Under the pieces are notes generated by a model, which ran no database searches, was not told where the DNA came from, and worked only from the letters and a program-made list of their open reading frames with translations. A stretch of DNA of 64,000 nucleotides from Acidobacteriota bacterium (GTDB lineage: Bacteria > Acidobacteriota > Thermoanaerobaculia > Gp7-AA8), in NCBI GenBank assembly GCA_034667465.1, contig JAXDJV010000014.1:209-64208 (forward strand), written 5' to 3'. The position numbers and the translations under genes are program-made. Below, piece by piece: positions 1 through 64,000 of the stretch. Within the stretch, counting starts at the first letter, position 1; every line of letters begins with the position of its first letter.

Positions 1-1
1 G

Positions 2-1018
2 CTGACCAGCGGCGTGGCCGTGACCGGCCAGAGCGTCGCGCAGGGCGCCTGGAAGTACTACTACATCACCGTTCCCGCCGGCGCGACGAACCTCACGTTC
101 GCAACGACCGCGGCGACAGGCGACGTCGACATCTACACGCAGGTGAACGCGAAGCCGACGTCGAGCGCATACATCTGCCGTCCGTACACCGGCTCGGGTA
201 ATGAAACCTGCTCGGCCACGAATCCCGCTTCGGGTACGTGGTGGGTTGGTGTGAACGGCTACGCGGCCGGCAGCTTCACCGTCACCGGCACGGTGACGAC
301 AGCAGCAGCGACGTACTCGATCTCCGGCAGCGCCGGTACGCCGGGCGCCACGATTACGGCTGGCTCGCAGGGCGCGACCAGCGATGCCTCGAACAACTAC
401 ACGATCAGCGGACTTGCGAACGGCACGTACACCGTGACGCCGAGCAAGAGCGGCTGCACGTTCTCGCCGGCCTCCGCCTCCGTCACCATCACCTCCGCGA
501 ACGCCACCGCCAACTTCACGGCCACGTGCGGCGGCGGATCGACGCTCTTCTCGAACGGCTTCGACAGCAGCACCGGCTGGACGACGACGCAGGTCTCCGG
601 TACCGCCGGCGCCTGGACGTTCGTGACCTCCGGCACGTTGCCGACGGCTGCGCCGCACGGCGGCACCGGAATGGCGAAGTTCAATTCGTACGATGCTGCG
701 AGCGGATCGCAGACGCGTGTTTCTCAGACGACGGGCTTCGCAATTCCGAGCGGCAGCTCGGCGACGCTGAAGTTCTGGATGTACCACGACACCGGTTACT
801 CGACGTCCGCCGATAATGTGCAGGTGCAGGTCACGACCAGCACGACGTTCGTGAACGTCGGAACGGCAGTCAACCGCTACGACGGTTCGACCGGCTGGAA
901 GCAGCACACGATCGACCTGAGCGCGTACGCCGGACAGACCGTCAAGCTCGGCTTCCTCGGCATCAGCGCCTACGGCAACAACGTCTTCATCGACGACGCG
1001 ATCGTCACCACGCCGTAA
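2..1018 (+). CDS. 5'-truncated secreted protein; C-terminal part has a pre-peptidase C-terminal (PPC) beta-sandwich domain and a jelly-roll domain (choice-of-anchor-J-like)
   Basis: The ORF is open from the window edge. The motif GQSVAQGAWKYYYITVPAGATNLTF...DVDIYT is PPC-like and resembles the repeats in the 19299-21980 protein. The C-terminal GFDSSTGWTT...KFWMYHD...IDLSAYAGQTVKLGF block is a typical anchor-J-type beta-sandwich. Gly/Thr/Ser-rich composition. Confidence 0.55.
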   Translation: MTSGVAVTGQSVAQGAWKYYYITVPAGATNLTFATTAATGDVDIYTQVNAKPTSSAYICRPYTGSGNETCSATNPASGTWWVGVNGYAAGSFTVTGTVTTAAATYSISGSAGTPGATITAGSQGATSDASNNYTISGLANGTYTVTPSKSGCTFSPASASVTITSANATANFTATCGGGSTLFSNGFDSSTGWTTTQVSGTAGAWTFVTSGTLPTAAPHGGTGMAKFNSYDAASGSQTRVSQTTGFAIPSGSSATLKFWMYHDTGYSTSADNVQVQVTTSTTFVNVGTAVNRYDGSTGWKQHTIDLSAYAGQTVKLGFLGISAYGNNVFIDDAIVTTP

Positions 1019-1041
1019 ACGCGAAATCGCAGCAGTCAATG

Positions 1042-1082
1042 GAAGGGGGAAGGCTCAGGCCTTCCCCCTTTTTGTTTTTTTT
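1042..1082 (+). terminator. Rho-independent terminator: GC hairpin GAAGGGGGAAGG/CCTTCCCCCTT followed by a T-run
   Basis: The sequence ggaagggggaaggctcaggccttcccccttttt gtttttttt lies directly after the stop at 1018. Confidence 0.8.
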
Positions 1083-1104
1083 GATGGCGGCTTTGTCGCT
1101 TGCT

Positions 1105-1124
1105 CTACACATACGAGTGTGTAG
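1105..1124. promoter_or_regulatory. 7-bp inverted repeat CTACACA-N6-TGTGTAG, 13 nt upstream of vapB (candidate antitoxin operator)
   Basis: Perfect palindrome seen in the sequence. Type II antitoxins commonly autoregulate through such operators. Confidence 0.4.
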
Positions 1125-1136
1125 AATGAGTCTGTA

Positions 1137-1337
1137 ATGGCTACGAACCTTGCGATTGACGATCGCCTGCTCCTCGAGGCGCAGCGGATTGGCGGACATC
1201 GCACGAAGAAGGCGACTGTCACCGAAGCGCTGCAGGAATACATTCAGCACCGCAAGCAGGCGAGGATCGTTGAGCTGTTTGGGACGATCGACTTTGACGC
1301 CAGGTACGACTACAAGAAGCAACGGCGCAAGTCGTGA
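1137..1337 (+). CDS. vapB: Type II antitoxin, VapB family (ribbon-helix-helix)
   Basis: 66 aa. N-terminal region NLAIDDRLLLEAQRIGGHRTKKATVTEAL is RHH-like and the C-terminal ELFG motif is typical of VapB. It overlaps the downstream PIN gene by 4 nt. Confidence 0.75.
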   Translation: MATNLAIDDRLLLEAQRIGGHRTKKATVTEALQEYIQHRKQARIVELFGTIDFDARYDYKKQRRKS

Positions 1338-1744
1338 AGGTCCTGGTCGATACGGCGATCTGGTCGTTGGCGTTGCGCCGTCGGCATCACATCGTGGAGA
1401 GTGCCGAAGCGTCTCAGCTTGTCGAACTGGTGCTGGACAGCCGCGTCGCGATCATCGGCGCCATTCGGCAGGAGCTTCTCTCTGGTATGAAGGAGCACAC
1501 GCAGTTCGAACAGGTGCGAGAACGACTACGCGCCTTTTCGGACACGGAAGTCATTTCCACCGATTACGAAGAGGCGGCAGCCTTCTTTAGTCGCTGCCGC
1601 GGGAAGGGAATCCAGGGGTCAAACACCGATTTCCTGATCTGTGCGGTCGCGGTCCGCAGCGAGTTCTCAATATTTACGACGGACGAGGATTTCGTCCGAT
1701 TCGCTCGCGTTCTGCCAATCGTGCTTCATCAAACTCACGGTTAG
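1334..1744 (+). CDS. vapC: PIN-domain toxin VapC
   Basis: 136 aa. Acidic residues match the PIN pattern (MKVLVDTAI..., ...NTDFLICAVA..., TTDEDF). ATGA overlap with vapB. Confidence 0.8.
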   Translation: MKVLVDTAIWSLALRRRHHIVESAEASQLVELVLDSRVAIIGAIRQELLSGMKEHTQFEQVRERLRAFSDTEVISTDYEEAAAFFSRCRGKGIQGSNTDFLICAVAVRSEFSIFTTDEDFVRFARVLPIVLHQTHG

Positions 1745-1797
1745 CGCCCGGGGGACACATTTTCGCGCGCGTCGCAACGTGGCGCCATAATTGGCGC

Positions 1798-4254
1798 ATG
1801 CGAATCAATGTCCCGTCGACCGCCGTCGGCGTCTTCCTGACTGTTGTCCTCGCGGCCCAGCCACTCGCAGCGCAGCAGACGTATCAGCATCCGCCGCGTG
1901 AGATCGTCGACGTTCTCGACGCACCGCCACCGCCGACGCCGCTGGTCAGTCCCGCCGGAAACGCGCTGATTCTTGCGACGCCGGTGCGCTATCGGCCGAT
2001 TTCCGATCTTGCTGAGCCGATGTTGCGCGGCGCGGGCACGCGCATCAATCCTCGCAACAACGGATCGCACCTCTTCGCCTACAACGTTGCGCTCAAGCTT
2101 CAACAGATTCCGGATGGTCCCGAGGTTCCGATCGCGCTTCCGGCAGGCGCGCGCGTCACCGATCCGCGCTGGAATGCCAGCGGTTCGCTGTTCGCGTTCA
2201 CCAATGTCACGGCGACTTCAGTCGAGCTGTGGGCTGGCGACGCTGCAGGCGCGAAAGTACATCGCGTTGAAGGCATTCGATTGAATCCTGCGCTCGGTTA
2301 CGCACTTCAATGGATGCCCGATCAGAAGACGCTGCTCATCAAGACCGTCCCCGAGCAACGCGGAACGCCGCCGTCCGAAACGGGTGCGCCGACAGGACCG
2401 CGCGTGGAAGACAGCAGCGGCGTCAAATCGGCGAGCAGCACATACGAAGCGGTGGAATTGCTCAAGACGCCGTATGACCGGGAAGCATTCGAGTACTACA
2501 CCACCACGCAGTTGGCGATGGTCGATGTCCTTTCCGGCAACATCACAAAGATCGGCAGTCCGGCGGTCATCACGAAACTGGTGCGGTCGCCTGATGGCCA
2601 GTATCTGCTTGTCGAGCGGTTGCTGACGCCTTACTCGTCGCTCCGAATGTTCAATCGTTTCGCGACCGAAGTCGAGATTTGGGACATCAGCGGAAAAAAA
2701 CTCGAGACGCTCGCACGTCAGCCGTTGGCCGAACAGGTGCCGGTCGACGGTGTGCGCGTCGGGCCGCGTGACCACGGATGGCGCCCGACCGCGCCGGCGA
2801 CGGTGGTGTGGGAAGAAGCGCTGGACGATGGCGATACCTATAAGAAGGTTCCGTATCACGACCGCGTAATGCTCAAGCCGATGGGCGGCACCGCCTCGGA
2901 GCTCATAAGAACGGAGCAGCGATTCGACAACATCAATTGGATCGAACGTGGCGGTCTGGCTCTGGTAACGGAAGTCGACTACGACAAGCGCTGGTTCAGG
3001 ACGTATCTCGTCGATGCGGACAATCGATCCGCTGCTCCGAAAGTGGTCTGGAGCCAGAGCCTTGACGATGGCTATAAGAATCCCGGCGAACCGGTACTGC
3101 GCAGGCTGGCGAACGGTTTCAATGCCGTACGCGAATTCAAAGGAGCGATCTTCACCTCCGGCGAAGGCGCATCGCCGGCCGGCAATCGGCCGTTTCTCGA
3201 TCGCGTCGATCTCCGCACATTGAAGACGGAGCGTTTGTTCCGCTCTTCGCCTGACAGCCTGGAGTCGTTTGTCGACTGGATCAATCCAGCCACCATGACG
3301 TTTCTGACGCGGCGCGAATCGATCGTCGATCCTCCCAATGTTTACCTTCGTTCGCTCGGCGCCGCTCTTCCGGCGAATACTGTGGAAGGGGAGACGCACT
3401 TCCGATCGACGTCACGGCAAATCACCCATTTCGTCGATCAGGCCACGCAGCTTCGCCGGATCTCGAAACGCCTCGTGACCTATCAGCGGCCCGATGGCGT
3501 GAAGCTGTCATTCACTCTTTATCTCCCGCCGGGATATCAGGCCGGGACGCGATTGCCGACCATTATCTGGGCATATCCGCTCGACTACACCGATCCGAAT
3601 GCAGCGGGGCAGGTCGCGGGAACAGCGCAAAACTACACGTCGGTCTTCGGTGCGTCGCCGATCTTCCTCGCGCTGGAAGGTTATGCGGTACTCGACGAGA
3701 CGGCGATGCCGGTCGTCGGACCGACGGAAACCGCATACGACACATTCATCGATCAGATCGTCGCCAATGCGAAGGCAGCGATCGATAAGGCGGTGGAGCT
3801 CGGAGTGACCGATCGTGACCGAGTCGGCGTCATGGGTCACAGTCACGGCGCGCTGATGACCGTGAATCTGCTGGCGTGGTCGGACCTTTTCCGCGCCGGT
3901 GTTGCGCGCAGCGGTGCGTACAACCAGACGCTGCGTCCGTTCGGTTTTCAGAACGAGCGGCGGACGTTGTACAAGGCGCCGGATACATACCTGAAACTCT
4001 CGCCACTGGTCCACGCCGATCGAATCAAAACGCCGCTGCTCATCATTCATGGCGAGCGCGATAACAATCCGGGCACCGTGCCGCTGCAGTCGGAAAAACT
4101 GTTCGAAGCGGTTCGCGGAGTCGGCGGAACGGTTCGCCTGGTAATGCTGCCGCTGGAGGCACACGGATATTTCGCGCGCGAGTCGGTCGAGCACACGCTC
4201 TACGAAACGCTGACATGGTTTGATCGGTATGTGAAGAACGCTCCGCCGCGGTGA
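1798..4254 (+). CDS. Secreted S9-family serine peptidase (prolyl oligopeptidase / dipeptidyl aminopeptidase-like)
   Basis: Signal peptide, then an N-terminal beta-propeller-like region and a C-terminal alpha/beta hydrolase domain. Nucleophile elbow GHSHGA, then D and H (catalytic triad). Confidence 0.85.
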   Translation: MRINVPSTAVGVFLTVVLAAQPLAAQQTYQHPPREIVDVLDAPPPPTPLVSPAGNALILATPVRYRPISDLAEPMLRGAGTRINPRNNGSHLFAYNVALKLQQIPDGPEVPIALPAGARVTDPRWNASGSLFAFTNVTATSVELWAGDAAGAKVHRVEGIRLNPALGYALQWMPDQKTLLIKTVPEQRGTPPSETGAPTGPRVEDSSGVKSASSTYEAVELLKTPYDREAFEYYTTTQLAMVDVLSGNITKIGSPAVITKLVRSPDGQYLLVERLLTPYSSLRMFNRFATEVEIWDISGKKLETLARQPLAEQVPVDGVRVGPRDHGWRPTAPATVVWEEALDDGDTYKKVPYHDRVMLKPMGGTASELIRTEQRFDNINWIERGGLALVTEVDYDKRWFRTYLVDADNRSAAPKVVWSQSLDDGYKNPGEPVLRRLANGFNAVREFKGAIFTSGEGASPAGNRPFLDRVDLRTLKTERLFRSSPDSLESFVDWINPATMTFLTRRESIVDPPNVYLRSLGAALPANTVEGETHFRSTSRQITHFVDQATQLRRISKRLVTYQRPDGVKLSFTLYLPPGYQAGTRLPTIIWAYPLDYTDPNAAGQVAGTAQNYTSVFGASPIFLALEGYAVLDETAMPVVGPTETAYDTFIDQIVANAKAAIDKAVELGVTDRDRVGVMGHSHGALMTVNLLAWSDLFRAGVARSGAYNQTLRPFGFQNERRTLYKAPDTYLKLSPLVHADRIKTPLLIIHGERDNNPGTVPLQSEKLFEAVRGVGGTVRLVMLPLEAHGYFARESVEHTLYETLTWFDRYVKNAPPR

Positions 4255-4259
4255 GCCAG

Positions 4260-5936
4260 TTATTCGCGCAGTACCTGATGCACGAATGCGATGGCGATCG
4301 AGCCTTCGCCGACGGCTGAGGCCACGCGCTTGATGTTGCCGCCGCGAACGTCGCCGATTGCGAAGACGCCCGGGAGACTCGTCTCGAGCAGATGCGGCTG
4401 CCTCTTGAGCGGCCATTGCGCGGTGTTGAGGTCCTCCGGTGTGAGATCGGGCCCGGTTCTGATGAAACCGCGATCATCGAGCGCCACGCAGTCGTCGAGC
4501 CATTTCGTTGCCGGCACCGCTCCGGTCATTACGAATACATGCCGGATATTCTCAACAGTGTCAGTGCCGGTGGTTTTGTCGCGGCTATGAACGCGTTCCA
4601 GATGCGTCTCTCCCTCGAGACCAATGAGCTGGCAGTTCGTTCTGACGTCGATGGCCGGATTGTCTTCAACGCGCCGCACGAGGTAGCGCGACATGGTCTC
4701 CGATAGTCCGCCCGAACGCACCAGCATGATCACGCGGCGCGCGTGGCCGGCGAGAAATACGGCCGCCTGTCCTGCCGAGTTACCTCCGCCGACGATGAGC
4801 ACATCCTCGCCTTTACATATTTGCGCTTCCATCGGTGTGGCGAGGTAGTAAACGCCGAGGCCGTTGAAGCGGGAGAGACCCTCGATCGGCAATCCTCGAT
4901 ATTCGGCGCCGGTGGCGAGAATGACCGTGCGCGCCACGACGCGCGTTTCGTGGTCGATCTCGATGGCGTACGGTCGTCGCTCGCAATTCAGGCGCGTCGC
5001 GCCTTTCGCGACGATCATCTGCGCGCCGAATTTCTCGGCCTGGCTGAATGCGCGGGTCGCCAGCTCCTGGCCGGTGATGCCGGAGGGGAAGCCGAGGTAG
5101 TTTTCGATGCGCATGCTGGAACCGGCCTGACCGCCGGGAGCATTCGCTTCGATCATCAGCACATCGAGACCTTCCGATGCGCCATACACGGCGGCGCCGA
5201 GACCGGCCGGACCTGCTCCAACGATCACGACGTCGCGGATGTGACCTTCGTCGATGTCGATGCCCTCGTTGAAACCGAGGCAATCGGCGATCTGCGCGTT
5301 GGTCGGATTCCGGAGCACGAATTCACCGCGACAGATCACGACCGGGATTTCGTCCGCCGAGACGTTCCATCTTTCCAGCGACTCCTGGGAGACTTCGTCA
5401 TTGTCGAGGTCGAGGTAGGTATGCGGGTGTGCGTTGCGCGACAGAAATTCACGAACCTGCAGCGTCCGCGGCGAGTACTGCGAGCCCAGCACGACGACGT
5501 CTCCGAAGCCGCGATCGATGAGTATCACGCGACGGAGGATGTACGCGCGCATGAAGATCTCACTGAGCTCGGCGTCGGTCTGCAGCATCGCGAGAACGCT
5601 CTCGCGTTCGATCTCGATGACTTCACCCGGCTCCGTCACGCGGATGCTTGCGAGGCTCCGCCTGCCGCTGACCAGATTCAGCTCGCCGCTGAACTGGCCC
5701 GGTCGATGGGTCGTGGCAATCTCTTCGCCGCTGCACGAGTTTCGTACGGCCACCAGCTCTCCGCTGAGGACGACGAAGGCCGGGTATTGATGCGCACCGG
5801 CCTCCATGAGGATCTCGCCGCGCTCGACCGTTCGACGCGTTCCATGCGTCGCGATGCGTGCGAGCTGCGCGGGTGTCAGAACCGGGAATACCTGCTCCTG
5901 CTGCGGCGCGACCGAGAGGGGAGTCGTAGCGGTCAT
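4260..5936 (-). CDS. N-terminal cyclic nucleotide-binding domain fused to a thioredoxin-reductase-like FAD/NAD(P) disulfide oxidoreductase
   Basis: The N-terminus has a cNMP-binding fold (GEILMEAGAHQYPAFVVLSGELVAV...FSGEL). It is followed by DVVIVGAGPAGLGAAVY and a second Rossmann motif (VIVGGGNSAGQAAVFL), and a C-terminal GDVRGG. Confidence 0.8.
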   Translation of the reverse strand: MTATTPLSVAPQQEQVFPVLTPAQLARIATHGTRRTVERGEILMEAGAHQYPAFVVLSGELVAVRNSCSGEEIATTHRPGQFSGELNLVSGRRSLASIRVTEPGEVIEIERESVLAMLQTDAELSEIFMRAYILRRVILIDRGFGDVVVLGSQYSPRTLQVREFLSRNAHPHTYLDLDNDEVSQESLERWNVSADEIPVVICRGEFVLRNPTNAQIADCLGFNEGIDIDEGHIRDVVIVGAGPAGLGAAVYGASEGLDVLMIEANAPGGQAGSSMRIENYLGFPSGITGQELATRAFSQAEKFGAQMIVAKGATRLNCERRPYAIEIDHETRVVARTVILATGAEYRGLPIEGLSRFNGLGVYYLATPMEAQICKGEDVLIVGGGNSAGQAAVFLAGHARRVIMLVRSGGLSETMSRYLVRRVEDNPAIDVRTNCQLIGLEGETHLERVHSRDKTTGTDTVENIRHVFVMTGAVPATKWLDDCVALDDRGFIRTGPDLTPEDLNTAQWPLKRQPHLLETSLPGVFAIGDVRGGNIKRVASAVGEGSIAIAFVHQVLRE

Positions 5937-6093
5937 GACGCTATCGTAATGCCGTGAGCGGCGGCGACGCGACCGGAGCGCGGAGCATGTTCGACTGGAA
6001 GCGGCGCGGGTCTGCTACACTCGATGAAGTCCCCGCTCCATCAATTCCCCGCTCCTTTTCGCACACCAGAGAAGAAAGGCAGGAACGATAGAT

Positions 6094-6237
6094 ATGGCAG
6101 ATCCGAAAGACGAACTCATCCACAAGGTCCAGATCCAGGATATCGAGAAACCGGAGAACAACGAGCTTGATGACTCGCAGCTCGACAAGGTTTCCGGCGG
6201 CGGCAGCTACGGGTACGACCCGGGTAACGGAAGCTGA
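6094..6237 (+). CDS. 47-aa RiPP/bacteriocin-like precursor with double-glycine leader (not in ORF track)
   Basis: Hand translation gives MADPKDELIHKVQIQDIEKPENNELDDSQLDKVSGGGSYGYDPGNGS. ELDDSQLDKVSGG fits the L-x3-EL-x2-V-x-GG leader consensus. The short core GSYGYDPGNGS lacks Cys. AGGA lies 9 nt upstream of the ATG. The gene is convergent with the sulfotransferase gene. Confidence 0.55.
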   Translation: MADPKDELIHKVQIQDIEKPENNELDDSQLDKVSGGGSYGYDPGNGS

Positions 6238-6239
6238 CG

Positions 6240-7049
6240 TTACAACACGATGACCCGGCGCGCGTTCTGGCCGGGGACATCCCAGAAACTACGATCCTGC
6301 TGGCTGAACAGATCGGCCGGCAGGATCGTGTTCCTCTGGTTCGGCCGCACGCGCGACGCCACTCTGTGCAGGCCCGGCATCCCTAAACGTTCATCGAATT
6401 CCGGCTCGTCGTATTCGACCTGTTCGAAGTCATGCGCGAACGGCTCTTCTCCGAGAAACTCGTAGAGGCGCGTCATCACCTGGGCGGGCTGCTCCGTCAG
6501 TGACTCGTACCGAACGACGATCATGCGATCCGCCTGTTCGCCGCTCCATGCCTGCCGCAGCGCCTGCAGCGCCGGACCGACCGGACCACTCTTCATCATC
6601 GACTCGACGCGCGTATAGACATTGGCCGCGGCGTCAGCGGGAAACAGTTTTCCGCGGCGCAGCGGTGCAGCCTGCACGCGGCGCTCGAAACTGTCGAGGA
6701 TCCATGCCGGGCTTCGGACGCACGCGATGACTCTGGCGTCCGGCCACAGCTCGTGAATGGCCGGCAGTTGCGCACACCAGCCGCGGTTCGTGTCGAAGAT
6801 GACCTTCTCTCCCGCGACATCCTCATAGAACGTTTCGACGAGCGAGCGCGTAACTCCCGTGCGCTGCCGCTCGGTGAGAAACATCGCGTACTCGTTCGAC
6901 TCGCTCATCGCGCGCAGCAATGATTCGAACAAGCCAAGAAGCGGGCCCGACATCGCGGCGTGAAACCGCGGGTTCTGTCGAAGGATCGCCGCCAGCAGCG
7001 TCGATCCGGAGCGTGGCAAACCCGAAATGAAATGGATCTTCATCGTCAT
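6240..7049 (-). CDS. Sulfotransferase-family protein (PAPS-dependent, Sulfotransfer_3-like)
   Basis: Start taken at MTMKIHFISGLPRSGSTLLAAILRQNP, which is a 5'-PSB-like P-loop. About 270 aa. The start overlaps the stop of the upstream LanC-like gene by 1 nt. Confidence 0.75.
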   Translation of the reverse strand: MTMKIHFISGLPRSGSTLLAAILRQNPRFHAAMSGPLLGLFESLLRAMSESNEYAMFLTERQRTGVTRSLVETFYEDVAGEKVIFDTNRGWCAQLPAIHELWPDARVIACVRSPAWILDSFERRVQAAPLRRGKLFPADAAANVYTRVESMMKSGPVGPALQALRQAWSGEQADRMIVVRYESLTEQPAQVMTRLYEFLGEEPFAHDFEQVEYDEPEFDERLGMPGLHRVASRVRPNQRNTILPADLFSQQDRSFWDVPGQNARRVIVL

Positions 7050-7918
7050 CAAACCGCCATCATCCGAACATTCACGTTCATCAGCGCGAGAGCAACGCCT
7101 GCCTCGCCATCCATCAGACAATCTCCGCCGGGATCAGGCGTCCATTCGCCGCGCTCGACGATCGCCAGCGTTCGCTCGTACCAGAGATTCGCGCGCACCT
7201 CATCCAGCTGGCTGAACATCCGCGTCATCCCGGCCGCCCCGCGGCGCAGCGATGCATCGGTGATCGTCTCCGGCGAAACTGCACACGCTTCCTCGAGAAG
7301 ACGGGACGCTTCGTGGTGATCCTGATCGCGGCCTGTGATGCGCGCGCAACGCGACCAGGTGGCCGCTGAATCGGACGGCAGCGCATCGAGAACACGCTCG
7401 AGCATCGATGGCGATGCAACTTCGGCAAGCAGATACATCACCCCTCGCGCCGAGCGCGCGCGATCGAGTTGCGATTCGAGATGATCGACCACGAGTTTGA
7501 TACCCGCCGCATGGTTTCGTTCCAGAAAGTAGATGCCGATTCCGGCAAGACCGCTCGCCGCGTCGAACGATCCTCGCCAACGCCCGCGCTCCAGTTCGCG
7601 AAGCAGCGCGGCGTCGGTGTCTTCATTGAGATCATCGGATACGCCAAGCATGCGCGACACGATTTCCACGGTCCAGCCCAGTCCCGCGAGACCTCCGCAG
7701 AGTCCCCACTGTTTCGTCGAGCAGAGCTCGTCCGCGCGAGCGATGGCGACGTTGAGATGCCGGATCGCAGCCTGCTTCCAATGCCGTTCGCTCGTGGCGA
7801 GATGCACGTTCGCGAACAGCAGCGCCTTCGCCGCACTGCGCGCCGGCAACGGCTCCTCCGCGAGCAAAGACTCAGCGAGCCTTCCGAGCACCGGAGTTTT
7901 CGCGTCGTGATTACGCAT
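7049..7918 (-). CDS. LanC-like (lanthionine synthetase C-like) alpha-toroid protein; start uncertain
   Basis: Repeated GxAGxG motifs (WGLCGGLAGLGWTVEIV, ASGLAGIGIYFLE, DGEAGVALAL). The start is placed at MRNHDAK, just after the upstream ABC gene stop. The first 45 codons of the ORF-track version overlap that gene. Confidence 0.5.
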   Translation of the reverse strand: MRNHDAKTPVLGRLAESLLAEEPLPARSAAKALLFANVHLATSERHWKQAAIRHLNVAIARADELCSTKQWGLCGGLAGLGWTVEIVSRMLGVSDDLNEDTDAALLRELERGRWRGSFDAASGLAGIGIYFLERNHAAGIKLVVDHLESQLDRARSARGVMYLLAEVASPSMLERVLDALPSDSAATWSRCARITGRDQDHHEASRLLEEACAVSPETITDASLRRGAAGMTRMFSQLDEVRANLWYERTLAIVERGEWTPDPGGDCLMDGEAGVALALMNVNVRMMAV

Positions 7919-10748
7919 ACTGCCTGGCGATGAGTCGCGAGAACAGTCCGCCTGCTCCTGCGAGCTCATCGAACGCTCCTTCTTCCACGATCTTCCCGCG
8001 ATCCATGACAAAAATCCGATCTGCCTTCCGAATCGTCGACAGGCGATGCGCAATCACGATCCGTGTCGCGCTGCTCAGCTCCAGCGTGCGCGTCACCACT
8101 TCCTGCGTCCGATTATCGAGCGCGCTCGTCGCTTCATCGAAGAGGATGATGCGCGGCTTGCGCACGAGCGCGCGGGCGATCAGCAGGCGCTGACGCTGCC
8201 CGCCGGAAAACGTACTCGTGCCGCTCTCGGAGATCAGCGTGTGCATCTCCATCGGCATCGCTCGTATGTCATCCGCCAGGCCGGCCGCCTCCGCCGCCTC
8301 CCACGCATCATCGAGCGTCAGCGACGACGACGAGCCGACGATGTTCGTGAAGATGTCGCCGCCGAGAAGCCGGCTGCTTTGCAGCACGACTCCGAGCTGA
8401 TGGTTGCGAATGGCCGAGATGTCGAGCGATGCGAGATCCTGTCCGTCGTAGTAAACGGCGCCGGTCTCCGGCGATTCGAATCCGAGCAGCAGACGGAGGG
8501 TCGTCGACTTGCCGGAACCTGATGGACCGACGAACGCGACAAACTGGCCGGGTCCGGCGCGGAACGAGACGTCGTCGAGCACGACCGGTCCGTCGGCGTG
8601 ATAGCGAAACGTCAGATGCGCGCATTCGATGAGCCCATTGAGCGCACCCGGATCGTTCTTCGTCTCCGTGACTTCCGGCGCCGTCTCCAGAATCGGCGCC
8701 GACTTCTCCATCACAGCTGCCGCGGAGACGATGCCGGTCGCAGCGTTGCTCAGCGCCACCACGCTGGCGAACAGCGTTCCGAACGCCGCGCTGAAGGCGA
8801 CGAAGTCGCCGGTGCGGAACGACTCGCCTTTTCCGAACAGCAGCCAGCCGCCCATGGCGAAGAGGAGCGCGGTGCAGAGTACCGGCAACACATCGTTGAA
8901 GACGTTGATCGCCGCTTTGAACGATCCGGCGCGATGCGCCTCCGCGCGCTGTTTCGAAAACGCCGCGCTCCACACTGCGAAGGCGCGTCGCTCCGACGCG
9001 GAGACGCGCAGTTTGGCGATGCCGGCGATCATCTGAAAGACGAGGCCGGAAACGCGCGCGTGCGCTTCCTGCTGCAGGCGCTCGTGGCGCAGCGATTCGC
9101 GGATGAGGAGTCCGTTGATCGTCCCCGCAACCGCGATCAAAGCAACGGCCATCAGCGCCAGCCGCCAGTCGTAATAGAAAAGGATGATCACGTTCACCGC
9201 GGAAAACGCGCTGGTGAGGACGACGGTGAGCGTCGACGTGCCGATGACTTCCTGCACGGTCTGAATCGCCGCGGCGCGCTGGCTGAGATCGCCCACCGCG
9301 TAGCGGCGGAAGAAGGGAACCGGAAGAGAGAGCAATCTGTCGACGAGCGCCGTCTGCAGTGCGGCGCTGATCCGCCCTTCCGTTCGCGTCAGCGCGAATG
9401 CCCGCGTGATGTCGAAGAGTGCCGCGCCGACTGCCGTGGCGCTGAGCGCGACGAGCACCGTGACGAAGTCCACCGATCGCGCATTCGGGATGACGAGGTT
9501 GAAGATGTGCGCGGTGGCCAGCGGGATGGCCAGCGCGAGAAGGCCGCCGGCGAGCGCTGCGACCACGATTCCGGCAAGGTCCGACCTGACGAGCGGTGCG
9601 ATGAACGAAACGAGATCGTGCACTTCGCGCGCGCGATCGGGGAGCGGGCGATAGAAGGTGACGGCGAATGGCTGCAACTCGGCGGCGACCGCCGGCGTGA
9701 CCGGTCGTCTGCCTCCGCTTTTCGGATCGTGAAGTACATAAGACCCGCGGCCCGCCGGAAGGAGCGCGACGGGCGACGCATCTTCCTTCAGATATCCGAG
9801 CAGCGAGCCGGCATCGCTCCGCCACCAGAGATCGCGCAATGCCACGCGCCGGCTTCGCACGCGCGACGTTCTGCAAATCGCCGGAAGCAGATCGCTCGCG
9901 TGCCGCACCTCCCATCGCGGAGGATCGCGAAACTCGATGCCGGCGACGGAACCGATTGCGCGGCACGCCGCCATCATCGGATCGCGCATGACCGACGCAT
10001 CAACCGCCGTCGTTTCCGGTTCGAGAACCGACGCCAGGTTGCCGAGTGCGTGTTGCCACATCCGCTGATCGGACGCCGCTCTGGCCTGCAGCCGCTGCGT
10101 CGTCTGCTGGTCTTCGATGTCGATCGCACCGGAGAGACCTGCCTGCATCAGATCGATGAGTACGCCGAGGCCGGATGTGTCGCCGCCGTCGCGCAGGTGT
10201 TCCTCGGTGTCGCGCGTTTCGAAGCGCGCATCGTTTACAGCAGCGATCCAGAGACCGTGAAGCGGGACCCATCCATGTTCGGGACCGAGCTCGAGCCACG
10301 AGCGCGCGCCGATCCGCGTCGAACCTTCGATGTGCCGGATCCAGATGGTTCGCTCGCGAACGCTTGCATGCTTTCCACGCCGCAGAATGAATTGCTGTCC
10401 TGGTGCGAGCAGCTCATGCATGGCAACGTGATCGGGCGAAGCGAGGAGCGGTGCGAGACTGGCGACGAGACGATCGATCGCCGCTGCATGAACGACATCG
10501 GCCAGCGCGGAAACCGGCACGCTGCGAAGACGCGTGCTGCCATGACCCACCGCGGTCAGCACGAATCGCGCGTCCGGCGGAGGAGGCGCCGGCGGAATCA
10601 GATCGCCTGCCTCGGCGGACCAGAGATAGCGCCGCGCTCCATAGCCTTCCGCGAGGAGCGGCACGGCGAAGACATCGACACTTCCTTCGACGACGAGCCA
10701 GGCGCAGCCGGCGTCATCGAGAGGCAGCGGCGAACCGTCGCGCTCCAT
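7911..10748 (-). CDS. NHLM/NHLP-type bacteriocin-export ABC transporter (permease + ATPase) with an N-terminal cNMP-binding-like extension
   Basis: 945 aa. About 300 aa of N-terminal beta-roll/cNMP-like domain, then 6 TM helices, then Walker A GPSGSGKST, signature LSGGQRQRL and Walker B ILFDEATSALD. It matches the peptidase-less partner of a C39-peptidase ABC transporter in NHLM systems. Confidence 0.8.
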   Translation of the reverse strand: MERDGSPLPLDDAGCAWLVVEGSVDVFAVPLLAEGYGARRYLWSAEAGDLIPPAPPPPDARFVLTAVGHGSTRLRSVPVSALADVVHAAAIDRLVASLAPLLASPDHVAMHELLAPGQQFILRRGKHASVRERTIWIRHIEGSTRIGARSWLELGPEHGWVPLHGLWIAAVNDARFETRDTEEHLRDGGDTSGLGVLIDLMQAGLSGAIDIEDQQTTQRLQARAASDQRMWQHALGNLASVLEPETTAVDASVMRDPMMAACRAIGSVAGIEFRDPPRWEVRHASDLLPAICRTSRVRSRRVALRDLWWRSDAGSLLGYLKEDASPVALLPAGRGSYVLHDPKSGGRRPVTPAVAAELQPFAVTFYRPLPDRAREVHDLVSFIAPLVRSDLAGIVVAALAGGLLALAIPLATAHIFNLVIPNARSVDFVTVLVALSATAVGAALFDITRAFALTRTEGRISAALQTALVDRLLSLPVPFFRRYAVGDLSQRAAAIQTVQEVIGTSTLTVVLTSAFSAVNVIILFYYDWRLALMAVALIAVAGTINGLLIRESLRHERLQQEAHARVSGLVFQMIAGIAKLRVSASERRAFAVWSAAFSKQRAEAHRAGSFKAAINVFNDVLPVLCTALLFAMGGWLLFGKGESFRTGDFVAFSAAFGTLFASVVALSNAATGIVSAAAVMEKSAPILETAPEVTETKNDPGALNGLIECAHLTFRYHADGPVVLDDVSFRAGPGQFVAFVGPSGSGKSTTLRLLLGFESPETGAVYYDGQDLASLDISAIRNHQLGVVLQSSRLLGGDIFTNIVGSSSSLTLDDAWEAAEAAGLADDIRAMPMEMHTLISESGTSTFSGGQRQRLLIARALVRKPRIILFDEATSALDNRTQEVVTRTLELSSATRIVIAHRLSTIRKADRIFVMDRGKIVEEGAFDELAGAGGLFSRLIARQYA

Positions 10749-10750
10749 CG

Positions 10751-12913
10751 CTACGCCTCCCTCGCCAGCAGCGCGTAATCACCCTGCACATCTGCCACGA
10801 GCTCCGCGTGCCGTCCGCGCTGTACGACCTTCCCTTCGCTCAACACGAGAATTTCGTCCGCATCACGAATCGTCGACAAGCGGTGCGCAACCGTTACGCA
10901 CGAACATCCGCGACGCCGCACGTTCCTTTCAATCAGCGCCTCCGTCACCGCATCAATCGCGCTCGTCGCCTCATCGAGGACGAGCACCCGCGGACCGGCG
11001 ACCAGCGCGCGGGCGATCTCCAGCCGCTGCCGCTGTCCTCCGCTGAAGTTCGATCCTCCTTCTTCAATGCGCGCGTCGTAGCCGCCGCGCCGCGACATGA
11101 TCTCGTCGTGGATGCAGGCGTCTTTGCATGCCTGAATGAGCACGGCGTCGGGAACGGTGGCGTCCCACAGCGTGAGGTTCTCGCGCACGGTGCCTGCGAA
11201 AAGCGCGATGTCCTGATCGACGACGGCGACGGAGCTCGCGATCTGTGCGCGCGGCAACTCGCCGCGAGCGCGGCCATCGAACAGCACCTCTCCCTGCCAC
11301 GGCTGATACTGACCGGTGATGAGACGCACGACCGTCGACTTTCCGCAGCCCGACGGGCCGACGAGCGCCACGCGCGCGCCCGGCGTGAGACGAAAGCTGA
11401 CGTTACGAATCAGCGGCTCATCGAGTCGCGAATAGCCGAACGTCACGCCGCGGAACTCGAGGTCTCCCGCCAGCCGCTCGGTGACGACTTCGCTGCCGCC
11501 GTCGTCGCGCGCCACCTCCGGATCGAGCGGCGCGCCAAGCACGTCGTCGATGCGGTTCATGTTTCCCTCGATCATCTGCAGATCGGCGGCGAGGCCGACG
11601 AGGTTCGTCACCGGCAGAAAAAAGCTCGCCGCGAGCGTCTGAAACGCGACGAGCATGCCCATCGTCATCTCGCCCTGCGCAACGCGATAGCCGCCCGCGA
11701 CCAGCACCAGTACTTTGGCCATGGCGATCACGAAGGTCGGAACGGTGAGGAAGAGTTGCGTGATGCGATTCAGAGCCTGCTGCGCGTTGACCAGTTTCGC
11801 GTGGTGACCGGCCCATCGCGCGAAGAGATCGGATTCCGTTCCGGTGGCCTTGACTCCTTCAATCGTCGTAAGCCCGGCGCCGATCGTGCCGGCGAGCTTC
11901 GACTGCTCCTGCAGCATGCGCCGATAGCCATCAACGCGCATCCGATTCACCGCGGCCGTCACGGCGGCGACGACGACCACGGCGATCATCGCGATCATCG
12001 TCAGCGAGACGTCGTAGGAAAGCATCAGCAGCGGGAAGAAGACGACGAGCAGCGCGTCGATCAGCGTCGATGCAAGACGGGAGGAGAGAAACGCCGCGAC
12101 CTTGCTGTTGAGCGCGACTCGATTCGTGAGATCGCCGACAGATCGCCCGGTGAAAAACTCGATCGGAAGTTGCAGCACGTGCCAGAGAAATGTGCTCGCG
12201 CCGACCGCGGCGAGTTTCGTCTCCAGTCGCAGCAGCGCGTGCCGCTGCACCCAGGCGAGACCGCCTCGCAGCAATGCGGTCAGCAACAGTCCGATGACGA
12301 GCGGACGAAGCCATCCTTCCGCGTGCGCCACGAGAACCTTGTCGACGAAGAGACGCGCGAAGGCGGGGACGATCAGTCCCGGAACCACGAGGCAGAGGCC
12401 GGCGATCAGCGCAAACAGCACCGCGGTGTTCGAGCCACGCAACCGTTGACGCAGAGTGGAAATCAGACGAGGCCGCGAGCCTCCTTTCCGGAAGCCGGAG
12501 TCCGGACGAAACGTCAGCACCACGCCGGTGAACGAGTCGTCGAACTCCTGCTCGCTGACCACGCGCGGTCCCGAAGCGGGATCGTTCAGGTAGTAGCGGC
12601 CGTTGCCGTGTCCTTCGAGGACGAGGAAGTGATTGAAGTTCCAGAAGAGCACCGCGGGCAGCGGTACATCCGCGAGCTGGTTCAGCTCCTTCTTGAATCC
12701 TTTGGACTCGAGGCCGTAGTTGCGCGCGGCGCGAAGCACGTTCGATGCTTTCGATCCGTTGCGCGACACGCCGCACGCCGAGCGCAATTCCTCCAGCGAA
12801 ACGATGCGGCCGTAGTAGCCGAGGATGATGGCCAGGGAGGCGGCGCCACACTCGATCGTCTCCATCTGGAGAACCGTCGGAGTGCGGACTCGTCGGACAG
12901 GCTCAGAGCCCAA
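10751..12913 (-). CDS. Peptidase-containing ABC transporter (N-terminal C39 Cys peptidase + TMD + ABC ATPase)
   Basis: C39 motif VLQMETIECGAASLAIILGYYG...NHFLVL, then a TM domain, then GPSGCGKST, LSGGQRQRL and LVLDEATSAID. Confidence 0.85.
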   Translation of the reverse strand: MGSEPVRRVRTPTVLQMETIECGAASLAIILGYYGRIVSLEELRSACGVSRNGSKASNVLRAARNYGLESKGFKKELNQLADVPLPAVLFWNFNHFLVLEGHGNGRYYLNDPASGPRVVSEQEFDDSFTGVVLTFRPDSGFRKGGSRPRLISTLRQRLRGSNTAVLFALIAGLCLVVPGLIVPAFARLFVDKVLVAHAEGWLRPLVIGLLLTALLRGGLAWVQRHALLRLETKLAAVGASTFLWHVLQLPIEFFTGRSVGDLTNRVALNSKVAAFLSSRLASTLIDALLVVFFPLLMLSYDVSLTMIAMIAVVVVAAVTAAVNRMRVDGYRRMLQEQSKLAGTIGAGLTTIEGVKATGTESDLFARWAGHHAKLVNAQQALNRITQLFLTVPTFVIAMAKVLVLVAGGYRVAQGEMTMGMLVAFQTLAASFFLPVTNLVGLAADLQMIEGNMNRIDDVLGAPLDPEVARDDGGSEVVTERLAGDLEFRGVTFGYSRLDEPLIRNVSFRLTPGARVALVGPSGCGKSTVVRLITGQYQPWQGEVLFDGRARGELPRAQIASSVAVVDQDIALFAGTVRENLTLWDATVPDAVLIQACKDACIHDEIMSRRGGYDARIEEGGSNFSGGQRQRLEIARALVAGPRVLVLDEATSAIDAVTEALIERNVRRRGCSCVTVAHRLSTIRDADEILVLSEGKVVQRGRHAELVADVQGDYALLAREA

Positions 12914-14153
12914 GCCACTTCCTCAGACCCGGAATCACGAGTGCGATCGGCCGGCGCTGCTCGAGGGTGATCTTCGCCTGCAACAGCGTTCCGCTGCCGA
13001 ATGAGAGATCGGGACCCTGCCTGCTCGTCCAGTGGAAACCGCTCGGCGTCGTGCGATCGCGCTCCAGTTCCACGGAGACGACATACGCCGCGCCGCGCGC
13101 GGTGAAGTCGCGAACGAGCGTGTCGTTGCGCAGCAGCACATTCATGGCCGTCGGTGAGAGCGGGCTGTCCGAGACCGAGACGACGTGGCCGAGCATGTAG
13201 CCGTACTCTTCCCAGGGGACGCCGGCCGGCGACATCTGCACGCGCATACCGCGTCGCACCTGCTTCGCCGCGCTGCCGATGAACGTCAGTCCCACGAGCG
13301 GCGCGTCTGCGCGTTCGAGCGTGATCAACGGCTGTCCGCGCGTGACGAGGGCGCCGTCGCCGGTGAGCAGCTCGACGACTTTTCCCGCGCCGGGACTGCT
13401 GATCGTTCCCGACTCCGCCAGCTGACTTTCGAGCGTTTCGATCTGACGCCGCGATTCCGCCGCGGCCTCCTCGAGGGAGAAGACACTCTGACTGGCCTGT
13501 GTCTCCACCGATCCTTCACGCGCGGTCAGCGCTTTGAGCTGCGACTCTCCGGTGGCAAGCGTCTGCCTGGCATCATCGAGCTGCTGAACCGCATCCTGGA
13601 ACGTCTGCTGATTGATGAGGCCCGCGCGAAGCAGTTCCTGATTCGCGGCGATGCGCGTTTCGAGATAGCGGATTCGCGCGCGCGTCGACTCCTGCGTCTG
13701 CAACGTCTGCTGTCGCTGCTGGGCGATCGTGGCGCGCTCCAGATCGGCATCGCGGGCAATCTTTCCGCGCGTCACATCGCGATTGCGTTCGAGCTCAGCG
13801 AGGCGGGCGCGCGCCTGGCGAAGGTTGTCCTCGACGTCCGCCTGCACGAGCCGGCCGATCGGCTGGCCGGCCTTCACCGTGTCGCCGACATGCACGTGAA
13901 GATCGCGCACCACGCCCGCGGCACTCGATTCGACGTTGACGAGTCCCGACCACCGCAACATCAGCCCTTCTCCCTCGAGCGAGTCGGGGACCGCGCCGAA
14001 GACACCCCACGCGATTGCAGCGACAACGACTGCGCCGAGTCCGGCGAGTGCGAACCAGATGCGCGGCGTCGTCACCTCCAGTAGTGTGTCGAGCCGCTCG
14101 GGGCTGGAGAGCCGTTCGAGCGAAGCACGCCGGAAGATCGATTCGTCTTTCAT
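12903..14153 (-). CDS. HlyD-family membrane fusion / secretion protein
   Basis: N-terminal TM anchor, long coiled coil and C-terminal beta-domain. It is translationally coupled to the C39-peptidase ABC transporter gene (11-nt overlap). Confidence 0.8.
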   Translation of the reverse strand: MKDESIFRRASLERLSSPERLDTLLEVTTPRIWFALAGLGAVVVAAIAWGVFGAVPDSLEGEGLMLRWSGLVNVESSAAGVVRDLHVHVGDTVKAGQPIGRLVQADVEDNLRQARARLAELERNRDVTRGKIARDADLERATIAQQRQQTLQTQESTRARIRYLETRIAANQELLRAGLINQQTFQDAVQQLDDARQTLATGESQLKALTAREGSVETQASQSVFSLEEAAAESRRQIETLESQLAESGTISSPGAGKVVELLTGDGALVTRGQPLITLERADAPLVGLTFIGSAAKQVRRGMRVQMSPAGVPWEEYGYMLGHVVSVSDSPLSPTAMNVLLRNDTLVRDFTARGAAYVVSVELERDRTTPSGFHWTSRQGPDLSFGSGTLLQAKITLEQRRPIALVIPGLRKWLGL

Positions 14154-14683
14154 TGACCGGCGGAAAGGCGCCTCAGCATGCGGCTGAATCGATCGCCGGC
14201 CATCGATACCGAGTCGAGAAAGTTTGCATCGAGCTCATCTTCCTCGAGCATGCCCGCACTTCGCGTCGATCCCTTGCGCTCATTCGCGGTGCGCAGGCGA
14301 TCGGAGAGCATCATGGCCATCGCCTTGTAGAAGCGCGCCGCGAACGCGTCATCGCTCCTGAGCCGGCCGGTGAGCGTCTCGCGCGGCACCTGAAGGATCT
14401 CGCATCGCGTCGTTGCTTTGACGGTCGCCGATGGGAGCGCCGCGCTGATGAACGACATCTCTCCGACGATTTCCCCCGGACCAACGCGGCCGAGCTCGGC
14501 GCCTGCCGCTGCCTCCAGCGTCACCACGAGGTCGCCGTCGAGCACGATCGAGATTGCATCGGCGGCCTTCCCTTCGGCGATCAACGTCCCGCCGGAGGCA
14601 AGTGTGACCTTCTGCCCATTCGCCGCGAGCCAGTCGGCGTCGAGATCCGTGAGCTGTCCCAGAATGAACAGAACGTTCTTCAT
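14150..14683 (-). CDS. Stand-alone cyclic nucleotide-binding domain protein
   Basis: 177 aa. GEIVGEMSFI...A matches the cNMP phosphate-binding cassette. ATGA overlap with the HlyD gene start. Confidence 0.7.
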   Translation of the reverse strand: MKNVLFILGQLTDLDADWLAANGQKVTLASGGTLIAEGKAADAISIVLDGDLVVTLEAAAGAELGRVGPGEIVGEMSFISAALPSATVKATTRCEILQVPRETLTGRLRSDDAFAARFYKAMAMMLSDRLRTANERKGSTRSAGMLEEDELDANFLDSVSMAGDRFSRMLRRLSAGQ

Positions 14684-14792
14684 GCACTCCTCGGAATGAA
14701 TTCGTTTGGACGACGCGGCGATCTTACGACAGCGTCCGGCGAACTGAGCCGCAGAAAAGCACGCTCATTGCCGTATCCTTCAAGCCCTTTAC

Positions 14793-16727
14793 ATGATTCA
14801 GATTGGAATGAAGCTCGGCCCCTACGAGATCGTTGCGTCCGTAGGCGTCGGGGGGATGGGTGAGGTCTATCGCGCGGTCGATGAGCGTCTTGGCCGGACC
14901 GTCGCCATCAAGATTCTCCTCACGGAATCGTCAGGCAGCGCGGACCTGAAAGAGCGCTTCGACCGCGAGGCGCGCGCCATCTCCAGGCTCAATCACCCGA
15001 ACATCTGCGTGCTGTACGACATCGGCCATCAGGATGGAATCGACTACCTCGTGATGGAGTACCTCGATGGCGAAACGCTGGCCGACGCGCTCGCCCGCGG
15101 ACCGCTTCCGCTTCCACAGGTACTCCGCATCGGCGCGGAAATCGCCAATGCGCTCGATCGCGCCCATCGTGATGGAATCGTTCACCGCGATCTCAAGCCG
15201 GGCAACATCATGCTCACCCGATCCGGCGCGAAGGTGCTCGACTTCGGCCTGGCCAAAGAGACTCCGATGCTGCTCGGCGCGAACGACGCGACGGCGCGCA
15301 TGGCGTTGACGGCCGAGGGAACGATCGTCGGCACGCTGCAATACATGGCGCCCGAACAACTCGAAGCGCGTCCTGCCGACTCTCGCACCGACCTCTTCGC
15401 GCTCGGCGCGATTCTCTACGAGATGACCACCGGGCACCGCGCCTTCGATGGAGTCAGTCCCGCCAGCATCATCACGGCCATCATGAGCCGCGATCCGGAG
15501 CCGATGTCCGCATGCACACCGATGACGCCGCCGGCGCTCGATCAACTCGTGCGCCGTTGCCTGGCGAAGCGGCAGGACGATCGACTTCAGAGCGCGCACG
15601 ATCTCTCCATCGCGCTCCAGGACCTTCGCGACGAAACGGCGTCCCATCTCCGGTCAGGTTTCAGCTCGAGTCCGAATTCGAATCTCCTGGCAACGCCATC
15701 ACCGCGCCTGAACCGGCGCCGTACATTCTTCGTGGCTGGATCGATCGCGGCCGCACTCCTCCTCGCCGGCAGCGGATGGTGGATCGGTCAATCGCGAAAA
15801 AGCCCGGGCGCGGTGTCGACTGCAAGAACGGTCGCCGTGCTCCCATTCGCCACGCTCGGCGTCGACAACGCTCACACGTATCTCGGTGGCGCTCTTCCGG
15901 ACGAGATCACGACGATCCTCAGCAACAGCCACAACCTGTCGGTGCGCCCCTTCTCGGCCACACGACACCTCGGCGCGGATACCGATCCGCAGGAAGCGGC
16001 GCGAAAGCTCGATGTGGGCGGAATCATCAGCGGTCATCTTCTCGCCGAGGGCGAGCGCCTGTCGATCACACTGGAGGCGATCGACGTCAGCGAGAACAAG
16101 CTGCTCTGGCGTGACGTGTTCGACAGCCCGGCTTCAGATCTCCTGTCGATTCGTCGCGAGCTCTCGACGCGCATTCAGAACAATCTGCTGCCCGAAGCTG
16201 GCGGGCGGAACGGCCACTCCGGAACAGAGCCAGCCGACGAGCGGCGAGGCCTACGCGCTTTATCTCCGCGCCACGGTGGCATCGACCGATCCCGCGCCCA
16301 ACAAGGAGGCTGTGGCGATGCTGCAGCGGGCGGTCACGCTCGATCCGAAGTTCGCACTGGCCTGGGAAGCTCTGGCGCAGCGCGAGTACTTCGACTCCAG
16401 TTTCTCCAACGGAGGTCCGTCTGCACTGGCGCGCATGCAGGATGCGGCGAAGCGCGCGCTGGCCATCGATCCCGATCGTGTCAATCCGGCCCTGCGCCTC
16501 ATTTCCATGAATGCCGAAAACGGAAGAATCGCCGATGCGTACCACGATGCCGTGGCGCTCGTACGCCGCCGGCCCGACAGCGCCGACGCTCATTTCACGC
16601 TGTCGTACGTGATGCGCTACGGCGGTGCCCTCAAAGAAGCGGCGGACGAATGCAATCGCGCATGGGCCATCGATCACGGCAACCGCAGCGCGCGTTCCTG
16701 CGCCATCGTGTTCATGGGTCTCGGTGA
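14793..16727 (+). CDS. Ser/Thr protein kinase (Hanks-type kinase domain plus TM segment); the frame is credible only to about 16195, then a frameshift
   Basis: GxGxxG VGVGGMGEVYRA, VAIK, HRDLKPGNIML, DFGLAK and APE motifs. After about nt 16195 the translation becomes low-complexity. The real continuation is in another frame (see next feature). Confidence 0.7.
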   Translation: MIQIGMKLGPYEIVASVGVGGMGEVYRAVDERLGRTVAIKILLTESSGSADLKERFDREARAISRLNHPNICVLYDIGHQDGIDYLVMEYLDGETLADALARGPLPLPQVLRIGAEIANALDRAHRDGIVHRDLKPGNIMLTRSGAKVLDFGLAKETPMLLGANDATARMALTAEGTIVGTLQYMAPEQLEARPADSRTDLFALGAILYEMTTGHRAFDGVSPASIITAIMSRDPEPMSACTPMTPPALDQLVRRCLAKRQDDRLQSAHDLSIALQDLRDETASHLRSGFSSSPNSNLLATPSPRLNRRRTFFVAGSIAAALLLAGSGWWIGQSRKSPGAVSTARTVAVLPFATLGVDNAHTYLGGALPDEITTILSNSHNLSVRPFSATRHLGADTDPQEAARKLDVGGIISGHLLAEGERLSITLEAIDVSENKLLWRDVFDSPASDLLSIRRELSTRIQNNLLPEAGGRNGHSGTEPADERRGLRALSPRHGGIDRSRAQQGGCGDAAAGGHARSEVRTGLGSSGAARVLRLQFLQRRSVCTGAHAGCGEARAGHRSRSCQSGPAPHFHECRKRKNRRCVPRCRGARTPPARQRRRSFHAVVRDALRRCPQRSGGRMQSRMGHRSRQPQRAFLRHRVHGSR

Positions 16728-17169
16728 CTACGATCGCGCACTCGAGTTCACACGCGTGGATGGCGGAACGGAATGGGCGAACCGCATCACCGGCAACATC
16801 TATCTGCGGCAGGGGAAGTATCAGGAAGCAGCGGACCTGGTCAGCGGTCCGCGCCAGGCTCTGATTCGGGCAGCAGTGAATCACGATCGGAAGGAAGTCG
16901 ATCGCGTGGCCGACCGGCTTCTGGCCGCCAATCAATCGAGCAGTGACGGCGAGCCGCTGTACTTCATCGGCAACGTCGTCAGCCTGGGTGGCGATCCGCA
17001 GAAAGCGCTCGGCCTCCTCCGCGAGGCGGTGCGCAGGAACTACTGTTCGTATCCCGCCGTCGAGAGCGATCCACTCTGGGCTCCCGCTCGCGCGCTTCCC
17101 GAATACGCGGAGGTTCGTCGCAGCGCGCAAGCCTGCCACGAAGCGTTCATGAAGGAGATGGCGAAGTAG
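16195..17169 (+). CDS. C-terminal TPR-like region of the same Ser/Thr kinase, in a different frame (frameshift or sequencing error)
   Basis: The frame of ORF 15886-17169 reads ...LLPKLAGGTATPEQSQPTSGEAYALYLRA...AVAMLQRAVTLDPKFALAWEALAQ..., a typical kinase-associated TPR tail. It joins the kinase frame near 16195. Confidence 0.5.
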   Translation, partial: KLAGGTATPEQSQPTSGEAYALYLRATVASTDPAPNKEAVAMLQRAVTLDPKFALAWEALAQREYFDSSFSNGGPSALARMQDAAKRALAIDPDRVNPALRLISMNAENGRIADAYHDAVALVRRRPDSADAHFTLSYVMRYGGALKEAADECNRAWAIDHGNRSARSCAIVFMGLGDYDRALEFTRVDGGTEWANRITGNIYLRQGKYQEAADLVSGPRQALIRAAVNHDRKEVDRVADRLLAANQSSSDGEPLYFIGNVVSLGGDPQKALGLLREAVRRNYCSYPAVESDPLWAPARALPEYAEVRRSAQACHEAFMKEMAK

Positions 17170-17267
17170 GGAGGGGAATTCCGTTCGCTGTACGACGCCG
17201 ATGCACGTGGAACATGTTGGTATCCGGCAGTGCATCGATTAAGCGAACGAGCGTAATGATGTAGATT

Positions 17268-17852
17268 GTGGTGATGCGTGGCGCCATTCGCATTCTTGCC
17301 GCGGTCGCGTTCGCGCTTTCATCACTCGCATTCGCCGGCGCGTTCTACTGGGCGAGTGACTGGAACTGGGCGCCGCTTCAAGTTCCTCTTCCTGGTCCAG
17401 GCCTTGTCGTGGAGGAGACCTTCGAAATCACAACATCGGGTAAATTTGAGCTCGAGGCGTCTGTTCCGGTAACGCGTTCCACATCGGCCGTGAATGACCC
17501 GCAGGTCATACCCTGCCGGATCGAAGCCTCTGTGACGCACAATGGGGCGGTCTCTGCGAAAATCGTGCTCTCGGAATTTCGGGCGAGTGGGCGCGGCTCG
17601 ATGGACACATTCACTGGCGAGCCGGCCAGGATCGACCTCACGCCCGGCAGGTACTTCCTGAAGGTCCGTAATGCCGGGTCATCGCAACCATTCGGAGATC
17701 GGGGCGCACTTCTTCGTCTCACGCGCTTCGTTCACTCGACCGAATTCTACCTGCAGGGCGTTATCCTGCGTGCGCTTGGTTGGTGCGGCCTGGTTTTGGG
17801 ATTGACGATCACCGTAGTTTCGGAGATCAGAAATCACATCGCCGCGGCCTGA
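17268..17852 (+). CDS. Hypothetical exported/membrane protein
   Basis: Signal-peptide-like N-terminus and a C-terminal hydrophobic helix. No recognisable domain. Confidence 0.4.
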   Translation: MVMRGAIRILAAVAFALSSLAFAGAFYWASDWNWAPLQVPLPGPGLVVEETFEITTSGKFELEASVPVTRSTSAVNDPQVIPCRIEASVTHNGAVSAKIVLSEFRASGRGSMDTFTGEPARIDLTPGRYFLKVRNAGSSQPFGDRGALLRLTRFVHSTEFYLQGVILRALGWCGLVLGLTITVVSEIRNHIAAA

Positions 17853-17903
17853 CAACGCTAACAAAACGAACCATCAGTGGCTACCGACGTCCGCGTTCAA
17901 TCG

Positions 17904-18665
17904 TCATTGCGTGCTCGAATCGACCTGTGCCGCGAGGTATGTCGGATCGGTCGTGCTGTTGTCGATAATCGACGCATAGGCGGCAATCGGGACGTCGGAG
18001 CTGAAGCTCACCCATGCTTCGCTGAGGTCGGCGCCGCCCGAATCAAAAAAGAATCCCGCGGTGATACTCGTCGGTCCGATCACGGAATAGGCGGGCATCG
18101 TGATTGTCCGTTTCGAGACGAGGAGGTTGTTCCTGTCGTAGAGCGACCACGTGACATTTGCGGCGGCTTTCTGCGGGTTTGCCGCGCCGATGTTCGTGCG
18201 GAATGTCGCGTCGGAGCGGAGTTGCAGCAGGATGCCGCGGGTGATCACGTCGTGCACGTCAGTGCCGCCGAACCCTTGCCCGAGAGTGCCCGCTCCCGTC
18301 TGCGCGTAAATTCGGCTGGTGACGATGATGGGGTTGGGACTCGTCAGATAGATGGCGCCCAGCCCGGTCGCCGAAAAAATGGACGCGACGGCGTCGTTGT
18401 ACACCGCCGACTGTCGCTTTGGAATGGTCAGCACGACCGCGGTCGACTGCGTTTCGAACCGCGCGCTGTTGTCGATATTGCCCACCGGCAGGAAACGCGC
18501 GGTAACGGCCACGTCCTTGCTCGCTGACGGATTGAAGATCCGCACGTCCGTTCGAAAATTGCCGACGCTGCCGGCGATCGGCAGAAAGACATCGGACGCG
18601 GCCAGCGGCGCCGCGAGTAAAACGATCGCGGCGAGGAGTGGTGCGACGTTGAGTCGCCCCTTCAT
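17904..18665 (-). CDS. Hypothetical secreted protein
   Basis: Signal peptide MKGRLNVAPLLAAIVLLAAPLAAS. Its end overlaps the upstream gene, indicating an operon with 18662-19309 and 19299-21980. Confidence 0.5.
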   Translation of the reverse strand: MKGRLNVAPLLAAIVLLAAPLAASDVFLPIAGSVGNFRTDVRIFNPSASKDVAVTARFLPVGNIDNSARFETQSTAVVLTIPKRQSAVYNDAVASIFSATGLGAIYLTSPNPIIVTSRIYAQTGAGTLGQGFGGTDVHDVITRGILLQLRSDATFRTNIGAANPQKAAANVTWSLYDRNNLLVSKRTITMPAYSVIGPTSITAGFFFDSGGADLSEAWVSFSSDVPIAAYASIIDNSTTDPTYLAAQVDSSTQ

Positions 18666-19309
18666 TGCGCACTCCCGCTGGCGTTCGCGCGCGTTGCCCT
18701 GACGAAGGCGATCTGTTCCCGTGATGCAGCCGGCAGGCGTGCGAAAAGCGAATCGGTCTCGAGCGTTTCGTCTATGTGATCCTTTCCGTGCCGGAGCGCG
18801 ATGGCGTCGAGAAGTGCCGCGGCGTCTCGTTCCTGGCCGACATGAACGGCGATCCAGCCGGCCAGCTGCGCGTCGATCGACTCACTGCGGTGTCCGGCGA
18901 GAAGCGCCATCGAAAAGCCCGCACCGTGATCGAATGCATAGCCGAGACACTCGAGCAGAAACGGGGTGTAACGAGTCGAATCAGCGAGAGCAAGTTTCGT
19001 CAGTCCTTCCACCGCCTTGTCTTCACCGGCAAATGCCACGACGTGTGCGAGCCGGGAAATCTCCTCGGCGCTCATCGTTCCCTTGCGCCCCGCCTCGATG
19101 CGTGCGAGAAGCGCGGGAACGACGACCGCAGGGCGGTTTTGCGCGAGCCTCGTCAAATCCTCCCACTCCTCCGCGTCAGACGTTGCCAGCACCCGGTCGA
19201 TGTAGCCGAGAACCTGTACGTCGGAGAGCGACGTAACGTGATCGGCGGCGAGCAGCGGAACTGCCGTCAGCGCGAAGGCCACAAAGAGAGTTTTCACGTT
19301 ACATGACAT
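18662..19309 (-). CDS. Hypothetical secreted protein
   Basis: Signal peptide MSCNVKTLFVAFALTAVPLLAADH. Translationally coupled to flanking genes. Confidence 0.5.
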   Translation of the reverse strand: MSCNVKTLFVAFALTAVPLLAADHVTSLSDVQVLGYIDRVLATSDAEEWEDLTRLAQNRPAVVVPALLARIEAGRKGTMSAEEISRLAHVVAFAGEDKAVEGLTKLALADSTRYTPFLLECLGYAFDHGAGFSMALLAGHRSESIDAQLAGWIAVHVGQERDAAALLDAIALRHGKDHIDETLETDSLFARLPAASREQIAFVRATRANASGSAQ

Positions 19310-21980
19310 TGGTCATTACCTCCACCATGTGAATGAAGAGCGTCGACGTCGGAGGCGGGTCATAAAGAAAGATCACGCCGGTGGCGCTGCAATCGAAAAG
19401 GCTGAGGCTCGTGTGGACGTAACTGGAATTTGACCACCGTTCCGATGGCAGATGGTTCGCGCCGAAATAATAGAGCGCGCTATAAGAGCAAACGACGCCG
19501 TCATTTGAAGGACTGCCGGCCGGACAACCATTCGGCTGACTGTCATTGACGTCGTTCCAGTCGCACGCCGGAGCACGAAGTGCCTCATTGCAGAAGGTTC
19601 CGGCGGCGGCCAGCCAGTAGCCGGGCTGGCCGGCCAGCGACGCCGGATCGTTCCAGCCGGTATAGAGCGAGAAGAGTGCGGTAGAGAAGATCGGCGGGCT
19701 GAGCCGAAGCTGGCTGGCCATGTCGAGCTCGAGGCTCGGGCAGCGGAAGAGAGGATCGAGGCGATCGCAATAGGGGAAGCCGCCGTTCGGCGTGCCGAGC
19801 GTAATCAATCCGCGGACCCGTCGTCCCGAGAAGACGCCGCCGTAATTCCGGAGAATTGCTTCGCGCGCGATGAGGCCGCCCATGCTGTATCCGATCAGAA
19901 TGACGTCAGAGTTCGCGTTGCTGTGATCCGCGATGTAGGTCGCCAGTGCGCGTCCGCCGTTTTCCAGCGTGCAGCTGGAATTGCAACTCGCGCAATAGGT
20001 GAATCCGTCATTCACGACGAATCGGTTGGACGGCAGTGCCTCGGCAAGATGAACGCCGAGGTTGTGCATGTCGCTCGCTGTTTGCCCGATGCCGTGGAGG
20101 ACGAATACGCGGATGAGCGGTGTCGTCGTTGTCCCGACCGCGATCTGCAATCCAAACGAACCGGTCGCGGGAGTGTACGACGTTGCTTCGATCGTATAGG
20201 AGCCGGCGTTGAGCGACTGCGTGATACGCGAGTTGGTCCCGTCGGCGTCATCGTTCGACGTGATGGCGCTTCCGCTGCTGCCGCTTCCAGCCAGCAGGAA
20301 AAGGTACGTATCGAAGCTGTTCGAGGTCAGGTCGATCGTAACGCTGGTCGTCGAGGCCAGAGTGAACGTGAAGTACTTCGCGTAGCTGCCGCTTCGGTGT
20401 GTCGAAGCGCACGCGGAGTCGAGGCTGCCGCTCACACTCTGATTTGTTCCGACCGGCGTCGTGCAACCGCTGCTTCCTCCGCCGCTGCTGCTGCCCGCAA
20501 TTCGGATCGAGAAGGAACCTGTCGCCACGTCATAAGAGGTCGCTTCGATCGTATAGGTTCCCGCCGCGAGCGTCTGACCGACGTGTGAGTTCGTCCCGCT
20601 GTAATCGTCGTTCGAGGCAAGGACGGTTCCTCCGCTGCCGCTGCCGGAGAGGAGATAAAGGTATGTGTCGAATGACGACGACGTCATGTCGATCGTCACC
20701 GCTGTGCTCGAACTGAGAGTGAACGTGAGGTACTTCGCGTATCGGCCGCCGGAGTGAACGGAATTACAGGAGCTGTCGAGAGTCCCGGAGATGCTTTGAT
20801 TGAGCGCCGCGGCCGACTGGCAGCTGCCGCCGCTTCCTCCGCCGCTGCTGCCGCTGATCTGCAGCGCAAACGACCCGCTGCTGACGTCATAGGACGTCGC
20901 TTCGACCGTGTACGTGCCGGCGCTCAGGGTCTGGCTAATCCGCGAGTTTGTGCCGCTGTAATCGTCGTTCGACGTAATCGCGCTGCCGGCGCTGCCACTG
21001 CCGGAGAGCAGAAAGAGATAGGTGTCGAACGTCGTCGAGGTCATGTCGATCGTGATGACGGTCGATGAGCTGACAGTGAAAGTGAAGTAGCGCGCGTTGT
21101 GCCCGCTGCGATGGACCGAAGCACAGGCGGAGTCGAGCGTGCCGGAGATGCTCTGGTTCACTGCTACGGTCGACTGGCACGAGCCGCCGCCACTGCCGCC
21201 TCCCGACGCCGTTCCTGTTAATTGAAGCGTAAATGCACCGACGGAGGTGTCGTAAGAGGTCGCTTCAATCGTGTACGTGCCGGCGCCGAGCGTCTGGCTG
21301 ATGCGCGAGTTTGTCGCGCTGTAATCGTCGTTCGATGCGATGGCCGTCCCGCCGCTGCCGCTCCCCGAAAGCAGGAAAAGGTATGTGTCGAACGACGAGG
21401 CGTTCATCGAGATCGTGACGAGTGTTGATGCGGAGAGGGTGAACGTGAAGTACTTCGCGAACCGCCCTCCGCGGTGCACGGAGGTGCAGGAGGAATCGAG
21501 CGCACCGGAGATACTCTCGTTGAGCGCGACGGAGGTCTGGCAGCTGCCGCCTCCGCCTCCGCCGCCGGCGCTGCTGCCGCTGATCTGCAGCGCGAAAGAG
21601 CCGGTGGAAAGCGCGTATGACGTCGTTTCGACCGTGTATGTACCGGGACTCAGCGTCTGGCTCACCCGCGAGTCGGTGCCGCTGTAATCGTCGTTTGAGG
21701 CGACGACTGCTCCGCTCGTTCCGTTACCGGAGAGCAGATAGAGATAGGTGTCGAAGGCGCCTGAGGTCATCGAGACGGTGACGGACGTCGTGGAATTGAC
21801 GGTAAACGCGTAATAGCGGGCATAACGGCCGCTGCGGTGAACCGACGTACACGACGCGCTGAGGCTTCCGCTGATGCTCTGATTGATCGAGACGGTCGAA
21901 AGACATTGTGCTCGAAGCGGGACCGGCAGAAGCGCGGCCATTGCAGCGAGAAGAACGAACAATGCGGAACTGCGATTCAC
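19299..21980 (-). CDS. Secreted protein with five tandem pre-peptidase C-terminal (PPC) domains and a C-terminal alpha/beta-hydrolase lipase/esterase domain
   Basis: Five repeats of about 125 aa with the pattern CxxxVxxNQSISGxLxxSCTSVHRSGRYAxYFTFT...FDTYLYLLSG...SNDDYSGTNSR. They are followed by HGIGQTASDM...GYSMGGLIAREA (GxSxG nucleophile elbow). N-terminal signal peptide. Confidence 0.75.
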   Translation of the reverse strand: MNRSSALFVLLAAMAALLPVPLRAQCLSTVSINQSISGSLSASCTSVHRSGRYARYYAFTVNSTTSVTVSMTSGAFDTYLYLLSGNGTSGAVVASNDDYSGTDSRVSQTLSPGTYTVETTSYALSTGSFALQISGSSAGGGGGGGSCQTSVALNESISGALDSSCTSVHRGGRFAKYFTFTLSASTLVTISMNASSFDTYLFLLSGSGSGGTAIASNDDYSATNSRISQTLGAGTYTIEATSYDTSVGAFTLQLTGTASGGGSGGGSCQSTVAVNQSISGTLDSACASVHRSGHNARYFTFTVSSSTVITIDMTSTTFDTYLFLLSGSGSAGSAITSNDDYSGTNSRISQTLSAGTYTVEATSYDVSSGSFALQISGSSGGGSGGSCQSAAALNQSISGTLDSSCNSVHSGGRYAKYLTFTLSSSTAVTIDMTSSSFDTYLYLLSGSGSGGTVLASNDDYSGTNSHVGQTLAAGTYTIEATSYDVATGSFSIRIAGSSSGGGSSGCTTPVGTNQSVSGSLDSACASTHRSGSYAKYFTFTLASTTSVTIDLTSNSFDTYLFLLAGSGSSGSAITSNDDADGTNSRITQSLNAGSYTIEATSYTPATGSFGLQIAVGTTTTPLIRVFVLHGIGQTASDMHNLGVHLAEALPSNRFVVNDGFTYCASCNSSCTLENGGRALATYIADHSNANSDVILIGYSMGGLIAREAILRNYGGVFSGRRVRGLITLGTPNGGFPYCDRLDPLFRCPSLELDMASQLRLSPPIFSTALFSLYTGWNDPASLAGQPGYWLAAAGTFCNEALRAPACDWNDVNDSQPNGCPAGSPSNDGVVCSYSALYYFGANHLPSERWSNSSYVHTSLSLFDCSATGVIFLYDPPPTSTLFIHMVEVMTNVM
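20180..21910. repeat. Five in-frame tandem repeats of about 375 bp (PPC-domain modules) inside the 19299-21980 gene
   Basis: Near-identical nucleotide blocks are visible (e.g. recurring gtcgaaggt/gtcgaatga...gatcgtgac...gtgaacgtgaagtacttcgcg). Confidence 0.7.
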
Positions 21981-22053
21981 AGCTTTCCCTCATTTCCGCA
22001 CGTCGATTCCCTGTGGCGTAAGCGCGGCGGGTGCGGTCCGGGGCGCATCGGTG

Positions 22054-22830
22054 CTACATCTCTTTGAGGATCTCGGCGCGCTTGGCCGTGTACTCTTCCT
22101 TCGTAATCAGCCCTTTCTTCAGGAGGCCGTCCAGAGCGCGCAGCCGTTCTTCCGGGGTTTCTTTCGCTGCCGCCGGAGCCGATGTCGCAGCGTTCGCGCT
22201 CGTACCGCCGGTCCGGCGGCCCGACGTCCATGCCTGTTGCAGACCCGTATCTGCCATCACGTTGGAGAATGCTTCCTTGAGCGCATCGCTCAGTACTTCC
22301 GAGCAGTTGTCCGGACTGTGCGCATGTCCATAGCGATGTGCCGATCCGCTTCCTGAGCCTTCCGCGAGCGTCCTGCCACCGGCATCTTTGAGGATGAATG
22401 CGAGCTTCACCTCAGCGGTGTAAATGGAACCGAGCGCCTTGTTGGCCTCATCGAGATTGAAACGGGTGATCTGGATCATCAGCGTACGCGTCGCCGATGT
22501 CGCGAGTGAGACACCCCAATCCTTTGCGGTGGCGACGATCGCTTCCTCGACGAAGGGAGCGATCGGGTGGTCGGCATGAATGGGGAACTTCCTGTCGTCA
22601 CCGCCGGTGCCCTCACCGATCAGCAGCGGATCGTCGAGCTTGCGCGCGTCTTCCACTCGAATGACGACCGCCGTATGGAGTACCGACGGCTGAATGTCGG
22701 GACTCTCGGTATGGACTCCTTCCTGCGTCGCGAACTTCAGCGGCACGGTCAGCTCTTTGAGATTGCCGCGCGCGGAGGCGATGACGGGCGAGAGGAGGAG
22801 CAGCAGTACGAACGCAGCGCGATGGGACAT
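22054..22830 (-). CDS. Secreted protein with C-terminal SHOCT domain
   Basis: Signal peptide MSHRAAFVLLLLLSPVIASA. The C-terminal ERLRALDGLLKKGLITKEEYTAKRAEILKEM is SHOCT-like. Confidence 0.6.
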   Translation of the reverse strand: MSHRAAFVLLLLLSPVIASARGNLKELTVPLKFATQEGVHTESPDIQPSVLHTAVVIRVEDARKLDDPLLIGEGTGGDDRKFPIHADHPIAPFVEEAIVATAKDWGVSLATSATRTLMIQITRFNLDEANKALGSIYTAEVKLAFILKDAGGRTLAEGSGSGSAHRYGHAHSPDNCSEVLSDALKEAFSNVMADTGLQQAWTSGRRTGGTSANAATSAPAAAKETPEERLRALDGLLKKGLITKEEYTAKRAEILKEM

Positions 22831-23018
22831 TCGATCACCTGTTTTTTGGATGTGTTGCCCGTTGGAGGGACATGAACGGCGTTTTCGCCGCTCCGGAAGG
22901 GGAGAGTGCGCAAGCAGTCACTTCCCTGCCCGTGAAGATGAAGAAAGAAAGATCGCTCCTGCCCGTTACCTCCTTAACCGGCATGAATCCAACCTTCCGG
23001 CAATCCGTATACTCGTCA

Positions 23019-23776
23019 TGATGAACGGAAGGCAGGCGGTGCGTACGGTACGTCCCATCCGGACGGTGCTCGTCGATGACGAGCCGCTGGCGCTGGAGGG
23101 GCTGCGCGCGCTTCTCGCGCACGAGGAGGACATCGACGTCGTTGCCGAGTACGGGAGCGGCACGGCCTTCCTGCGCGATGCCGCGGCGATCGGCGCGGAC
23201 CTCGTTTTCCTCGATGTGGAAATGCCGGCTCTTTCGGGGCTGGAGGTGCTGGAACAACTCCACGCCGCGGGGGCGCAGCCGCACGTCGTTTTCGTGACCG
23301 GCTTCGACCAATACGCCGTGCGCGCGTTCGAGGAACAGGCGCTCGACTACGTCCTCAAGCCGTATCGCGCGGACCGCATGGCCAGAACGCTCTCGCGGTT
23401 GCGTCAGCAGATGGCCTGGGCGGCGGAATCGCCGGCAGCGGCCTTTCTCACCCGCGTGGCCGTCAGGAAGAACGCGCACATCCACCTCGTCAGGATCGAC
23501 GACGTCGACTGGCTCGAGACGGCGGGCAACTACGTGAGCCTGCACGTCGGTGCAGCGGAGTATCTCTACCGGACCACCATGGCGGCCATCGAGTCGCGGC
23601 TCGATCCCGCGCGCTTCGTGCGGATCCATCGCTCCACGATCGTCAACGTCGACCGCATCGTGGAGTTGCAATCCACCTTCGGTCGCGACCTCGTCGTCCT
23701 GCTGTGCGACGGCGCGCGCCTCCGCCTCGGCGCCCCCTACCGGGATGGTTTGCGCAAACTGATCGAAGGCCTCTGA
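23019..23776 (+). CDS. LytTR-family response regulator
   Basis: Receiver domain (VLVDDEPLALEGL...DLVFLDVEMP) plus a C-terminal LytTR DNA-binding domain (IHLVRIDDVDWLETAGNYVSLHV). The start is chosen at MMNGRQ, not at the ORF-track start, which overlaps the SHOCT gene. Confidence 0.85.
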
Positions 23777-23832
23777 ATTCACACTTTCGTATCGAAAGGT
23801 TGATGGCGTTCCGGCGGTCCTTACGCATATAA

Positions 23833-24933
23833 ATGGATATGCGCGATGGCCATGAATTCCGTCCGGCGCCGATGGCGCACCTCGGCCGCACGCTGGCGCT
23901 CTTCTGGCTCCTGTATTCAGTCTTCCATACCTCGTTCGACGTCGCCGTCCTGCGCTCGGCGGCGGCGCCAGTTCCGTATCCGCGGCTGACGCTCACCACG
24001 CTGCTGCACTCCGCGGTCTGGGCCGCCTTTTCATGGCTTCTCTTTCGCGCGTGCGACTTCGCCCTCTCGCGCCGGCGGCCTTTTGCCCGGCGCGCAGCGT
24101 TCCTCGGCGCAGTCGTGGCGACGTGGGCGCTCCGTCTCGTCTGTTATGCGCTCACCCTCGCCTTGCTCCGCACTCCGCCGCGGATCGACCGCGCGTCTTT
24201 CGTGCGTGCGCTGCAGTCCGGCGCCTCCGGCGTCGCCGTGTTCACGATCGTTCTCGCCGCGACGGCGGTCGGCATGCGCTGGTGGCAACGGCAGCTGCAG
24301 GCGGCGCGTCATCGCGCGGAAAGTGAAGAGACTCTCGTTCGTGCGGAGCTGCGCGTCGTGGCGGAACAACTGGAACCGCACTTTCTGCTGAACACGCTGA
24401 CGAGCATCCAGGCGCTCGCGACGAACGACGCGTCCGCCGCGCGCGACATGCTCACAGGACTGCGCGAGCTGTTGTCGTACTCCATCCGTCACGGCGCTGC
24501 AGCCACCGTTTCGCTCGAAGACGAAGTCCATTTCGTCCGCCAGTACCTCCGCCTTCAGTCGCTCCGTTTCGGCACGCGGCTCCGCACGCGGATCGCGATC
24601 CCGGCCGAGCTCCTCGACTGCCGGATCCCGCGTCTGATCCTGCAGCCTCTCGTCGAGAACGCGATCAAGTACGGAGTCGCGCGCCGCGAAGATGGAGGGG
24701 AGATCGCGCTCGACGCCGAGCGTGGCGTCGGGATGCTGACGATTCATATTCGGAACAGCAGCGCAGGCACGCCTGACTCGCCCGGCTTCGGGATCGGCAT
24801 GGCCGCGGTCCGCGCGCGGCTGTCGCTCCTCTTCGGAGCTGCGCAGCGGGTGACGCTGACGGACGACGGCGCCGGTATGACGGTCGTGACGGTCACGATG
24901 CCTCTCGTCGAAAAAAAGAGGATCGCCGCATGA
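23833..24933 (+). CDS. LytS-type sensor histidine kinase (His_kinase PF06580-like + HATPase)
   Basis: N-terminal TM helices, LEPHFLLNTLTSIQAL (phospho-His box of the LytS family) and a C-terminal ATPase with LVENAIKYG and GFGIG. Confidence 0.8.
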   Translation: MDMRDGHEFRPAPMAHLGRTLALFWLLYSVFHTSFDVAVLRSAAAPVPYPRLTLTTLLHSAVWAAFSWLLFRACDFALSRRRPFARRAAFLGAVVATWALRLVCYALTLALLRTPPRIDRASFVRALQSGASGVAVFTIVLAATAVGMRWWQRQLQAARHRAESEETLVRAELRVVAEQLEPHFLLNTLTSIQALATNDASAARDMLTGLRELLSYSIRHGAAATVSLEDEVHFVRQYLRLQSLRFGTRLRTRIAIPAELLDCRIPRLILQPLVENAIKYGVARREDGGEIALDAERGVGMLTIHIRNSSAGTPDSPGFGIGMAAVRARLSLLFGAAQRVTLTDDGAGMTVVTVTMPLVEKKRIAA

Positions 24934-25560
24934 CGAAGCTTCATCTGCTCGGTGTGGCGAAGGTGCGGCGCAGCCTGATGCTTCCGATCATCGTGTTCAC
25001 CGTGCTGAACGCGGCGACCCATGCGCGCGGGTTCGACGGAGAGTGGTGGTGGATGGTGCCGGCGTATGTGCTCTTCGACAGCCTGCTCTGGACCGGTGTC
25101 GCGTTTCTCATTTTCGCCGTGGTCGAGTGGAGGGAGAAACTGCGTCCGCAGCCGCGCTTCGCGGCGATGGTGGTGGCGACGGCCGGCATCGCCACGCTCG
25201 CCGCGGCGATCATCACCGTTCGGGCGCTCTTCGATTCGATCATCCATCAGCAGCCATTCGTGCGGCGGTGGCTCAGGTATCTGCCGGCCGGTTTCTACGG
25301 CGCCGCGTTCTACGTCGCGATCGTCACGGGAATCGCCTACGGGGTTTATTCGTGGGCGGTCGATGACCGGCGTCTCGCCGCGGCGGCGGAGCTCGATGCG
25401 GCGATCGCGAGGGCGGAGCTGAAGGCGGCGTCGGCACGTCTGCAGCCTGAATCACTCGACGCCGCACTGGCACGAATCTCCACGCTCATCGCGACGGACG
25501 TCGCCGGCGCGCAGCGCCTCATCTCGAACCTCGGAGCGCAGTTGCACGATTCACTCGCGG
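24930..25560 (+). pseudogene. 3'-truncated paralog of a LytS-type histidine kinase (TM region plus start of kinase core only)
   Basis: TM helices then ELKAASARLQPESLDAALARISTLI (the same motif as the intact kinase). There is no ATPase domain, and the reading frame runs into the 3' end of lanB on the other strand. Confidence 0.45.
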
Positions 25561-28500
25561 ACCCCCGCTCCTCGCCAGTTGCGAGCGGTACAACTGCACG
25601 AGATAGTCGTAGACGACCAGCTCGTGCTCCGGCCCGGCGGAGCGGCTGAGACGATTCACGAACATGTGGATGACGCTCTGAAGGATCGCCTGCAGTGGCA
25701 TCTGCAGACGGCCGCGGCGCTCGAGTGCGATCAACTCCGCGACGACGCCGGCGATCGCTTCCGATCTCCGCTGCAGCGCGCGAACGGACGTTGATTCATC
25801 GACCAGTCGCTGGAACGCGCCGCGCTCCCGGCGGAACCGCTCCGCGAGCAACTCGCGCACGGCTTCGTACTGGAACTGCTTCGCCAGCAGGTCGCGTGAC
25901 GTCTCCGCCAGTCGCAGCCGGCCCGCGGCGTCGCAGCCGAAATCGCGGAGCAGCGTGTCGATGCCGGCGGCGATGAACGGTGCGCGAGACGCGGAGCCGG
26001 CGTCGCCGCTGCAGGCCTCGAGCAACTCGATGACCGCGACGCTGTCGCGGAAGAAGATCTCTTCGACGAGATCGATCGCCTCCGCGCCGCCGTAGCGTTC
26101 CACTTCGCGCTCATACGTGTCGAACTGCACTTTCCACGCGAGACCTGCATCGAGCAGACGGCTTCCTGCCGCCTGCAGCGCCGGTTGCACGCTTTCGCGC
26201 AGCGTGCGCGGATCGCCGTGAAAGCGGATGCGCAGATGCCAGTGCGGATCGGAATAGCGGATGAAGAACCAGCGGTCCGCCGCACTGTTCGCAATCGCGT
26301 CAGCCGCAAGCGGCGCGATCTCCTCCGCCAGGACGCGATCGGCGGTCGCGGTGCCTGTATAGAACTTCGCGAAGAGCCACTCCGATCCGGGAGCAAACGT
26401 TCGTTGAATGAGTGGCGCGGGCGACTTCCTCACCGCCGGCGCCGGCGCCGCGACCGGCGCGCGTTTCGCGAAGGGGATCACGAGCTCGTGGAAGAAGCTC
26501 CCTTCCGGACCTTCTGCGCAGAGTTGATCGGGCGCGGGATAAAGCTCCGTGAAGACGAAGTCTTCGCGGTTGCGAACGAGCTCGACTACCGCGTCGAGCG
26601 CGAGGACGTTTTCGAAGTCGACGAGCAGCTCGTGATCGCCATCCGTCAGCACGACGTAGCGAGGCATGCGATGCTCCTCGCGAAGGCGCTGAACCGCGCG
26701 GTAGCGTGCGGCGCCGGAGCTCGCAGCGATCGTTTGGATCTGCGCGCTCATGATGCGCCAGCGCGCACGCGCCAGGACCAGCCGGCCGCTGACGATGCGC
26801 GGGAGGAACGGCAACGTCTCGAGCGGCCCCCAGTTCCATTGCATGCCGAGTCCTTGCGAAACCGCGGCGAGAAACCGATAGACGCCCAGGCTTTCAGAGG
26901 TCGTGTTGTGCGCGCTGGTCAGTCGCGGAATCACTTCGCGGTCGAGCCGTTTCGAGCGAAGACGGATGCGATCGCCCGAGACGCTGACGAGCAGATCGTC
27001 GAGCGGAATCTGCGCATCTTCCGGCGCGCCCGAGCGGCCGAGGAATGGAATCTCGTATTTGCGCAACACGGGGCGCGCGAGGATGTTGCCGATCCGTCCG
27101 GCGGGCAAATGCACGATCTCCGCGAACAGCGCGCCGGGACGAAGCGCTTCTTCCGCCGCCAGATGTTGCTCGACGCCTTCGCGGATTGCAGCATCGGCGT
27201 GGCAGAAGCGGCCGAGCATGCGCGCGCCCGAAGGTCCCGACGCGAAGTGGAGGTGCACGCGGTAGTCGCCGCGCTCCACCGCCTCGGGCGACGTCGCAGC
27301 GATCGTGGCCATGGCATGGAACGCGTCGGGCAGCGGCGGCCGATCGATGTTCTGCAGTCGCGCCAGATCCTCATCAATGAGCTCGATCTCCGTCCGCCCT
27401 TCGCCGAGTGCGCGAACGAGTAACTGCAGCAACACGGCGTCGCTCGGGCCCAGCGCGACGCGCTGTCTCTCGACTCGTGAGCGGAGCGGAAGACCGGCGA
27501 GTAGCGGCGACGCTTCGGCGGCCGCGCTGCCGGCGCGCTCGTAGCCGATGCCGTTTTCTTCGTCGAGCGCGACGAGGAGCGGAACTTCGCGATCGGACCC
27601 GTAGCGCTCCGAAAACGCGGAGCGAAATTCGTCGAACGCGGGCTCTCCCCGCTGCTGCGAAAAGAGGTGCAGGATCTCGACGCCGCGCAGGATTTCCGCG
27701 ACGACGTTTTCGCCGAGGACGACGTCCGATGGCGGCTTGATGAGATCGACCTGAAAGAGCCGCCTGAGCTCGACCGGAACGCCGAGCGGTTCGAGCTCGC
27801 GCGCGATCAGGCGATAGCGTTCCTCCGTCGAAGAGCTCGCGCAACGATCGATACTCGCGAGCGCGTGAGCTGCGCCGGCGAGTCGCGTACGTGCGTCGCC
27901 GGCGGCGGCGACGCCTTCGAGTTGCTGCAGCAGATCGGCGGTGCTCTCATCGCCCGTCACCGCAAGTGCGAGGTCGGGAAGGAGCAGCTGGTTGTCGACG
28001 ACGTCATCGACGAATGCCGCGGCATCCTCCATCGTGATCTCACCATCCGGATCGGAAGCGACGAGCGCCTCGGCCAGCTCACGCAAACGCGCGCCGCCGC
28101 GCGCGCGCTGCAGCGTGTCGCGCAATGCATCGAACGCGTCGAACGCCACGAGGTGATACGTGCGCTGGCGTCCCGCGACGCGCGACTCCGCGAAGCGCAG
28201 ACGTCCCGCCGTTTCGTAGAGCGTCGAGTTCGGACGGAACGTCAGATCGCTGCGGATCTCGGGAATCCGCGCGAGGTGCTCGCAGAGCGCGTGCAGGTAA
28301 TCCATGTCCAGGCGACTGTGCCGGCGATACGCGTTGCGTTCCGTCAACGCCAGCCGCGTCTGCTCGCCGATGCGGCCGGGCGTGCAGCCCGAGAAGAGCC
28401 CGAACGGCGTCGAGCGCGTGACCATGCGCAGGAAGTAGCGCACCAGTCCCTGCTCCGTGCGCCGCCCTTTCTTCGAGTCGGGCTCGCGCCGCCACGCTCC

Positions 28501-28743
28501 GATGCTCTCCATGATGTCGGGCGAGGCGAGGAAGATCGCATCGGCGACTTCCGGACGACTGAGCAACGCCTGCAACCGCTCGCGCAACAGCGTGCGATCT
28601 TGCGTCAACGCGTCCTCGAGGGTTGTGTCATCAGCTGACGCTGCGCGCAGTCCATCCGTCCACGCATCGAGCGTTTCGCGTGGAAGCAACGGCGTGCGCA
28701 TTACCACCAGACCGCTCGCGCCGAACTCTGTTGGGATGGTCAT
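25519..28743 (-). CDS. lanB: Class I lanthipeptide dehydratase LanB (full length, about 1074 aa)
   Basis: The true start is taken at MTIPTEFGASGLVVMRTPLLP, the hallmark LanB N-terminus. The length fits glutamylation plus elimination domains. The 354 codons upstream in the ORF track are Arg-rich read-through. Confidence 0.85.
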   Translation of the reverse strand: MTIPTEFGASGLVVMRTPLLPRETLDAWTDGLRAASADDTTLEDALTQDRTLLRERLQALLSRPEVADAIFLASPDIMESIGAWRREPDSKKGRRTEQGLVRYFLRMVTRSTPFGLFSGCTPGRIGEQTRLALTERNAYRRHSRLDMDYLHALCEHLARIPEIRSDLTFRPNSTLYETAGRLRFAESRVAGRQRTYHLVAFDAFDALRDTLQRARGGARLRELAEALVASDPDGEITMEDAAAFVDDVVDNQLLLPDLALAVTGDESTADLLQQLEGVAAAGDARTRLAGAAHALASIDRCASSSTEERYRLIARELEPLGVPVELRRLFQVDLIKPPSDVVLGENVVAEILRGVEILHLFSQQRGEPAFDEFRSAFSERYGSDREVPLLVALDEENGIGYERAGSAAAEASPLLAGLPLRSRVERQRVALGPSDAVLLQLLVRALGEGRTEIELIDEDLARLQNIDRPPLPDAFHAMATIAATSPEAVERGDYRVHLHFASGPSGARMLGRFCHADAAIREGVEQHLAAEEALRPGALFAEIVHLPAGRIGNILARPVLRKYEIPFLGRSGAPEDAQIPLDDLLVSVSGDRIRLRSKRLDREVIPRLTSAHNTTSESLGVYRFLAAVSQGLGMQWNWGPLETLPFLPRIVSGRLVLARARWRIMSAQIQTIAASSGAARYRAVQRLREEHRMPRYVVLTDGDHELLVDFENVLALDAVVELVRNREDFVFTELYPAPDQLCAEGPEGSFFHELVIPFAKRAPVAAPAPAVRKSPAPLIQRTFAPGSEWLFAKFYTGTATADRVLAEEIAPLAADAIANSAADRWFFIRYSDPHWHLRIRFHGDPRTLRESVQPALQAAGSRLLDAGLAWKVQFDTYEREVERYGGAEAIDLVEEIFFRDSVAVIELLEACSGDAGSASRAPFIAAGIDTLLRDFGCDAAGRLRLAETSRDLLAKQFQYEAVRELLAERFRRERGAFQRLVDESTSVRALQRRSEAIAGVVAELIALERRGRLQMPLQAILQSVIHMFVNRLSRSAGPEHELVVYDYLVQLYRSQLARSGGPRVNRATALRGSR

Positions 28744-29444
28744 GACGCGATCGCTCCACGTTGAGTTTCGATGCGTGGCGGAATGCTGACGACCATCAGC
28801 CGATCCCATGACGGCTCGACGTCGGTAGCCGCGGCGAGCAACGCGAGACCGATGCCGGCGATGCCGGAGAGGAATCCCGGCTCGCCTCTCCACGAACCTT
28901 CTGCGCTCGGAGTCGATTCGTACCAGCTGAGAAATCCTGCGAGGCCTTTGCCGGGCCGGCGCATGTCGAGCGCGATCCGATACCACCGCAGCGCGGCTTC
29001 GCGAAGCTCGTCGTCGCCGGTCGCCTGCCAGATGCGGTTGAAGAGGTGCGCAACGCCGGTTGCTCCGTGACACAGACCGGCGTCGGCGACCATCGTGTCT
29101 TCGACTGAGCGCCGCGCCGCGACGCGCGCGATGCTGATCGCTTCGTCGCGCCATTCGGAGCGGTCGAACGCATGCGCGGCGGAAAGCAGCACCGCGGCGA
29201 CGCCGAGGTCGCCGTAGCACCACGCCGTGCGCGTTGGCCGCGGCGCGGAATCGGGTGGAATGTGCGATGGGAACAGCGAGCCGGGCCAGATGCCTTTCTG
29301 CGCGAGCACCCATTGCACCGCGTCGTTCGCGAGTTGCGCGACGCGCCGATCGCGCACGCCGGCATGCTGCGCGGCGGCGAGAAAACCGATCACGCCCGGG
29401 ATGCCGTGCGCGACGCCGAGGTTGTAGTGGCCGCGCGGCATCAA
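28740..29444 (-). pseudogene. lanC: LanC cyclase, C-terminal half only (GxAHG, WCYG and CHG Zn-ligand motifs present; N-terminal about 200 aa missing)
   Basis: HYNLGVAHGIPGVIGFLA, TAWCYGDLG and AGLCHGATGVAHL. The same frame continues upstream only about 35 codons (...DENGAWFSIPDWLPDWQRELMPRGH) before a stop. ATGA overlap with lanB. Confidence 0.7.
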
Positions 29445-29504
29445 CTCGCGCTGCCAGTCCGGCAGCCAGTCGGGAATCGAGAACCACGCGCCGTTTTCGT
29501 CGCG

Positions 29505-29694
29505 CGAAGAGGCCAGCAGTCCCCGCGGCCGTGAGCAACCGTTGCGCGTCGAGGCCGTGCCGCGAGAGACCGGTCACGCCGCGCACGTCGTCGAGCGAGA
29601 CGTGTCTGCCGTGCAGTGCCAGCGTCATCGCCAGACATGCCGAGCCGCAGTCCGTTGCCGCGGTCTGCGCGACGAAGGGGATGCGTTTAGCCAT
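29505..29694 (-). pseudogene. Fragment of a C39 bacteriocin-processing peptidase domain (first about 65 aa, lacking the His/Asp half)
   Basis: MAKRIPFVAQTAATDCGSACLAMTLALHGRHVSLDDVRGVTGLSRHGLDAQRLLTAAGTAGL matches the Q...CG.A.LAM...G..SL..LR......G.S..G...AA...G pattern of C39 domains. It then runs out of frame into lanC. Confidence 0.45.
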
Positions 29695-30586
29695 GACCGA
29701 GTCCCACCGCGAAGACGAGTGCCAGCAGCAGCGCGGCGACGGTGGCCACCGCGAGCCACGGTGTGCCGCGCGTCCATGCGGCGTTGAGTCGCAGCGGTTC
29801 GGCACCGGCGAGCAGCGGCTGATCGATCTCGCGCAGCGCGTTGTGCCGAAACGGACTGCCCGGCGTTTCGATCAGCCACGTGACAAGGTAGGGACTGGCA
29901 TGCGCGGCAAGTGCTTCGAGCATCGCGACGTCCTTCGGCTCGAACGGCGGATCGTGTTCCGGCCGGAGCGCGATGAGCACCGCGACGATCGCGCCGCGCG
30001 GATCGCTGTCGAGCCGCGTCAGACAGACGGTCATCCCTGTCCGCACGATGAAACTGACGAGGCCGACCGCGGCGCTCGCTTCTTCGCTCGCGTCGCCCGG
30101 ACTCCAGAGCACCTGGTGCTCGCGCTCGAACAACACGCAGCGGCTGCGACGGGTCTCGATGACGCTGCCGATCGCGCGCTCGACCGCATCGGCGACGTCG
30201 GCGACATTCTCCGCCGTCGCCATCCTCCGCAAATCCTCGGCGGGCAGAAACAGCTCGTCCGAACCTTCACGCCCATCGATCGCGCGCGCGCCGTCGATCA
30301 GCGCGTCGAGCTGGCGTTCCGGAAGGTCACCGCATGAGAGATAGAAGAGCCGATCGGCGTCGATGAGCGGCTGAAAGTCCGCGAGCTGGTCACGCGCAGT
30401 GAGAACGATGCTCGTACAGCGCGTGCCCTTCCCGGCGAAGAGGTCGAGTACCGCGATCACATCGCATGCGACGGCCCCGGGACCAAAGACGAGGACAGCG
30501 CGCTCGTGTTCCCGAATCGCGTCGAGCTGCGCGCGATCGATCGACGATTTGATGCGGTAGAGCGGCTGCGCGCTGGCACTCATCAC
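29687..30586 (-). CDS. Hypothetical protein with GAF-like domain and C-terminal TM helix
   Basis: 299 aa. The central VGLVSFIVRTGMTVCLTRLDSDPRGAIVAVLIAL block is GAF-like. C-terminal hydrophobic helix TPWLAVATVAALLLALVFAVGLG. Confidence 0.4.
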   Translation of the reverse strand: MMSASAQPLYRIKSSIDRAQLDAIREHERAVLVFGPGAVACDVIAVLDLFAGKGTRCTSIVLTARDQLADFQPLIDADRLFYLSCGDLPERQLDALIDGARAIDGREGSDELFLPAEDLRRMATAENVADVADAVERAIGSVIETRRSRCVLFEREHQVLWSPGDASEEASAAVGLVSFIVRTGMTVCLTRLDSDPRGAIVAVLIALRPEHDPPFEPKDVAMLEALAAHASPYLVTWLIETPGSPFRHNALREIDQPLLAGAEPLRLNAAWTRGTPWLAVATVAALLLALVFAVGLGHG

Positions 30587-30674
30587 CGGCCGAGTTTGCT
30601 GCGCGTCGATCGCGCGCCGAAGACGAAAGGGACGGATGCAGCAGATTCAGGGATGGGTGGGGCGGGGGTGGGGA

Positions 30675-31370
30675 TTATGGAACCGCCCGTGAGAGGGCGG
30701 TGTCCTGGACCGCGTGTCCAAGCGCTTGCCGAGACTCGCTATCGATCGCCTGCGATGATCGGCGAATCGATGACACCATTTTCGGGGGAAGACGCTTCCA
30801 TTCCTTGCGCAGATCCATCGGGCGGTCCTCTGCGAGAACCTCAATAAGTTGTACGGCCTGTCGCCGGTCTTTGCGCGCCTTCTGCTGCTCGGACACCGGT
30901 CGTCTCTCCGCGACCCAGAGTTTGTGCAGTGCGAAGGCGGCCGGTGTTGGTATCTGCACGAGGATTCCGGCGCCGGCGAGGACGGCGGCTTCCGTACTTT
31001 CGGCAAGGAGATATCCGAGGCCGGGCAGCGGTTGAGCGGCAGCATTGAGCTGCGGAAGATGCACCGGCTTCGCACCGTCCCGATTGCCGGGTGTCAGGAG
31101 ATCTACGCGGAGGTCGGGGCCGCGAACTTTGAACGACGTGCCTGGGTGGTGCGGATCGAGCTCCGGTATGGCAAAGAAGCGCGGGTCGGAAACACGGAGC
31201 GTCTCCAGAATGTCGACACGGATCGCGGCGACGCCGACACTGATCGCCGGTTGCGCGACATCGTCGTCGTCGGTTCGACCCGTTTGCTGTTCGAATCGCA
31301 CTGCCAGCATGTTGGCGATGCAAATGAACGCCTGCGTGCCGATGCGAGCCTTGCAGCTCAAGCACCTGGC
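30675..31370 (-). CDS. Hypothetical protein (possible nucleotidyltransferase-fold); the 5' end abuts or overlaps a tRNA-derived repeat
   Basis: 237-aa ORF with no decisive motifs. The ...LHKLWVAERRPVSEQQKARKDRRQAVQLIEVL segment is reminiscent of nucleotidyltransferase/toxin-fold proteins. The start is uncertain. Confidence 0.3.
   Translation of the reverse strand, partial: ARCLSCKARIGTQAFICIANMLAVRFEQQTGRTDDDDVAQPAISVGVAAIRVDILETLRVSDPRFFAIPELDPHHPGTSFKVRGPDLRVDLLTPGNRDGAKPVHLPQLNAAAQPLPGLGYLLAESTEAAVLAGAGILVQIPTPAAFALHKLWVAERRPVSEQQKARKDRRQAVQLIEVLAEDRPMDLRKEWKRLPPKMVSSIRRSSQAIDSESRQALGHAVQDTALSRAVP
30681..30712 (-). repeat. Degenerate copy of the anticodon-arm plus D-arm segment of the tRNA-Glu gene (about 31 of 35 nt identical)
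   Basis: aaccgcccgtgagagggcggtgtcctggacc versus tRNA region accgccgtgagagggcggcgtcctggacc. Confidence 0.5.
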
Positions 31371-31423
31371 GGGTAGTTGGCAGCGCATACGGATTTGAAC
31401 CCGTGTTACCGCCGTGAGAGGGC
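31371..31423 (-). repeat. Direct repeat of the 3' half of tRNA-Glu plus 8 nt of 3' flank (attachment-site-like repeat, candidate attR)
   Basis: gggtagttggcagcgcatacggatttgaacccgtgttaccgccgtgagagggc matches 37362-37418 with 3 differences, in the same orientation. Confidence 0.7.
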
Positions 31424-31664
31424 TATAGCGGCGAATCTATATCTATCTGATTCCAAATGTTTAGCGCGACATCGCCATCTTGCGGGTCCGCCGAAATATG
31501 CCATTTCGGGCACCTCCAAGGCCAAGTATGCGATGGGTTTTGCGAAGGCAACTACCCCGGCCACAGTTGCGGAAACGATTGACCGAGGTCTGACCTCCAA
31601 CGCATTCCGCCTTCACTGTAACGAATTGCTCTCTTTCGTCACTACACAAGGTGAGGAGATCCAT

Positions 31665-34604
31665 ATGTCACACGTCACCGGGACGCTCCAGCCAGTCGCG
31701 CCGTCGAAGACCATCGGCCCCGGAACGGGGGATCCGCCCAGCTCACCAGGGGTGTGGAGTTTCAACTTCATTCCCACGGACGCGCCCGGCGGAACCAAGC
31801 TGGCGGTGCTGCATTTCAAGAACGTCAGCCTTCCCGGCACGAGTAAGCTCGAAGTGGATCTGGGCTATGCCACAGACGTCTTCACCTCCGCCGACGGCGC
31901 TGAGTTTTGGACGCGTCCCGCGAACATCTATCCCGCCGCCCTCGGCGGACTCGATGGCAAAGTCCCGATCCGCTACATTCAGGGCGGCGGCGCGGGAACC
32001 GTGGAGCTCGATGTCTGGGGTCGCGGCGAACAGCATGCCGGCGAGCCCGGTCATCCCAGCATCTCGAACTCCGACCCGTTTCAGAAGGAACTCAACTACG
32101 TCGAGCCGACGTATGACCCGTTCTGGTTTTGCGTCAATCCACCGAACTGGGAGAACGCGTCGAAGGTGGTCGATCCCGACGTCCGGGCGCATGTTGCGCG
32201 AAGCGTCGGCATGATCCTCACCGTCGAGAAAAGCACCTCCAGCCCCACCATTCAGCTCTCCACGTGCTCGGTGACACTGATCGATACCGACAAGATCATC
32301 ACCGCCGGGCACTGCCACACGCCCCAGGAAGCACTCAACAGTGCCGTCACGTTCGACTGGCGCCTGACCGCCGACGGCAAGAGGCCGAATCCGTACACCT
32401 GCCGCTTCTACAAGGTAAAGAGCGTCGTCAAGCATCATTACGCCGGCGGCTTCGACTACAGCATTCTCCGGCTCGCGGAAGCACCAGTGGGTATTCCGAT
32501 CGTGCAGATGCGACACGATCTCCCCGGCGTCGGCGAGCATGTGTTCGGAGTTCACCAACCGAACGGCGCGCCGAAGAAGTTGTCCGTTCCCCATCCTGGA
32601 TTCGACACTGTGGTGACCAGCGCGGCGATGTCGATCACCGTGCCGACGAACTTCCACGTGTCGGGCGGCAGCTCCGGATCGGGACTCTTCGACACGGCCG
32701 GCCGAATCGTCGGCGTGCTGTCGAACGGCGACCCCTGCGGCGGCGGCGCGCTGTCGTACTTCCCCACGGCCACGGTCATGACCGATCTGGTCCCCGTTCC
32801 CCCACCAGCAGTAACGCGCGATGTGATGGTGGTCTTCGACCGGTCCGGCAGCATGTCGCTCGACGACGGCACCGGGCGCAAGAAGATCGATGTCGCGCGC
32901 GACGCCGTCTCGCTATTCGTGCAACTGGTCAAATCGTCCGCCGGCAATCGCGCCGGTCTCGTGTCATTCAGCACCACGGCCAGCATGCCGGTCGACTTCG
33001 CGATCACCAGCGTCACCGATCCGCACAAGCTCGCGCTGATTGGGCCGGCGCCGTATTCGGGAGGCAAGGTCGGAGCGTTGATGCCTGGCGGGGCGACAAG
33101 CATCGGCGAAGGGCTCGATGCGGCACGTCTGCAGTTCCCTGCGCCCGGCGTGAATCCGCGCGCGATCCTGCTGCTCACCGACGGCCTGCAGAACACGCCG
33201 CGCATGATCGGCGACGTCGAAGGAGCTCTGGCGGGTATCGACTTGCACGCCATCGGATTCGGAACCGATGCCAGTCTCGACGGCGCGATCCTCAACAATC
33301 TCGCTGCGGCGCACAACGGCTTCTATACCCGCGCCGCCAACGGCCTGTCTCTCGAGAAGTTCTTCTCTCATGCGTTCGGAAATATCTTCGAAAACGGCGT
33401 TCTGTTTGATCCGGAGTTCGATCTTCCGGCCACCCAGAGAGAATCGAAACCGCTGTCGTTCAATATCTGCGGCGAGGAAACGGTGACCGCGATCATCGGA
33501 TGGAACGAAGTCAACGGTGCGCTTCGTATCAACGTCCGGACTCCCGGCGGCGCGCTCATCACCGGAGCATCACCCGGCGTCATCGAGAACTCCGGCCGGA
33601 CGTGGTCGTTCCTGCGCATGCCGCTGCCTCAAGGAGCGGAACGCGACGGCGTCTGGACGCTGACCGTGGTCCGTCCCGGCGGCGGCGAGTTTCCGCCTCC
33701 ATCACCAGATCTACGTTACTTTGTCAGCGTCGTCCCCACCGGCGGTCCGCGTCTGCGGCGGATGCCGGACAAGCGCCGCTACTACACCGGCCAGACGATC
33801 AATCCGCTGGTCGAGCTTCGCTACGACGACAACACGTGGCCCGAACGAGTGCACAAAGTCGAGATCACGATATCGATTCCGACGATCAATGCCGGAACTT
33901 TGCTCTCGCGTGGGGGACTCCGGCCGCCGATGACGATCGACGCCGATACAGTCCCCTCGAGGCAGACGACCCTGCTCGCTCTCGAACAACACGGCAAGCC
34001 GGTGATCGGATACCACGAGCAGACGTTCGAGCTCAGCGGCGAATCGGCGGATACGGATGGGCAATTCGAAGAAGCGGCGGTGTTCGGTAGGCGCTTTACG
34101 GATCTTCTCGCCGCGGAAGGCAACTACACGTTCCACTGCCGCGCAACGTACGGCGAAGGCTGCACTGCAACGCGTGAAATGCTTTGGAGCGTTCACGTCG
34201 ACATCGGCATCGATCCGTCGCATACCGTCACGACAAGCACGACGACAACGACGCATCCCGACGGCTCGACGACCGGAACGGTTACGTTTACACCGCGCGA
34301 CCGCTACGACAACAACCTCGGGCCCGGCCGCACCGACGGCATTTCCATCGCTGGCATCTCCGGCACGTCCGTGACCGGACCGCCGGTCGACAATGGCGAC
34401 GGTTCCTACACCGTGCCGGTCTTGGTCGCGGCCGGCGCCGATCCCGGCGTCGTCATCGTCCAACCCGGCCTCCCCCCCATCGTTGTCGCACCGTCCAAAC
34501 CCGCTCCGCTGGTGCCTCGCAAGGACTGCAAGACGTGGAAGTGGCTCTTCTGGATACTGCTATTCATCATTGTCGTGCTCCTGGTCCTATTGTTCTTGAA
34601 ATAG
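31665..34604 (+). CDS. Large exported protein with a trypsin-like serine peptidase domain, a von Willebrand factor A domain and a C-terminal TM anchor
   Basis: The start is chosen at MSHVTGT, which has GAGGAG 6 nt upstream. Trypsin-like motifs (ITAGHC ... GGSSGSGLF). vWA MIDAS motif (VVFDRSGSM ... LLLTDG). C-terminal WKWLFWILLFIIVVLLVLLFLK helix. Confidence 0.7.
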   Translation: MSHVTGTLQPVAPSKTIGPGTGDPPSSPGVWSFNFIPTDAPGGTKLAVLHFKNVSLPGTSKLEVDLGYATDVFTSADGAEFWTRPANIYPAALGGLDGKVPIRYIQGGGAGTVELDVWGRGEQHAGEPGHPSISNSDPFQKELNYVEPTYDPFWFCVNPPNWENASKVVDPDVRAHVARSVGMILTVEKSTSSPTIQLSTCSVTLIDTDKIITAGHCHTPQEALNSAVTFDWRLTADGKRPNPYTCRFYKVKSVVKHHYAGGFDYSILRLAEAPVGIPIVQMRHDLPGVGEHVFGVHQPNGAPKKLSVPHPGFDTVVTSAAMSITVPTNFHVSGGSSGSGLFDTAGRIVGVLSNGDPCGGGALSYFPTATVMTDLVPVPPPAVTRDVMVVFDRSGSMSLDDGTGRKKIDVARDAVSLFVQLVKSSAGNRAGLVSFSTTASMPVDFAITSVTDPHKLALIGPAPYSGGKVGALMPGGATSIGEGLDAARLQFPAPGVNPRAILLLTDGLQNTPRMIGDVEGALAGIDLHAIGFGTDASLDGAILNNLAAAHNGFYTRAANGLSLEKFFSHAFGNIFENGVLFDPEFDLPATQRESKPLSFNICGEETVTAIIGWNEVNGALRINVRTPGGALITGASPGVIENSGRTWSFLRMPLPQGAERDGVWTLTVVRPGGGEFPPPSPDLRYFVSVVPTGGPRLRRMPDKRRYYTGQTINPLVELRYDDNTWPERVHKVEITISIPTINAGTLLSRGGLRPPMTIDADTVPSRQTTLLALEQHGKPVIGYHEQTFELSGESADTDGQFEEAAVFGRRFTDLLAAEGNYTFHCRATYGEGCTATREMLWSVHVDIGIDPSHTVTTSTTTTTHPDGSTTGTVTFTPRDRYDNNLGPGRTDGISIAGISGTSVTGPPVDNGDGSYTVPVLVAAGADPGVVIVQPGLPPIVVAPSKPAPLVPRKDCKTWKWLFWILLFIIVVLLVLLFLK

Positions 34605-35645
34605 AACGTGACGTCCCGCCGCCTACGCGGTGGGGCGTTTGCGCTCTTGCACAGTGGGGACCGGCACTGCGAGTCTCGTCGGGTGACGAGGAGTGACATT
34701 AGGCGGCTGGATGGGGTCACACCTTTCTTCCTTGTTTCGCATCCCAAGCTGGGTCAGACCTTCGTTTCGACTCCGCCGCAAAACGAGGGTGTGACCCCAC
34801 TCTCGTGCGCCAAGGGTGATTATTAGCAGGCCAACCCGGGGAACGTTGCGTGGCCGTTAACCGGTGGGGCAACGCGCGCCGCGCACCCGTGTGGCAATGC
34901 CACGCGCCGGGCGTACATCGTGCGCGTCCCCTGCTGCAGTGTTGGTGTAGCGCTGGAACATATAAAGGCTGTGGCTGCGGCCACAGCACTCCAAGCGGTC
35001 TCGCGAGTGGGGTGTTTCCTGGACGAAGATTGGACCTGCCGATGAGGCACGATCAAGACGCAACCTGGCAGCTGCGCCGCGAACGGTACTCGTCCTGGAG
35101 TGCTGTAGCCGCGGCTACAGCCTTCGGTGACCAGCGACTGGAGTTCGATCAGCCCCTTCGGCGCTCGTGGACTTCGGGCCGGTCCATCCGGGGCAGCACT
35201 TCGCGCGGAAACTCGACGGCCACCGACTTTTCGAGAATGGAGACGGAGACGATCAGGCGCAAGGCGCCGCGCTCCTGCAGCACGACGCCGGTGTACCGCT
35301 GATGAGCCTTCCTTGATGTCCACCGGGCGCCGACGGTGATCTCGTCGATGGGGGTCAGGACGGCGCCGCTGGCCTGGAGCTGCCGGATCTGCAACAGTTC
35401 GGCGGTGAGCCTCGGCTGGCCGGGACCTCGAGCATGTTGGCACGGCGTTGGTGCGCCAGAGCGTCTCGCGGAGTCCCTGCACCCGCGGACGAAGATGTAG
35501 CCGGGAACAGCGGCAGGTGCGAGACGAACGTCCTCCCGGCGAGGTAAACCCAGTCGCGGAGATAGCTGCTGCGCGATGTATTACGGCGTTATAGCCAGCC
35601 TTCTGTTAATATCTCCGCTTCAGCTTCAGCACAGCGAGGATACTT

Positions 35646-37166
35646 ATGCGTCGAGCCGCCTGCATGCTCATGGTGTGGCTGGTCGCCGTCATTGCTCTTG
35701 GCGAGACGGGCAAGCCGCGCACCGATGTCAACCTGCGCACCGCGCCGAACACGCGGAGGAGCAGAGTCATCGCCGTGTTGAGCACGGCCGACACCTTCGA
35801 GATCCTCGAGACGCGGCGCACGTGGTGTCGCGTGCGCGTGGCGGGCAGCAGCGCCGAGGGCTGGCTGGCGAAAAAATACGTCGAAATGATTCCCGCCGCG
35901 CCGCCGGCGCCCGCTCCCGTTGCCACTGAGGGTGGCGGCACGCTGGCCACTCTGCTCGTTCTCCTCTTGATCGGAGCGTTGCTGGGCGGTGTCGGCTACT
36001 CCGCCGGGCAACAGCCCGATTCCGCGACGAGCAAACGCTGGGCCGTTTTCATCGCCAGTTTCGCTCTGGGTACGTTCTACATCGGCTTCACGCTGCCGAA
36101 GGGATTGGCGACGCTCGGCGCCGAGCGGCAATGGCTGGCGGTCCAGCGCCTCGGCGAATGGAGCCTCGCATTTAATCAGCGACTGGCCGGCGCCATTCCC
36201 GACTTCTCCACGTTGATGCGTTACGTCGCGTGGGCGGTCGTGATCTACCTCGTCTCGCTGCTGATCCTCGGCGTGCACCACGGACAGCTGAACCTGTTCG
36301 GATGGGGCGCGGCCACGCTCGCGTTTTCCGTGGCGATTCTGCACGTGCTGATCTGGGTGTCGTTCATCGTGGCGAAGATCGTAATGTTCGTCTTGTGGGT
36401 CTTCGGAGGGATCGCGCGGTTCTTCGGCGCCGTGCTCACGTGGATCCTCCAGGCCATCTTCGCGATTTTCGTGTGGATCTATGAGCTGCTCGCAAACTGG
36501 CTCGGCGCGTTCTGGTGGATCGTGCCCGTCGCAGGCGTCGTCGTGATGCTGGCGCTGATGCTGCGATCACGCACCAGCCCGAAAGACCTGCTCGCGCTCA
36601 TCGGCCGCGTTCTGCTCGCGGGCGCGGCGGCGAGCGGAGTGTTGTTCGCGCTGATCCGGGCCTGGCGGTGGATCGAGCCGATTCTGGTCGCGCTCGCGAC
36701 ATTCCTGCGAGCGGTCGTGCTGTTCATCGTCGCTCTGATCGCGAAGCTTTTGCTGGGTGCGTTGTTGATCGTGGCAGTGGCGACGGTCGGACAGTTGCTG
36801 CTCGATCAGATCAACGGCGCGCTCTCCGCGGGACGCCGTCGCTACGGCGTCATCATCGGAGCGGTCGCCATCGGCAGTTCCATCGCGGTCCTGCTCTTCA
36901 TCAGCAACCTTTATGGTGTGACCGGATGGCTGCCATCCCAGGTGACGGAGTTTGCGACGCACTACCTCCACCAGCCGGCGCCGCTGCTCGACGCGGTGAT
37001 CGCGCTTGCAGTCGTCGCCCTGAGCGTCGTCGGCGTGTGGCGCAACATGCCGGCGATGGGCCAGGAGCCGACCCTGGCGGAGTTCGGCAAGTCGATGGTC
37101 TACGTCATCGCAGGCATCTGCGTGACCGGCGCGCTCGGCGCGATCGCGGGACAGACGGAGAGTTGA
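35646..37166 (+). CDS. Polytopic membrane protein with N-terminal SH3b domain
   Basis: Signal peptide, SH3_3-like segment (VNLRTAPNTRRSRVIAVLSTADTFEILETRRTWCRVRVAGSSAEGWLAKKYVE), then at least 10 predicted TM helices. Confidence 0.6.
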   Translation: MRRAACMLMVWLVAVIALGETGKPRTDVNLRTAPNTRRSRVIAVLSTADTFEILETRRTWCRVRVAGSSAEGWLAKKYVEMIPAAPPAPAPVATEGGGTLATLLVLLLIGALLGGVGYSAGQQPDSATSKRWAVFIASFALGTFYIGFTLPKGLATLGAERQWLAVQRLGEWSLAFNQRLAGAIPDFSTLMRYVAWAVVIYLVSLLILGVHHGQLNLFGWGAATLAFSVAILHVLIWVSFIVAKIVMFVLWVFGGIARFFGAVLTWILQAIFAIFVWIYELLANWLGAFWWIVPVAGVVVMLALMLRSRTSPKDLLALIGRVLLAGAAASGVLFALIRAWRWIEPILVALATFLRAVVLFIVALIAKLLLGALLIVAVATVGQLLLDQINGALSAGRRRYGVIIGAVAIGSSIAVLLFISNLYGVTGWLPSQVTEFATHYLHQPAPLLDAVIALAVVALSVVGVWRNMPAMGQEPTLAEFGKSMVYVIAGICVTGALGAIAGQTES

Positions 37167-37369
37167 GGATCGTGAGAAACTCCGCGCGATGGTCCAGCAT
37201 CGTTTTCCTTCGCCAATCGCGCGCGAATGGCTTTGGGACGCAGGATGAGAATGGTCGAGAGCCTTTGCCTCGCCCTTGAATCGCTCAGCAGCCGGGTCAC
37301 GGTCTCGCGCGAGGTGCCGATCATCTGCGCGACTTCCGGCCTAAATTACTGGAGCGGCAAGGGATAGTT

Positions 37370-37445
37370 GGTAGCGCATACGGGATTTGAACCCGTGTTA
37401 CCGCCGTGAGAGGGCGGCGTCCTGGACCCCTAGACGAATGCGCCG
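37370..37445 (-). tRNA. tRNA-Glu: tRNA-Glu (anticodon CUC), CCA encoded
   Basis: The reverse complement folds as a cloverleaf: GGCGCAT/ATGCGCT acceptor, CCGCC-CTCTCAC-GGCGG anticodon arm and ACGGG-TTCAAAT-CCCGT T-arm. It is close to the E. coli tRNA-Glu sequence apart from the anticodon. Confidence 0.85.
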
Positions 37446-37631
37446 TGATGCGAGGGGAGGCGGAAGATACAACGGCGTCTCTTCCGCGGTCAAGGGCGGG
37501 TAACAGGGACGCGAGGGCGATATTCCGGGAAACGGGGTGGCGGGCGCGGCGTTAGTTATTGTCGACTTTTGGCGCGTGATCCTTTATCCTTCTCTGCGGT
37601 CCGGGTTTCTTAAATCCATCGGGAGTTCCTA

Positions 37632-39878
37632 TTGATGAGACGCGCTCGTCTGGTTGTCCTCTGTCTTTTCCTGGTGTCGTTGCCAGCGTTTGCTGACGAC
37701 CTCACGTCACTCACTCAGTTCCGTACCGGGGTCTTCACCGACTCCATCGGTACGGCGAATCTCGTCGTGCGCGACGTGACGCGCGATGGCATCCCTGACC
37801 TGGTTTCGTGCAGCGACGGCGCGGCCTTCGTGCTGACGCGCAGCGGCACGACGCTCACGCCGTCGTGGTTCAGCGAGCCGGTCGGCTGCTCCGCCGTGAC
37901 GGTTGGCGATGCCACCGGCGACGGCTACTACGACGTCATCGTCGGCGCTTCCAACATCGTCAACGGTTACGCAACGGGCGGCTCGGTTGTCGTTTACGAC
38001 CCTCTGACGCTCGGTCCTGCGAAAGCGCGCGTGGTCATCCCGGGCACGAACGCCATTACGGACATCGCGTATGGCGACGTCGACCGCGATGGGCGTCCGG
38101 AGATCATCGCCATCACCTCCGTCGACGCGTTCGTCTACGACGCCGCGACGCTGACGCTCGAATGGTCGGCCCTCGGCAAGGGCGGTTCGAAAGTCGCGCT
38201 CGGCGATCTCGAAGGCGACGGCGGCATTGAGATCGTCGTCAACGGAAGCTCCGGCCACGTCCTCGACGCGTACGCGCAGTACGAGAAATGGGGCTACGTC
38301 GGCGGGTTCGGCCGTTCGATGGCCGTCGGCGACGTCGATCAGGATGGGAAAGCGGAGATCGTCTTCATCCCGAACTCGCCGTCCGACACGGTGACGATCA
38401 TCGAAGGCGACACGTTTCAGGTCTCGAACCTTGCGGTTGCATCGATCGACAAGATCGCGATTGCAGACGCCAACGCTGACGGAGTGCCTGAGCTCATCGT
38501 CGGCGGCCAATATTCAACGATCCGCGGGATCAGACGTTCGAACGCCCAGGTGATCTGGGCGATCAGCAATCCGAATTACTACACAAACGCGGTGACTGCC
38601 GGCGACCTGGACGGCGATGGTGCTCCGGAGGTGATCTGGGGGTCGTCGAGCGTCCTCTACACCGGCAGCGCGACCACGCAGACCGTCAAATGGCACAGCG
38701 CCGATCTCGACAACGATTTCGGCGGCGTCGTTGCCGACGTGGATGGCGACGGCAAGCTCGAGCTGGTCACAAAAACGACGTCAACCGAGAGCGGAAACTC
38801 GGGCGGGATCGTGCAGATCTTCGACCTGCAAACGCGTGCGTTGAAGTTTTCGATCGCGCCGCCGACCGGCTATTCGTCGCGAAGAATTCAGCGGATCGCT
38901 GTCGCGCAGATGGATGCCGACCCGGCGCTCGAGATCGTCATGCTCGCGCTCAATTCGTATGATCCTTACCTCTACGTCTTCGACGGCGTAACCGGCGTGC
39001 TCGAATACCAGAGTCCTTACACTTCCTACTCGAGCGCGGGATTTTCGATGAACGCGCTGTGGGTCGGAAACGTCGACGGCGATGCGACGAATGAGATCGT
39101 CGTCGGCACGACAGACCAGAAGGTCGAAGTGTTGAATGGTGCCAGCTCGTTCATTCAGTGGAGCTCGGTGGCGCTCGATGGCTACATCTACGATCTCTCT
39201 GTCGCCGACGTCGATCACGACGGCACGCTGGAAGTCGTCGCGGCTACGTCCGGCGGTTTCTGGGTCTTCAATGCGTCGACCGGCGCGGTCCGCTCGCACA
39301 TTACGCTCTCGAACGTCAACCATGTTGCGGCGACGTCCGAGGGTGGCGGTTACTTCGCCGTCAGCACGTCGAATGGTGTGCTGCGTCTGTACTCGGGAAC
39401 GTCGACGCTGAAGTGGGAATGCTCATCCTCGTACAGCCTCGCGCCTACCGCACTGAACTTCTACAAACTCGGTGGCGAGCTGCAGCTGGCTACGGGCGAC
39501 AACAGCGGCAATCTGCGGTTCTATCCGCTGACCGGTTCCGCTTGTCCGACTCCGCTGCTGCGCAACGTCAGCCGCGCGCAGATCAACAGCATCGGCAGCT
39601 ACGAGACGACCGGCGACACGAATCCCGAGATGCTGCTGTCGTACTCCTACTCGATCGAGCTCGTCTCCTATTCGCTCTCCCGCTACGCGCGTGGTGATTT
39701 CGACGGCGACGGTCTCGTGACCGACGCCGACATCGACGCGCTGGCACTCTATCTGTACGGCGGCGGCCCGGGCTCCGGTCCGGCGGCTGACGTCAACTCC
39801 GACGGCGCGGTTGCGCCCGACGATCTCTTCTACCTCATCAACTACAAGCGTGGGACCGGTCCCGCGCCGCTGCCGTAA
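37632..39878 (+). CDS. Secreted FG-GAP/beta-propeller repeat protein with C-terminal dockerin-like module
   Basis: Signal peptide and repeated DxDGDGxxE / GDxxGDG motifs. C-terminal DFDGDGLVTDADIDALALYL...DVNSDGAVAPDDLFYLINY is a dockerin-type Ca-binding repeat pair. Confidence 0.7.
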   Translation: MMRRARLVVLCLFLVSLPAFADDLTSLTQFRTGVFTDSIGTANLVVRDVTRDGIPDLVSCSDGAAFVLTRSGTTLTPSWFSEPVGCSAVTVGDATGDGYYDVIVGASNIVNGYATGGSVVVYDPLTLGPAKARVVIPGTNAITDIAYGDVDRDGRPEIIAITSVDAFVYDAATLTLEWSALGKGGSKVALGDLEGDGGIEIVVNGSSGHVLDAYAQYEKWGYVGGFGRSMAVGDVDQDGKAEIVFIPNSPSDTVTIIEGDTFQVSNLAVASIDKIAIADANADGVPELIVGGQYSTIRGIRRSNAQVIWAISNPNYYTNAVTAGDLDGDGAPEVIWGSSSVLYTGSATTQTVKWHSADLDNDFGGVVADVDGDGKLELVTKTTSTESGNSGGIVQIFDLQTRALKFSIAPPTGYSSRRIQRIAVAQMDADPALEIVMLALNSYDPYLYVFDGVTGVLEYQSPYTSYSSAGFSMNALWVGNVDGDATNEIVVGTTDQKVEVLNGASSFIQWSSVALDGYIYDLSVADVDHDGTLEVVAATSGGFWVFNASTGAVRSHITLSNVNHVAATSEGGGYFAVSTSNGVLRLYSGTSTLKWECSSSYSLAPTALNFYKLGGELQLATGDNSGNLRFYPLTGSACPTPLLRNVSRAQINSIGSYETTGDTNPEMLLSYSYSIELVSYSLSRYARGDFDGDGLVTDADIDALALYLYGGGPGSGPAADVNSDGAVAPDDLFYLINYKRGTGPAPLP

Positions 39879-39895
39879 GCGACGGGAACGACACC

Positions 39896-41353
39896 ATGAA
39901 CAAATCCATCAAACTCTTTCGCAACGCGGTGATGTTCGCCGCCGCTTTCGTTGCTGTTCCGTCGTTTGCAGCGACAGACATCCTCTCGCTCGGCACGGTC
40001 AGCGCGATGCAGGGCACCACGGTCGTCGTCCCGGTCTACGTTCGCGACGCTTCCGGTACCACGCTCGGCGTCGATCAACCGGCCGCGTCACGCATTCAGG
40101 CTGTCGGTCTGCGCGTTTCATTTTCGCCATCGACGTCGGTGAAGAACGCGACCTTCCGGCGCGCAGGGATTGCGTCTGCGAAGACGCCGTTGTACGAACG
40201 CAGCATGCAGGCGCAGAACGGCGCGCCGACCGGATACGTCGCGTCGTTTGCGCAGTCGACGAATCCGCTCGCCTTCACGCTCAACGGCCCCTCCGGCGAT
40301 GTGATCGGGGAGCTCGAGGTGACGCTTGCTCCGAACGCTCCCGCCGGCTTGCTGCAGATTCCGATCGACGCTTCCTCGGCGACGCTCTCGAATCAGGGGG
40401 GCAGTCTGCTGGAGACGCCGGGCAACGGCAAGCTGACGATCTTTGCAGGCGGCATCAACGTGATGGTTCCGCACGTTCGCAGCGACTTCAACGCTGACGG
40501 CCACTCCGACATCCTGCTGCAGAACACGAACACGAGCGCGGTCGCGGTCTGGCTGATGAACGACAACGCCATTCTCGAAGGGAAGGTCATCGCGACGCCC
40601 GGCGCCGAATGGCAGATTGTCGCCAGCGGCGATCTCGACGGCGACGGCAAGGCCGACGTCATCGCGAAGAACAACAACACCGGCGCGCTGGCCTTCTGGA
40701 AAATGAACGGCTCTGCGCTCGCGTCGATCGCCACGATCGCGACGCCGAGCATCGCGTGGCGCGTCGTCGGAACGCGCGACTTCAACCACGACGGACGCGA
40801 CGACCTCGTGCTGCAGAACGGCTCGACCGGAGCGGTCGCGGTGTGGCAGATGAACGGCGCCGCCGTGCAGTCGGGAGTCGTGGTCACGACCGACACGGCC
40901 TCGCGCGCGGTTGCGCTCGGAAACTTCGGCGGCGACGCGATCGTCTTCGAATCGACGACCGATCAGTCGCTCTATCGCGCCGTTATCGTCAACAACGCGG
41001 TCACGTCAACGAGCCCGATTGCCAACAGCGCCGGGATGAGCGTGATGATGGCCGGAGACTTCGACGGCGACGGCGATGATGATCTCGCCCTGCAGACCAC
41101 CGCGACGCGGACGGTCACCGTGCAGCTCCTCGCCGCCGACGGATTCACGGTCACGAGCTCCGCGGCGATTGCGACGCCGGTCGCTGACTGGCGTGTGGTC
41201 GGCGGTGCCGATTACGACGGCAACGGCCGCGCCGATCTGCTGCTGCACAACGCGCCGACGAACGGCATCGCGCAGTGGCAGATGAACGGCGCGACGATCG
41301 CGAAGGGCTGGAACATCGGCACGATGCCGGGATGGAAACCGCTCGGCAATTAG
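39896..41353 (+). CDS. Secreted protein with N-terminal cohesin-like domain followed by FG-GAP/VCBS repeats
   Basis: Signal peptide. LSLGTVSAMQGTTVVVPVYVRDASG...LQIPIDASSATLSNQGG is a cohesin-like beta-sandwich. It is followed by repeats FNADGHSDILLQN / DLDGDGKADVIAKN / DFNHDGRDDLVLQN. Confidence 0.65.
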   Translation: MNKSIKLFRNAVMFAAAFVAVPSFAATDILSLGTVSAMQGTTVVVPVYVRDASGTTLGVDQPAASRIQAVGLRVSFSPSTSVKNATFRRAGIASAKTPLYERSMQAQNGAPTGYVASFAQSTNPLAFTLNGPSGDVIGELEVTLAPNAPAGLLQIPIDASSATLSNQGGSLLETPGNGKLTIFAGGINVMVPHVRSDFNADGHSDILLQNTNTSAVAVWLMNDNAILEGKVIATPGAEWQIVASGDLDGDGKADVIAKNNNTGALAFWKMNGSALASIATIATPSIAWRVVGTRDFNHDGRDDLVLQNGSTGAVAVWQMNGAAVQSGVVVTTDTASRAVALGNFGGDAIVFESTTDQSLYRAVIVNNAVTSTSPIANSAGMSVMMAGDFDGDGDDDLALQTTATRTVTVQLLAADGFTVTSSAAIATPVADWRVVGGADYDGNGRADLLLHNAPTNGIAQWQMNGATIAKGWNIGTMPGWKPLGN

Positions 41354-41374
41354 CCGGGCGGTTTCACCGCCAGA

Positions 41375-43461
41375 TCATTCGAGCCGGTGCACGAGATGTC
41401 GTGTGCCGAGCTCGGATGTGTTTCCTTCGGGATCGATCGCCAGCACGGAGAACGACGTATCGAGCGGATCGGAGCGGAGGATTTTTCTCGCGTCCATCTC
41501 GATGAGGTTGCCGCGGTCGCGCGTGTCTTTCCACTCGCGCTGCTCCGGACGGACGACCGGAACGGTGAACGAGAACTTTCCGTCGGCGCCGATCTTCATC
41601 GCGCCGGCAGGGCTGAACTCGCCGATCGACGGAAGGAGATTCTTCTGCGCGCCGGCGATCGTCTCGGTTCCATCGCTGGCGTCGCCCATGTGGATGCGCT
41701 CGACCTGGCTGGTGTTCTCGCGGATCTTCGTCGTCGCGTACGACTGATAGAGCTCGACCGCGGTGCCGGCGCAGCCGCGGCCACGAACGACGATCACTTC
41801 TTTGCCGGCGGCATCGTGTTCGACTTCGACGCTCTCGATCTTCGGCGGTGCGACGCCGCTGTTCGCGGCGGCGTTGTTGCGGACGCAGTCAGCGCTCGAC
41901 GCCATCAGCTTGCCGGCGGGGAGATTCGGATCGAGTGAGATCGGACGCCCGCCGTTTTCGTTGAAGTGCGAACCGGTGATGCGATTGCGCGCCGGAATCG
42001 CGGCGCCGGCGAAGGGGGCGGCGATGACGCCGCCGACGCGGTTCCACATCAGCTGATCGCGAATGATGACGTTGTCGGATGCGCCGGCGCCGAGGACGAT
42101 GCCGGCGAGGTTGCCGCTCAGCGTCGTCGATTCGATGACGTTGTATTTCGCCGGCTGGTTCGCGCCGGGGAGACCGATGACGATGCCGGCGCCGAGGTTG
42201 GATTCGATGGCGCTGTTGCGAATCACCGAAGCGTTCGAGACGAGCGCGATCGCGCTGCCCGACGTCGCGCCACCGCAGCCGGTGACGTGAATGCGATCGG
42301 CGTCGAGACGCGCGTCGGCTCCGACTGCGATGACGCCGGCGGTGCGTTGCCAGGCGACATAGACTTCGCGCAGCTTCGTCGTGCCGCGCTCGATCTGGAT
42401 GCCGGTCGCACCGAAGACGCTCGGAATGGCCGCGTCGGCGGTTGCGCCGACGATGGCGTGATCGATGAGCGAATCGCCGCGCGTGATGATCGAAGTCGTG
42501 GCGCCGTAAATCGCGACGTGGCGAATGGTGCAGCCGCCTTCGCACGTCAGCGTCGCTTCGGGCGCGGCGACGATCTCGAGCTCCGGCTTCAGCAGATCGG
42601 TGATGTCGGTGACGTTGCGAACGGCCGGGAGCTCGGTGCCGATCCGGCCGCGGCTGACGTTGAGCGGTGAGTTCGGCGCGACGAAGCTGTACGCGGTGCC
42701 GTCGATCGTCGTGCCGCTTTCAATCAGCGCCGGCAGCGGACGCTGCACGCGCAGTGTCCACGACAGCGTCGGAACGGAGAGACCGGACGGATCGGGAACC
42801 GACTTCGGTTGCGTCAGCGGAACGAAACGCATCACGTTCGCGCCGGCGATCGCATTCGCGTTCGCAAAGAACTGGCGCAGCGAGCCCTGGATCGGTTTCG
42901 CATCGGCCGCCGAGTCGTCGAGCGAGGTGACGGCGTTGAAGCTGAAGGCGAAGTCGGCGTTCGTGAGCGGATCACCGGCGACGACGCGCACGATGTGCTC
43001 GCTCGTCGCGGCCGAAACGGCGTCGTCGGATACGGAGCCGCGGCGTCCGCCGAAGCAGGCGCCGGCCTGGTTGCGCTCGACGGTCGTTCCATCGCGCAGA
43101 GTGCAAAGCCCGCCGACCGGTGCGTATGTCTGTTCGGGCCATGCGCCGCCGTGCGCGATGCTTTTCGAATCGACGGCGACGAAGTAGGTACCGCTCTGCG
43201 TCGGATGAAACGCGTATGCGCCATCCGAAGACGTGTGCGCGGATGAAACGAGCGTGTCGTCGGCGGTCGGGCGACCATCGCCGCCATCTCTGAAGAGCTT
43301 TACCGTCGCCCCGTTCACCGGAACGAACCGCTGCGGCAATGCCAGCGCCTCGGCGTCATCAAAGACGTGTCCGGCGATCGTGTATGGCGGCGTCGCGGCC
43401 ATCGCGACCGCGCAGGTGAGCAGGGCACAGGGAATCGTGAGCAGACTGCTGAGTCGTCGCA
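41375..43461 (-). CDS. Secreted right-handed parallel beta-helix repeat protein
   Basis: Start at MRRLSSLLTIPCALLTCAVAMA (signal peptide; GGAG RBS). Beta-helix repeats (NVIESTTLSGNLAGIVLGAGASDNVIIRDQLMWN, GATGIQIERGT...). The ORF-track N-terminal 140 codons are read-through. Confidence 0.65.
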
Positions 43462-43524
43462 TGCGGGCTCCTGGCTGGAAGGGTAGCAGGCGCGCCGCCG
43501 ATTTCGGCGCGCCTGCTGAGAGAC

Positions 43525-46500
43525 TTACCTGAGAGTCATCGATGGATCGCCGAAGAAGATCCACGATTTGCGAACGTCGGGATCGCTCGCAGCCGACTTC
43601 GCGCCGCGCACGGCGTCGCCGAGCGCGACGTGCGGCGCGGCGAAGAGACGGCGGAAGAGCTCGCGATTCATGAGCGCCTGCTGATCGGGCTGCGTCAGCG
43701 ACGACGACGCCCAGACCGCGATCGCGCCGCCATTCTGCGAACCGATCAGCGCTTCGGCGAGACTGCGCGTGTAGATGTCGTGGAAGTAACCGTTCAGGCA
43801 GCTCATCGAAACGACGAACGGCAGACGGGAACCGTTCTGCAGATTGTCGGCGGTGGCGCTGCCGAAAACTCCTTCGCTCCACATTTCAGCCGATGCGTGA
43901 CCGATGTAATCGACGATGAGCGAGCCGCGCATCATCGCGTTGACGAGATCGTCGTACGGCGTCGGCGTGCGCGCGAAGTCGATCGTGCTGCTCGTCATCG
44001 TTGGCGGCAGCAGCGCCGCGAGCGACGTCGTCACTTCAGCGAAGTCGTAGTCGGTCGGATGATCGGCGACGAGCACGGCGTCGTTGCTCCACGTTCCGCT
44101 CGGCGTTCCGCGGCCGGTCAGTTTCGCGAAGTAGCGCGCTGCATCGGCGGCGGTGCGGACCGGCACGCGCCCGACCGCCATCTCGGCGATGCCGTCGTCG
44201 TTGAAGTCGGCGAACCAGTCGTCGGATGCGGTCTTGATCAGCGTCGTCGCGATGAGCTTCGTCGGAACGAAGTCGTACGCGCCGCTGTGCAGGTAGTTGC
44301 GCGGGTCGATGCTGGCGTCACCGACGAGCATCACGTAACGCGGCGCGGTCTTCCACTTCGCCGCGGTCGCGAGGAACGTGCGGATTGCCTTCGGAGAACG
44401 GATGCCGAATCCGAATTCGTCGTAGACGTCTTCAACGTCGACGACGACGGTCGCGGTCCCTTCGCGCTCGCGCACCGGCTGCAGCGTCGAAGCGGCTGCC
44501 ATGAATGCGCTGTTGCTGATGATCACGAGGTCGGCGCCTTTCGCCGCGGAGAGCGTCGACGGGCGATTGGCCGCGAGCTCCGCCGGTGCGAGGACGCGCG
44601 ACGGCTGGAAGACGAGCACGACGCGCGCGCCGCTGCCGGCGGGAGTGAACGTCGCGGCATAACCGCTTCCCTGCGGTGCGACGACCGTTTCGAGCTCGAT
44701 CGGTGCAATGGAGTTGGTCACGTCGAGTGCGCGAACACCTGCGGCCGTGAAGCCGCCGACGGTGACCGCGCGTCCGCCCTGGAGCGTCGCTTCGAGCGCG
44801 CCGTCGTCAGCGCTGAGGAGATGTTGATACGTGAGCCGCGTCGAAGCGCCGACGCTGATGTCGGACCAGCCGCCGAGCGACTGCAGCGTGAGCGTGTTGG
44901 TGCCGGCGGCGAGCCACGATTGCGGGAAGTCGAACGTGAAGGTCTGCTGCTGCTGATCGGCGAACGTCGCCGTGCCGAGGTCGTGGCCGCCGAGCGAGAC
45001 CGCAACGTTGTGCACGGCGGGATGCGTCGTTCCCTGCAGCGTCAGTTCCAGTCGCGCATTGCCGCCGAACGTCGGATCGAGATTGCCGACCGTCAGCGGT
45101 TGCGTCGCCGGGATCGGCATCACGATCGGTCCGAAGAAGTTGTCGCCTTCGCCGTTGTTCGTGATCGCCGCGACGAAGACCGCGCGATCTTTTCGCTCGT
45201 ACGTGAACGCGATGCTGCCGGTCAGCGGATCGCCGCCTTTCGTTTTCGACGTGTCGATCCGTCCGCCGCCTTTGCTCTTCTCGAGTCGCAGCCAGTACGT
45301 GCGCACGCCGGTGGAGATGGCGTCGAGCGGCGTTGCATAGAACTCGATCGCGTCGGTCGCATCGAGCTTGCCGTCGCCACCATCGGAGACGATGAGCGGC
45401 TGTTCGATGCCGCTGGTGTAGAGCGCGAGTCCGCGTGCGTCACTGCCCGGATCGAATCCTGCGGCAGTCATGGTGGCGCGCGTCAGGCGATACCACCCTT
45501 CCTGCGTCGTGTAGATCTTCAATCCTGCATCGGCTGCGAGATCGCTCTGCGTTTTGAATTGTTTGTCGGTGACGTCTTCGGAGTACGTTCGAACGACGCC
45601 GTAACCGGCGGGGGAGGCGACGACGCTGCCGCCGGCTCCGAGGCCGGGAAGCGGCGTCGCGTTCTCCGGCTCATCGACGTAGCCGCTGATCGGCGAGACC
45701 GGACCGTGCATCGTTTTCACGCCGCTGAGGTCGACGTCTTCGAGCCAGTACTGCGCGAAGACGCCGCTGTCGAGTTTGTCCTTCAGGCGATATCCATGAT
45801 CGGACTGACCATCGTGTTTCGCTGCGAGCAGCGCGGTGCCGGCGATCAGCTGTTCGTTGACCTGCGTACGAACGCCGCCGGTTTCGCGATAGATGTTGAA
45901 GCCGAGGTTGTCGGCTTCGAAGCTCGTCTGCCACGAGATCATCACGTTCTTATTCGTTTGCTTCACGCTGAAGTCGCGGAGGCGAACGAGCGTGACGGAG
46001 AGCACGGTCGTCGTCGCGGTCGAGCTGTTGTTGGCGGCAACAGGATCGGTCTTCGTGCCGCTCACCGTCGCGGTATTCGTCAGCGTGCCGGCGACCTGCG
46101 TCTGGACGACGATCGAGATTGTCTCGGTCGCACGAATCGCCATCGTGCCGACGCTGCAGACAATCGTCGTCGTGCCCGCGCAGCTTCCGGCGCTCGGTGA
46201 TGCGCGGATGAAGAAGACGTTGGCCGGCAGCGTGTCGCTGACCGTGACGCCGGTTGCGACTTCCGGTCCGTTGTTCACGACGGTGATGAGATAGGTGACG
46301 AGCTGGCCGGCGCCGACCGGATCGGGCGAATCGGTCTTCGTGATACCGAGATCGGCTTCACCGTTTCCGCGCACGAGCGCGGTGTCGGTGGCGCTGTTGT
46401 TGGCCGCGATCGAATCGACGATGCCGCCGGTCGTGGCGATGTTGCACGTCTGCGAGATCGTCGTGCCGGGCGCGGTGCCGACGATGCTCTGGAAGACCGG

Positions 46501-49500
46501 CGAGAAGGTCGACGTCGTGCCGGTCGTCAGCAACGCGGTCGTGGTGCACGGGATCGCTGTGCCGGCGGCGGCGCCGACCGCGGGAAGCACGCAGGTCCAT
46601 CCTGCCGGAACCGTCATTGAGACGAAGGTCGTGTTCGCCGGAACCGTCTGCGTGAACGAAGCGTTGGTCGACGTGACGCCGTTGTTCGTCACCGTCTCGA
46701 CGAACGTGACGGTCTCGCCGGGGCCGACCGGATCGTTTAGCGCGGTGATGGTCGTGGCGAGATCGGCACTGCCGGCTGCAACGACGGTCGTCGATGCCGA
46801 GGATATGTTGTTGCTCGAGTTGGAATCGGGCGTTGTCGTCGAAACCGTCGCGGTCTCGGTGATGACCGTTGTCGCGACAGTGCCGGCATTCACCTTCACC
46901 ACCATCCCGATGCTCACCGACGCGCCGGCTGCAAGGTTCGCAGCGGAGCAGGTGATCGCACCGGTGCCGCCGGGAGCCGGCGTGATGCAGGTCCAGCCTG
47001 GCTGCGGGGCGATCGAGACGAATGTCGTATTCGGCGGCGTGTTCTCGGTGAACGTCGGATTCACCGCGGTTGCTCCGCCGTAGTTCGTGACTGTCTGCGT
47101 GTAGGCGATGTTGGTGTTTGCGACGACGCGCGCGGGCGCGCTGATGACGACGGCCATGTCCGCGTACGCGGAGGTGACGACGTTGGTCGTGGTCGTGGCG
47201 CTGTTGTTCGCGTAGTTCGAATCAGTGGTCCGACTCGTCGCGTTCGCGGTGTTGCTGATGATGTAGCCGGCTGGTGTGCCTGGATGCGCCTGCATGACCG
47301 CGCTGAAGGTCGCGGTGGCAAGTGATGCGAGCGTTGACGCCGTGCAGGTGATGATTCCCGTTCCGCCCGGAGCGGGCGTGATGCATGTCCAGCCGGCCGG
47401 CGGCGTCATCGAGACGAACGTGGCACTCGCCGGTACCGAGGTCGTGAAGACCGGCTGATCGGCGGCGCTGGGACCGTTGTTCGTCAGCACCTGTGTGTAG
47501 GTGATGTTGGAGCCGGGCGTGACCGGATCGGGCGCGTCGGCGTTCGTCACCGCCAGGTCGGCGACCGCGCAGGAGTATCCGCCTTCGGCGCCCGCTACGA
47601 CGGCGAGCGGCGTCGAGACGATGCCGGCGAGTCCGGGGCCGGAACCGAAGTTGTCCAGATCGGTCGTCGTCAAACCGTTCGTACCGCCGGTGACGTCGGT
47701 GCTCGCGGCGCTGCTGGAAAGATAGATCGCGCCGCCGCCGCCACCGCCGCCCGGGCCGTGACGCTCGCCGGGGAAGTCGCGCGCATTCGGCGGACAGGTG
47801 GGATTCGAGCATGGGCTGGCCTGCGCAAGCCATGCGTTTCCGCCGTTGCCGCCGCGAGCCGTGATCGTGAGCGTGGTCAGCGAGCCGAAACGCGTATCGA
47901 TGACGACCGTGCCGCCGGCGCCGCCGCCGCCGCCCGCGTCGTTGCTGACGTCGAGCGCGTGCGAGCCGTTCGCCGCGATGGTGCCGGTGCCGAGAAGCTC
48001 GTTCGCGCGGATGAGCACGATGCCGCCGCCGGCCTGACCGCTGCTGTTGATGGCGTTGGTGCCGAGGATGACGCTGCCCGCCGCGGTGCCGTTGTTGCTC
48101 GTGCCGGCGCCGCCGCCGCCACCCATCACGAGACGGGTGGTCGTCGGCGCTTCAAAGGTTCCGCCGTAGCCGCCGGTCGCCGACGAGCTGTTCCAGGCGT
48201 TGCCGCCCCCGCCGCCGTCGCCGGCGTTGCCGCCACCGCCGCCGCCGGTGTTCTCATCGTTCGCGACCGGATTGCCGTCCGTGCCGCCGCCGCCCGCGTT
48301 GCCCGGCGCGCCGCGTCCGCTGCTGCCATTCGGATAGCCGTCGATCGTCGTATCGAGCACCGTCGCGGTGTTGTTGAAGAGATAGCGCGGCGTGCCGGCG
48401 ATTCCTTCGCCTTTCGACGCATTCGTTGCCGTCGCGGCGGTCGTTCGATAGTCGGTGTTCGCGCCGGCGCCGCCGGCGAGCTGGCGTCCCGCACCGCCGC
48501 GGAATCCGACGCCGGTGACGCTGAGCTGCGGAACCGTGTAAGCGCGGTTGGTTCCCGTGGTCGTGGCGTTCGTGGTGAGCGTCAGCTGCGTATTGTTGTT
48601 GATGTAGAGAACGGTGCGCGTTCCTTCGCCGGTGATCGTGATCGTGTCGCCGCTGTGCACGACGTTCGTGAACGTCGTGCCGGTGCCGGTGACAGTGGCC
48701 GAACCGTTCGTCGTCGCGACGGTGCCGGCGCCTGCGCCGCTGCCCATCGTCACGGTGCCGGAGACGTCCATCGCGAAGACGCCGCCGATCGAGCCGGTCC
48801 ACGGCAATGCGCGCGTTCCCGCGGCAATCGTTGCACTTGTGTATTGCGGTACGCGAATCACCTGGTAACGGCGCGCGCCCTGCGTGCCCGACGCGGCCGC
48901 GTTCGTGTAGGCGTAGATCAAACCGCCGCCGAGGCCGGCGCCGGTGATGTTGATGGCGCCGGCCCCAGCGACCGCGAGCGCGCTGCGCGACACGACGTAC
49001 TCGTATCGGCCGGCGCTGTTCAGTAGCGACGATCCATTGCCGGCGGTGCCGAGGCTGCCATTGCCGGCCCCGTCGCCATACCGATCGTCGTTGTTCGCGT
49101 CGATCAACGAGTCCTGCATCTGCATGATGAGCAGCAGGTCGCCGACTGCGATCGCGGTCGGTCCTGTTCCCGCGGCCACCGTGACTGAGGTCGCGGCGGC
49201 TGCCGCGTTCGCGCTGCCGGGCCAGTACGTATTCACCGAACCGGTGATCGTGCCGCCGATGCCGTCTTTGCCCGGATTCGAGCAGAGATGCGACTGCGTC
49301 CGGACGACGACCGTGGCGGTGTTGTTTCCCGCGATCGCGTCCGTGGTGCCGACGGTGATCGATGCGGGAACGTTGTAGACGGTAGCCAGTCCGCCGCTCG
49401 CCGCCGTTGCGACGATCGTGACGGTTGCCGAATCGCCGGCGTTCATGAGCGAGCCGATGGCGCACGTCGTCGTTGCCGCCGGCGTACAGGTTCCGAGCGT

Positions 49501-50409
49501 CGTCGTCGCGGAGACGATCGTCAGTCCGGCCGGGAGCGGATTCGAAAAGTTGACGTTGTTGGCGCCGGCGCTTTGCGCCTGGATTTTCCAGGTGAACGTG
49601 ACTTGCGTCGGGGAACCGTCGACGAGATCGGGCGAGGCGTAACCGGTGATCTCGACGTCGGTGCGCGCGCCGCGCAGACTGCCGCCCGCTTTCGCCCAGA
49701 CGCGGTTCGCATTCAGCGTGTACGACATCGTCACGTTCGCGCCGGTCGAAACCTCGGTGCTGGCGACGGCGAGCACGTCGGCGGTGGTGAGCGGCGCCGG
49801 CGACGTCGTGTTGTACATCGAGGTCTGGCCCGCGCCGACCGCCGCGGTCAGCGTGCCGTTGTGACGTGCGGAGGTGTAGTCGACGACGAGATCACCGGCC
49901 GCCGTTCCCGCCAGCGTCGAGGTCGGAGTGTTGTTGTTTCCACCGGCCGTGTAGCCGAGTGATCCGGTGAGCGCCTGATCGACGTCGACGAACGTCGTGA
50001 CGCCGACCAGCGACGGTACGGTTTGTCCTGCGGCGACGTTCTGCGCCGTGACGACGACGTTGTTCGTGCCGGTCGACGGCGCGAGGAGATACCACAGCTC
50101 GATACGAACGTCGTTGGCGCCCTCGGTGAGCGCCTCTGCGAGAAACATCGCCGCGCCGTTGTATGTGACCGACGCGATCGTGGTCGCCGTGCTCGTGGTC
50201 ACGTTCATATGAACGGCGACGATCATCAGCCGGTTCGCGCGCACAGGTGTCGTGTGCGCGACGGTCATCGTCAGCGCCGCGGGAGCGAAGGTGCCCTGAG
50301 AAGTCGTCGTGCCGTTCAGCGCCAGCTGCGCATCGGCGCGATGCGGCTGCAGAAACAGCAGCCCCAGGAAGAACGTTGCGATTGCGACGACACGATTTCG
50401 ATTGCTCAT
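43525..50409 (-). CDS. Giant (2294 aa) secreted surface protein with DUF11-type repeats and a C-terminal peptidase C25 (gingipain-like) domain
   Basis: Signal peptide. Multiple repeats of about 100 aa (...VTNNGPSAADQPVFT..., VTNYGGATA..., VTNNGVTST...). The C-terminus has GHASAEMW (His) and VVSMSCLNGYF (Cys), as in the C25 catalytic dyad. Confidence 0.7.
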   Translation of the reverse strand: MSNRNRVVAIATFFLGLLFLQPHRADAQLALNGTTTSQGTFAPAALTMTVAHTTPVRANRLMIVAVHMNVTTSTATTIASVTYNGAAMFLAEALTEGANDVRIELWYLLAPSTGTNNVVVTAQNVAAGQTVPSLVGVTTFVDVDQALTGSLGYTAGGNNNTPTSTLAGTAAGDLVVDYTSARHNGTLTAAVGAGQTSMYNTTSPAPLTTADVLAVASTEVSTGANVTMSYTLNANRVWAKAGGSLRGARTDVEITGYASPDLVDGSPTQVTFTWKIQAQSAGANNVNFSNPLPAGLTIVSATTTLGTCTPAATTTCAIGSLMNAGDSATVTIVATAASGGLATVYNVPASITVGTTDAIAGNNTATVVVRTQSHLCSNPGKDGIGGTITGSVNTYWPGSANAAAAATSVTVAAGTGPTAIAVGDLLLIMQMQDSLIDANNDDRYGDGAGNGSLGTAGNGSSLLNSAGRYEYVVSRSALAVAGAGAINITGAGLGGGLIYAYTNAAASGTQGARRYQVIRVPQYTSATIAAGTRALPWTGSIGGVFAMDVSGTVTMGSGAGAGTVATTNGSATVTGTGTTFTNVVHSGDTITITGEGTRTVLYINNNTQLTLTTNATTTGTNRAYTVPQLSVTGVGFRGGAGRQLAGGAGANTDYRTTAATATNASKGEGIAGTPRYLFNNTATVLDTTIDGYPNGSSGRGAPGNAGGGGTDGNPVANDENTGGGGGGNAGDGGGGGNAWNSSSATGGYGGTFEAPTTTRLVMGGGGGAGTSNNGTAAGSVILGTNAINSSGQAGGGIVLIRANELLGTGTIAANGSHALDVSNDAGGGGGAGGTVVIDTRFGSLTTLTITARGGNGGNAWLAQASPCSNPTCPPNARDFPGERHGPGGGGGGGAIYLSSSAASTDVTGGTNGLTTTDLDNFGSGPGLAGIVSTPLAVVAGAEGGYSCAVADLAVTNADAPDPVTPGSNITYTQVLTNNGPSAADQPVFTTSVPASATFVSMTPPAGWTCITPAPGGTGIITCTASTLASLATATFSAVMQAHPGTPAGYIISNTANATSRTTDSNYANNSATTTTNVVTSAYADMAVVISAPARVVANTNIAYTQTVTNYGGATAVNPTFTENTPPNTTFVSIAPQPGWTCITPAPGGTGAITCSAANLAAGASVSIGMVVKVNAGTVATTVITETATVSTTTPDSNSSNNISSASTTVVAAGSADLATTITALNDPVGPGETVTFVETVTNNGVTSTNASFTQTVPANTTFVSMTVPAGWTCVLPAVGAAAGTAIPCTTTALLTTGTTSTFSPVFQSIVGTAPGTTISQTCNIATTGGIVDSIAANNSATDTALVRGNGEADLGITKTDSPDPVGAGQLVTYLITVVNNGPEVATGVTVSDTLPANVFFIRASPSAGSCAGTTTIVCSVGTMAIRATETISIVVQTQVAGTLTNTATVSGTKTDPVAANNSSTATTTVLSVTLVRLRDFSVKQTNKNVMISWQTSFEADNLGFNIYRETGGVRTQVNEQLIAGTALLAAKHDGQSDHGYRLKDKLDSGVFAQYWLEDVDLSGVKTMHGPVSPISGYVDEPENATPLPGLGAGGSVVASPAGYGVVRTYSEDVTDKQFKTQSDLAADAGLKIYTTQEGWYRLTRATMTAAGFDPGSDARGLALYTSGIEQPLIVSDGGDGKLDATDAIEFYATPLDAISTGVRTYWLRLEKSKGGGRIDTSKTKGGDPLTGSIAFTYERKDRAVFVAAITNNGEGDNFFGPIVMPIPATQPLTVGNLDPTFGGNARLELTLQGTTHPAVHNVAVSLGGHDLGTATFADQQQQTFTFDFPQSWLAAGTNTLTLQSLGGWSDISVGASTRLTYQHLLSADDGALEATLQGGRAVTVGGFTAAGVRALDVTNSIAPIELETVVAPQGSGYAATFTPAGSGARVVLVFQPSRVLAPAELAANRPSTLSAAKGADLVIISNSAFMAAASTLQPVREREGTATVVVDVEDVYDEFGFGIRSPKAIRTFLATAAKWKTAPRYVMLVGDASIDPRNYLHSGAYDFVPTKLIATTLIKTASDDWFADFNDDGIAEMAVGRVPVRTAADAARYFAKLTGRGTPSGTWSNDAVLVADHPTDYDFAEVTTSLAALLPPTMTSSTIDFARTPTPYDDLVNAMMRGSLIVDYIGHASAEMWSEGVFGSATADNLQNGSRLPFVVSMSCLNGYFHDIYTRSLAEALIGSQNGGAIAVWASSSLTQPDQQALMNRELFRRLFAAPHVALGDAVRGAKSAASDPDVRKSWIFFGDPSMTLR

Positions 50410-50427
50410 GATTGCCCCGTAGTCATT

Positions 50428-50901
50428 TCAGACGGAAAGCGCGCGAACCTGCGCGGTCTCCGGAATTCCATTCGATGTGGCACGGCCGAAACGCCGCTGA
50501 AGCGAGTGACGTACACGCCGCAACACGGCGAGGGCCTGCTGTGTGAGAGCGCCGCGCGAATCGACGGCGGCGCAACGGCCGTCGCGCTCGACGCCGGAGA
50601 TCCGGCCGAGAACGGCGCTGCCGGCGACGATGGCGTCGGCGGTAAGTGAGTTGTCGCCGCGCGTGCGAACGCGCAGCTCGCCGCGCGTCGCGTCGAGCTC
50701 GATGATTCGATGCGCGGTCAGGCCGCGCGGCGCGGCGGTGAGCACGACGTCGCCGACGCGCAGCGATTCTTCATCGCAGCGCGTGACGTGCACGAATTCG
50801 CCGCTGCGAATCGTCGGAATCATGCTGTGTCCCGACGCGCAGAACCGCGCGTCGTAGCCCGCGGCCAGCACGTCCTGCAGCGTGTTGACGAACATCGTCA
50901 T
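50428..50901 (-). CDS. S24/S26-family (LexA/signal-peptidase-like) Ser peptidase, candidate leader peptidase
   Basis: ASGHSMIPTIRSGEFVHV...GDVVL resembles the GxSMxPT nucleophile motif. 157 aa. Translationally coupled (ATGA) to the HprK-like gene. Confidence 0.55.
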   Translation of the reverse strand: MTMFVNTLQDVLAAGYDARFCASGHSMIPTIRSGEFVHVTRCDEESLRVGDVVLTAAPRGLTAHRIIELDATRGELRVRTRGDNSLTADAIVAGSAVLGRISGVERDGRCAAVDSRGALTQQALAVLRRVRHSLQRRFGRATSNGIPETAQVRALSV

Positions 50902-51805
50902 CCGTTCCTCCGCACCACCTCGACGACGCTGTCGTCGGGTGTGAAGCGCAGCAGCCTGACCGGCACGCGCGCGCAGATGTCCGCCAGAAACTCGATCGTG
51001 AATGCGAGTGCGGCGGGGTCATAGAAAGGGGGAAAGGTGCAGCCGAACAACATTGCCGACGCGGTTGCCGGCGCGAGCGACTCGAGCTCGGTGAGGGGTG
51101 CCTGGCGCAGGATGTAAACGCCGGCCAGCGGCGCGGTCGACGCCGACGATAGCTCCGCTTCGCCGTGCCATGGCGTGCCGAACATCCGCAGCACGCCGTC
51201 CACGTCGCGCACAATCACGCGATCGTCGCTGACGATGTCGATGCCTGCTTCGCGCAGCCACACTTTGCCGGTGGTGGTCTTGCCGGCGCCCGACTGGCCG
51301 ACGAACAGATGGCCGCGGCCGTCGCGATCGATGACGCCGCATCCGTGCAGCTCGACGCCGCGTCCGCGGCCGAGGAGATTCGCGACGAGCACTTCATCGA
51401 GCGGATAGTCGAGCGGATGCATCGTCGGAAGATCGGCATCGGCGCTCAGCAGAATGCGTCCCGACGTGAAGCTCGAATTCAGCAGCGCCACTTTGTACGG
51501 CGCGTCGCCGAACATCGCCGAATGACACTCGATCCGATAGCCGTCGCCGTCCGCGTAAAGACGCCAGACGCCGCCCGATTCGAAGAGCAGCTCACCGCGC
51601 GGATGGAGGTCGCGTTCGTCGAGGCGATCGACCGTCAGCGTCAAATCGGCGTCAGCGAGCGGTGAAACTTCGAAGCGGCCGGTGGTCGCGGAAAGTCCGC
51701 GGCCGAGCGACTGATCGGCGTAGTGCAACGCGATGCCGAGCCCTCCGATCGTGAGAAAGGAGGAGCTGATCACAACCGCGTGCTCGCCGGAGACGCTCAT
51801 GACCC
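50898..51805 (-). CDS. HPr kinase-related (HprK C-terminal-domain-like) peptide kinase
   Basis: Real start at MSVSGEHAVV. P-loop region LHGCGVIDRDGRGHLFVGQSGAGKTTTG is characteristic of HprK-related kinases in RiPP clusters. The ATG overlaps the stop of the precursor gene. Confidence 0.8.
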
Positions 51806-51975
51806 GGCGGTCTGACAGGGGCCGGTCACGAAGCAGTTGCCGCCGCTGGCGCCCGCCGCCGATGCCGACTTGCAGAAGCCGAGCACCGCTTCTTCGGGAC
51901 GCAGCGGAAAGCGCCGCACTTCGGGCTTCTCGTACGGTTTCTTCTCTTCGGTATGACCTTCGTTCTGCATGCTGA
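51802..51975 (-). CDS. 57-aa RiPP precursor peptide (not in ORF track): MQNEGHTEEKKPYEKPEVRRFPLRPEEAVLGFCKSASAAGASGGNCFVTGPCQTAGS
   Basis: Strong RBS (AAGAGGA 6 nt upstream). It lies between the rSAM/SPASM gene (7 nt upstream) and the HprK-like gene (ATGA overlap). Charged leader, then a Gly/Ala/Ser-rich core with 3 Cys and a C-terminal Ser. Confidence 0.6.
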
Positions 51976-51981
51976 TCCTCT

Positions 51982-53244
51982 TTATCGGCCGGCCCCGGCC
52001 GAGCAGTTGTCACAGCCTCCCGAACCGCAGGAGGAGACGAGTGGACGTGGTTGCGCCGCGGCGATGGCGGCGATTCGTTCGGCGCCGCCGTTCCGCAGCG
52101 CGGCGGCGGTGCCCCGCAGTCGCGAAACGTCGTCGCACATCGTGCAGTGGCCGTGCGGCCGCACCGGAATGTCGAACGTGATGGCGCGCAGATGCGCGAC
52201 TTCACAAAGGAAATCGACCGGCGTTTCGGGATCGCCGTTCTCCAGCTCTCCGTTGGCGGGACACATTCCGCACATCGACTTCAGCGAGCACGTCGTGCAT
52301 TTGCCGGGACGCGATTGCGGCCGCTGGCGCACGCCGCGGAGGAAGTGATTCCAGCCATCGCTCACCGAGCCGTCGCGGACGTTGTAGCGATCGACGTGCG
52401 AGAGCACGCAGATCGACATGTCGCCGTATGGATCGATGGCGAACGAGTTCACGCCGCCGCCGCAGTCATAGAGCTGCGGCGTCTGACCTTCCGGCACCGG
52501 CATCGGCTGGAACTTCGCGACCAGCTCCTGCCACGCGACGATTCGCTCCGGATCGTCGAGATCGAGCGACACGATTTCTTCCGGCGTCAGCCGGACCGCG
52601 AGCGGACTCGAAGAGCAGTCGATGCGCGGATTGATCATCGCGTCGAACTTGAATTCGACACCGAGGTTCTCCGCCATCGCGGCCATCGCGCCGATCTCGT
52701 GTTTGTTGATCGAGACCGCGACCGTTTTGAGTTTCAGCGGCAGTCCGCGCTCCAGCAGCAGCGCGATGCCGCGCATGCAGAGGTCGTACGATCCCGCGAT
52801 TCCGGTCAGTCCTTCGTACGTCTCGCGTGTCGCGCCGTAGAGCGTGATCTCGATCGAGAACGGCGGCCACTTCACCAGCTCATCGGCAATCGCCTCGGTG
52901 ACCATCGTGCCGTTCGTGAACAGCGTGACGAGCAGACCGCGGCGGATGGCGTGGCGATAGATGTCGAGGAAGTCGCGGCGCGCGAAGATCTCGCCGCCGG
53001 TGTAGAGGAGCCAGAGACAACCGAGATCGGCCAGCTCGTCGATGATGCGGTGATGCTCGGCGGTGGTCAGCTCGCGTGCGCGAGCAACGCCGTCGTGCAT
53101 CGGCAGGTTGTTGTAGCAATGCGCACAATCGAGCGGGCAACGGTTGGTGATCTCGACGGTGCCGTTGACCGGTACACGCGTCGCGTTCACCTCGCGGTGA
53201 ATGAACGCACTAAACTCGGCGTAGCTCCCGCTCTCGATACTCAT
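51982..53244 (-). CDS. Radical SAM enzyme with SPASM domain (peptide-modifying maturase)
   Basis: CPLDCAHCYN (CX3CX2C), SPASM cysteines (YDCGGG...SICVLSH..., CTTCSLKSMCGMC) and a Cys-rich tail (SSCGSGGCDNCS). Confidence 0.85.
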   Translation of the reverse strand: MSIESGSYAEFSAFIHREVNATRVPVNGTVEITNRCPLDCAHCYNNLPMHDGVARARELTTAEHHRIIDELADLGCLWLLYTGGEIFARRDFLDIYRHAIRRGLLVTLFTNGTMVTEAIADELVKWPPFSIEITLYGATRETYEGLTGIAGSYDLCMRGIALLLERGLPLKLKTVAVSINKHEIGAMAAMAENLGVEFKFDAMINPRIDCSSSPLAVRLTPEEIVSLDLDDPERIVAWQELVAKFQPMPVPEGQTPQLYDCGGGVNSFAIDPYGDMSICVLSHVDRYNVRDGSVSDGWNHFLRGVRQRPQSRPGKCTTCSLKSMCGMCPANGELENGDPETPVDFLCEVAHLRAITFDIPVRPHGHCTMCDDVSRLRGTAAALRNGGAERIAAIAAAQPRPLVSSCGSGGCDNCSAGAGR

Positions 53245-53302
53245 AAATTGTCGATGGACCCTTTTGGACCAAAGGGTGTCGGGAAAAGATTATTGCACCG
53301 TA

Positions 53303-53619
53303 TGATGAAACGAACGATGACAACCCATCAGGAAAGCGTGATTTACGCGAAATCGGACAATCTCGTGATGCGGTCGGTCGGGGGCGAAACCATCCTCGTC
53401 CCGGTGCGCAGCAACGTCGGCGATCTCGATTCGGTCTTCACCCTGAACGCAGTCGCGGCTCGAATCTGGACGCTGCTCGACGGAAAGCGCAGCGTCGATG
53501 AGGTGATCGACGAGCTCTCCAGCGAGTACGACGCGGCGCCGGACGTCATCCGCGCCGATGCCGTCGAACTGCTGGCCGCGCTCGAAGAGGGAAAGCTCGT
53601 CAGCCGCGTACGCGCGTGA
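53303..53619 (+). CDS. PqqD-family RiPP recognition element (peptide chaperone)
   Basis: About 105 aa. VMRSVGGETILVPVRSNVGDLDSVFTLNAVAARIWTLLDGKRSVDEVIDELSSEYDA is the PqqD/RRE signature. Only the last third of the 52051-53619 ORF is real. Confidence 0.75.
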
Positions 53620-54681
53620 AGAGCTTTGCGACCGCACCGAGCGCGCGACGGAGGTAGAGGAACGGCAGCGCGACGTTGCTCGCTCCCGGAAATCGAGCGC
53701 GCATCTGTTCGGCTGACGGAAACGCGAGCAGCCGCAGGAATCGCAAGCGTTTGCCTTTCGCGGCGCGCAACTCTGCGATCAGTTCGCTGATGTGAAGCCG
53801 TTGCGGATCGAGGAAGCTCTCCGATTGCTCGCGATGCGATGTCCGTTCGAACGCCGGCGCTTCATCGGACGCGAACCATTCGAACGCGCGCGAAAGACCG
53901 TCGGCGCAGATGGCGACGATCTCTCCTTCGACCGCTCGCTGACGGAAGAGCCGTCGTTCGTCGGGAGTGAGCGCGCGCCAAAGCAGCACGAGGTCGTAAA
54001 GCCAGATCAGCCGATCGTCGCCGTGATGATGTGCGACGCGATGGACGCACGCGATGAGCAGCGAGTCGACAGTGGCCGGGATGCGCAGGCCGGACGCGGT
54101 CGTCGTTCCGTTCGCGCGGAGCGCGTCGACGTCGAAGAGCCGCGCCAGTTCGCGCGCGTTGCTGATCGCCCAGTGCAGATCGAGGACGTCGCCGGCGTGC
54201 GAGCCGCGAAGCATCACCTGCGCCGACGGCGCATTGCGCGGCGACATCTCGGCGACGTACCCGAGCGCGCGCAGCGCGTCGACGGCACGCTCCGCTTCGG
54301 ACGGCGCGACGATCAGGTCGACGTCGGCACGCGGCCGCAGTCCGCGCGATGGATAGATCGACTCGGCGAGCGCCGTCCCTTTGATGAAGAGCGGCGTGAT
54401 CTCGTGTGCACGCAGCGCTTCGACGACCTCGGTCATCCGCACGATGCCGCGCTCAGCAAGCATCGCGTTTCCGAACGCGTCGCGGCGCAGCGCGTCGACG
54501 AGCTCGCGCGGCCAGTCGCCGTGCACCAGCGTGAAGAGGAGCGGCTGCAGTCCGTGCTCGCGCGTGGCGCGCAGGAGAGGCGCGAGATCGGCCGGCGGCG
54601 CGGCGTCGCGTCCGGCGAAGAGGTCGCGCAGCCAGCGCCGCTCATCTGCCGTGACCTCAATCAGCGAAGCGTCTTCACGCA
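53600..54681 (-). CDS. Uncharacterised nucleotidyltransferase-family protein (PF14907-like), start uncertain (possible TTG)
   Basis: About 357 aa of credible sequence (...LQPLLFTLVHGDW...PLFIKGTALAESIYPSRGLRPRADVDLIV...). The family co-occurs with HprK-like kinases in RiPP clusters. The upstream 400 codons of the ORF-track version are antisense to the TonB-dependent receptor gene. Confidence 0.55.
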
Positions 54682-54712
54682 AGTTCGCACCTGACCGTCT
54701 AACATTCTGATC

Positions 54713-57706
54713 ATGCTCGCACGCGTCGCGCTCGTCTTCGCTCTTCTCATCATCATCGCCTCGTCCGCCGTCGCGCAAACGACCGCGGCGCTGACCGGCG
54801 TCGTGACCGGTCGCAAGGGGCCGCGCGCCGGCGTGACGGTGACGATCACTTCGCCGTCGCTGCAGGGAACGCGCAGCACCATGACTGGCGAGAACGGCGC
54901 CTACAGCTTCGCCGCGCTGCCGCCGGGCGAGTACGTCGTGACGTTCGAGCAGCCCGGCGTGACGACCGCGACGCGCAACGTCACGCTGCGTCTCTCGCAA
55001 CTCGCGCGTGCAGACGCATCGCTGCTCGAGCCGTACATCTTCGACGGCGACCTGATCGTGACCGCGCCGCGGCCTTCGGTGCTCGAGACGCCGACCGTCT
55101 CGACGAACCTGACGCTCGCGCAGATCGAGCGTCTGCCGATTCAGCGCAATCAGCTCGCCACCGCGCAGTTCGCGCCGGGCGTCACCGCGAACGTGCTGTC
55201 GAACGGCCAGCTGCAGATTTCCGGCGGCCCCGGTTACGACAACCTCGTGCTCGTGAACGGCGTCACCGTCACCGAGAACACGCGCGGGCAGATGCGGCCG
55301 CTGTACGTCGAAGACGGGATTCAGGAGACGACGCTGCTGACCGGCGCGATCTCCGCCGAGTACGGACGTTTCAGCGGCGGCGTCGTAAGCACGATCACGA
55401 AATCGGGCGGCAACGAGCTGACCGCATCGCTGCGCGACTCGCTGTCGAATCCGAGCTGGTCGGCGCAGACGCCGGCGCTCGAAGCGCGCGAATCGTCGCT
55501 GAGTCACGTATGGGAAGCGACGCTCGGCGGGCGGCTGCTTCGCGACCGGCTCTGGTTCTTCACCGCCGGACGCTGGGCGAAAAATGACACCGCGCGGCAA
55601 ACGGTGGCGGTGCCGCCGTTCGCGAATCCGGCGTCCGCGGCCGGCACGCCGATCAGCTACACGGAAGGGAACGATCAGAAGCGCTACGAAGTGAAGCTGA
55701 CCGGACAGCTCGCCGCGAATCACAGCCTCGCCGCCTCGTATTTCGGGATCAACACGAAAGGGACGAATGTCCGCTTCAACGCGAACCTTTACGACACGGC
55801 GAGTCTGACGACGCGCGAGGATCCGGAATCGCTCGTAGCCGTTCATTACGAGGGGTTGCTGCGGACGAATTTTCTGGCAGAGGGACACTACTCGTCGCGA
55901 AAGTTCGCCGATCGCACCGGCTCATTTGCAACCGACATCGTCGGCGGGACGCTGCTGCTCGATCGCTCCAACAACAACACGCGCTTCAATGCGCCAACGC
56001 TTTGCGGCGTTTGCGACGTCGAACGCCGCGATAACGACGACATCCTGCTGAAGGCGCATCAGTTCCTGGAAGCGGGACGTTTCGGGACGCACGATATCGT
56101 CGGCGGCGTCGATCGTTTCACCGAGCAGCGTTACGCGAACAATCATCAGTCGGGGAGCGACTTCTCACTGTTCGTGAGCCGCCTGCAAACGAAAAATGGC
56201 GTGCTTTATCCGGTTGTCACACCGACGACCGCAACGGGCGGCGGCTCATTCATCCGCTGGACTCCGGTACTGACCGCCGCGCGCGAGGACGAGCTGCGCA
56301 CCGACTCCGCGTTCGTGAACGACGTCTGGTCGATCGGCGGGCGGTGGCAGGTTTCGCTCGGCGCGCGTCTCGATCGCAATCACGCCGCCGATGCGGACGG
56401 TGTCGTCAGTTCCGACGATCGCCGGCTGGCGCCGCGCGTCGCAGTGCAGTTCGACATCTCCGGTAACGGACGCAATCGGATCAATGCGTCGTTTGCCGAA
56501 TATTCGTCGCGCATTGCCGACAGTATTGCAGCGTCGAATCAGGCGGCCGGTAATGCCGCATCAATCGATTTCATTTATCGCGGTCCCGCGTTCAACGACA
56601 AGGATCTCAACACGCCGCTGGCCGATGTGATCCGCAGCGTCTTCGCATATTTCAATACGACGCAGGGCGGTACCGATAATCGCGCCGCGAACAATTTGCG
56701 CGCGAACGGTACGCGCACTGTACCGGGTTACTCGACGTATTTCGACGGCACGCTGGCGTCGCCGTATGTGCGCGAGCTGACGCTCGGTTACGGGATGCAA
56801 CTCGGCCGCGATGCGTATGTTCGCGCCGATCTGATCAGCCGCGACTGGCGCGATTTCTACGTCGCCAGCGTTACGCAGTCGACGCAGCGGCTCAATACGC
56901 CGCTCGGAATTCCGATCGATCTGACGCTCATTCGCAATAGCAATAATGTCGAGCGCACATACCGCGGCGTACAAATGCAGGCGCGCTGGACGCCGTCGCC
57001 TTTCGACGCCGGCATCCATTACACGTGGTCGAAATTGCGCGGCAACGACGAAGGGGAAACAGCGACGAACGGTGCGGCGACGAATATCGATCGGACGCTG
57101 TACTATCCTGAGTTCTTCGCTTACGAACGCGCTACGCCGATCGGTTACCTGCCGGGCGATCAGCGTCATCGTCTCCGCGCGTGGGCCGGCTACACGTTGC
57201 GCAGCGTCTCATTGTCGCTATTGCACAGTTTCGATTCGGGCCTGCCGTACTCGATTTCCGGCCCGATCAATTTGACGCGTTATACAGGCGCGCCGGTAAA
57301 TCCCGGCTACAACTCGATTCCGAACGGCATCTATTACTTCAGCGATCGCGGCGCCTTGCGCACCGACAATATTCATTCGACCGATCTCGCGTTGCGTTAC
57401 AGCTTCCGCGTCGGCGCGGCGGAGCTTTTCGCACAGGGCGATCTGCTCAACATCTTCAACAATGACGGCATCGCCGATCCGCAGCGCCTTGGGCTCACCG
57501 TCAGCACCGCTGCGACGTCGGCGACCTTTGCGCCGTTCGACCCGCGCACGCAAACGCCCATCGAATGCCCGCGCGGAGTTGCCGCCGCTGCGTGCACTGC
57601 GATGGGCGCGAATTACCAGCTCGCCGCGAATTTCGGTCAGCCGCTCAATGACCTCGCGTATCAAAGGCCGCGGACATACCGATTCTCGTTCGGAGCGCGT
57701 TTCTGA
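54713..57706 (+). CDS. TonB-dependent outer-membrane receptor with N-terminal carboxypeptidase-regulatory-like domain
   Basis: Signal peptide, CarbopepD_reg-like segment (LTGVVTGRKGPRAGVTVTITS...TGENGAYSFAALPPGEYVV), plug and beta-barrel. It ends in ...FSFGARF (C-terminal Phe). Confidence 0.75.
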   Translation: MLARVALVFALLIIIASSAVAQTTAALTGVVTGRKGPRAGVTVTITSPSLQGTRSTMTGENGAYSFAALPPGEYVVTFEQPGVTTATRNVTLRLSQLARADASLLEPYIFDGDLIVTAPRPSVLETPTVSTNLTLAQIERLPIQRNQLATAQFAPGVTANVLSNGQLQISGGPGYDNLVLVNGVTVTENTRGQMRPLYVEDGIQETTLLTGAISAEYGRFSGGVVSTITKSGGNELTASLRDSLSNPSWSAQTPALEARESSLSHVWEATLGGRLLRDRLWFFTAGRWAKNDTARQTVAVPPFANPASAAGTPISYTEGNDQKRYEVKLTGQLAANHSLAASYFGINTKGTNVRFNANLYDTASLTTREDPESLVAVHYEGLLRTNFLAEGHYSSRKFADRTGSFATDIVGGTLLLDRSNNNTRFNAPTLCGVCDVERRDNDDILLKAHQFLEAGRFGTHDIVGGVDRFTEQRYANNHQSGSDFSLFVSRLQTKNGVLYPVVTPTTATGGGSFIRWTPVLTAAREDELRTDSAFVNDVWSIGGRWQVSLGARLDRNHAADADGVVSSDDRRLAPRVAVQFDISGNGRNRINASFAEYSSRIADSIAASNQAAGNAASIDFIYRGPAFNDKDLNTPLADVIRSVFAYFNTTQGGTDNRAANNLRANGTRTVPGYSTYFDGTLASPYVRELTLGYGMQLGRDAYVRADLISRDWRDFYVASVTQSTQRLNTPLGIPIDLTLIRNSNNVERTYRGVQMQARWTPSPFDAGIHYTWSKLRGNDEGETATNGAATNIDRTLYYPEFFAYERATPIGYLPGDQRHRLRAWAGYTLRSVSLSLLHSFDSGLPYSISGPINLTRYTGAPVNPGYNSIPNGIYYFSDRGALRTDNIHSTDLALRYSFRVGAAELFAQGDLLNIFNNDGIADPQRLGLTVSTAATSATFAPFDPRTQTPIECPRGVAAAACTAMGANYQLAANFGQPLNDLAYQRPRTYRFSFGARF

Positions 57707-57714
57707 TGCGCGAT

Positions 57715-58235
57715 TTACTCCTGCGGTGCGACGCCGAGGTATGAGCCGGCGGCGCTGACCGTCGCCCACATCTCCGCCTCGAGCTTGAACGAGCGATCGA
57801 ACAACTCCTCGGCGCCGGCGCGGTCGCCATTCAGCATGTAATACGAGCCGACTTCGGCGAGACCTTTGTCGTCCTTCGGATTGTCTTTCACGTACTGATC
57901 GAAGAGCGCTTTCGCTTTCGGCCATTCGCCCGCTTCGCGATAGACGCGTGCGACGCGGAAAATATCGCTCGATTCCGGCTTGCGGCTGAGCACTTCATCA
58001 AAGATCGCCTGTCCCTCGGATTTCATCCCGCCGAGGTAATAAACGCGGCCGACGGCGATCCGCTCCCAGCTTCCCTTGCCCGCCTGCTGCCGCGCCTGCT
58101 CGAGCAGCGCGCGCGCCGCTTCCTGCTTCGATTTCGACCTGTAGCTGCTCGCATCAACCTTGCGAGAGCCCGCATACCCGATTGCGACTCCCAGCACGAA
58201 CAACAGCGTTGCGATAACGACATGACGTACCTTCA
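57715..58235 (-). CDS. Membrane-anchored tetratricopeptide repeat protein
   Basis: Start at MKVRHVVIATLLFVLGVAIGYAG (GGAG RBS). TPR-like helices (GRVYYLGGMKSEGQAIFDEVL..., ARVYREAGEWPKAKALFDQY...). Confidence 0.6.
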
Positions 58236-58267
58236 TCTGACTCTCCTTACGAAGTGTTACCCGAAAG

Positions 58268-58370
58268 TCTAAAGTCAAAATCGGGGGTCACATCTGGAAA
58301 TTTGACTTTAGCCAATCCGTCGCTGCTCTAAAGTCAAATTTCCAGATGTGACCCCCGATTTTGACTTTAG
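58268..58370. repeat. Perfect 44-bp inverted repeat (15-nt spacer) built from four copies of an 11-bp element CTAAAGTCAAA/TTTGACTTTAG
   Basis: tctaaagtcaaaatcgggggtcacatctggaaatttgactttag ... ctaaagtcaaatttccagatgtgacccccgattttgactttaga. Confidence 0.85.
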
Positions 58371-58999
58371 AGAATCGAGCAGGCCTCGGCGAAGTCCAGC
58401 CGCGGCAGGCGAGGGAACAGTTTCGACGAATCGCCGTAGCCGAGGTTGCAGAGAAAGTTCGAGCGGACGTGGCCTTCGGGAAAGAACTCCTGCTCGCAGC
58501 CGGTGCACTCGTTCCCGGCGCCGAAAAACTCCTCGTCGAGTTTCGCGTTGTCGAAGCCGGACAGCGGTCCGCAGTCGATTCCGAGCGAGCGTGCGGCGAG
58601 GATGAAGTACGCCCCCTGCAGCGACGAATTACGTCGCGCCGTGGCTTCGACCAGCTGCGGATTCGTCGCGTAGAGATTGCGCATCGACGGACTGTGCGGA
58701 AACAGCTTCGGCAACTTCTCGTGGAAGAGCAGGTCGTACGCGACGATCACGGTGACCGGCGCCGTCATGGTCTTCTCGACATTCGCCGGCGCCAGGGTCG
58801 GACGCAGCCGCTCCTTCGCTTCCTTCGAGCGGAGGAAAACGAACCGCGCCGGATTCGAGTTCGCGCTCGTCGGCGCCCACTTCATCAAGTCGTAGATCTC
58901 GTGAAGCGTTTCGTCCGTGACCGGTTTGTCGAGCCACGCGTTGTGTGTGCGCGCGGTGCGGAAGAGCTGGTCCAGTGCGGCGTCGTCGAGTCGGCTCAT
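58367..58999 (-). CDS. Nitroreductase-family NAD(P)H oxidoreductase (RutE/YdjA-like)
   Basis: ...[13 protein letters not shown]...[16 protein letters not shown]... nitroreductase fold signature. 210 aa. Confidence 0.8.
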
Positions 59000-59019
59000 G
59001 GACGAGAGCCTTGCACCGA

Positions 59020-59511
59020 TCAGGCCCGCGGAACGGCGATGTCGACGAACTCGGCGCCCGGCAACTTCGTCAGCTCGCGCGGCGCGACTTTGATCTTGCT
59101 GGAGCGATTGCCGCCGCCGAGGATCGCGTAGTCGAGGGTGAGGACGCGATTGTCGATGTAGAGCGGGATCCCGGCCGGAAGTGCCGGCAGTGTCACACCG
59201 CCGATCAGCATGCCGGTCAGTTCCGCGGTCTCATCGGACGACGCGAACGACAGCCGCTTGATGCCGACCAGAGCGCTGACGCGATGGTTGACGTCGAGCT
59301 TCGTGTCGGCGGCGACCAGGCAGGCGAAGTACTGCTTCGGCGCCGTCTTCGCGACGACGAGGATCGTGTTGCAGGCGTTCGCCGGCGGGATTCCGTAGTG
59401 CGCGCAGAACTCCGCCGTGTCGGCCAGCTCCGGCGCACATTCGATGACTTCGTACGCGATGTCGGCGGCGTCGAGAGCGGCCCGGACGCGCGGGTCGAGT
59501 ATTTCGTTCAC
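59020..59511 (-). CDS. YbaK/ProX-type aminoacyl-tRNA editing domain protein (Cys-tRNA(Pro) deacylase-like), GTG start
   Basis: [25 protein letters not shown]...[28 protein letters not shown]...[10 protein letters not shown]. The ORF-track version (388 aa) is read-through upstream. Confidence 0.7.
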
Positions 59512-59577
59512 GCGCGCATTATCGACGGGTTTTGGTACGCCGCGCGCATTACACCTGGTGGAAAAAGGAGAGCAACG

Positions 59578-60156
59578 ATGCCGAATGCAATCACGATGTT
59601 GAAAGCCGACCATGTGAAGGTGAAACGCCTTCTGAACGAGCTGAACCAGGTGACCGCGCCGAAGCAGCGCGAGTCGCTCGTCGCAGAGATCGAGCGGGAG
59701 CTGAAGACGCACACGCAGATCGAGGAAGAGGTCTTTTATCCGGCGTTCAAAGCGGCCGCCGGGAAGACCGACGCCGTCGACATGTTCTACGAAGCGGCCG
59801 AAGAACATCACCTCGTCGACATGGTGCTGCCGGCGCTGAAATCGGCGAACCCGAAGTCGCACGAGTTCGAAGCGAAGGCGAAAGTCATCAAAGAACTGGT
59901 CGAGCATCATGTGAAGGAAGAAGAGAACGAGATGTTCCCGAAGATGCGGCAGCTGGTCGGCGACGAACAGCTCCGCGAGATCGGCGACCTGATGCAGGCC
60001 CGCCGCGAACAGATCGAAGCGATGTGGGATCACCCGATTCTGCGTCAGGTGAAAAAAGCGCAGAGCGCCGCCGGAAAGCTGATGCCGACGAAAGTGAAGA
60101 CTGCGAAAGCGGCCGTTCTCTCGAAGGTGATCGGCGACAGATCCGAAGCACGCTGA
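59578..60156 (+). CDS. Hemerythrin-like (HHE cation-binding) domain protein
   Basis: RBS AAAGGAG. H/E motifs LKADHVKVKRLL, HTQIEEEVFYP, EEHHLVD and VEHHVKEEENEMFP. Confidence 0.8.
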   Translation: MPNAITMLKADHVKVKRLLNELNQVTAPKQRESLVAEIERELKTHTQIEEEVFYPAFKAAAGKTDAVDMFYEAAEEHHLVDMVLPALKSANPKSHEFEAKAKVIKELVEHHVKEEENEMFPKMRQLVGDEQLREIGDLMQARREQIEAMWDHPILRQVKKAQSAAGKLMPTKVKTAKAAVLSKVIGDRSEAR

Positions 60157-60218
60157 CGTCGTCGCGGAACCTCCCGTCGTTCGCACGCGTCACAAGGGCG
60201 AACGACGGAGGTTCCAAT

Positions 60219-60734
60219 ATGCGCAGGACTGTTGTTGCCATTGCTGTCGCTGTCCTCTCGACCACCGCTGCCTTTGCCGGCGAGCTTCGCGCCGGCAGCA
60301 CCAGCATTTCCGTTTATCTCAGTGACGTCGGCTTCGTTCACAGCTCGACGACCGGCTCGTCATGGAGCGGCGGTGGCGGATTCGCTCTCGACCACGCGTG
60401 GACCGACCGCGTTTCCACCGTCCTGTCGGTCGGCGCGGAACGTCGCAGCGGCTCCACATTTCCTGTCGATCTGATCGCCCGCTATCACTTCACCAACTCG
60501 TCGATCTGGACGCCGTACTTCGGCGCCGGTGCTCGCTATGTCAAAGGGCCGGGCGGTGGTGAAGCGACGACGGTCATCCGCGACCGCAGCAGCGCCGAAG
60601 TGAATGGCGGCGTGCTGCTGCGCGTCACGCCGCGCGTCAATCTGCAGTTCGACGTCAAACACCTTCTTCGCAGCGACAGCGTGACCTTCGATCCGAACAC
60701 GAAAGCTTCGATCGGCGTGAGCTGGCGTTTCTGA
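60219..60734 (+). CDS. Small outer-membrane beta-barrel protein (OmpW/OmpA-like barrel)
   Basis: Signal peptide MRRTVVAIAVAVLSTTAAFA, alternating amphipathic strands and C-terminal ...IGVSWRF. Confidence 0.6.
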   Translation: MRRTVVAIAVAVLSTTAAFAGELRAGSTSISVYLSDVGFVHSSTTGSSWSGGGGFALDHAWTDRVSTVLSVGAERRSGSTFPVDLIARYHFTNSSIWTPYFGAGARYVKGPGGGEATTVIRDRSSAEVNGGVLLRVTPRVNLQFDVKHLLRSDSVTFDPNTKASIGVSWRF

Positions 60735-60782
60735 CTCCACGTGATACTTTCGTGACACTCACCAACTAGTTTCGCGGGTGTC

Positions 60783-61487
60783 ATGAACCGGAAGATCCTC
60801 GTCGTCGAAGATGACCGCGACATCGCGGCGCTCGTCGAATTGCACCTGCGCGATCTCGGCGCGGACGTCACGCTCGTACACGACGGCCGCGCCGCACTCG
60901 ACCTCGCCATGGCGCGCAGCTTCGATCTCATCGTGCTCGATCTGATGCTGCCGAGCGTCGACGGACTGGAGATCTGCCGCCGCCTGCGCGCACAGAATCG
61001 CTACACGCCGATCCTGATGCTGACCGCGCGCTCGACAGACGTCGATCGCATCGTCGGACTCGAGATCGGCGCCGACGATTACCTGACCAAGCCGTTCAAC
61101 GTTCGCGAGCTCGTCGCGCGCGTGAAAGCGCTGCTGCGCCGCGTCGATGCGCTGTCAAAGAACGAACCGGAAGAAATCTCGCGAATGGAGTTCGGCGAGC
61201 TGACCATCGACGTCATCAAACGTCGCGTGACGCTGCGCGGCGCCGAGGTCGAGCTGACTGCTCGAGAGTTCGAGCTGCTGCTCCATTTCGCGCGGCATCC
61301 CGGACGCGTTTACACGCGCGCGCAACTGCTCGATCAGGTCTGGGGCTACGGCCACGAAGGCTACGAGCACACCGTCAACTCGCACATCAACCGGCTCCGA
61401 TCGAAGATCGAGCACGACCAGTCGCAGCCCGGCTACATCCTTACCGTCTGGGGCGTCGGCTACAAGTTCCGCGACGCGCATGTTTAA
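60783..61487 (+). CDS. OmpR/PhoB-family response regulator
   Basis: Receiver domain (ILVVEDDRDIAALV...DLIVLDLMLP...LMLTA) and winged-helix domain (LTAREFELLLHFARHPGRVYTRAQLLDQVWG). Confidence 0.9.
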   Translation: MNRKILVVEDDRDIAALVELHLRDLGADVTLVHDGRAALDLAMARSFDLIVLDLMLPSVDGLEICRRLRAQNRYTPILMLTARSTDVDRIVGLEIGADDYLTKPFNVRELVARVKALLRRVDALSKNEPEEISRMEFGELTIDVIKRRVTLRGAEVELTAREFELLLHFARHPGRVYTRAQLLDQVWGYGHEGYEHTVNSHINRLRSKIEHDQSQPGYILTVWGVGYKFRDAHV

Positions 61488-62946
61488 GAGTCTCTACACG
61501 AAACTCGCGCTCGTGCTCCTCGCGCTTTTCTGCGCGGTGACCGGCGTCTGGTTCTGGCTCACGGTCCGGATGACGCGTCTCTATCTCGACGAAGCGACGC
61601 AGAAGTTGAATCGCGGACTCGCCCGAACGATCGCGCTCGAAAAGCCGCCGATGCGCGACTGGCATGTCGATCGCGCCATGCTCGACAAAGTCTTCGAGGC
61701 GCTGATGGCCGTCAATCCGAACATCGAGATCTATCTGCTCGATCGCGACGGCCGCATGCTCGCGTTCTCCGCGCCGCCCGGGAAAGTGAAACGCGATTCG
61801 GTTTCGCTCGCGCCGGTTCGACGTTTCCTCGCCGGCGCGCCGCTGCCGATTCGCGGCGACGATCCGCGCGACGTCGCCGGACAGAAAATCTTCTCCGTGA
61901 CCCCGCTGCCGGCCGTCCGCATCGGCGAGCCGCAACCTCAGACCCAGGGCTACCTCTACGTCATCCTCGGCGGCGAGGAGTACGACTCCGCGGTGCAACG
62001 GTTGCGCGGCAGTTTCATCATGCGGCAAAGCGCCGAAGCCGCCGCGGCCGCGGTGCTCTTCGTCCTCGCAACCGGACTGCTGCTCTTCGCATTGATGACG
62101 CGACGCCTTCGCAATCTCTCCGCGGCGATGGAAGCGTTCAAGCGGAGCGACTTCACCGATACGGTGCGCGTCGGCGGACGCGAAGACGGTGATGAAGTCG
62201 ATCGACTCGCGGCGACGTTCGATGAGATGTCATCGCGCATCGCGCTGCAGGTTGCGAAGCTGAAGGAGGTCGATCTCCTTCGTCGCGAGCTGGTCGCGAA
62301 CGTGTCGCACGATCTCCGGACGCCGCTCGCGTCGCTGCGCGGTTACCTCGACACGCTGCTGTTGAAGGAAGGCTCGCTGACCGCCGAGGAGCAGCGAAGG
62401 TTTCTCGAGATCGCCAGCAAGCATTCCATTCGACTGGGACGACTCGTCGACGAGCTGTTCGAGCTCGCGAAACTCGACGCGCAGGTCGCACCGATCCGCC
62501 GCGAGCCATTCTCGATGCCCGAGCTCGTGCAGGACGTCGTGCAGAAGTTCCAGCTGCGCGCGGAGCAGGGAGGGGTGCGCGTCGATGCGGAGCTGAGCGC
62601 CGAGCTGCCGCTCGTTTCCGGCGATCTCGCGCTGATGGAGCGCGTGCTCGAGAACCTCATCGAAAATGCCATCCGTTACACGCCCGCGGGCGGGCAGGTG
62701 ACGGTGACGCTCGTGCCGGAGAACGGACGTCTGACCGTGCGCGTGTCAGACACCGGATGCGGAATCGCCGAGGAAAGCCTGCCGTACATCTTCGACCGCT
62801 TCTATCGCGGCGACGATGCCGCGTCACGCGCCGACGGTGCCGGATTGGGACTCGCCATCGCGAAGCGCATCGTCGAATTGCACGGGAGCTCGCTGACGGC
62901 GCGGAGCCAGGTGAACGCGGGAACGACGTTTACGTTTGCGGTTTAG
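61480..62946 (+). CDS. Sensor histidine kinase (TM-HAMP-HisKA-HATPase), partner of the preceding response regulator
   Basis: Two TM helices, a HAMP domain, the H-box LVANVSHDLRTPLASL, N-box LENLIENAIRYTP, G1 DTGCGI and G2 GLGLAIAK. The start overlaps the regulator gene stop. Confidence 0.9.
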   Translation: MFKSLYTKLALVLLALFCAVTGVWFWLTVRMTRLYLDEATQKLNRGLARTIALEKPPMRDWHVDRAMLDKVFEALMAVNPNIEIYLLDRDGRMLAFSAPPGKVKRDSVSLAPVRRFLAGAPLPIRGDDPRDVAGQKIFSVTPLPAVRIGEPQPQTQGYLYVILGGEEYDSAVQRLRGSFIMRQSAEAAAAAVLFVLATGLLLFALMTRRLRNLSAAMEAFKRSDFTDTVRVGGREDGDEVDRLAATFDEMSSRIALQVAKLKEVDLLRRELVANVSHDLRTPLASLRGYLDTLLLKEGSLTAEEQRRFLEIASKHSIRLGRLVDELFELAKLDAQVAPIRREPFSMPELVQDVVQKFQLRAEQGGVRVDAELSAELPLVSGDLALMERVLENLIENAIRYTPAGGQVTVTLVPENGRLTVRVSDTGCGIAEESLPYIFDRFYRGDDAASRADGAGLGLAIAKRIVELHGSSLTARSQVNAGTTFTFAV

Positions 62947-63031
62947 CCGGCGCGGGATGGTTTTGTGATCTTTTGACGAATCCGGCGTGACAACTCGGCC
63001 GTAGCTTGAGGTCATAGGAGGGTTCAACCCA

Positions 63032-63415
63032 ATGAATACTCGTGATCTCGCTCGTTACCTCGTCCTCGGTGGAGTTCTTTCCGGTATGACCGCCGGCACC
63101 ACGCTTCTCGCTGCAAACGCTCCGAGCACCACCGACAACGGCCAGTCTTCCATCATCGAAATGTCGAAGAAGAAGACCGCCGAAGTCGACAAACACGCCT
63201 GCAAAGGCCTCAACGCCTGTAAAGGCCACGGAAACTGTAAGAGCGGCGACAACGGTTGCTCCGGCAAGAACTCCTGCAAGGGCAAAGGCGGTTGCGCGTC
63301 CAAGTCCGTGCGGCACGGCTGCGCCGGCAAGAACGCCTGCAAAGGCCAGGGCGCCGGCGGCAAGAACGACTGCAAGAGCAAAGGCTCCTGCGCCGTTCCG
63401 CCGAAGGCTTCGTAA
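63032..63415 (+). CDS. Bufferin-like (DUF2282-type) Cys-rich secreted RiPP precursor
   Basis: Sec signal peptide, then 12 Cys in repeated CKG/CxGKN motifs ([66 protein letters not shown]). Immediately upstream of a DUF692 gene. Confidence 0.7.
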
Positions 63416-63430
63416 GACTGCGATCGCTCG

Positions 63431-63458
63431 CCCCTCACGCGTTTGCGCGCGTGAGGGG
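63431..63458 (+). terminator. Intergenic hairpin (CCCCTCACGCG-TTTG-CGCGTGAGGGG) between the precursor gene and the MNIO gene; attenuator or terminator
   Basis: Perfect 11-bp stem. No T-run, so it is more likely a partial terminator or RNA-stability element. Confidence 0.5.
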
Positions 63459-63480
63459 CACAATACGCGTACACACAAAC

Positions 63481-64000
63481 ATGAATCGATTCGGCTATCC
63501 CGACCTCGGCATCGGACTCGGTCTCCGCACGACGCACTATTCGCACATTCTCGGCAATAGTCCGCCGGCCGGCTGGTTCGAAGCGCTGAGCGAAAACTAT
63601 CTCGATACCGGCGGACGACCGGCGTTCGTGCTCGACAAAATCGCCGAACGCTATCCGGTCGTACTGCACGGCGTCTCGATGTCGATCGGCGGAACCGATC
63701 CGCTCGATTTCGATTACCTGCGCAAATTGAAAGCGCTCGCGAAGCGCGTCAATGCGCGCTGGATTTCCGATCATCTCTGCTGGACCGGAGTCGCCGGACG
63801 CAACGCGCACGATCTGCTGCCGCTGCCGTACGACGAACAGACGCTGCGACATTGCGTGGAGCGTGTCCGCATCGTTTCCGATTTTCTGGAACGGCCGCTC
63901 GTCATTGAAAACCCGTCGTCATATGTGGAGTTCGCGCAGACGACGATGAGCGAGTGGGAGTTCATCGCGCGCCTCGCCACGGAGGCCGACTGCGGACTGC
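63481..64000 (+). CDS. DUF692 / multinuclear non-heme iron oxidase (MbnB/BufB-like MNIO), 3'-truncated by window end
   Basis: [24 protein letters not shown]...[16 protein letters not shown]...[15 protein letters not shown]...WISDHLCW... is the canonical DUF692 TIM-barrel signature. Confidence 0.8.

Follow-up and report, generated by a model that had tools for sequence, protein, structure and literature searches.

A 64,000-nucleotide stretch of DNA from an Acidobacteriota bacterium (GCA_034667465.1 JAXDJV010000014.1:209-64208), hereafter the window, carries a small peptide gene convergent with a six-gene operon on the opposite strand. The operon encodes a cNMP-binding protein, a complete NHLM-type export set, a LanC-fold protein and a sulfotransferase. 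We confirmed all seven genes listed in a preliminary description of the locus, and their coordinates are collected in Table 1. The peptide gene is preceded by an AGGA 9 nt upstream of the ATG, and its stop codon lies only 2 nt from that of the sulfotransferase gene. No terminator was detected, and the transcriptional organization of the peptide gene is unclear. Although the preliminary description noted the gene as absent from the ORF track, it is called in public records as "hypothetical protein QOI24_2265 [Acidobacteriota bacterium]", with an identical product, and in close relatives with only 3 conservative changes. About 70 nt upstream of the peptide start we observed a conserved element, TGCTACACTCG, resembling an extended -10 box (TGnTAnnnT). 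This element is identical in the close relative L088 (related loci are designated by L numbers) while most of the surrounding upstream sequence differs. However, a sigma-70 consensus scan found nothing here, and the evidence for a promoter is weak.

Table 1. Coordinates of the genes and the candidate promoter element at the locus
Position	Strand	Feature	Product length
6013..6023	+	Conserved element, candidate promoter	
6094..6237	+	Precursor peptide gene	47 aa
6240..7049	-	RaxST-family, PAPS-type sulfotransferase	269 aa
7049..7969	-	Degenerate LanC-fold protein	306 aa from 7969; more likely 289 aa from the ATG at 7918
7911..10748	-	NHLM-type ABC exporter subunit 2 (permease and ATPase)	945 aa
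10751..12913	-	NHLM-type peptidase-containing ABC transporter (PCAT)	
12903..14153	-	HlyD-family periplasmic adaptor of the NHLM export system	416 aa
14150..14683	-	cNMP-binding protein, first gene of the operon	177 aa

The precursor consists of a 36-aa double-glycine leader, MADPKDELIHKVQIQDIEKPENNELDDSQLDKVSGG, ending in VSGG, followed by a predicted 11-aa core, GSYGYDPGNGS. The leader carries hydrophobic residues at -4 (Val), -7 (Leu) and -12 (Leu) from the GG. Profile searches with the peptide gave no Pfam or NCBIfam match at E<=0.01. In contrast, the export proteins were assigned, in agreement with the NHLM assignment of the preliminary description. The second ABC transporter matched NHLM_micro_ABC2 (TIGR03797) at 859.7 bits against a cutoff of 709.4, the peptidase-containing transporter matched NHLM_micro_ABC1 (TIGR03796) at 1025.7 bits against a cutoff of 853.3, and the adaptor matched NHLM_micro_HlyD (TIGR03794) at 304.7 bits against a cutoff of 156.2. 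The PCAT contains a Peptidase_C39 domain (6.7e-34) with the catalytic residues Gln16, Cys22, His95 and Asp111, and is predicted to cleave the leader after Gly36 and export the core. Walker A and signature motifs are present in the second ABC transporter, which has a 255-residue N-terminal extension of unknown type. The preliminary description had assigned a cNMP-like domain to this N-terminus, but none was detected there by Pfam at E<=1 or by BLASTP against the cNMP-binding protein of the operon. The latter protein has a single cNMP_binding domain (PF00027, 4e-15) and is related to the "bacteriocin-type transport-associated" family TIGR03896, although its score of 146.3 bits falls below the cutoff of 161.05 and covers only profile positions 140-317, in the C-terminal half. 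It is conserved at the head of the export genes in L001-L004, L008, L017, L018, L043 and L053.

The sulfotransferase (Sulfotransfer_3, 1.8e-20) was compared by BLASTP with Xanthomonas RaxST, using the sequence given in PMC6637879 Fig. S6. The two proteins are 42% identical over 259 residues (E 4e-66) and of nearly the same length (269 vs 267 aa). The 5'-PSB motif GLPRSGST with Arg13 and the 3'-PB motif ILDS with Ser120 align to the essential Arg11 and Ser118 of RaxST; among 30 homologues Ser120 is invariant and Arg13 is conserved in at least 90%. The best structural matches of the enzyme are the tyrosylprotein sulfotransferases (TPSTs). In the phmmer alignment the residue aligned with the TPST catalytic Glu is not conserved, the position aligned to the "GEE" of TPST1 being "AMS", so the catalytic base is unidentified; the candidates His30, Asp86 and Glu122 are invariant or nearly so.

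We collected about 90 related loci, mostly from Acidobacteriota. The same peptide filter applied to 723,561 bp of these loci plus the window gave 41 hits, 40 of them within 2.3 kb of the sulfotransferase gene, an arrangement far beyond chance. The same seven genes occur in L001 and L088, whose sulfotransferases are 75% and 97% identical, respectively, to that of the window, and rearranged versions occur in L002-L004, L007, L008, L010, L032-L035 and others. Importantly, minimal units of sulfotransferase plus peptide with no local exporter exist (L012, L013, L041 and L051), which ties the enzyme to the peptide rather than to the transporter. Of 28 distinct sulfotransferase-proximal GG-leader peptides, 24 have a Tyr at core position 2-4, followed by Gly in 23. 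Three more members use G-A or G-S cleavage motifs. In an alignment of 10 peptides with type-A (KVxIxDV) leaders plus one lanthipeptide precursor, Tyr39 is the only invariant column. Four of the 28 peptides lack Tyr (SVRG, MVRF and the two L018 peptides), and some homologous sulfotransferases with long flanks showed no peptide under our filters (for example L014, L044 and L056-L058).

These data bear on the possibility that the peptide is an unmodified double-glycine bacteriocin or signal simply exported by the NHLM system, with the sulfotransferase acting on a polysaccharide, a lipid or a different protein and co-located for regulatory or historical reasons. In favor of this view, NHLM exporters do not need a sulfotransferase, several sulfotransferase homologues have no detectable neighboring peptide, the only NCBIfam hit for the sulfotransferase is weak, to the Nod-factor sulfotransferase NoeE (41.8 bits against a cutoff of 500), and Liu et al. 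2019 supposed that non-Xanthomonas raxST homologues act on other substrates. However, the pairing persists across gene-order rearrangements and in loci without an exporter, the single conserved core feature is a Tyr at a fixed distance from the cleavage site, as in RaxX, and the fold is closest to the peptide-tyrosine sulfotransferases. Furthermore, no glycosyltransferase or polysaccharide genes are conserved around the sulfotransferase across loci. We therefore regard this explanation as unlikely.

The LanC-like protein matched LANC_like at 1.4e-09, over the N-terminal part of the profile only, and probably starts at the later ATG, the form called by JGI. It keeps the complete alpha/alpha-toroid fold, with 278 of 306 residues aligned to MadC. 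In a sequence alignment, the canonical acidobacterial LanCs keep the AHG, WCYG and LCHG motifs, which supply the catalytic His and the zinc ligands. The window protein and all sulfotransferase-linked short forms have other residues or gaps at these positions, for example LRRG in place of LCHG. Thus, the protein is not a lanthionine cyclase, nor an active cyclase partner. It was detected in 14 of 15 loci with type-A leaders and in 0 of 13 loci with type-B (MEPNDE...) leaders. Notably, a genuine class I lanthipeptide precursor next to LanB, LanC and the same sulfotransferase family carries the same leader box and a Y-G six residues after its GG. We propose that the LanC-fold protein acts as a leader-binding adaptor, a role that rests on co-occurrence only.

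Two other roles for this protein were considered. In the first, the sulfotransferase would sulfate Ser or Thr to create a leaving group, as the CurM and OLS sulfotransferases do in polyketide pathways, and the LanC-fold protein would catalyze elimination and/or ring formation, particularly in the Cys-rich family members. This cryptic lanthipeptide-like pathway appears improbable, because the window core has no Cys, the Cys/Cys/His zinc site and the catalytic His are lost, and no Ser or Thr position is conserved across cores, whereas the Tyr is invariant in the type-A alignment. In addition, the enzyme is much closer to RaxST and to the TPSTs than to the activating sulfotransferases, and type-B loci have the sulfotransferase and peptide with no LanC-fold protein at all. 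In the second, the Tyr is modified by the sulfotransferase, but the LanC-fold protein is an active enzyme with a new, zinc-independent chemistry, such as a Tyr-derived crosslink, epimerization or disulfide handling. Retention of the complete toroid, the invariance of an Asp and a Tyr (D119 and Y147) across both the degenerate and the canonical LanCs, and the translational coupling of its gene to the sulfotransferase gene are in line with this idea. Nevertheless, we consider it doubtful, since the protein evolves fast (only 16 database hits, at 25-50% identity beyond close relatives), its C-terminal half is variably deleted (232-367 aa across loci), and it is dispensable in type-B loci and in L022, a pattern that fits a binding or scaffold role better than a conserved active site.

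Taken together, these results support the RaxX/RaxST-like interpretation of the preliminary description and suggest, with reasonable confidence, that the locus is a biosynthesis-and-export cluster for a small tyrosine-sulfated RiPP, although sulfation is inferred and the +80 Da modification has not been observed. We propose that the precursor is made in the cytoplasm, where the RaxST-family sulfotransferase uses PAPS to O-sulfate the conserved Tyr39, three residues after the double-glycine site; Tyr41 may also be sulfated. The Gly/Ser-Tyr-Gly context of this Tyr lacks the acidic neighbor typical of TPST and RaxST substrates. The zinc-less LanC-fold protein probably binds the K-V-x-I-x-D-[IV] box of the leader and presents the precursor to the sulfotransferase and/or the exporter. 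The C39 peptidase domain would then cut after Gly36, and the transporter, the second ABC subunit and the HlyD adaptor would export the roughly 11-residue anionic sulfopeptide GSY(SO3)GYDPGNGS, the outer-membrane channel being encoded elsewhere. The cNMP-binding protein probably gates or regulates export. The small size and the acidic, Gly-rich composition of the product fit a secreted signal or ligand better than a membrane-active bacteriocin.

Among the closest known systems is raxX-raxSTAB of Xanthomonas, which produces RaxX, the founding tyrosine-sulfated RiPP or "sulfatyrotide". The two systems share a homologous sulfotransferase with the same PAPS motifs, a precursor with a GG(G)-ending leader and a Tyr close to the cleavage site, a C39-peptidase ABC transporter and a HlyD adaptor. 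RaxX has a GGG-ending leader that is cleaved after GG by a PCAT, the cut lying after G39 and sulfation, one residue from the cut, on Y41; the modification is cytoplasmic and precedes cleavage and export. The acidobacterial core is unrelated to RaxX and PSY: it is Gly/Tyr-rich, has S-Y-G rather than D-Y, ends three residues after the Asn and lacks the NPKHDP motif and the PKHDP half, and other family cores share only x-Y-G. The peptide is proposed to work like RaxX but is not a RaxX orthologue. The acidobacterial locus further differs in its convergent peptide gene, its three-part NHLM-type exporter with a second ABC subunit and a cNMP-binding protein, and its extra zinc-less LanC-fold protein. 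Liu et al. 2019 reported raxX homologues only in Xanthomonas and found no raxST homologue associated with one, and no paper in the open-access and bioRxiv literature we searched describes the present family, which is conserved and apparently undescribed.

In comparison with the NHLM export module of NHLP/Nif11 RiPP systems, all three export components score above their equivalog cutoffs and a cNMP-binding protein related to TIGR03896, though scoring below its cutoff, heads the operon, but the substrate is not an NHLP or Nif11 precursor, the leader is a short GG type, and the tailoring enzyme is a sulfotransferase. Class I lanthipeptide clusters, including the acidobacterial cluster at L005/L006/L011 that carries the same sulfotransferase family, differ in having LanB and LanC; here no Lant_dehydr domain was found in the operon or its flanks, and no thioether can be formed by the known mechanism. 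Finally, in the sulfonated class II lanthipeptides of Streptomyces (SslST/SscST with LanM; PMC11143521), a PAPS-type sulfotransferase whose closest structural relative is also TPST1 tailors a Tyr in a RiPP. SslST was reported to have no detectable sequence similarity to RaxST, is leader-independent and needs a pre-formed thioether ring, whereas the enzyme described here is a RaxST homologue acting, presumably, on a linear leader-bearing peptide.

Over its first 22 kb, the window is GC-rich (about 59–67% in 1-kb windows), and between 6094 and 14683 it carries a 47-codon gene on the plus strand and six tightly packed minus-strand genes that overlap or are at most a few bases apart. The small gene encodes MADPKDELIHKVQIQDIEKPENNELDDSQLDKVSGGGSYGYDPGNGS. 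An AGGA lies 9 nt before the ATG, and Leu, Leu and Val sit at -12, -7 and -4 from the Gly-Gly, which is the spacing expected of substrates of peptidase-containing ABC transporters. Its stop codon is separated by two bases from the stop codon of the last operon gene. Scans for sigma-70 promoters and intrinsic terminators around the peptide gene and the operon start found nothing. These results confirm the gene content given in the preliminary description, with two corrections. A cNMP-like domain had been assigned to the N-terminus of the second ABC subunit, but we could not detect one in the N-terminal 255 residues, either by Pfam at E<=1 or by BLASTP. In addition, the peptide gene, reported as absent from the ORF track, is annotated in public records as a hypothetical protein of an Acidobacteriota MAG.

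Coordinates of features in the window and in related loci (L numbers denote collected loci encoding relatives of the sulfotransferase)
Sequence	Coordinates	Strand	Feature	Details
Window	4260-5936	-	cNMP-Pyr_redox fusion	558 aa; cNMP-binding domain, weak glutaredoxin-like stretch, pyridine nucleotide-disulphide oxidoreductase
Window	6094-6237	+	Precursor peptide gene	47 aa
Window	6240-7049	-	Sulfotransfer_3 protein	269 aa
Window	7049-7969	-	LanC-like protein	More likely starts at 7918
Window	7911-10748	-	Second NHLM ABC subunit (ABC2)	TIGR03797, 859.7 bits against a cutoff of 709.4
Window	10751-12913	-	NHLM-type C39-peptidase ABC transporter (ABC1)	TIGR03796, 1025.7 bits against a cutoff of 853.3; Gln16, Cys22, His95 and Asp111 present
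Window	12903-14153	-	NHLM-type HlyD adaptor	TIGR03794, 304.7 bits against a cutoff of 156.2
Window	14150-14683	-	cNMP-binding protein	First operon gene
Window	14793-16727	+	Ser/Thr protein kinase	644 aa; divergent from the first operon gene
Window	43525-50409	-	Very large ORF	2294 aa; five DUF11 repeats and a C-terminal Peptidase_C25 (gingipain-type) domain
Window	50428-55888	-	Possible second RiPP locus	Contains the next five features
Window	50428-50901		S24-like peptidase	
Window	50898-52205		Overlapping ORF	435 aa; no Pfam hit
Window	51797-51970	-	Small ORF	57 aa; MQNEGHTEEKKPYEKPEVRRFPLRPEEAVLGFCKSASAAGASGGNCFVTGPCQTAGS
Window	51982-53244		Radical SAM gene	PF04055 at 5e-18
Window	53600-55888		NTP_transf_5 protein	
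L001	9604-9762		Cys-rich subtype peptide	
L007	11908-12123		Cys-rich subtype peptide	
L010	11866-12030		Cys-rich subtype peptide	
L019			Cys-rich subtype peptide	
L032			Cys-rich subtype peptide	
L006	16376-16708	-	Class I lanthipeptide precursor	110 aa, Cys/Thr-rich; Bryobacterales MAG OY969810.1
L013	6073-8790	+	Bare sulfotransferase-plus-peptide pair downstream of a HupE/UreJ_2-domain protein and a DUF3500 protein	Bryobacterales MAG
L018	11196-11595	+	Two GG-leader peptides	Cores WEKQNGGEF and HGAKIVQPC
L028	2728-3969	-	Transposase-like gene	413 aa; directly after the sulfotransferase gene

Profile libraries assigned the sulfotransferase only to the generic sulfotransferase family, with a single NCBIfam hit, NoeE, far below its cutoff. 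To examine its affinity more directly, we recovered the Xoo PXO99A RaxST sequence from Fig. S6 of Liu et al. 2019 (PMC6637879) and compared the two proteins. The enzymes are 42% identical over 259 of 269 residues (E 4e-66) and near-identical in length, and the 5'-PSB Arg (RaxST Arg11, here Arg13) and the 3'-PB Ser (RaxST Ser118, here Ser120) are aligned. Ser120 is invariant, and Arg13 is conserved in at least 90% of 30 homologues. The family is not tiny: we found 260 50%-identity cluster representatives at E<=1e-30, and more than 7,400 sequences at E<=1e-5 among the 90%-identity clusters. A polysaccharide or lipid sulfotransferase reading was rejected, given the far-sub-threshold NoeE hit and the absence of glycan genes conserved around the sulfotransferase.

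A word-indexed protein search with the 47-aa peptide returned only the identical protein and one 83%-identical protein, and the peptide family had to be recovered instead from the DNA flanks of sulfotransferase homologues. We collected about 90 loci that encode relatives of the sulfotransferase, through exact-protein look-ups, through a scan of species-representative genomes and through a metagenome scan (69 loci). The genome scan contributed 12 loci, of which 11 were from Acidobacteriota MAGs of Solibacteraceae, Bryobacterales/Bryobacteraceae, Terriglobia and Acidobacteriaceae, and one from a Chloroflexota Limnocylindrales MAG. A mechanical filter for small acidic ORFs ending in a double-glycine motif found 41 hits in 723,561 bp, and 40 of them lie within 2.3 kb of the sulfotransferase gene. 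These collapse to 28 distinct peptides near sulfotransferases, 24 of which have a Tyr at position 2-4 of the predicted core, followed by Gly in 23 and by Ser in one. Examples are GSYGYDPGNGS (window), GAAYGYSGNYGA, GTYGFGNDDGN, GYGYGADKSSGS, GEGYGSDGSENS, GGTYGTDLTYGN and GYGPYAPFGSY. A Cys-rich subtype with cores such as GGYGCPACGSNPCGCGS and GGGYGPCPACGCSPCACNG (motif YG.CP.CG..PC.C), and also GGNYGVCPACGGQPCCCGS, occurs in loci with the zinc-less LanC-fold protein and no dehydratase, and might be a disulfide-rich or metal-binding product. A Cys-rich ORF next to the sulfotransferase in locus L081 has a Sec-type signal rather than a GG leader and was not counted.

Three more members use G-A or G-S cleavage motifs. 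In an alignment of ten type-A peptides (see below) plus a lanthipeptide precursor, the Tyr is the only invariant column. Exceptions to the Y-G rule include the two peptides of locus L018, whose cores lack Tyr and which lie between a RaxST homologue, apparently frameshifted since the tblastn hit is split, and the NHLM export genes. A close relative (L088), whose sulfotransferase is 97% identical in protein and 94% in DNA, has the same 47-aa gene, called independently by JGI, with three conservative substitutions and the same 2-nt spacing. Thus, the outcomes named in the preliminary description as counting against it, namely a peptide without homologues, a neighbourhood that is not conserved or a polysaccharide-type enzyme, were all tested and not observed.

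We next asked whether the flanking genes belong to the cluster. Neither the cNMP-Pyr_redox fusion, which is divergent from the peptide gene, nor the Ser/Thr kinase is conserved next to the cluster in L001. In L088, the fusion is separated from the cluster by a 9-kb insertion carrying a 1494-aa sulfotransferase-glycosyltransferase fusion, a methyltransferase, a 908-aa protein and UbiA, and it is probably not part of the system. A kinase also flanks the operon in L088 and in locus L089, and another lies about 5 kb from the cluster in loci L002-L004, which could reflect synteny or a regulatory link. Elsewhere in the window, a 57-aa ORF starts 12 nt after the end of a radical SAM gene, and this may be a second, unrelated RiPP locus.

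The collected loci fall into two architectures. Type-A loci, including the window, have leaders with a K-V-x-I-x-D-[VI] box and ...EL(T/D)E.(E/Q)..K(V/I).GG; the peptide gene is convergent with the enzyme genes, and a LanC-like gene lies beside the sulfotransferase gene. Type-B loci, mainly Bryobacterales-like, have leaders of the form MEPNDE...EEI.PE(E/D)A.K(V/I).GG; their peptide genes lie directly downstream of the sulfotransferase gene on the same strand, and they have no LanC-like gene. A LanC-like gene was detected in 14 of 15 type-A loci and in 0 of 13 type-B loci, and the type-A exception, L022, has an unrelated gene inserted. Both types are frequently followed by the cNMP-HlyD-ABC1-ABC2 export set. 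Importantly, bare sulfotransferase-plus-peptide pairs with unrelated neighbours also exist, as in L013, which ties the enzyme to the peptide rather than to the exporter. The persistence of the pairing through rearrangements and in exporter-less loci disfavours the alternative that an unmodified peptide is exported beside an unrelated sulfotransferase. Several contigs lacking a peptide end just after the LanC-like gene, and in one (L028) a transposase-like gene, which we read from its sequence as IS110-type, sits where the convergent peptide gene is expected; the peptide gene appears to be lost in that contig.

A sequence search of the LanC-like protein against solved structures gave only chance hits, so a fold search was needed. 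The possibility that the protein is an active lanthionine cyclase was rejected on the loss of the Zn ligands and catalytic His. The protein evolves quickly and varies in length from 232 to 367 aa, there is no dehydratase in the operon, and the window core contains no Cys; it therefore does not qualify as a lanthionine cyclase. An alternative in which the sulfotransferase sulfates Ser or Thr to create a leaving group, followed by LanC-type chemistry, is disfavoured by the invariant Tyr, the absence of Cys in many cores, the dead zinc site and the type-B loci. A new catalytic role for the LanC-fold protein cannot be excluded, but it fits poorly with the rapid divergence and dispensability of the protein.

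An evolutionary link was suggested by a class I lanthipeptide cluster in a Bryobacterales MAG (L005/L006/L011), in which a sulfotransferase 58% identical to the window enzyme sits with LanB, two canonical LanCs, HlyD and a C39 ABC transporter. A search for a LanA near the sulfotransferase in L005, at 7.7-11.6 kb, found none, but the precursor was later found about 6 kb downstream. This precursor, MKKRNRLGLKKVTLRDLDDGSLGFAGG-TQSQQYGTCGDFC... (the hyphen marking the GG site), carries the same K-V-x-L-x-D-L leader box as type-A leaders and a Y-G six residues after its GG, and the product is predicted to be a sulfated class I lanthipeptide. The simplest reading is that the window system descends from sulfated class I lanthipeptide clusters through loss of LanB, decay of the LanC active site and shortening of the core. 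The LanC remnant would be retained because it recognizes the leader box, but this last step is an inference from co-occurrence, and we hold it only tentatively, as somewhat less likely than not.

Taken together, these results support the interpretation in the preliminary description, and we consider it probable that the locus encodes a tyrosine-sulfated, GG-leader RiPP system. In the mechanism that we propose, the 47-mer is synthesized ribosomally, and the RaxST homologue catalyzes PAPS-dependent O-sulfation of Tyr39, and possibly Tyr41, in the cytoplasm while the leader is attached, as RaxST does to RaxX Tyr41, one residue after its GGG. The zinc-less LanC-fold protein would bind the leader, the C39 domain would cleave after Gly36, and the product would be exported through ABC1, ABC2 and HlyD with an unlinked outer-membrane channel, possibly under cyclic-nucleotide control through the first operon gene. 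The product would be an 11-residue anionic sulfopeptide. Although its function is unknown, its composition argues against a membrane-active bacteriocin and for a signal or ligand.

A broader reading is not excluded, although we regard it as unlikely. Soil Acidobacteriota, and at least one Chloroflexota MAG, might use a widespread, previously unrecognized class of very short sulfotyrosine peptides (x-sY-G cores of 9-19 residues) as secreted signals or ligands, a bacterial counterpart of the plant PSK/PSY sulfopeptide hormones. In this view, export would be gated by a cyclic-nucleotide-binding protein, a LanC enzyme would have been converted by loss of its zinc site into a leader-peptide adaptor, and the system would have arisen by reductive evolution from sulfated class I lanthipeptide clusters. 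The window core (Y-G-Y-D-P-G-N) places an Asn six residues after the Tyr, as in PSY1 (Y-G-D-P-S-A-N) and RaxX (Y-P-P-P-G-A-N). However, the core lacks their PKHDP half, and the spacing is not conserved in the rest of the family; cross-kingdom mimicry of PSY is therefore an unexcluded long shot.

Tyrosine sulfation in bacteria is currently known from a single system, RaxX/RaxST of Xanthomonas. Liu et al. 2019 found raxX and the raxX-raxSTAB cluster only in Xanthomonas, and the raxST homologues of about 40% identity that they found in other phyla had no raxX partner and were presumed to act on other substrates (PMC6637879). Wang et al. 2024 reported that mining with RaxST yielded no novel RiPP clusters, and that their lanthipeptide sulfotransferases are unrelated to RaxST (PMC11143521). 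Full-text searches for sulfated RiPPs, RaxST homologues and Acidobacteria, which did not extend to subscription-only literature, found no description of the acidobacterial family. This locus and its roughly 30 distinct relatives supply such peptide partners, with a Tyr at a near-fixed position that is invariant among the aligned members, and thereby offer a directly testable second family of bacterial sulfotyrosine peptides, from an abundant but poorly cultured soil phylum. The family also provides a natural series of short substrates for engineering RaxST-type enzymes, an example of a RiPP enzyme (LanC) apparently repurposed as a non-catalytic partner, and an evolutionary bridge to class I lanthipeptide clusters that encode the same sulfotransferase family and are therefore predicted to be sulfated. 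The proposed chemistry and logic of the system are the same as those of RaxX, whereas the peptide family, the phylum, the export module and the accessory protein are new.

Follow-up and report, generated by a model that had tools for sequence, protein, structure and literature searches.

Gene content of the locus

The DNA analyzed here (hereinafter, the window) is a stretch of 64,000 nucleotides from an uncultured Acidobacteriota bacterium (GCA_034667465.1 JAXDJV010000014.1:209-64208), which sits within an 838-kb JGI metagenome contig. Genes and gene remnants of a class I lanthipeptide cluster, i.e., of a locus devoted to a ring-containing antimicrobial-type peptide, are located on its minus strand, and regulatory genes converge on them from the plus strand (Table 1).

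Table 1. Features of the window, with positions counted from its first nucleotide.
Feature	Position	Strand	Description
LanC-like ORF	7049..7969		306 aa; 31% identical to LanC; RRG replaces CHG; lacks the zinc ligands
True TIGR03796 member	10751..12913		1026 bits; separate from the lanT remnant
LytTR-type response regulator	23018..23776	+	252 aa, intact; Pfam Response_reg and LytTR; gene call from the source contig; syntenic in relatives
LytS-type histidine kinase	23833..24933	+	366 aa, intact; Pfam His_kinase (1.2e-21) and HATPase_c (2.9e-7); syntenic in relatives
Kinase-like membrane protein	24930..25649	+	239 aa; paralogous to the adjacent kinase over its transmembrane and dimerisation region
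lanB	25519..28743	-	Full-length class I lanthipeptide dehydratase, 1074 aa
Fusion ORF	25519..29694	-	Stop-free, 1391 aa from the lanT start: 57 aa of C39, 260 aa of off-frame lanC (32% Arg), and the entire LanB
lanC 3' remnant	28740..29522	-	Codons 167-426 and stop; N-terminal 166 residues missing
Deletion junction	29522..29523 (29523/29522)	.	lanT codon 57 plus 1 nt joined to lanC codon 167; frame shift +1
lanT 5' remnant	29524..29694	-	Codons 1-57 of a C39-peptidase/ABC exporter; ATG at 29694; one base of codon 58 at 29523
GAF-domain protein	29687..30586	-	299 aa, C-terminal membrane helix; first gene of the biosynthetic operon
NTP_transf_8 gene, 5'-truncated	30675..31361	-	Codons 126-345 of a 345-aa gene; abuts the upstream cluster edge

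The product of lanB possesses the two domains expected of a dehydratase, both at full length (Lant_dehydr_N, 2e-167; Lant_dehydr_C, 2e-63), it is homologous to the solved dehydratases 5EHK (MibB) and 4WD9 (NisB), and it is 89% identical to the LanB of the intact cluster of a relative (L003). The preliminary description of this DNA had already recognized lanB as a full-length gene with a start codon; this ATG overlaps the stop codon of lanC (ATGA).

Of lanC itself, just the 3' part is left. It matches positions 153-349 of the 350 of the Pfam LANC_like profile, i.e., the C-terminal 57%, and in a tblastn search the LanC of L003 met the window at residues 164-426 only. The frame keeps the GVAHG, WCYG, and CHG motifs and has lost the N-terminal part, in agreement with the preliminary description, whose count of about 35 codons ahead of the Met of MPRGH has to be corrected to 44 from the upstream stop, with only the last 27 of them derived from lanC. 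The remnant sits after a frameshift, lacks any start codon at the homologous boundary, and, from the earliest in-frame starts (TTG at 29444 and ATG at 29441), would encode at most 233-234 aa; a complete LanC, of about 400 aa or more (426-430 aa in the orthologs of relatives), is missing from the window.

Immediately upstream, and in a different frame, lies the 5' part of a C39-peptidase gene, lanT. It matches positions 2-62 of the 133 of the Pfam Peptidase_C39 profile (E 4.7e-11), it retains the catalytic-Cys region (TDCGSACL), and its residues 1-57 are about 98% identical to the LanT of L003. The position and the frame of this fragment had been described correctly; its length had been put at about 65 residues, whereas the DNA homology to the lanT of relatives stops at 29523/29524, after codon 57. 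With only 57 lanT codons left, a leader peptidase/exporter, be it a LanT with a C39 domain or a LanP, is absent, and neither a second close lanC nor a close lanT was found elsewhere within the 64-kb window. The same holds for lanA, whose absence had been noted before: a tblastn search of the 64-kb window with the LanA of six relatives gave a best E of 0.14. A weak match that recurred in these searches (54484-54714) was rejected, being the N-terminus of a larger unrelated ORF.

On the opposite strand, the LytS-type protein exhibits both a His_kinase domain with the phospho-accepting His and a HATPase_c domain. The kinase-like membrane protein that follows is 29% identical to it (BLASTP, E 3e-8), has no match in Pfam or NCBIfam, lacks the ATPase domain, and carries a Glu in place of the phospho-accepting His (LQPESL vs. 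LEPHFL), so that neither feature of a kinase is present. It had been regarded as a kinase paralog truncated at the border with lanB. It does indeed lack the ATPase domain and end inside the 3' end of lanB; it is, however, not truncated, since the orthologs that accompany intact clusters are comparably short (216-273 aa), carry the LQPE motif as well, and share its homology endpoint. The Glu-for-His replacement is common to the window and all seven aligned orthologs, none of which has an ATPase domain, and the gene is a conserved one for a short, histidine-less kinase-like membrane protein. The 131-bp convergent overlap between this gene and lanB was considered as a third deletion and rejected: the two genes overlap alike in one relative (L007), and across relatives the spacer ranges between 0 and 340 bp.

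Intact layout in relatives and the deletion junction

The comparison with syntenic loci, advocated in the preliminary description, disclosed an intact C39-peptidase/lanA/lanC arrangement in the relatives. Six loci whose LanB is 70-89% identical to that of the window (L003-L008) all harbor, in addition to LanB, the GAF protein, a LanT of 739-746 aa, an ORF of 67-69 aa, and a LanC of 419-430 aa, with the short protein, the kinase, and the regulator encoded convergently. About 20 further Thermoanaerobaculia genomes contain the same intact order, that is, GAF protein, LanT (~740 aa), LanA, LanC (~426 aa), and LanB. LanC is full length and unsplit in 22/22 distinct LanA-recovered loci spanning the lanC position, the remaining loci being contig-end fragments. 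Three domains (C39, ABC_membrane, and ABC_tran) are present in the LanT of the relatives, which reaches 623 bits with TIGR03796, short of the 853-bit cut-off of that model. The small ORFs between lanT and lanC are LanA precursors, as they match NCBIfam NF038153 (class I lanthipeptide leader L1a, lant_leader_L1a) with 30.4 bits vs. a cut-off of 22; they possess a double-glycine leader (...LSERDLQGAVGG) and a Cys-, Ser-, and Thr-rich core. No publication on this Thermoanaerobaculia lanthipeptide family emerged from a literature search.

DNA collinearity between the window and these relatives is interrupted only at 29523/29522, where 2832 bp (vs. L003), 2926 bp (vs. L004), or 2837 bp (vs. L005) are absent from the window (blastn). 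The missing ~2.83 kb correspond to lanT from codon 58 to its end, the whole lanA, and lanC codons 1-166; the absence of lanA is explained by its position within the lost segment. The idea that a deletion had joined the 5' end of a C39 gene to the 3' part of lanC can therefore be refined to a base-exact junction. Inspection of the junction sequence revealed no shared repeat, overlap, or microhomology, pointing to a blunt join, the ancestral junction sequence being inferred from relatives that are about 87% identical. No intact allele from the same strain was found, and this LanB is the only member of its 90%-identity cluster.

Owing to the frame shift, the lanT start opens onto a stop-free fusion ORF running to the end of lanB. 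In the relatives, the corresponding frame contains 1-3 lineage-specific stops each, none of them common; its openness in the window is thus best read as due to chance, and a selection maintaining the 1391-aa ORF was rejected on the same grounds.

The erosion of the locus proposed earlier is corroborated by two more lesions. The GAF gene underwent a 75-bp (25-aa) in-frame deletion inside the GAF domain (around 29995-30000), a gap seen only in the window in the alignment, and its product has no Pfam match; the orthologs of relatives, at the same position, are 319-332 aa long and match Pfam GAF. In L003, the missing 75 bp are bracketed by a direct repeat of 6 bp (CGCGCG), unlike the blunt main junction. 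The C-terminal tail of the GAF protein was also considered as a truncated HlyD-type adaptor, and the truncation was rejected, the proteins of relatives ending at the same residue. The second lesion affects the NTP_transf_8 gene, which is truncated at its 5' end (window residues 16-234 match L003 residues 126-344 with 87% identity in BLASTP) and relocated, its L003 counterpart lying on the opposite side of the cluster (blastn map).

As for the suggestion of a horizontally acquired island, some support exists for the notion that the cluster might be an exchangeable one. Relative to L003, the cluster genes have dS values of 0.33-0.48, against 0.062 for the one flank gene compared, the adjacent SH3_3 gene; the DNA identities are 86-88% and 96.3%, respectively, and the flanks vary among the six relatives. 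On the other hand, no mobility genes were seen, and the GC content is not distinctive.

Age of the deletion and competing explanations

In forward order, the intact operon of the relatives comprises the GAF/membrane protein, LanT, LanA, LanC, and LanB, and a convergent operon comprises the LytTR response regulator, the LytS-type kinase, and its short histidine-less paralog. On the basis of family knowledge, LanB would act as a glutamyl-tRNA-dependent dehydratase, LanC as a zinc-dependent cyclase, and LanT as an ABC exporter that would cleave the double-glycine leader with its N-terminal C39 peptidase. An illegitimate, blunt-ended deletion would have taken lanT from codon 58 to its end, lanA, and lanC codons 1-166, joining the rest out of frame. 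Judging from its gene content, the locus would be unable to make a peptide, since there is no substrate, no leader peptidase/exporter, and no complete cyclase.

The age of this event can be approached from the substitutions on the window branch. According to a rough parsimony count, for which the remnants offer few sites, lanB accumulated 47 synonymous and 13 nonsynonymous substitutions (dN/dS ~0.10, equal to that of the intact relatives); the corresponding numbers are 8 and 2 for the remnant of lanC and 4 and 0 for that of lanT. The dead remnants, too, exhibit the pattern of purifying selection (dN/dS ~0.08-0.10); neutral evolution across the whole terminal branch is rejected (P ~4e-6), and the time since the deletion can account for at most ~13% of the branch. 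Since the remnants keep this signature, the deletion must be recent, and lanB, the GAF gene, and the regulatory genes would still be intact for want of time to decay. Moreover, since conservation is no lower in the lanT and lanC remnants than in lanB, recency alone explains the intact lanB; on these counts, no special role would be required for it, which removes the ground for the earlier proposal that lanB had been retained for another role. We thus consider the locus, with a probability of about 0.88, as a class I lanthipeptide cluster of a family common in Thermoanaerobaculia that was recently inactivated by a single ~2.83-kb deletion; the event is ordinary gene-cluster decay and not a new system.

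A different view, taking up the sequencing or assembly artefact raised in the preliminary description, is that the genome has an intact lanT-lanA-lanC and that 29523/29522 is a chimeric or collapsed join. The window derives from a metagenome contig, and strain mixtures can yield chimeric joins; an exact search for the 28-nt junction in JGI metagenome contigs gave 0 matches, which is uninformative, the source contig itself being outside that collection. An assembler artefact is nevertheless unlikely, because the junction is present in two assemblies: a Logan contig (SRR24887482), obtained with a different pipeline, agrees with the window throughout a 15.9-kb stretch (100% identity) that includes the junction, even if both assemblies may share the same reads. 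Given also that the endpoints have no common repeat that might cause a collapse and that the two other independent lesions at the locus fit real decay, an intact genome behind a faulty join appears very improbable.

Just as improbable is a functional re-use, in which LanB would be active by itself or in partnership with either the 233-aa LanC remnant or the LanC-like ORF as a "split LanC", on precursors encoded elsewhere and perhaps exported by an NHLP system. It is true that lanB is intact with a dN/dS of ~0.10, that the zinc-ligand motifs are kept in the LanC remnant, and that, at a distance of 13 kb, a full NHLP export system is encoded (TIGR03794/03796/03797, each scoring over its cut-off), accompanied by the LanC-like ORF, which matches its Pfam profile in the N-terminal part only. 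However, the conservation of the dead remnants matches that of lanB, which speaks for recency rather than function; the LanC remnant follows a frameshift and lacks a start at the homologous boundary; LanC is full length in all the spanning loci mentioned above; and the 64-kb window contains no lanA-like gene. The LanC-like ORF was rejected as the missing N-terminal half: it aligns to LanC residues 90-180 and 311-395, thus covering both LanC ends, and, given its low identity and the loss of CHG, it is a separate degenerate paralog. Hence, the split-LanC arrangement that might have overturned the decay scenario did not emerge, no separate gene for an N-terminal half being present in the window.

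The deletion might also have been selected, producing a non-producing "cheater" that dropped production and export and kept the sensing module; this sub-case of the recent-deletion reading is unlikely. One deletion hit exactly the producer functions, and both regulatory genes and the kinase paralog are intact with low dN/dS. Comparable non-producer genotypes with disrupted C39-ABC exporter genes (e.g., blpA) occur in the pneumococcal blp bacteriocin locus and may offer a parallel. Nevertheless, the cluster shows no recognized immunity gene, the GAF gene was also deleted in part, lanB, useless to a cheater, was kept, and a recent neutral deletion predicts an identical picture. The more elaborate version is less likely still: a selected switch from producer to non-producer in which the LytS/LytTR pair, the histidine-less paralog, and the GAF protein would be kept to sense the peptide of neighbors, LanB being either a leftover or re-used with the NHLP export system and the zinc-less LanC-like protein.

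Under the recent-deletion reading, the locus provides a base-resolved example of the death of a natural-product cluster, in which one 2.8-kb deletion leaves the remaining genes looking perfect. It also represents a warning for genome mining, as an intact LanB accompanied by a 233-aa "LanC-like" call would score as a class I cluster, yet no product would be possible.

Comparison with known systems

The comparison of the relatives defines an intact Thermoanaerobaculia family with a conserved eight-gene layout, whose LanA sequences could be expressed heterologously. With the class I clusters of nisin (NisABTC) and microbisporicin (MibB), the window shares a LanB with both dehydratase domains and a LanC-type sequence with the His, Cys, and Cys-His motifs; the translational coupling of lanC and lanB through the ATGA overlap is a further likeness, and the LanA of the relatives fits the curated leader model of the L1a subgroup (NF038153). 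The intact family differs in that a C39-ABC LanT goes with its double-glycine leader, in place of a separate subtilisin-type LanP, and in possessing the GAF/membrane protein and a LytS/LytTR pair instead of a NisRK-type system. Compared with functional class I clusters, the window lacks lanA, most of lanT, and 39% of lanC and would represent a pseudogenised derivative.

As regards C39 ABC exporters, TIGR03796 (NHLP bacteriocin export ABC1 subunit) is the curated model that comes closest. The LanT of the window still has residues 1-57, catalytic-Cys motif included; the remainder of the peptidase is gone, as are the membrane domain and the ATPase. As in the pneumococcal blp non-producers, the C39-ABC exporter is lost and the two-component regulatory genes are kept; unlike them, the window is also devoid of the precursor and of part of the cyclase, and no immunity gene is known for this cluster.

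Organization of the cluster in the window and in its relatives

A search with LanB disclosed many homologues, in Acidobacteriota and Thermoanaerobaculia, and the genomic context was compared in six of them, whose LanB proteins are 70-89% identical. In five of these six relatives a common set of eight genes is found, encoding the GAF protein, the C39-ABC exporter (LanT), a small ORF, LanC, LanB, a convergent short protein, the LytS-type kinase and the LytTR regulator (Table); in the sixth (L006), the contig begins within lanT and the gene order is the same from there onward. The small ORFs share a conserved leader ending in ...LSERDLQGAVGG, matching NCBIfam NF038153 (class I lanthipeptide leader L1a) above the cut-off, and a core that contains six or seven Cys and is rich in Ser and Thr; judged by these features, they are unmistakable LanA precursors. 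A LanA alignment scan with one genome per species retrieved 24 loci, nearly all labelled Thermoanaerobaculia, and a full-length LanC is encoded in every locus whose available sequence reaches the lanC position. The preliminary description had proposed a comparison with syntenic loci, and these do harbor the intact lanT-lanA-lanC arrangement.

Features of the window, with protein lengths in the relatives
Feature	Position	Strand	Window	Relatives
Sulfotransferase (NHLP operon)	6240-7121	-		
LanC-like protein without zinc ligands, between sulfotransferase and NHLP export genes	7049-7969	-	306 aa	
ABC2, TIGR03797 (above cut-off)	7911-10748	-		
C39-ABC, TIGR03796 (above cut-off)	10751-12913	-		
HlyD-type secretion protein, TIGR03794 (above cut-off)	12903-14153	-		
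cNMP-binding protein (NHLP operon)	14150-14683	-		
Secreted protein with repeated modules	19299-21980	-	893 aa	
LytS-type kinase	23833-24933	+		
Short kinase-like protein, convergent to LanB	24930-25649	+	239 aa	216-273 aa
LanB	25519-28743	-	1074 aa	
Open fusion frame	25519-29694	-	1391 aa	
LanC			remnant	419-430 aa
LanA (small ORF)			absent	67-69 aa
C39-ABC exporter (LanT), from ATG 29694		-	remnant	739-746 aa
GAF protein with C-terminal membrane helix	29687-30586	-		319-332 aa
Insert absent in L003	30675-34604			
Backbone flank	35205-37332			

Of four features that define a functional cluster, three (LanA, a complete LanC and LanT) are missing from the window locus. Profile matches agree with the layout of minus-strand frames described previously. 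LanB, whose ATG overlaps the lanC stop (ATGA), matches both Lant_dehydr_N and Lant_dehydr_C at full length and shows homology to MibB and NisB, two dehydratases of known structure; the frame upstream of it covers only positions 153-349 of the 350 of the LANC_like profile, with GVAHG, WCYG and CHG kept, and a third frame matches positions 2-62 of the 133 of Peptidase_C39. The 5' fragment of the C39 gene is indeed present, but homology to the peptidase gene stops after codon 57 and not after about 65; similarly, the stretch preceding the MPRGH Met in the lanC frame is short, but it counts 44 codons from the upstream stop instead of about 35, only 27 of which derive from lanC.

The deletion between lanT and lanC

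When the window was aligned by blastn with three of the relatives (L003, L004 and L005), both operons were collinear except for one main break, a gap of 75 bp within the GAF gene and, past lanB, a spacer whose length varies. At the large break, the homology passes from lanT codon 57/58 (window 29524/29523) to lanC codon 167, whose first base is aligned with window 29522; the window lacks 2832 bp with respect to L003, 2926 bp to L004 and 2837 bp to L005, that is, lanT from codon 58 to its end, the whole lanA and lanC codons 1-166. The deletion previously proposed to have joined the 5' end of a C39 gene to the 3' part of lanC is thus recovered in the alignment, and the missing interval explains every element of that picture, the apparent lack of lanA included. 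Base-by-base inspection showed a blunt join (...GCGG/GGACTG...), with neither a repeat nor an overlap at the junction ends; one extra base there places lanC out of frame with lanT.

It had also been considered that the junction might be an artefact. The same LanB protein (NCBI entry MEA2570282.1, from an Acidobacteriota genome bin, with no other member in its 90%-identity cluster) is also encoded on an 837,889-bp JGI metagenome contig (sample 3300044704) and on a 30.9-kb contig of the Logan assembly of SRR24887482, and these two contigs show 100% identity with the window along the full 23.2 kb and 15.9 kb fetched, junction region included, although both assemblies were possibly built from the same reads. 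Since two assemblies from different pipelines agree exactly, and since the endpoints share no sequence able to cause a collapse, an artefact is unlikely, and with a small residual doubt the junction appears to be genuine. A LanC split into two genes might offer another explanation, the only candidate for the N-terminal half in the window being ORF 7049..7969, whose Pfam match does not extend beyond the N-terminal portion of that profile. However, this ORF shares no more than 31% identity with LanC, can be aligned with both LanC residues 90-180 and 311-395, and carries RRG for CHG; it was therefore rejected as the missing half and is a separate, degenerate LanC paralog.

The preliminary description had further suggested that lanB might be retained for another role. 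Codon changes were assigned to the window branch when a single base set the window apart from a codon common to L003, L004 and L005. On this branch 47 synonymous and 13 nonsynonymous changes were counted in lanB (dN/dS about 0.10, equal to that of the L003 and L004 branches), and similarly low values were found for the remnants of lanC (8 and 2; about 0.08) and lanT (4 and 0). By this crude counting, and with the small numbers of the remnants, neutral evolution of the remnants throughout the branch can be rejected (P about 4e-6), and at most roughly 13% of the window branch would postdate the deletion. The deletion is thus clearly recent, and the intactness of lanB needs no special explanation. 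Past the junction, the lanT frame is the lanB frame and is stop-free, so that the lanT start codon now opens an ORF in which 57 residues of the C39 peptidase are followed by 260 residues read out of frame (32% Arg) and then by LanB; since the same frame contains only 1-3 stops in the relatives, none of them shared, its openness is read as a coincidence. Overall, the window locus is a recently pseudogenised member of this family, an outcome of ordinary cluster decay; the observation is real, and the central inference made previously is right.

Neighboring genes and exchange between lineages

The short kinase-like protein beside lanB had been interpreted as a paralog truncated at an island border. 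It is paralogous to the adjacent LytS-type kinase over the membrane and dimerisation part (29% identity) and has no ATPase domain; the two genes are translationally coupled (ATGA overlap, 24930-24933). The orthologues located beside the intact clusters (L003-L008) have the same length and lose homology at the same point (...LHDSLA), past which the tail is short and variable, and all of them carry Glu at the position of the phospho-accepting His (LQPE vs LEPHF). It is thus a conserved histidine-less kinase-like protein and not a gene cut at a border, and it might serve as co-sensor, inhibitor or immunity protein; it is confined to the sub-clade in which the kinase/regulator pair is likewise present. 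The 131 bp by which it overlaps the convergent lanB were rejected as further damage, since the relative L007 shows this overlap too and the spacer varies between 0 and about 340 bp in the relatives.

In the GAF gene, the first of the biosynthetic operon, a 75-bp in-frame deletion at about 29995-30000 has removed 25 GAF-domain residues, and the Pfam GAF model is no longer matched. The missing segment is flanked in L003 by a 6-bp direct repeat (CGCGCG), a pattern typical of replication slippage. The C-terminus of the protein (29687-29830; ...SPFRHNALREIDQPLL...(membrane helix)...GLGHG) is kept, with the same last residue in relatives, and may resemble the N-terminus of HlyD-type bacteriocin secretion adaptors, with its FRxxAL motif and membrane anchor.

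In L003 the cluster borders immediately on a flank that shares 96.3% identity with window 35205-37332, whereas in the window 4.5 kb lie in between, comprising a 5'-truncated NTP_transf_8 gene and a divergent gene for a 1023-1075 aa trypsin-VWA protein. The former adjoins the upstream edge of the cluster and represents codons 126-345 of a gene that L003 carries on the opposite side, from where it has been relocated. DNA identity to L003 is 86-88% in the cluster (window 22979-31342), against 96.3% in the adjacent backbone, and dS is 0.33-0.48 for the cluster genes and 0.062 for the one flank gene compared; the other relatives vary in their flanks as well. These differences suggest a swap of the entire cluster between lineages as a cassette, and lend partial support, through a single flank gene, to the previous idea of an island.

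A separate NHLP-type bacteriocin export operon (6240-14683), with a complete set of export genes, is apparently intact; no precursor gene was identified. The window also encodes a secreted protein of 893 aa, in which five nearly identical modules, each about 120 aa long (a weak Pfam PPC match in the source annotation), precede a lipase/esterase-like domain (weak DUF676/PGAP1 matches).

Relation to known systems

No paper on this Thermoanaerobaculia lanthipeptide family was found in the literature. The intact family is a class I lanthipeptide cluster, whose leader belongs to a curated type and whose export follows the double-glycine/C39-ABC route; its accessory genes, encoding the GAF/membrane protein, the LytS/LytTR pair and the histidine-less paralog, are unusual.

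What the first reader, a model, noticed from the sequence alone, without database searches (positions are those of the whole stretch)
31371..37445. tRNA-Glu with a 53-bp direct repeat of its 3' end 6 kb away: integrase-less genomic islet carrying a trypsin-vWA anchor protein and an SH3b membrane protein
37362-37418 (tRNA 3' half plus 8 nt flank) is repeated at 31371-31423, in the same orientation and with 3 differences. That is the classic signature of site-specific integration into a tRNA gene. The bounded segment (31424-37361) holds two cargo genes and about 1 kb of non-coding, hairpin-rich DNA, but no integrase. Next to the tRNA lies the last about 20 codons of a Crp/Fnr-type HTH (...PEVAQMIGTSRETVTRLLSD), i.e. 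a gene remnant. This looks like an old, degraded island or a remnant of successive integrations.
Basis: seen in the sequence. Interest (0 to 1): 0.6.

Follow-up and report, generated by a model that had tools for sequence, protein, structure and literature searches.

The report
Decayed two-module island at tRNA-Glu
A 6.7-kb stretch next to a tRNA-Glu gene looks like the worn-down remains of at least two mobile elements that inserted one after the other and left copies of the tRNA's end as scars; this is an ordinary kind of genomic island, with one odd passenger gene whose last codons are written in tRNA sequence.

Summary
tRNA-Glu(CTC) lies at 37369-37444 (-). Its 3' 47 nt plus a 7-nt flank recur at 31371-31423, with 33 nt exact and none expected by chance.

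The island is larger than reported. Two relatives (L014, L015) carry an empty site: the GAF gene, 13 nt, then the tRNA. Against them, window 30681-37370 (6.69 kb) is an insertion. The 53-nt repeat is therefore an internal att copy. The outer boundary is a third tRNA-like copy (30682-30711, tRNA nt 17-46), which also forms the 3' end of a 5'-truncated nucleotidyltransferase gene.

Two other relatives carry different cargo at the same tRNA. Two viral contigs carry the same tRNA segment (nt 28/29-76 plus CCA) beside an integrase gene. A soil contig (L017) shows the intact form: tRNA, nucleotidyltransferase gene, 59-nt tRNA copy, toxin-like gene, tRNA fragment.

The window's tRNA ends in the element-type flank CCAACTATCC, not the native CTC.

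No integrase or integrase remnant is present. The cargo is a mosaic: a Crp helix-turn-helix remnant, an SH3b membrane protein, a possible NusG-like pseudogene, and a widely transferred trypsin-vWA gene.

Verdict: a decayed tandem array of integrase-less modules, a known kind. Interest is moderate to low.

The parts
37369..37444 (-). tRNA-Glu(CTC) gene, the proximal att copy (attL). Its 3' end carries an encoded CCA and is followed by the element-type flank ACTATCC (37362-37368).
   Evidence: ARAGORN; Rfam 60.4 bits. Three relatives (the empty site L014 and the differently occupied L001 and L016) end GCGCTA|CTC with no CCA. The window, L017 and the viral att-like sites end GCGCTA|CCA... (alignment A3).
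37100..37342 (-). C-terminal remnant of a Crp/Fnr-type regulator (helix-turn-helix only). It begins 22-27 nt after the att flank. The roughly 170 N-terminal residues expected from the usual length of Crp/Fnr proteins (general knowledge) are missing.
   Evidence: PF00325 21.4 bits (cut-off 21); PF13545 E 7e-6, profile positions 27-69 of 70.
35646..37166 (+). Cargo gene: SH3b domain protein with many hydrophobic, apparently membrane-spanning stretches (506 aa).
   Evidence: PF08239 SH3_3 E 1.7e-9. An identical gene sits on an independent Logan contig, L004.
34605..35645 (.). Spacer about 1 kb long with no intact gene. It holds a 29-nt inverted repeat (34965-34993 / 35096-35124) and a possible frameshifted NusG/UpxY-like pseudogene on the minus strand (about 35130-35560).
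   Evidence: Six-frame Pfam search found nothing. UpxY hit only E 0.027. Inverted-repeat fold -100 kcal/mol, z -6.5.
31608..34604 (+). Cargo unit: trypsin-like peptidase plus vWA protein (CDS 31665-34604, 979 aa, hydrophobic C-terminal tail) with 57 nt of upstream sequence.
   Evidence: Pfam Trypsin_2, VWA_2 and VWA. Its 89%-identical homologue sits as a solo gene at another locus in a related acidobacterium, and nucleotide homology covers exactly 31608-34603. The family shows 57-63% identity across phyla.
31424..31607 (.). AT-richer, non-coding end of the proximal module next to the internal att copy. It may be an element arm.
   Evidence: No homology to any fetched locus except same-strain contigs L004 and L005. 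Sequence.
31371..31435 (-). Internal att copy ('frag 2'): tRNA nt 26-76 plus flank CCAACTACCC. It is decayed: a 1-nt deletion in the T arm, discriminator A>G, and a 6-nt CTATAG insertion at the 5' edge of the anticodon loop.
   Evidence: Not called as a tRNA. It starts at nearly the same tRNA position as the viral att-like sites (nt 24, 28 or 29 to 76 plus CCA). Its best match, flank included, is L017 copy 2 (58 nt, 89.7%).
30675..31350 (-). Distal module: 5'-truncated nucleotidyltransferase gene of the GSU2403 type (PF12281). It lacks its promoter and roughly the first 115-125 codons.
   Evidence: PF12281 E 1e-44. Full-length homologues are about 345 aa and carry DUF6788. Homology to all of them starts at window 31349/31350.
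30682..30711 (-). Distal att-like copy ('frag 3'): tRNA-like nt 17-46. It is also the last codons of the nucleotidyltransferase gene, and it lies exactly at the island/backbone junction (30680|30681).
   Evidence: 24/25 identical to the tRNA. Backbone homology to the empty site L014 ends at 30680. In L017 the same gene end runs on into a 59-nt tRNA copy.

Best explanation
Window 30681-37370 is a decayed, integrase-less composite island. It was probably built by successive site-specific integrations (tandem accretion) into the tRNA-Glu(CTC) gene.

Inferred mechanism. Elements of one att family carry an attP made of the tRNA's anticodon arm through its 3' end, plus CCA and about 7-10 further nt. 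A tyrosine integrase recombines this attP with the tRNA, probably with the crossover in or near the anticodon loop. The gene is then rebuilt with the element's 3' part, and the previous 3' part is pushed to the far end of the element.

Proposed order of events. A nucleotidyltransferase-carrying element, whose gene end overlaps its att site, integrated first. A second element then integrated into the rebuilt tRNA. That produced the order: tRNA, module A (37361-31424), internal att copy, module B (31370-30712), distal att copy, backbone.

Later decay. Deletions removed the integrase(s), the 5' part of a Crp-like gene, the promoter and roughly the first 115-125 codons of the nucleotidyltransferase gene, and about 39 nt of the distal att copy. 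Module A also became a mosaic that includes a widely transferred trypsin-vWA gene.

Shown: the insertion relative to an empty site, the three tRNA-derived copies, the element-type 3' end on the tRNA, the absence of an integrase, and integrase genes beside matching att-like sites in viral contigs. Inferred: the order of events, the crossover position, and the deletions.
For: (1) Empty site. L014 and L015 are collinear with the window on both sides, at 84-87% on the left and 86-89% on the right. They have only 13 nt between the GAF-gene flank and the tRNA 3' end, so 30681-37370 is an insertion.

(2) Hot spot. L016 (95.6% nt) and L001 (86%; 95.7% to L014) carry unrelated cargo, and synteny breaks at or within 2 nt of the tRNA 3' end.

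(3) Only three tRNA-derived copies exist in the 64 kb. All are in the tRNA's orientation and all contain the anticodon stem-loop. They lie at the two boundaries and at one internal junction.

(4) The tRNA's 3' end is element-type. It reads CCA+ACTATCC against native CTC in L014, L001 and L016. The same flank type occurs in frag 2, in L017 and in viral contig L021.

(5) Viral contigs carry internal copies of tRNA nt 24/28/29-76 plus CCA. L019 has a PF00589 integrase (E 5e-20) 107 nt away. L021 has a PHROG_1 integrase (E 5e-23) 47 nt away.

(6) L017 shows an undecayed parallel: tRNA, full nucleotidyltransferase gene, 59-nt tRNA copy (97%), ETX_MTX2 gene, 26-nt tRNA fragment.

(7) Decay is visible in the Crp helix-turn-helix remnant, the truncated nucleotidyltransferase gene and the mutated frag 2.

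(8) The concept is established in the literature: tandem accretion and cis-mobilizable elements (PMC5704250), and tandem ssrA islands in Dehalococcoides (PMC3146451).
Against: No integrase or integrase pseudogene was found in the island, and none was detected in the rest of the 64-kb window with the two integrase probes used. Integrase action is therefore inferred, not shown.

The distal boundary lacks the expected displaced tRNA 3' half. About 39 nt are missing, which needs an extra deletion.

Both gene remnants start within about 30 nt of an att copy, which needs two deletions flush with att sites.

Frag 3 is the natural C-terminal coding sequence of the nucleotidyltransferase clade. It also occurs far from any tRNA (L009, L018), so it may not be a scar made in situ.

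Composition is not atypical.

All comparators are metagenome or MAG contigs. One of them, L005, shows a 100% to 88% identity switch that suggests a chimera.

No nucleotidyltransferase homologue occurs in IMG/VR viruses.
Confidence: 0.75

Rival explanations
1. One reading: one islet bounded by the tRNA and the 53-nt repeat (31424-37361), with the nucleotidyltransferase remnant belonging to the host backbone.
For: The 54-nt repeat is the longest and cleanest repeat. The independent Logan contig L004 breaks exactly at the two copies.
Against: The empty site L014/L015 lacks the nucleotidyltransferase remnant, and backbone homology resumes only at 30680. The flank of the 53-nt copy is element-type (CCAACTACCC, closest to L017 copy 2), not the native CTCGCTC.
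Confidence: 0.08
2. The array was not assembled in this lineage. It arrived, or was reshuffled, as a block by homologous recombination through the conserved flanks (the tRNA/FG-GAP side and the GAF side). The tRNA fragments would then be scars inherited from integrations in donor genomes.
For: There is no integrase. Composition is host-like. Close relatives hold wholly different cargo between the same flanks. L005 is 100% identical to the window over the module-A end, frag 2 and the first 70 nt of module B, but only 88% identical beyond. The flank of frag 2 resembles that of a distant soil contig, L017.
Against: This still needs site-specific integration somewhere to create the copies. The element-type 3' end sits on the functional tRNA. 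The distal junction lies inside a tRNA-like sequence and not in flanking homology. L005 may be a chimeric contig.
Confidence: 0.15
3. The copies come from local duplication and decay of tRNA genes (tRNA pseudogenes), not from att sites.
For: In L017, ARAGORN calls the second copy a tRNA.
Against: Frag 2 and frag 3 are not called as tRNAs by ARAGORN or Rfam. They lack the 5' part. Frag 2 begins at nearly the same tRNA position as the att-like sites of integrase-bearing viral contigs. The copies coincide with synteny breakpoints.
Confidence: 0.02

Closest known systems
Tandem accretion arrays with cis-mobilizable elements (CIMEs), as described for ICESt1-related elements of Streptococcus thermophilus (Pavlovic et al. 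2004, cited in PMC5704250)
   Same: Decayed elements lie side by side at one target gene, have lost their integration and transfer genes, and still show att-derived repeats. [quoted passage not shown]
   Different: Here the att copies are themselves damaged: a 6-nt insertion and a 1-nt deletion in frag 2, and a missing 3' half at the distal copy. Present-day cis-mobilization is therefore doubtful. The modules are tiny (0.66 kb and 5.9 kb), the host is an acidobacterium, and no related integrase-bearing element was seen in the window.
Tandem ssrA genomic islands of Dehalococcoides (PMC3146451)
   Same: Several islands lie in series downstream of a small RNA gene. Each is bounded by a direct repeat of the gene's 3' end. 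Content differs from strain to strain, and some modules lack integration genes.
   Different: Those islands use a 20-bp repeat, a serine recombinase and a T-loop site. Here the repeat is 47-60 nt, it starts at the anticodon arm, and the associated viral integrases are tyrosine recombinases.
tRNA integration with the crossover in the anticodon loop (classification of Williams 2002, Nucleic Acids Res; recalled from my own knowledge, not checked here)
   Same: The identity block runs from the anticodon stem-loop to the tRNA 3' end and a few nt beyond, so the element restores the gene.
   Different: The crossover position was not determined. Membership of the relevant integrases in a particular subfamily was not tested.
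Genes that overlap their element's att site, such as the SSV1-type integrase gene that contains attP (own knowledge)
   Same: A coding sequence and a tRNA-derived att sequence occupy the same nucleotides. The last 9 codons and the stop of the nucleotidyltransferase gene equal tRNA-Glu nt 18-47.
   Different: The overlapping gene is a cargo nucleotidyltransferase, not the integrase. The overlap covers only the last 30 nt and integration does not split the gene.

Membership tests
tRNA-targeting integrative element / genomic island | Inserted DNA directly downstream of a tRNA gene, absent from the same site in relatives | tested here: met
   L014 and L015 have an empty site with 13 nt between backbone and tRNA. 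Window 30681-37370 is extra.
tRNA-targeting integrative element / genomic island | Direct repeat of the tRNA 3' portion at the distal boundary | tested here: inconclusive
   A clean 54-nt copy exists but is internal (31371-31423). The true distal boundary carries only tRNA-like nt 17-46, without the 3' half.
tRNA-targeting integrative element / genomic island | The tRNA 3' end is supplied by the element (sequence differs from the native end) | tested here: met
   The window has CCA+ACTATCC. L014, L001 and L016 have native CTC. The same flank type occurs in viral contig L021 and in L017.
tRNA-targeting integrative element / genomic island | Integrase gene inside the element | tested here: not met
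   Pfam on ORFs and six-frame translations, plus tblastn with XerD (sequence recalled from memory) and the L019 integrase, all negative.
tRNA-targeting integrative element / genomic island | Excision to a circular form with attP and restoration of attB | not testable with these tools
   Needs reads or PCR across junctions.
CIME / tandem accretion array | Two or more modules in series separated by att copies of one target gene | tested here: met
   Order is tRNA, module A, frag 2, module B, frag 3. L017 is a parallel array.
CIME / tandem accretion array | Functional attL and attR retained, mobilizable in cis by a related element's integrase | not testable with these tools
   The att copies carry indels and a truncation, so function is doubtful. 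No resident integrase was seen.
Second tRNA gene or tRNA pseudogene from gene duplication | A recognisable cloverleaf that includes the 5' half | tested here: not met
   ARAGORN and Rfam (E up to 1) find only one tRNA in 29.5-38.5 kb.
Integron-type cassette array | An intI integrase with attI next to cassettes that end in attC sites | tested here: not met
   No integrase was found. The separators are tRNA fragments. The one strong inverted repeat (34965-35124) lies inside module A, not at a module boundary.
Anti-phage defence island | Cargo matches known defence system proteins | tested here: not met
   PADLOC gave no hits for the trypsin-vWA protein, the SH3 membrane protein, the nucleotidyltransferase, or the cargo of L001 and L016.

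The most novel reading that the evidence does not exclude
The DUF6788 + PF12281 nucleotidyltransferase gene may be the core of an autonomous or semi-autonomous 1.1-kb single-gene element specific for tRNA-Glu(CTC), not mere cargo.

Several observations fit this. Its last 9 codons and stop are tRNA-Glu nt 18-47. In L017 the gene is flanked by the tRNA and a 59-nt tRNA copy. It has its own palindromic promoter/operator. It occurs as a solo gene in many unrelated contexts.

The protein might take part in att-site recognition or recombination. Alternatively it might act on tRNA-Glu, with the tRNA-like 3' end of its mRNA serving as a decoy or regulator.
Probability: 0.1. Interest if true: 0.75.

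Novelty: new member of a known kind. Interest (0 to 1): 0.38.

Why it matters
For annotation, this marks tRNA-Glu(CTC) as an integration hot spot in this acidobacterial lineage. Three different occupants and one empty site were found among close relatives. The case also shows that the obvious tRNA repeat need not be the island's edge.

For mobile-element biology, it adds acidobacterial examples of integrase-less modules, some of them single genes, strung together by tRNA fragments. It also links them to viral contigs that carry a matching att-like site next to an integrase gene.

The one finding that goes beyond routine is the nucleotidyltransferase clade. About 21 of the 37 closest homologues end in VQDAALSRR*-like sequence, which is the translation of the tRNA. 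That is a clean molecular fossil of a gene end fused to an att site. It could be used to trace this element family.

Tried and rejected
- **Composition as evidence of foreign origin.** GC, GC3 and tetranucleotide profiles of the island are not outliers.
- **L002.** This metagenome relative of the FG-GAP gene (64% aa) has no tRNA and only paralogous neighbours, so it was uninformative.
- **L003.** This viral contig ends in a different tRNA-Glu with another acceptor stem. It gives only weak support.
- **Integrase pseudogene in 34.6-35.6 kb.** None was found. My reading of a NusG-like pseudogene got only E 0.027 against UpxY.
- **L005 as a second genome with the same junctions.** The identity switch from 100% to 88% at about 31300 makes it a likely chimera, so I did not rely on it.
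- **Frag 3 as a plain att scar.** This needed revision once the peptide proved to be the conserved C-terminus of the nucleotidyltransferase clade.
- **Defence-system annotation.** PADLOC gave no hits.
- **Plasmid origin of the trypsin-vWA gene.** Only weak domain-level hits appeared.
- **Nucleotidyltransferase in viruses.** No homologue in IMG/VR.
- **Literature on PF12281, GSU2403 or DUF6788.** Nothing relevant.
Full report
**1. Checking the observation.** ARAGORN finds a single tRNA in the 64-kb window, tRNA-Glu(CTC) at 37369-37444 on the minus strand. Rfam scores it 60.4 bits over the full model. The reported repeat is real. 31391-31423 is identical to 37383-37415 (33 nt). 31371-31392 matches 37362-37383 at 91%, with a 1-nt indel between the two blocks. 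None of 100 shuffles gave any match. The copy lies downstream of the tRNA, in the same orientation. It covers tRNA nt 29-76 plus a 7-nt flank. After a 6-nt palindromic insertion (CTATAG), six more nucleotides of the anticodon stem match. I call this copy frag 2. A BLAST of the tRNA against the window shows exactly one more copy: 30687-30711 is 24/25 identical to 37404-37428, and it extends to 30682-30711, which is tRNA nt 17-46. I call this copy frag 3.

**2. What lies between the copies.**
- The trypsin-vWA gene (31665-34604) and the SH3b membrane-protein gene (35646-37166) are confirmed by Pfam.
- The 81-codon ORF next to the tRNA is a Crp-type helix-turn-helix remnant.
- Six-frame translations of 34600-35650 match nothing in Pfam.
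- A frameshifted reading on the minus strand looks NusG-like to my eye, but it only reaches E 0.027 against UpxY.
- Between frag 2 and frag 3 lies an ORF matching PF12281 (E 1e-44). Its homologues are about 345 aa. Homology starts at window 31349/31350, around codon 116-124 depending on the homologue used. The gene has therefore lost its promoter and its N-terminal third.
- No integrase was found by Pfam or by tblastn with two integrase queries.

**3. Relatives and the empty site.** The FG-GAP gene next to the tRNA served as anchor.
- L001 (MAG RYN_27, 86% nt) keeps the tRNA and the right flank. From the tRNA 3' end onward it has unrelated, low-GC DNA encoding a Ham1-AAA protein and an XRE-like pseudogene.
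- L016 (95.6% nt) has a third kind of cargo there, including an Arc-like protein.
- L014 and L015 (86% nt; 95.7% to L001) are the empty site. BLAST gives L014 1-5652 = window 23883-29522, L014 8487-9722 = window 29523-30680, and L014 9735 onward = window 37371 onward. In L014 only 13 nt (CTCGCTCTTCCCC) separate the tRNA from the backbone sequence CCATAAATCCCC.

Window 30681-37370 (6,690 nt, give or take 2 nt) is therefore an insertion. Its far edge is frag 3, not frag 2.

**4. The tRNA's 3' end is element-derived.** L014, L001 and L016 read GCGCTA|CTC, with no encoded CCA. The window reads GCGCTA|CCAACTATCC, and frag 2 reads GCGCTG|CCAACTACCC.

**5. Elements that use this site.**
- Scanning IMG/VR for the tRNA's T arm and acceptor end found five viral contigs with internal, partial copies: tRNA nt 24, 28 or 29 to 76, plus CCA. 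These start at nearly the same tRNA position as frag 2.
- In L019, a tyrosine integrase gene (PF00589 E 5e-20; PHROG_1 E 2e-55) lies 107 nt from the copy. In L021, an integrase gene (PHROG_1 E 5e-23) ends 47 nt from it.
- The flank in L021 (CCAAATATCTC) equals the flank after the tRNA in L017 and differs from the window's CCAACTATCCC at two positions.

**6. The distal module and L017.** Frag 3 encodes the natural C-terminus of the nucleotidyltransferase. Of the 37 closest homologues, about 21 end exactly with a peptide matching at least 6 of 9 residues of VQDAALSRR. Two match perfectly. That peptide plus its stop codon is the translation of tRNA-Glu nt 18-47.

At the DNA level, identity of the gene's 3' end to the tRNA varies:

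| Locus | Identity to the tRNA |
|---|---|
| Window | 96% (24 of 25 nt) |
| L005 | about 86% |
| L009 | 84% |
| L018 | 88% over 25 nt |
| L006-L008 | weak or no similarity |

L017 resolves the puzzle. On this 3.2-kb soil contig, an intact tRNA-Glu(CTC) at 39-114 is followed by the promoter and the full nucleotidyltransferase gene (193-1224). The gene's end runs into a 59-nt copy of tRNA nt 17-76 (97% identical). Next come an ETX_MTX2 gene and a third fragment running from the T loop to the 3' end plus CCAA. This is an undecayed parallel of the window's layout: single-gene modules separated by tRNA-Glu fragments, with no integrase on the 3.2-kb contig.

**7. Model.** The simplest account is tandem accretion.
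- An element carrying the nucleotidyltransferase gene, whose att site overlaps the gene's end, integrated into the tRNA.
- A second element with the same att type integrated into the rebuilt tRNA. That left frag 2 as the middle copy.
- Deletions then removed the integrase(s), parts of two genes and about 39 nt of the distal copy.
- Module A is itself a mosaic. Its trypsin-vWA unit (31608-34603) occurs at 87% nt identity as a solo gene at another locus of a related acidobacterium. The family keeps 57-63% identity across phyla.

The concept is well described: CIMEs and accretion in PMC5704250, and tandem ssrA islands in PMC3146451.

**8. What does not fit neatly.**
- The distal copy lacks the expected tRNA 3' half.
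- Both gene remnants begin within about 30 nt of an att copy.
- Composition is host-like.
- Frag 3-like gene ends exist far from any tRNA (L009, L018).
- L001 and L016 keep the native CTC, so their islands use another junction type.
- L005 is 100% identical to the window down to about 31300, about 88% identical to 30700, and unrelated beyond. It is either a chimeric contig or a recombinant.
- An alternative is that the whole block was imported or replaced by homologous recombination through the conserved flanks. This cannot be excluded for the last step of the history.

**9. Dead ends.** PADLOC, plasmid search, PDB sequence search, Foldseek on an AlphaFold model of the nucleotidyltransferase (pLDDT 82), IMG/VR search for the nucleotidyltransferase and a literature search on the family gave nothing usable. 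Sub-threshold Foldseek hits to integrase arm-binding domains (E above 1), which I take to involve the protein's N-terminal β-sheet-plus-helix domain (the aligned residues were not reported), are only a lead.

**10. Verdict.** The feature is a new member of a known kind. Its one unusual detail is the tRNA-templated gene end.

Noticed in passing
window 29522|29523 (ORF 25519-29805): Deletion junction in a class I lanthipeptide cluster. Relative L014 has LanB, LanC, a 67-aa precursor, an ABC/C39 transporter and a GAF gene. The window lacks 2.8 kb (the LanC N-terminus, the precursor and most of the transporter), which leaves a fused ORF whose N-terminus matches Peptidase_C39.
   Followed up: partly
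L017 1-2700; window 30682-30711; proteins P0001-P0037: A clade of DUF6788 + PF12281 nucleotidyltransferases ends in VQDAALSRR*-like sequence, the exact translation of tRNA-Glu(CTC) nt 18-47. In L017 the gene end continues into a 59-nt tRNA copy. More distant homologues (below about 60% identity) lack it.
   Followed up: yes
L006 ~9960-10000, L007 ~1030-1070, L008 ~110-148, L009 ~95-135, L017 ~153-192, L018 ~6430-6470: A conserved palindrome, TTATACGC-N13-GCGTATAAT, lies about 40 nt upstream of every full-length nucleotidyltransferase gene examined. It is probably a -10 box plus an operator. The window's copy has lost it.
   Followed up: partly
window 34965-34993 and 35096-35124: A 29-nt inverted repeat whose arms are themselves palindromic. 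It encloses 102 nt, folds at -100 kcal/mol (z -6.5) and is unique in the window. Nature unknown; it could be a MITE or IS remnant, or a pair of terminators.
   Followed up: partly
window ~35130-35560 (-): A frameshifted reading frame with an NGN-like motif (HLPLFPGYIFVR) and a KOW-like tail, possibly a NusG/UpxY-type pseudogene. Support is only a weak NCBIfam hit (E 0.027) and no Pfam hit.
   Followed up: partly
window 31608-34604; L010-L013: The trypsin-vWA gene behaves as a solo, widely transferred unit. It is 87% nt identical at a different locus (between DUF1499 and GGDEF genes) in a related acidobacterium, with homology limited to the gene plus 57 nt upstream. It keeps 57-63% aa identity in Bacillus, Ralstonia, Paraburkholderia, Massilia, Thermoleophilia and Anaerolineales.
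   Followed up: partly
L005 1-1686 vs window 32184-30682: Mosaic identity: 100% down to window ~31300 (apart from a 39-nt deletion near 31810-31850), about 88% to 30700, and unrelated after the nucleotidyltransferase stop. This is either a chimeric metagenome contig or a real recombinant.
   Followed up: partly
L001 1-1939; L016 1-1736: Two other occupants of the same tRNA-Glu site: a Ham1-like + AAA-kinase fusion with an XRE-like pseudogene (L001), and an Arc-like protein with small ORFs (L016). Both start after the native CTC, a different junction type from the window's. Neither matches PADLOC.
   Followed up: partly
tRNA T loop: window 37388, L014 9753: The tRNAs at the three occupied sites among the close relatives (window, L001, L016) read TTCAAAT in the T loop. 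The empty-site tRNA (L014, L015), L017 and the viral copies read TTCGAAT. It is not clear whether this marks an element-derived 3' half.
   Followed up: no
window 46000-51000: Strong tetranucleotide outlier (z up to 3.7). It coincides with the repeat-rich 2294-aa CLIPPER/Peptidase_C25 gene at 43525-50409.
   Followed up: no
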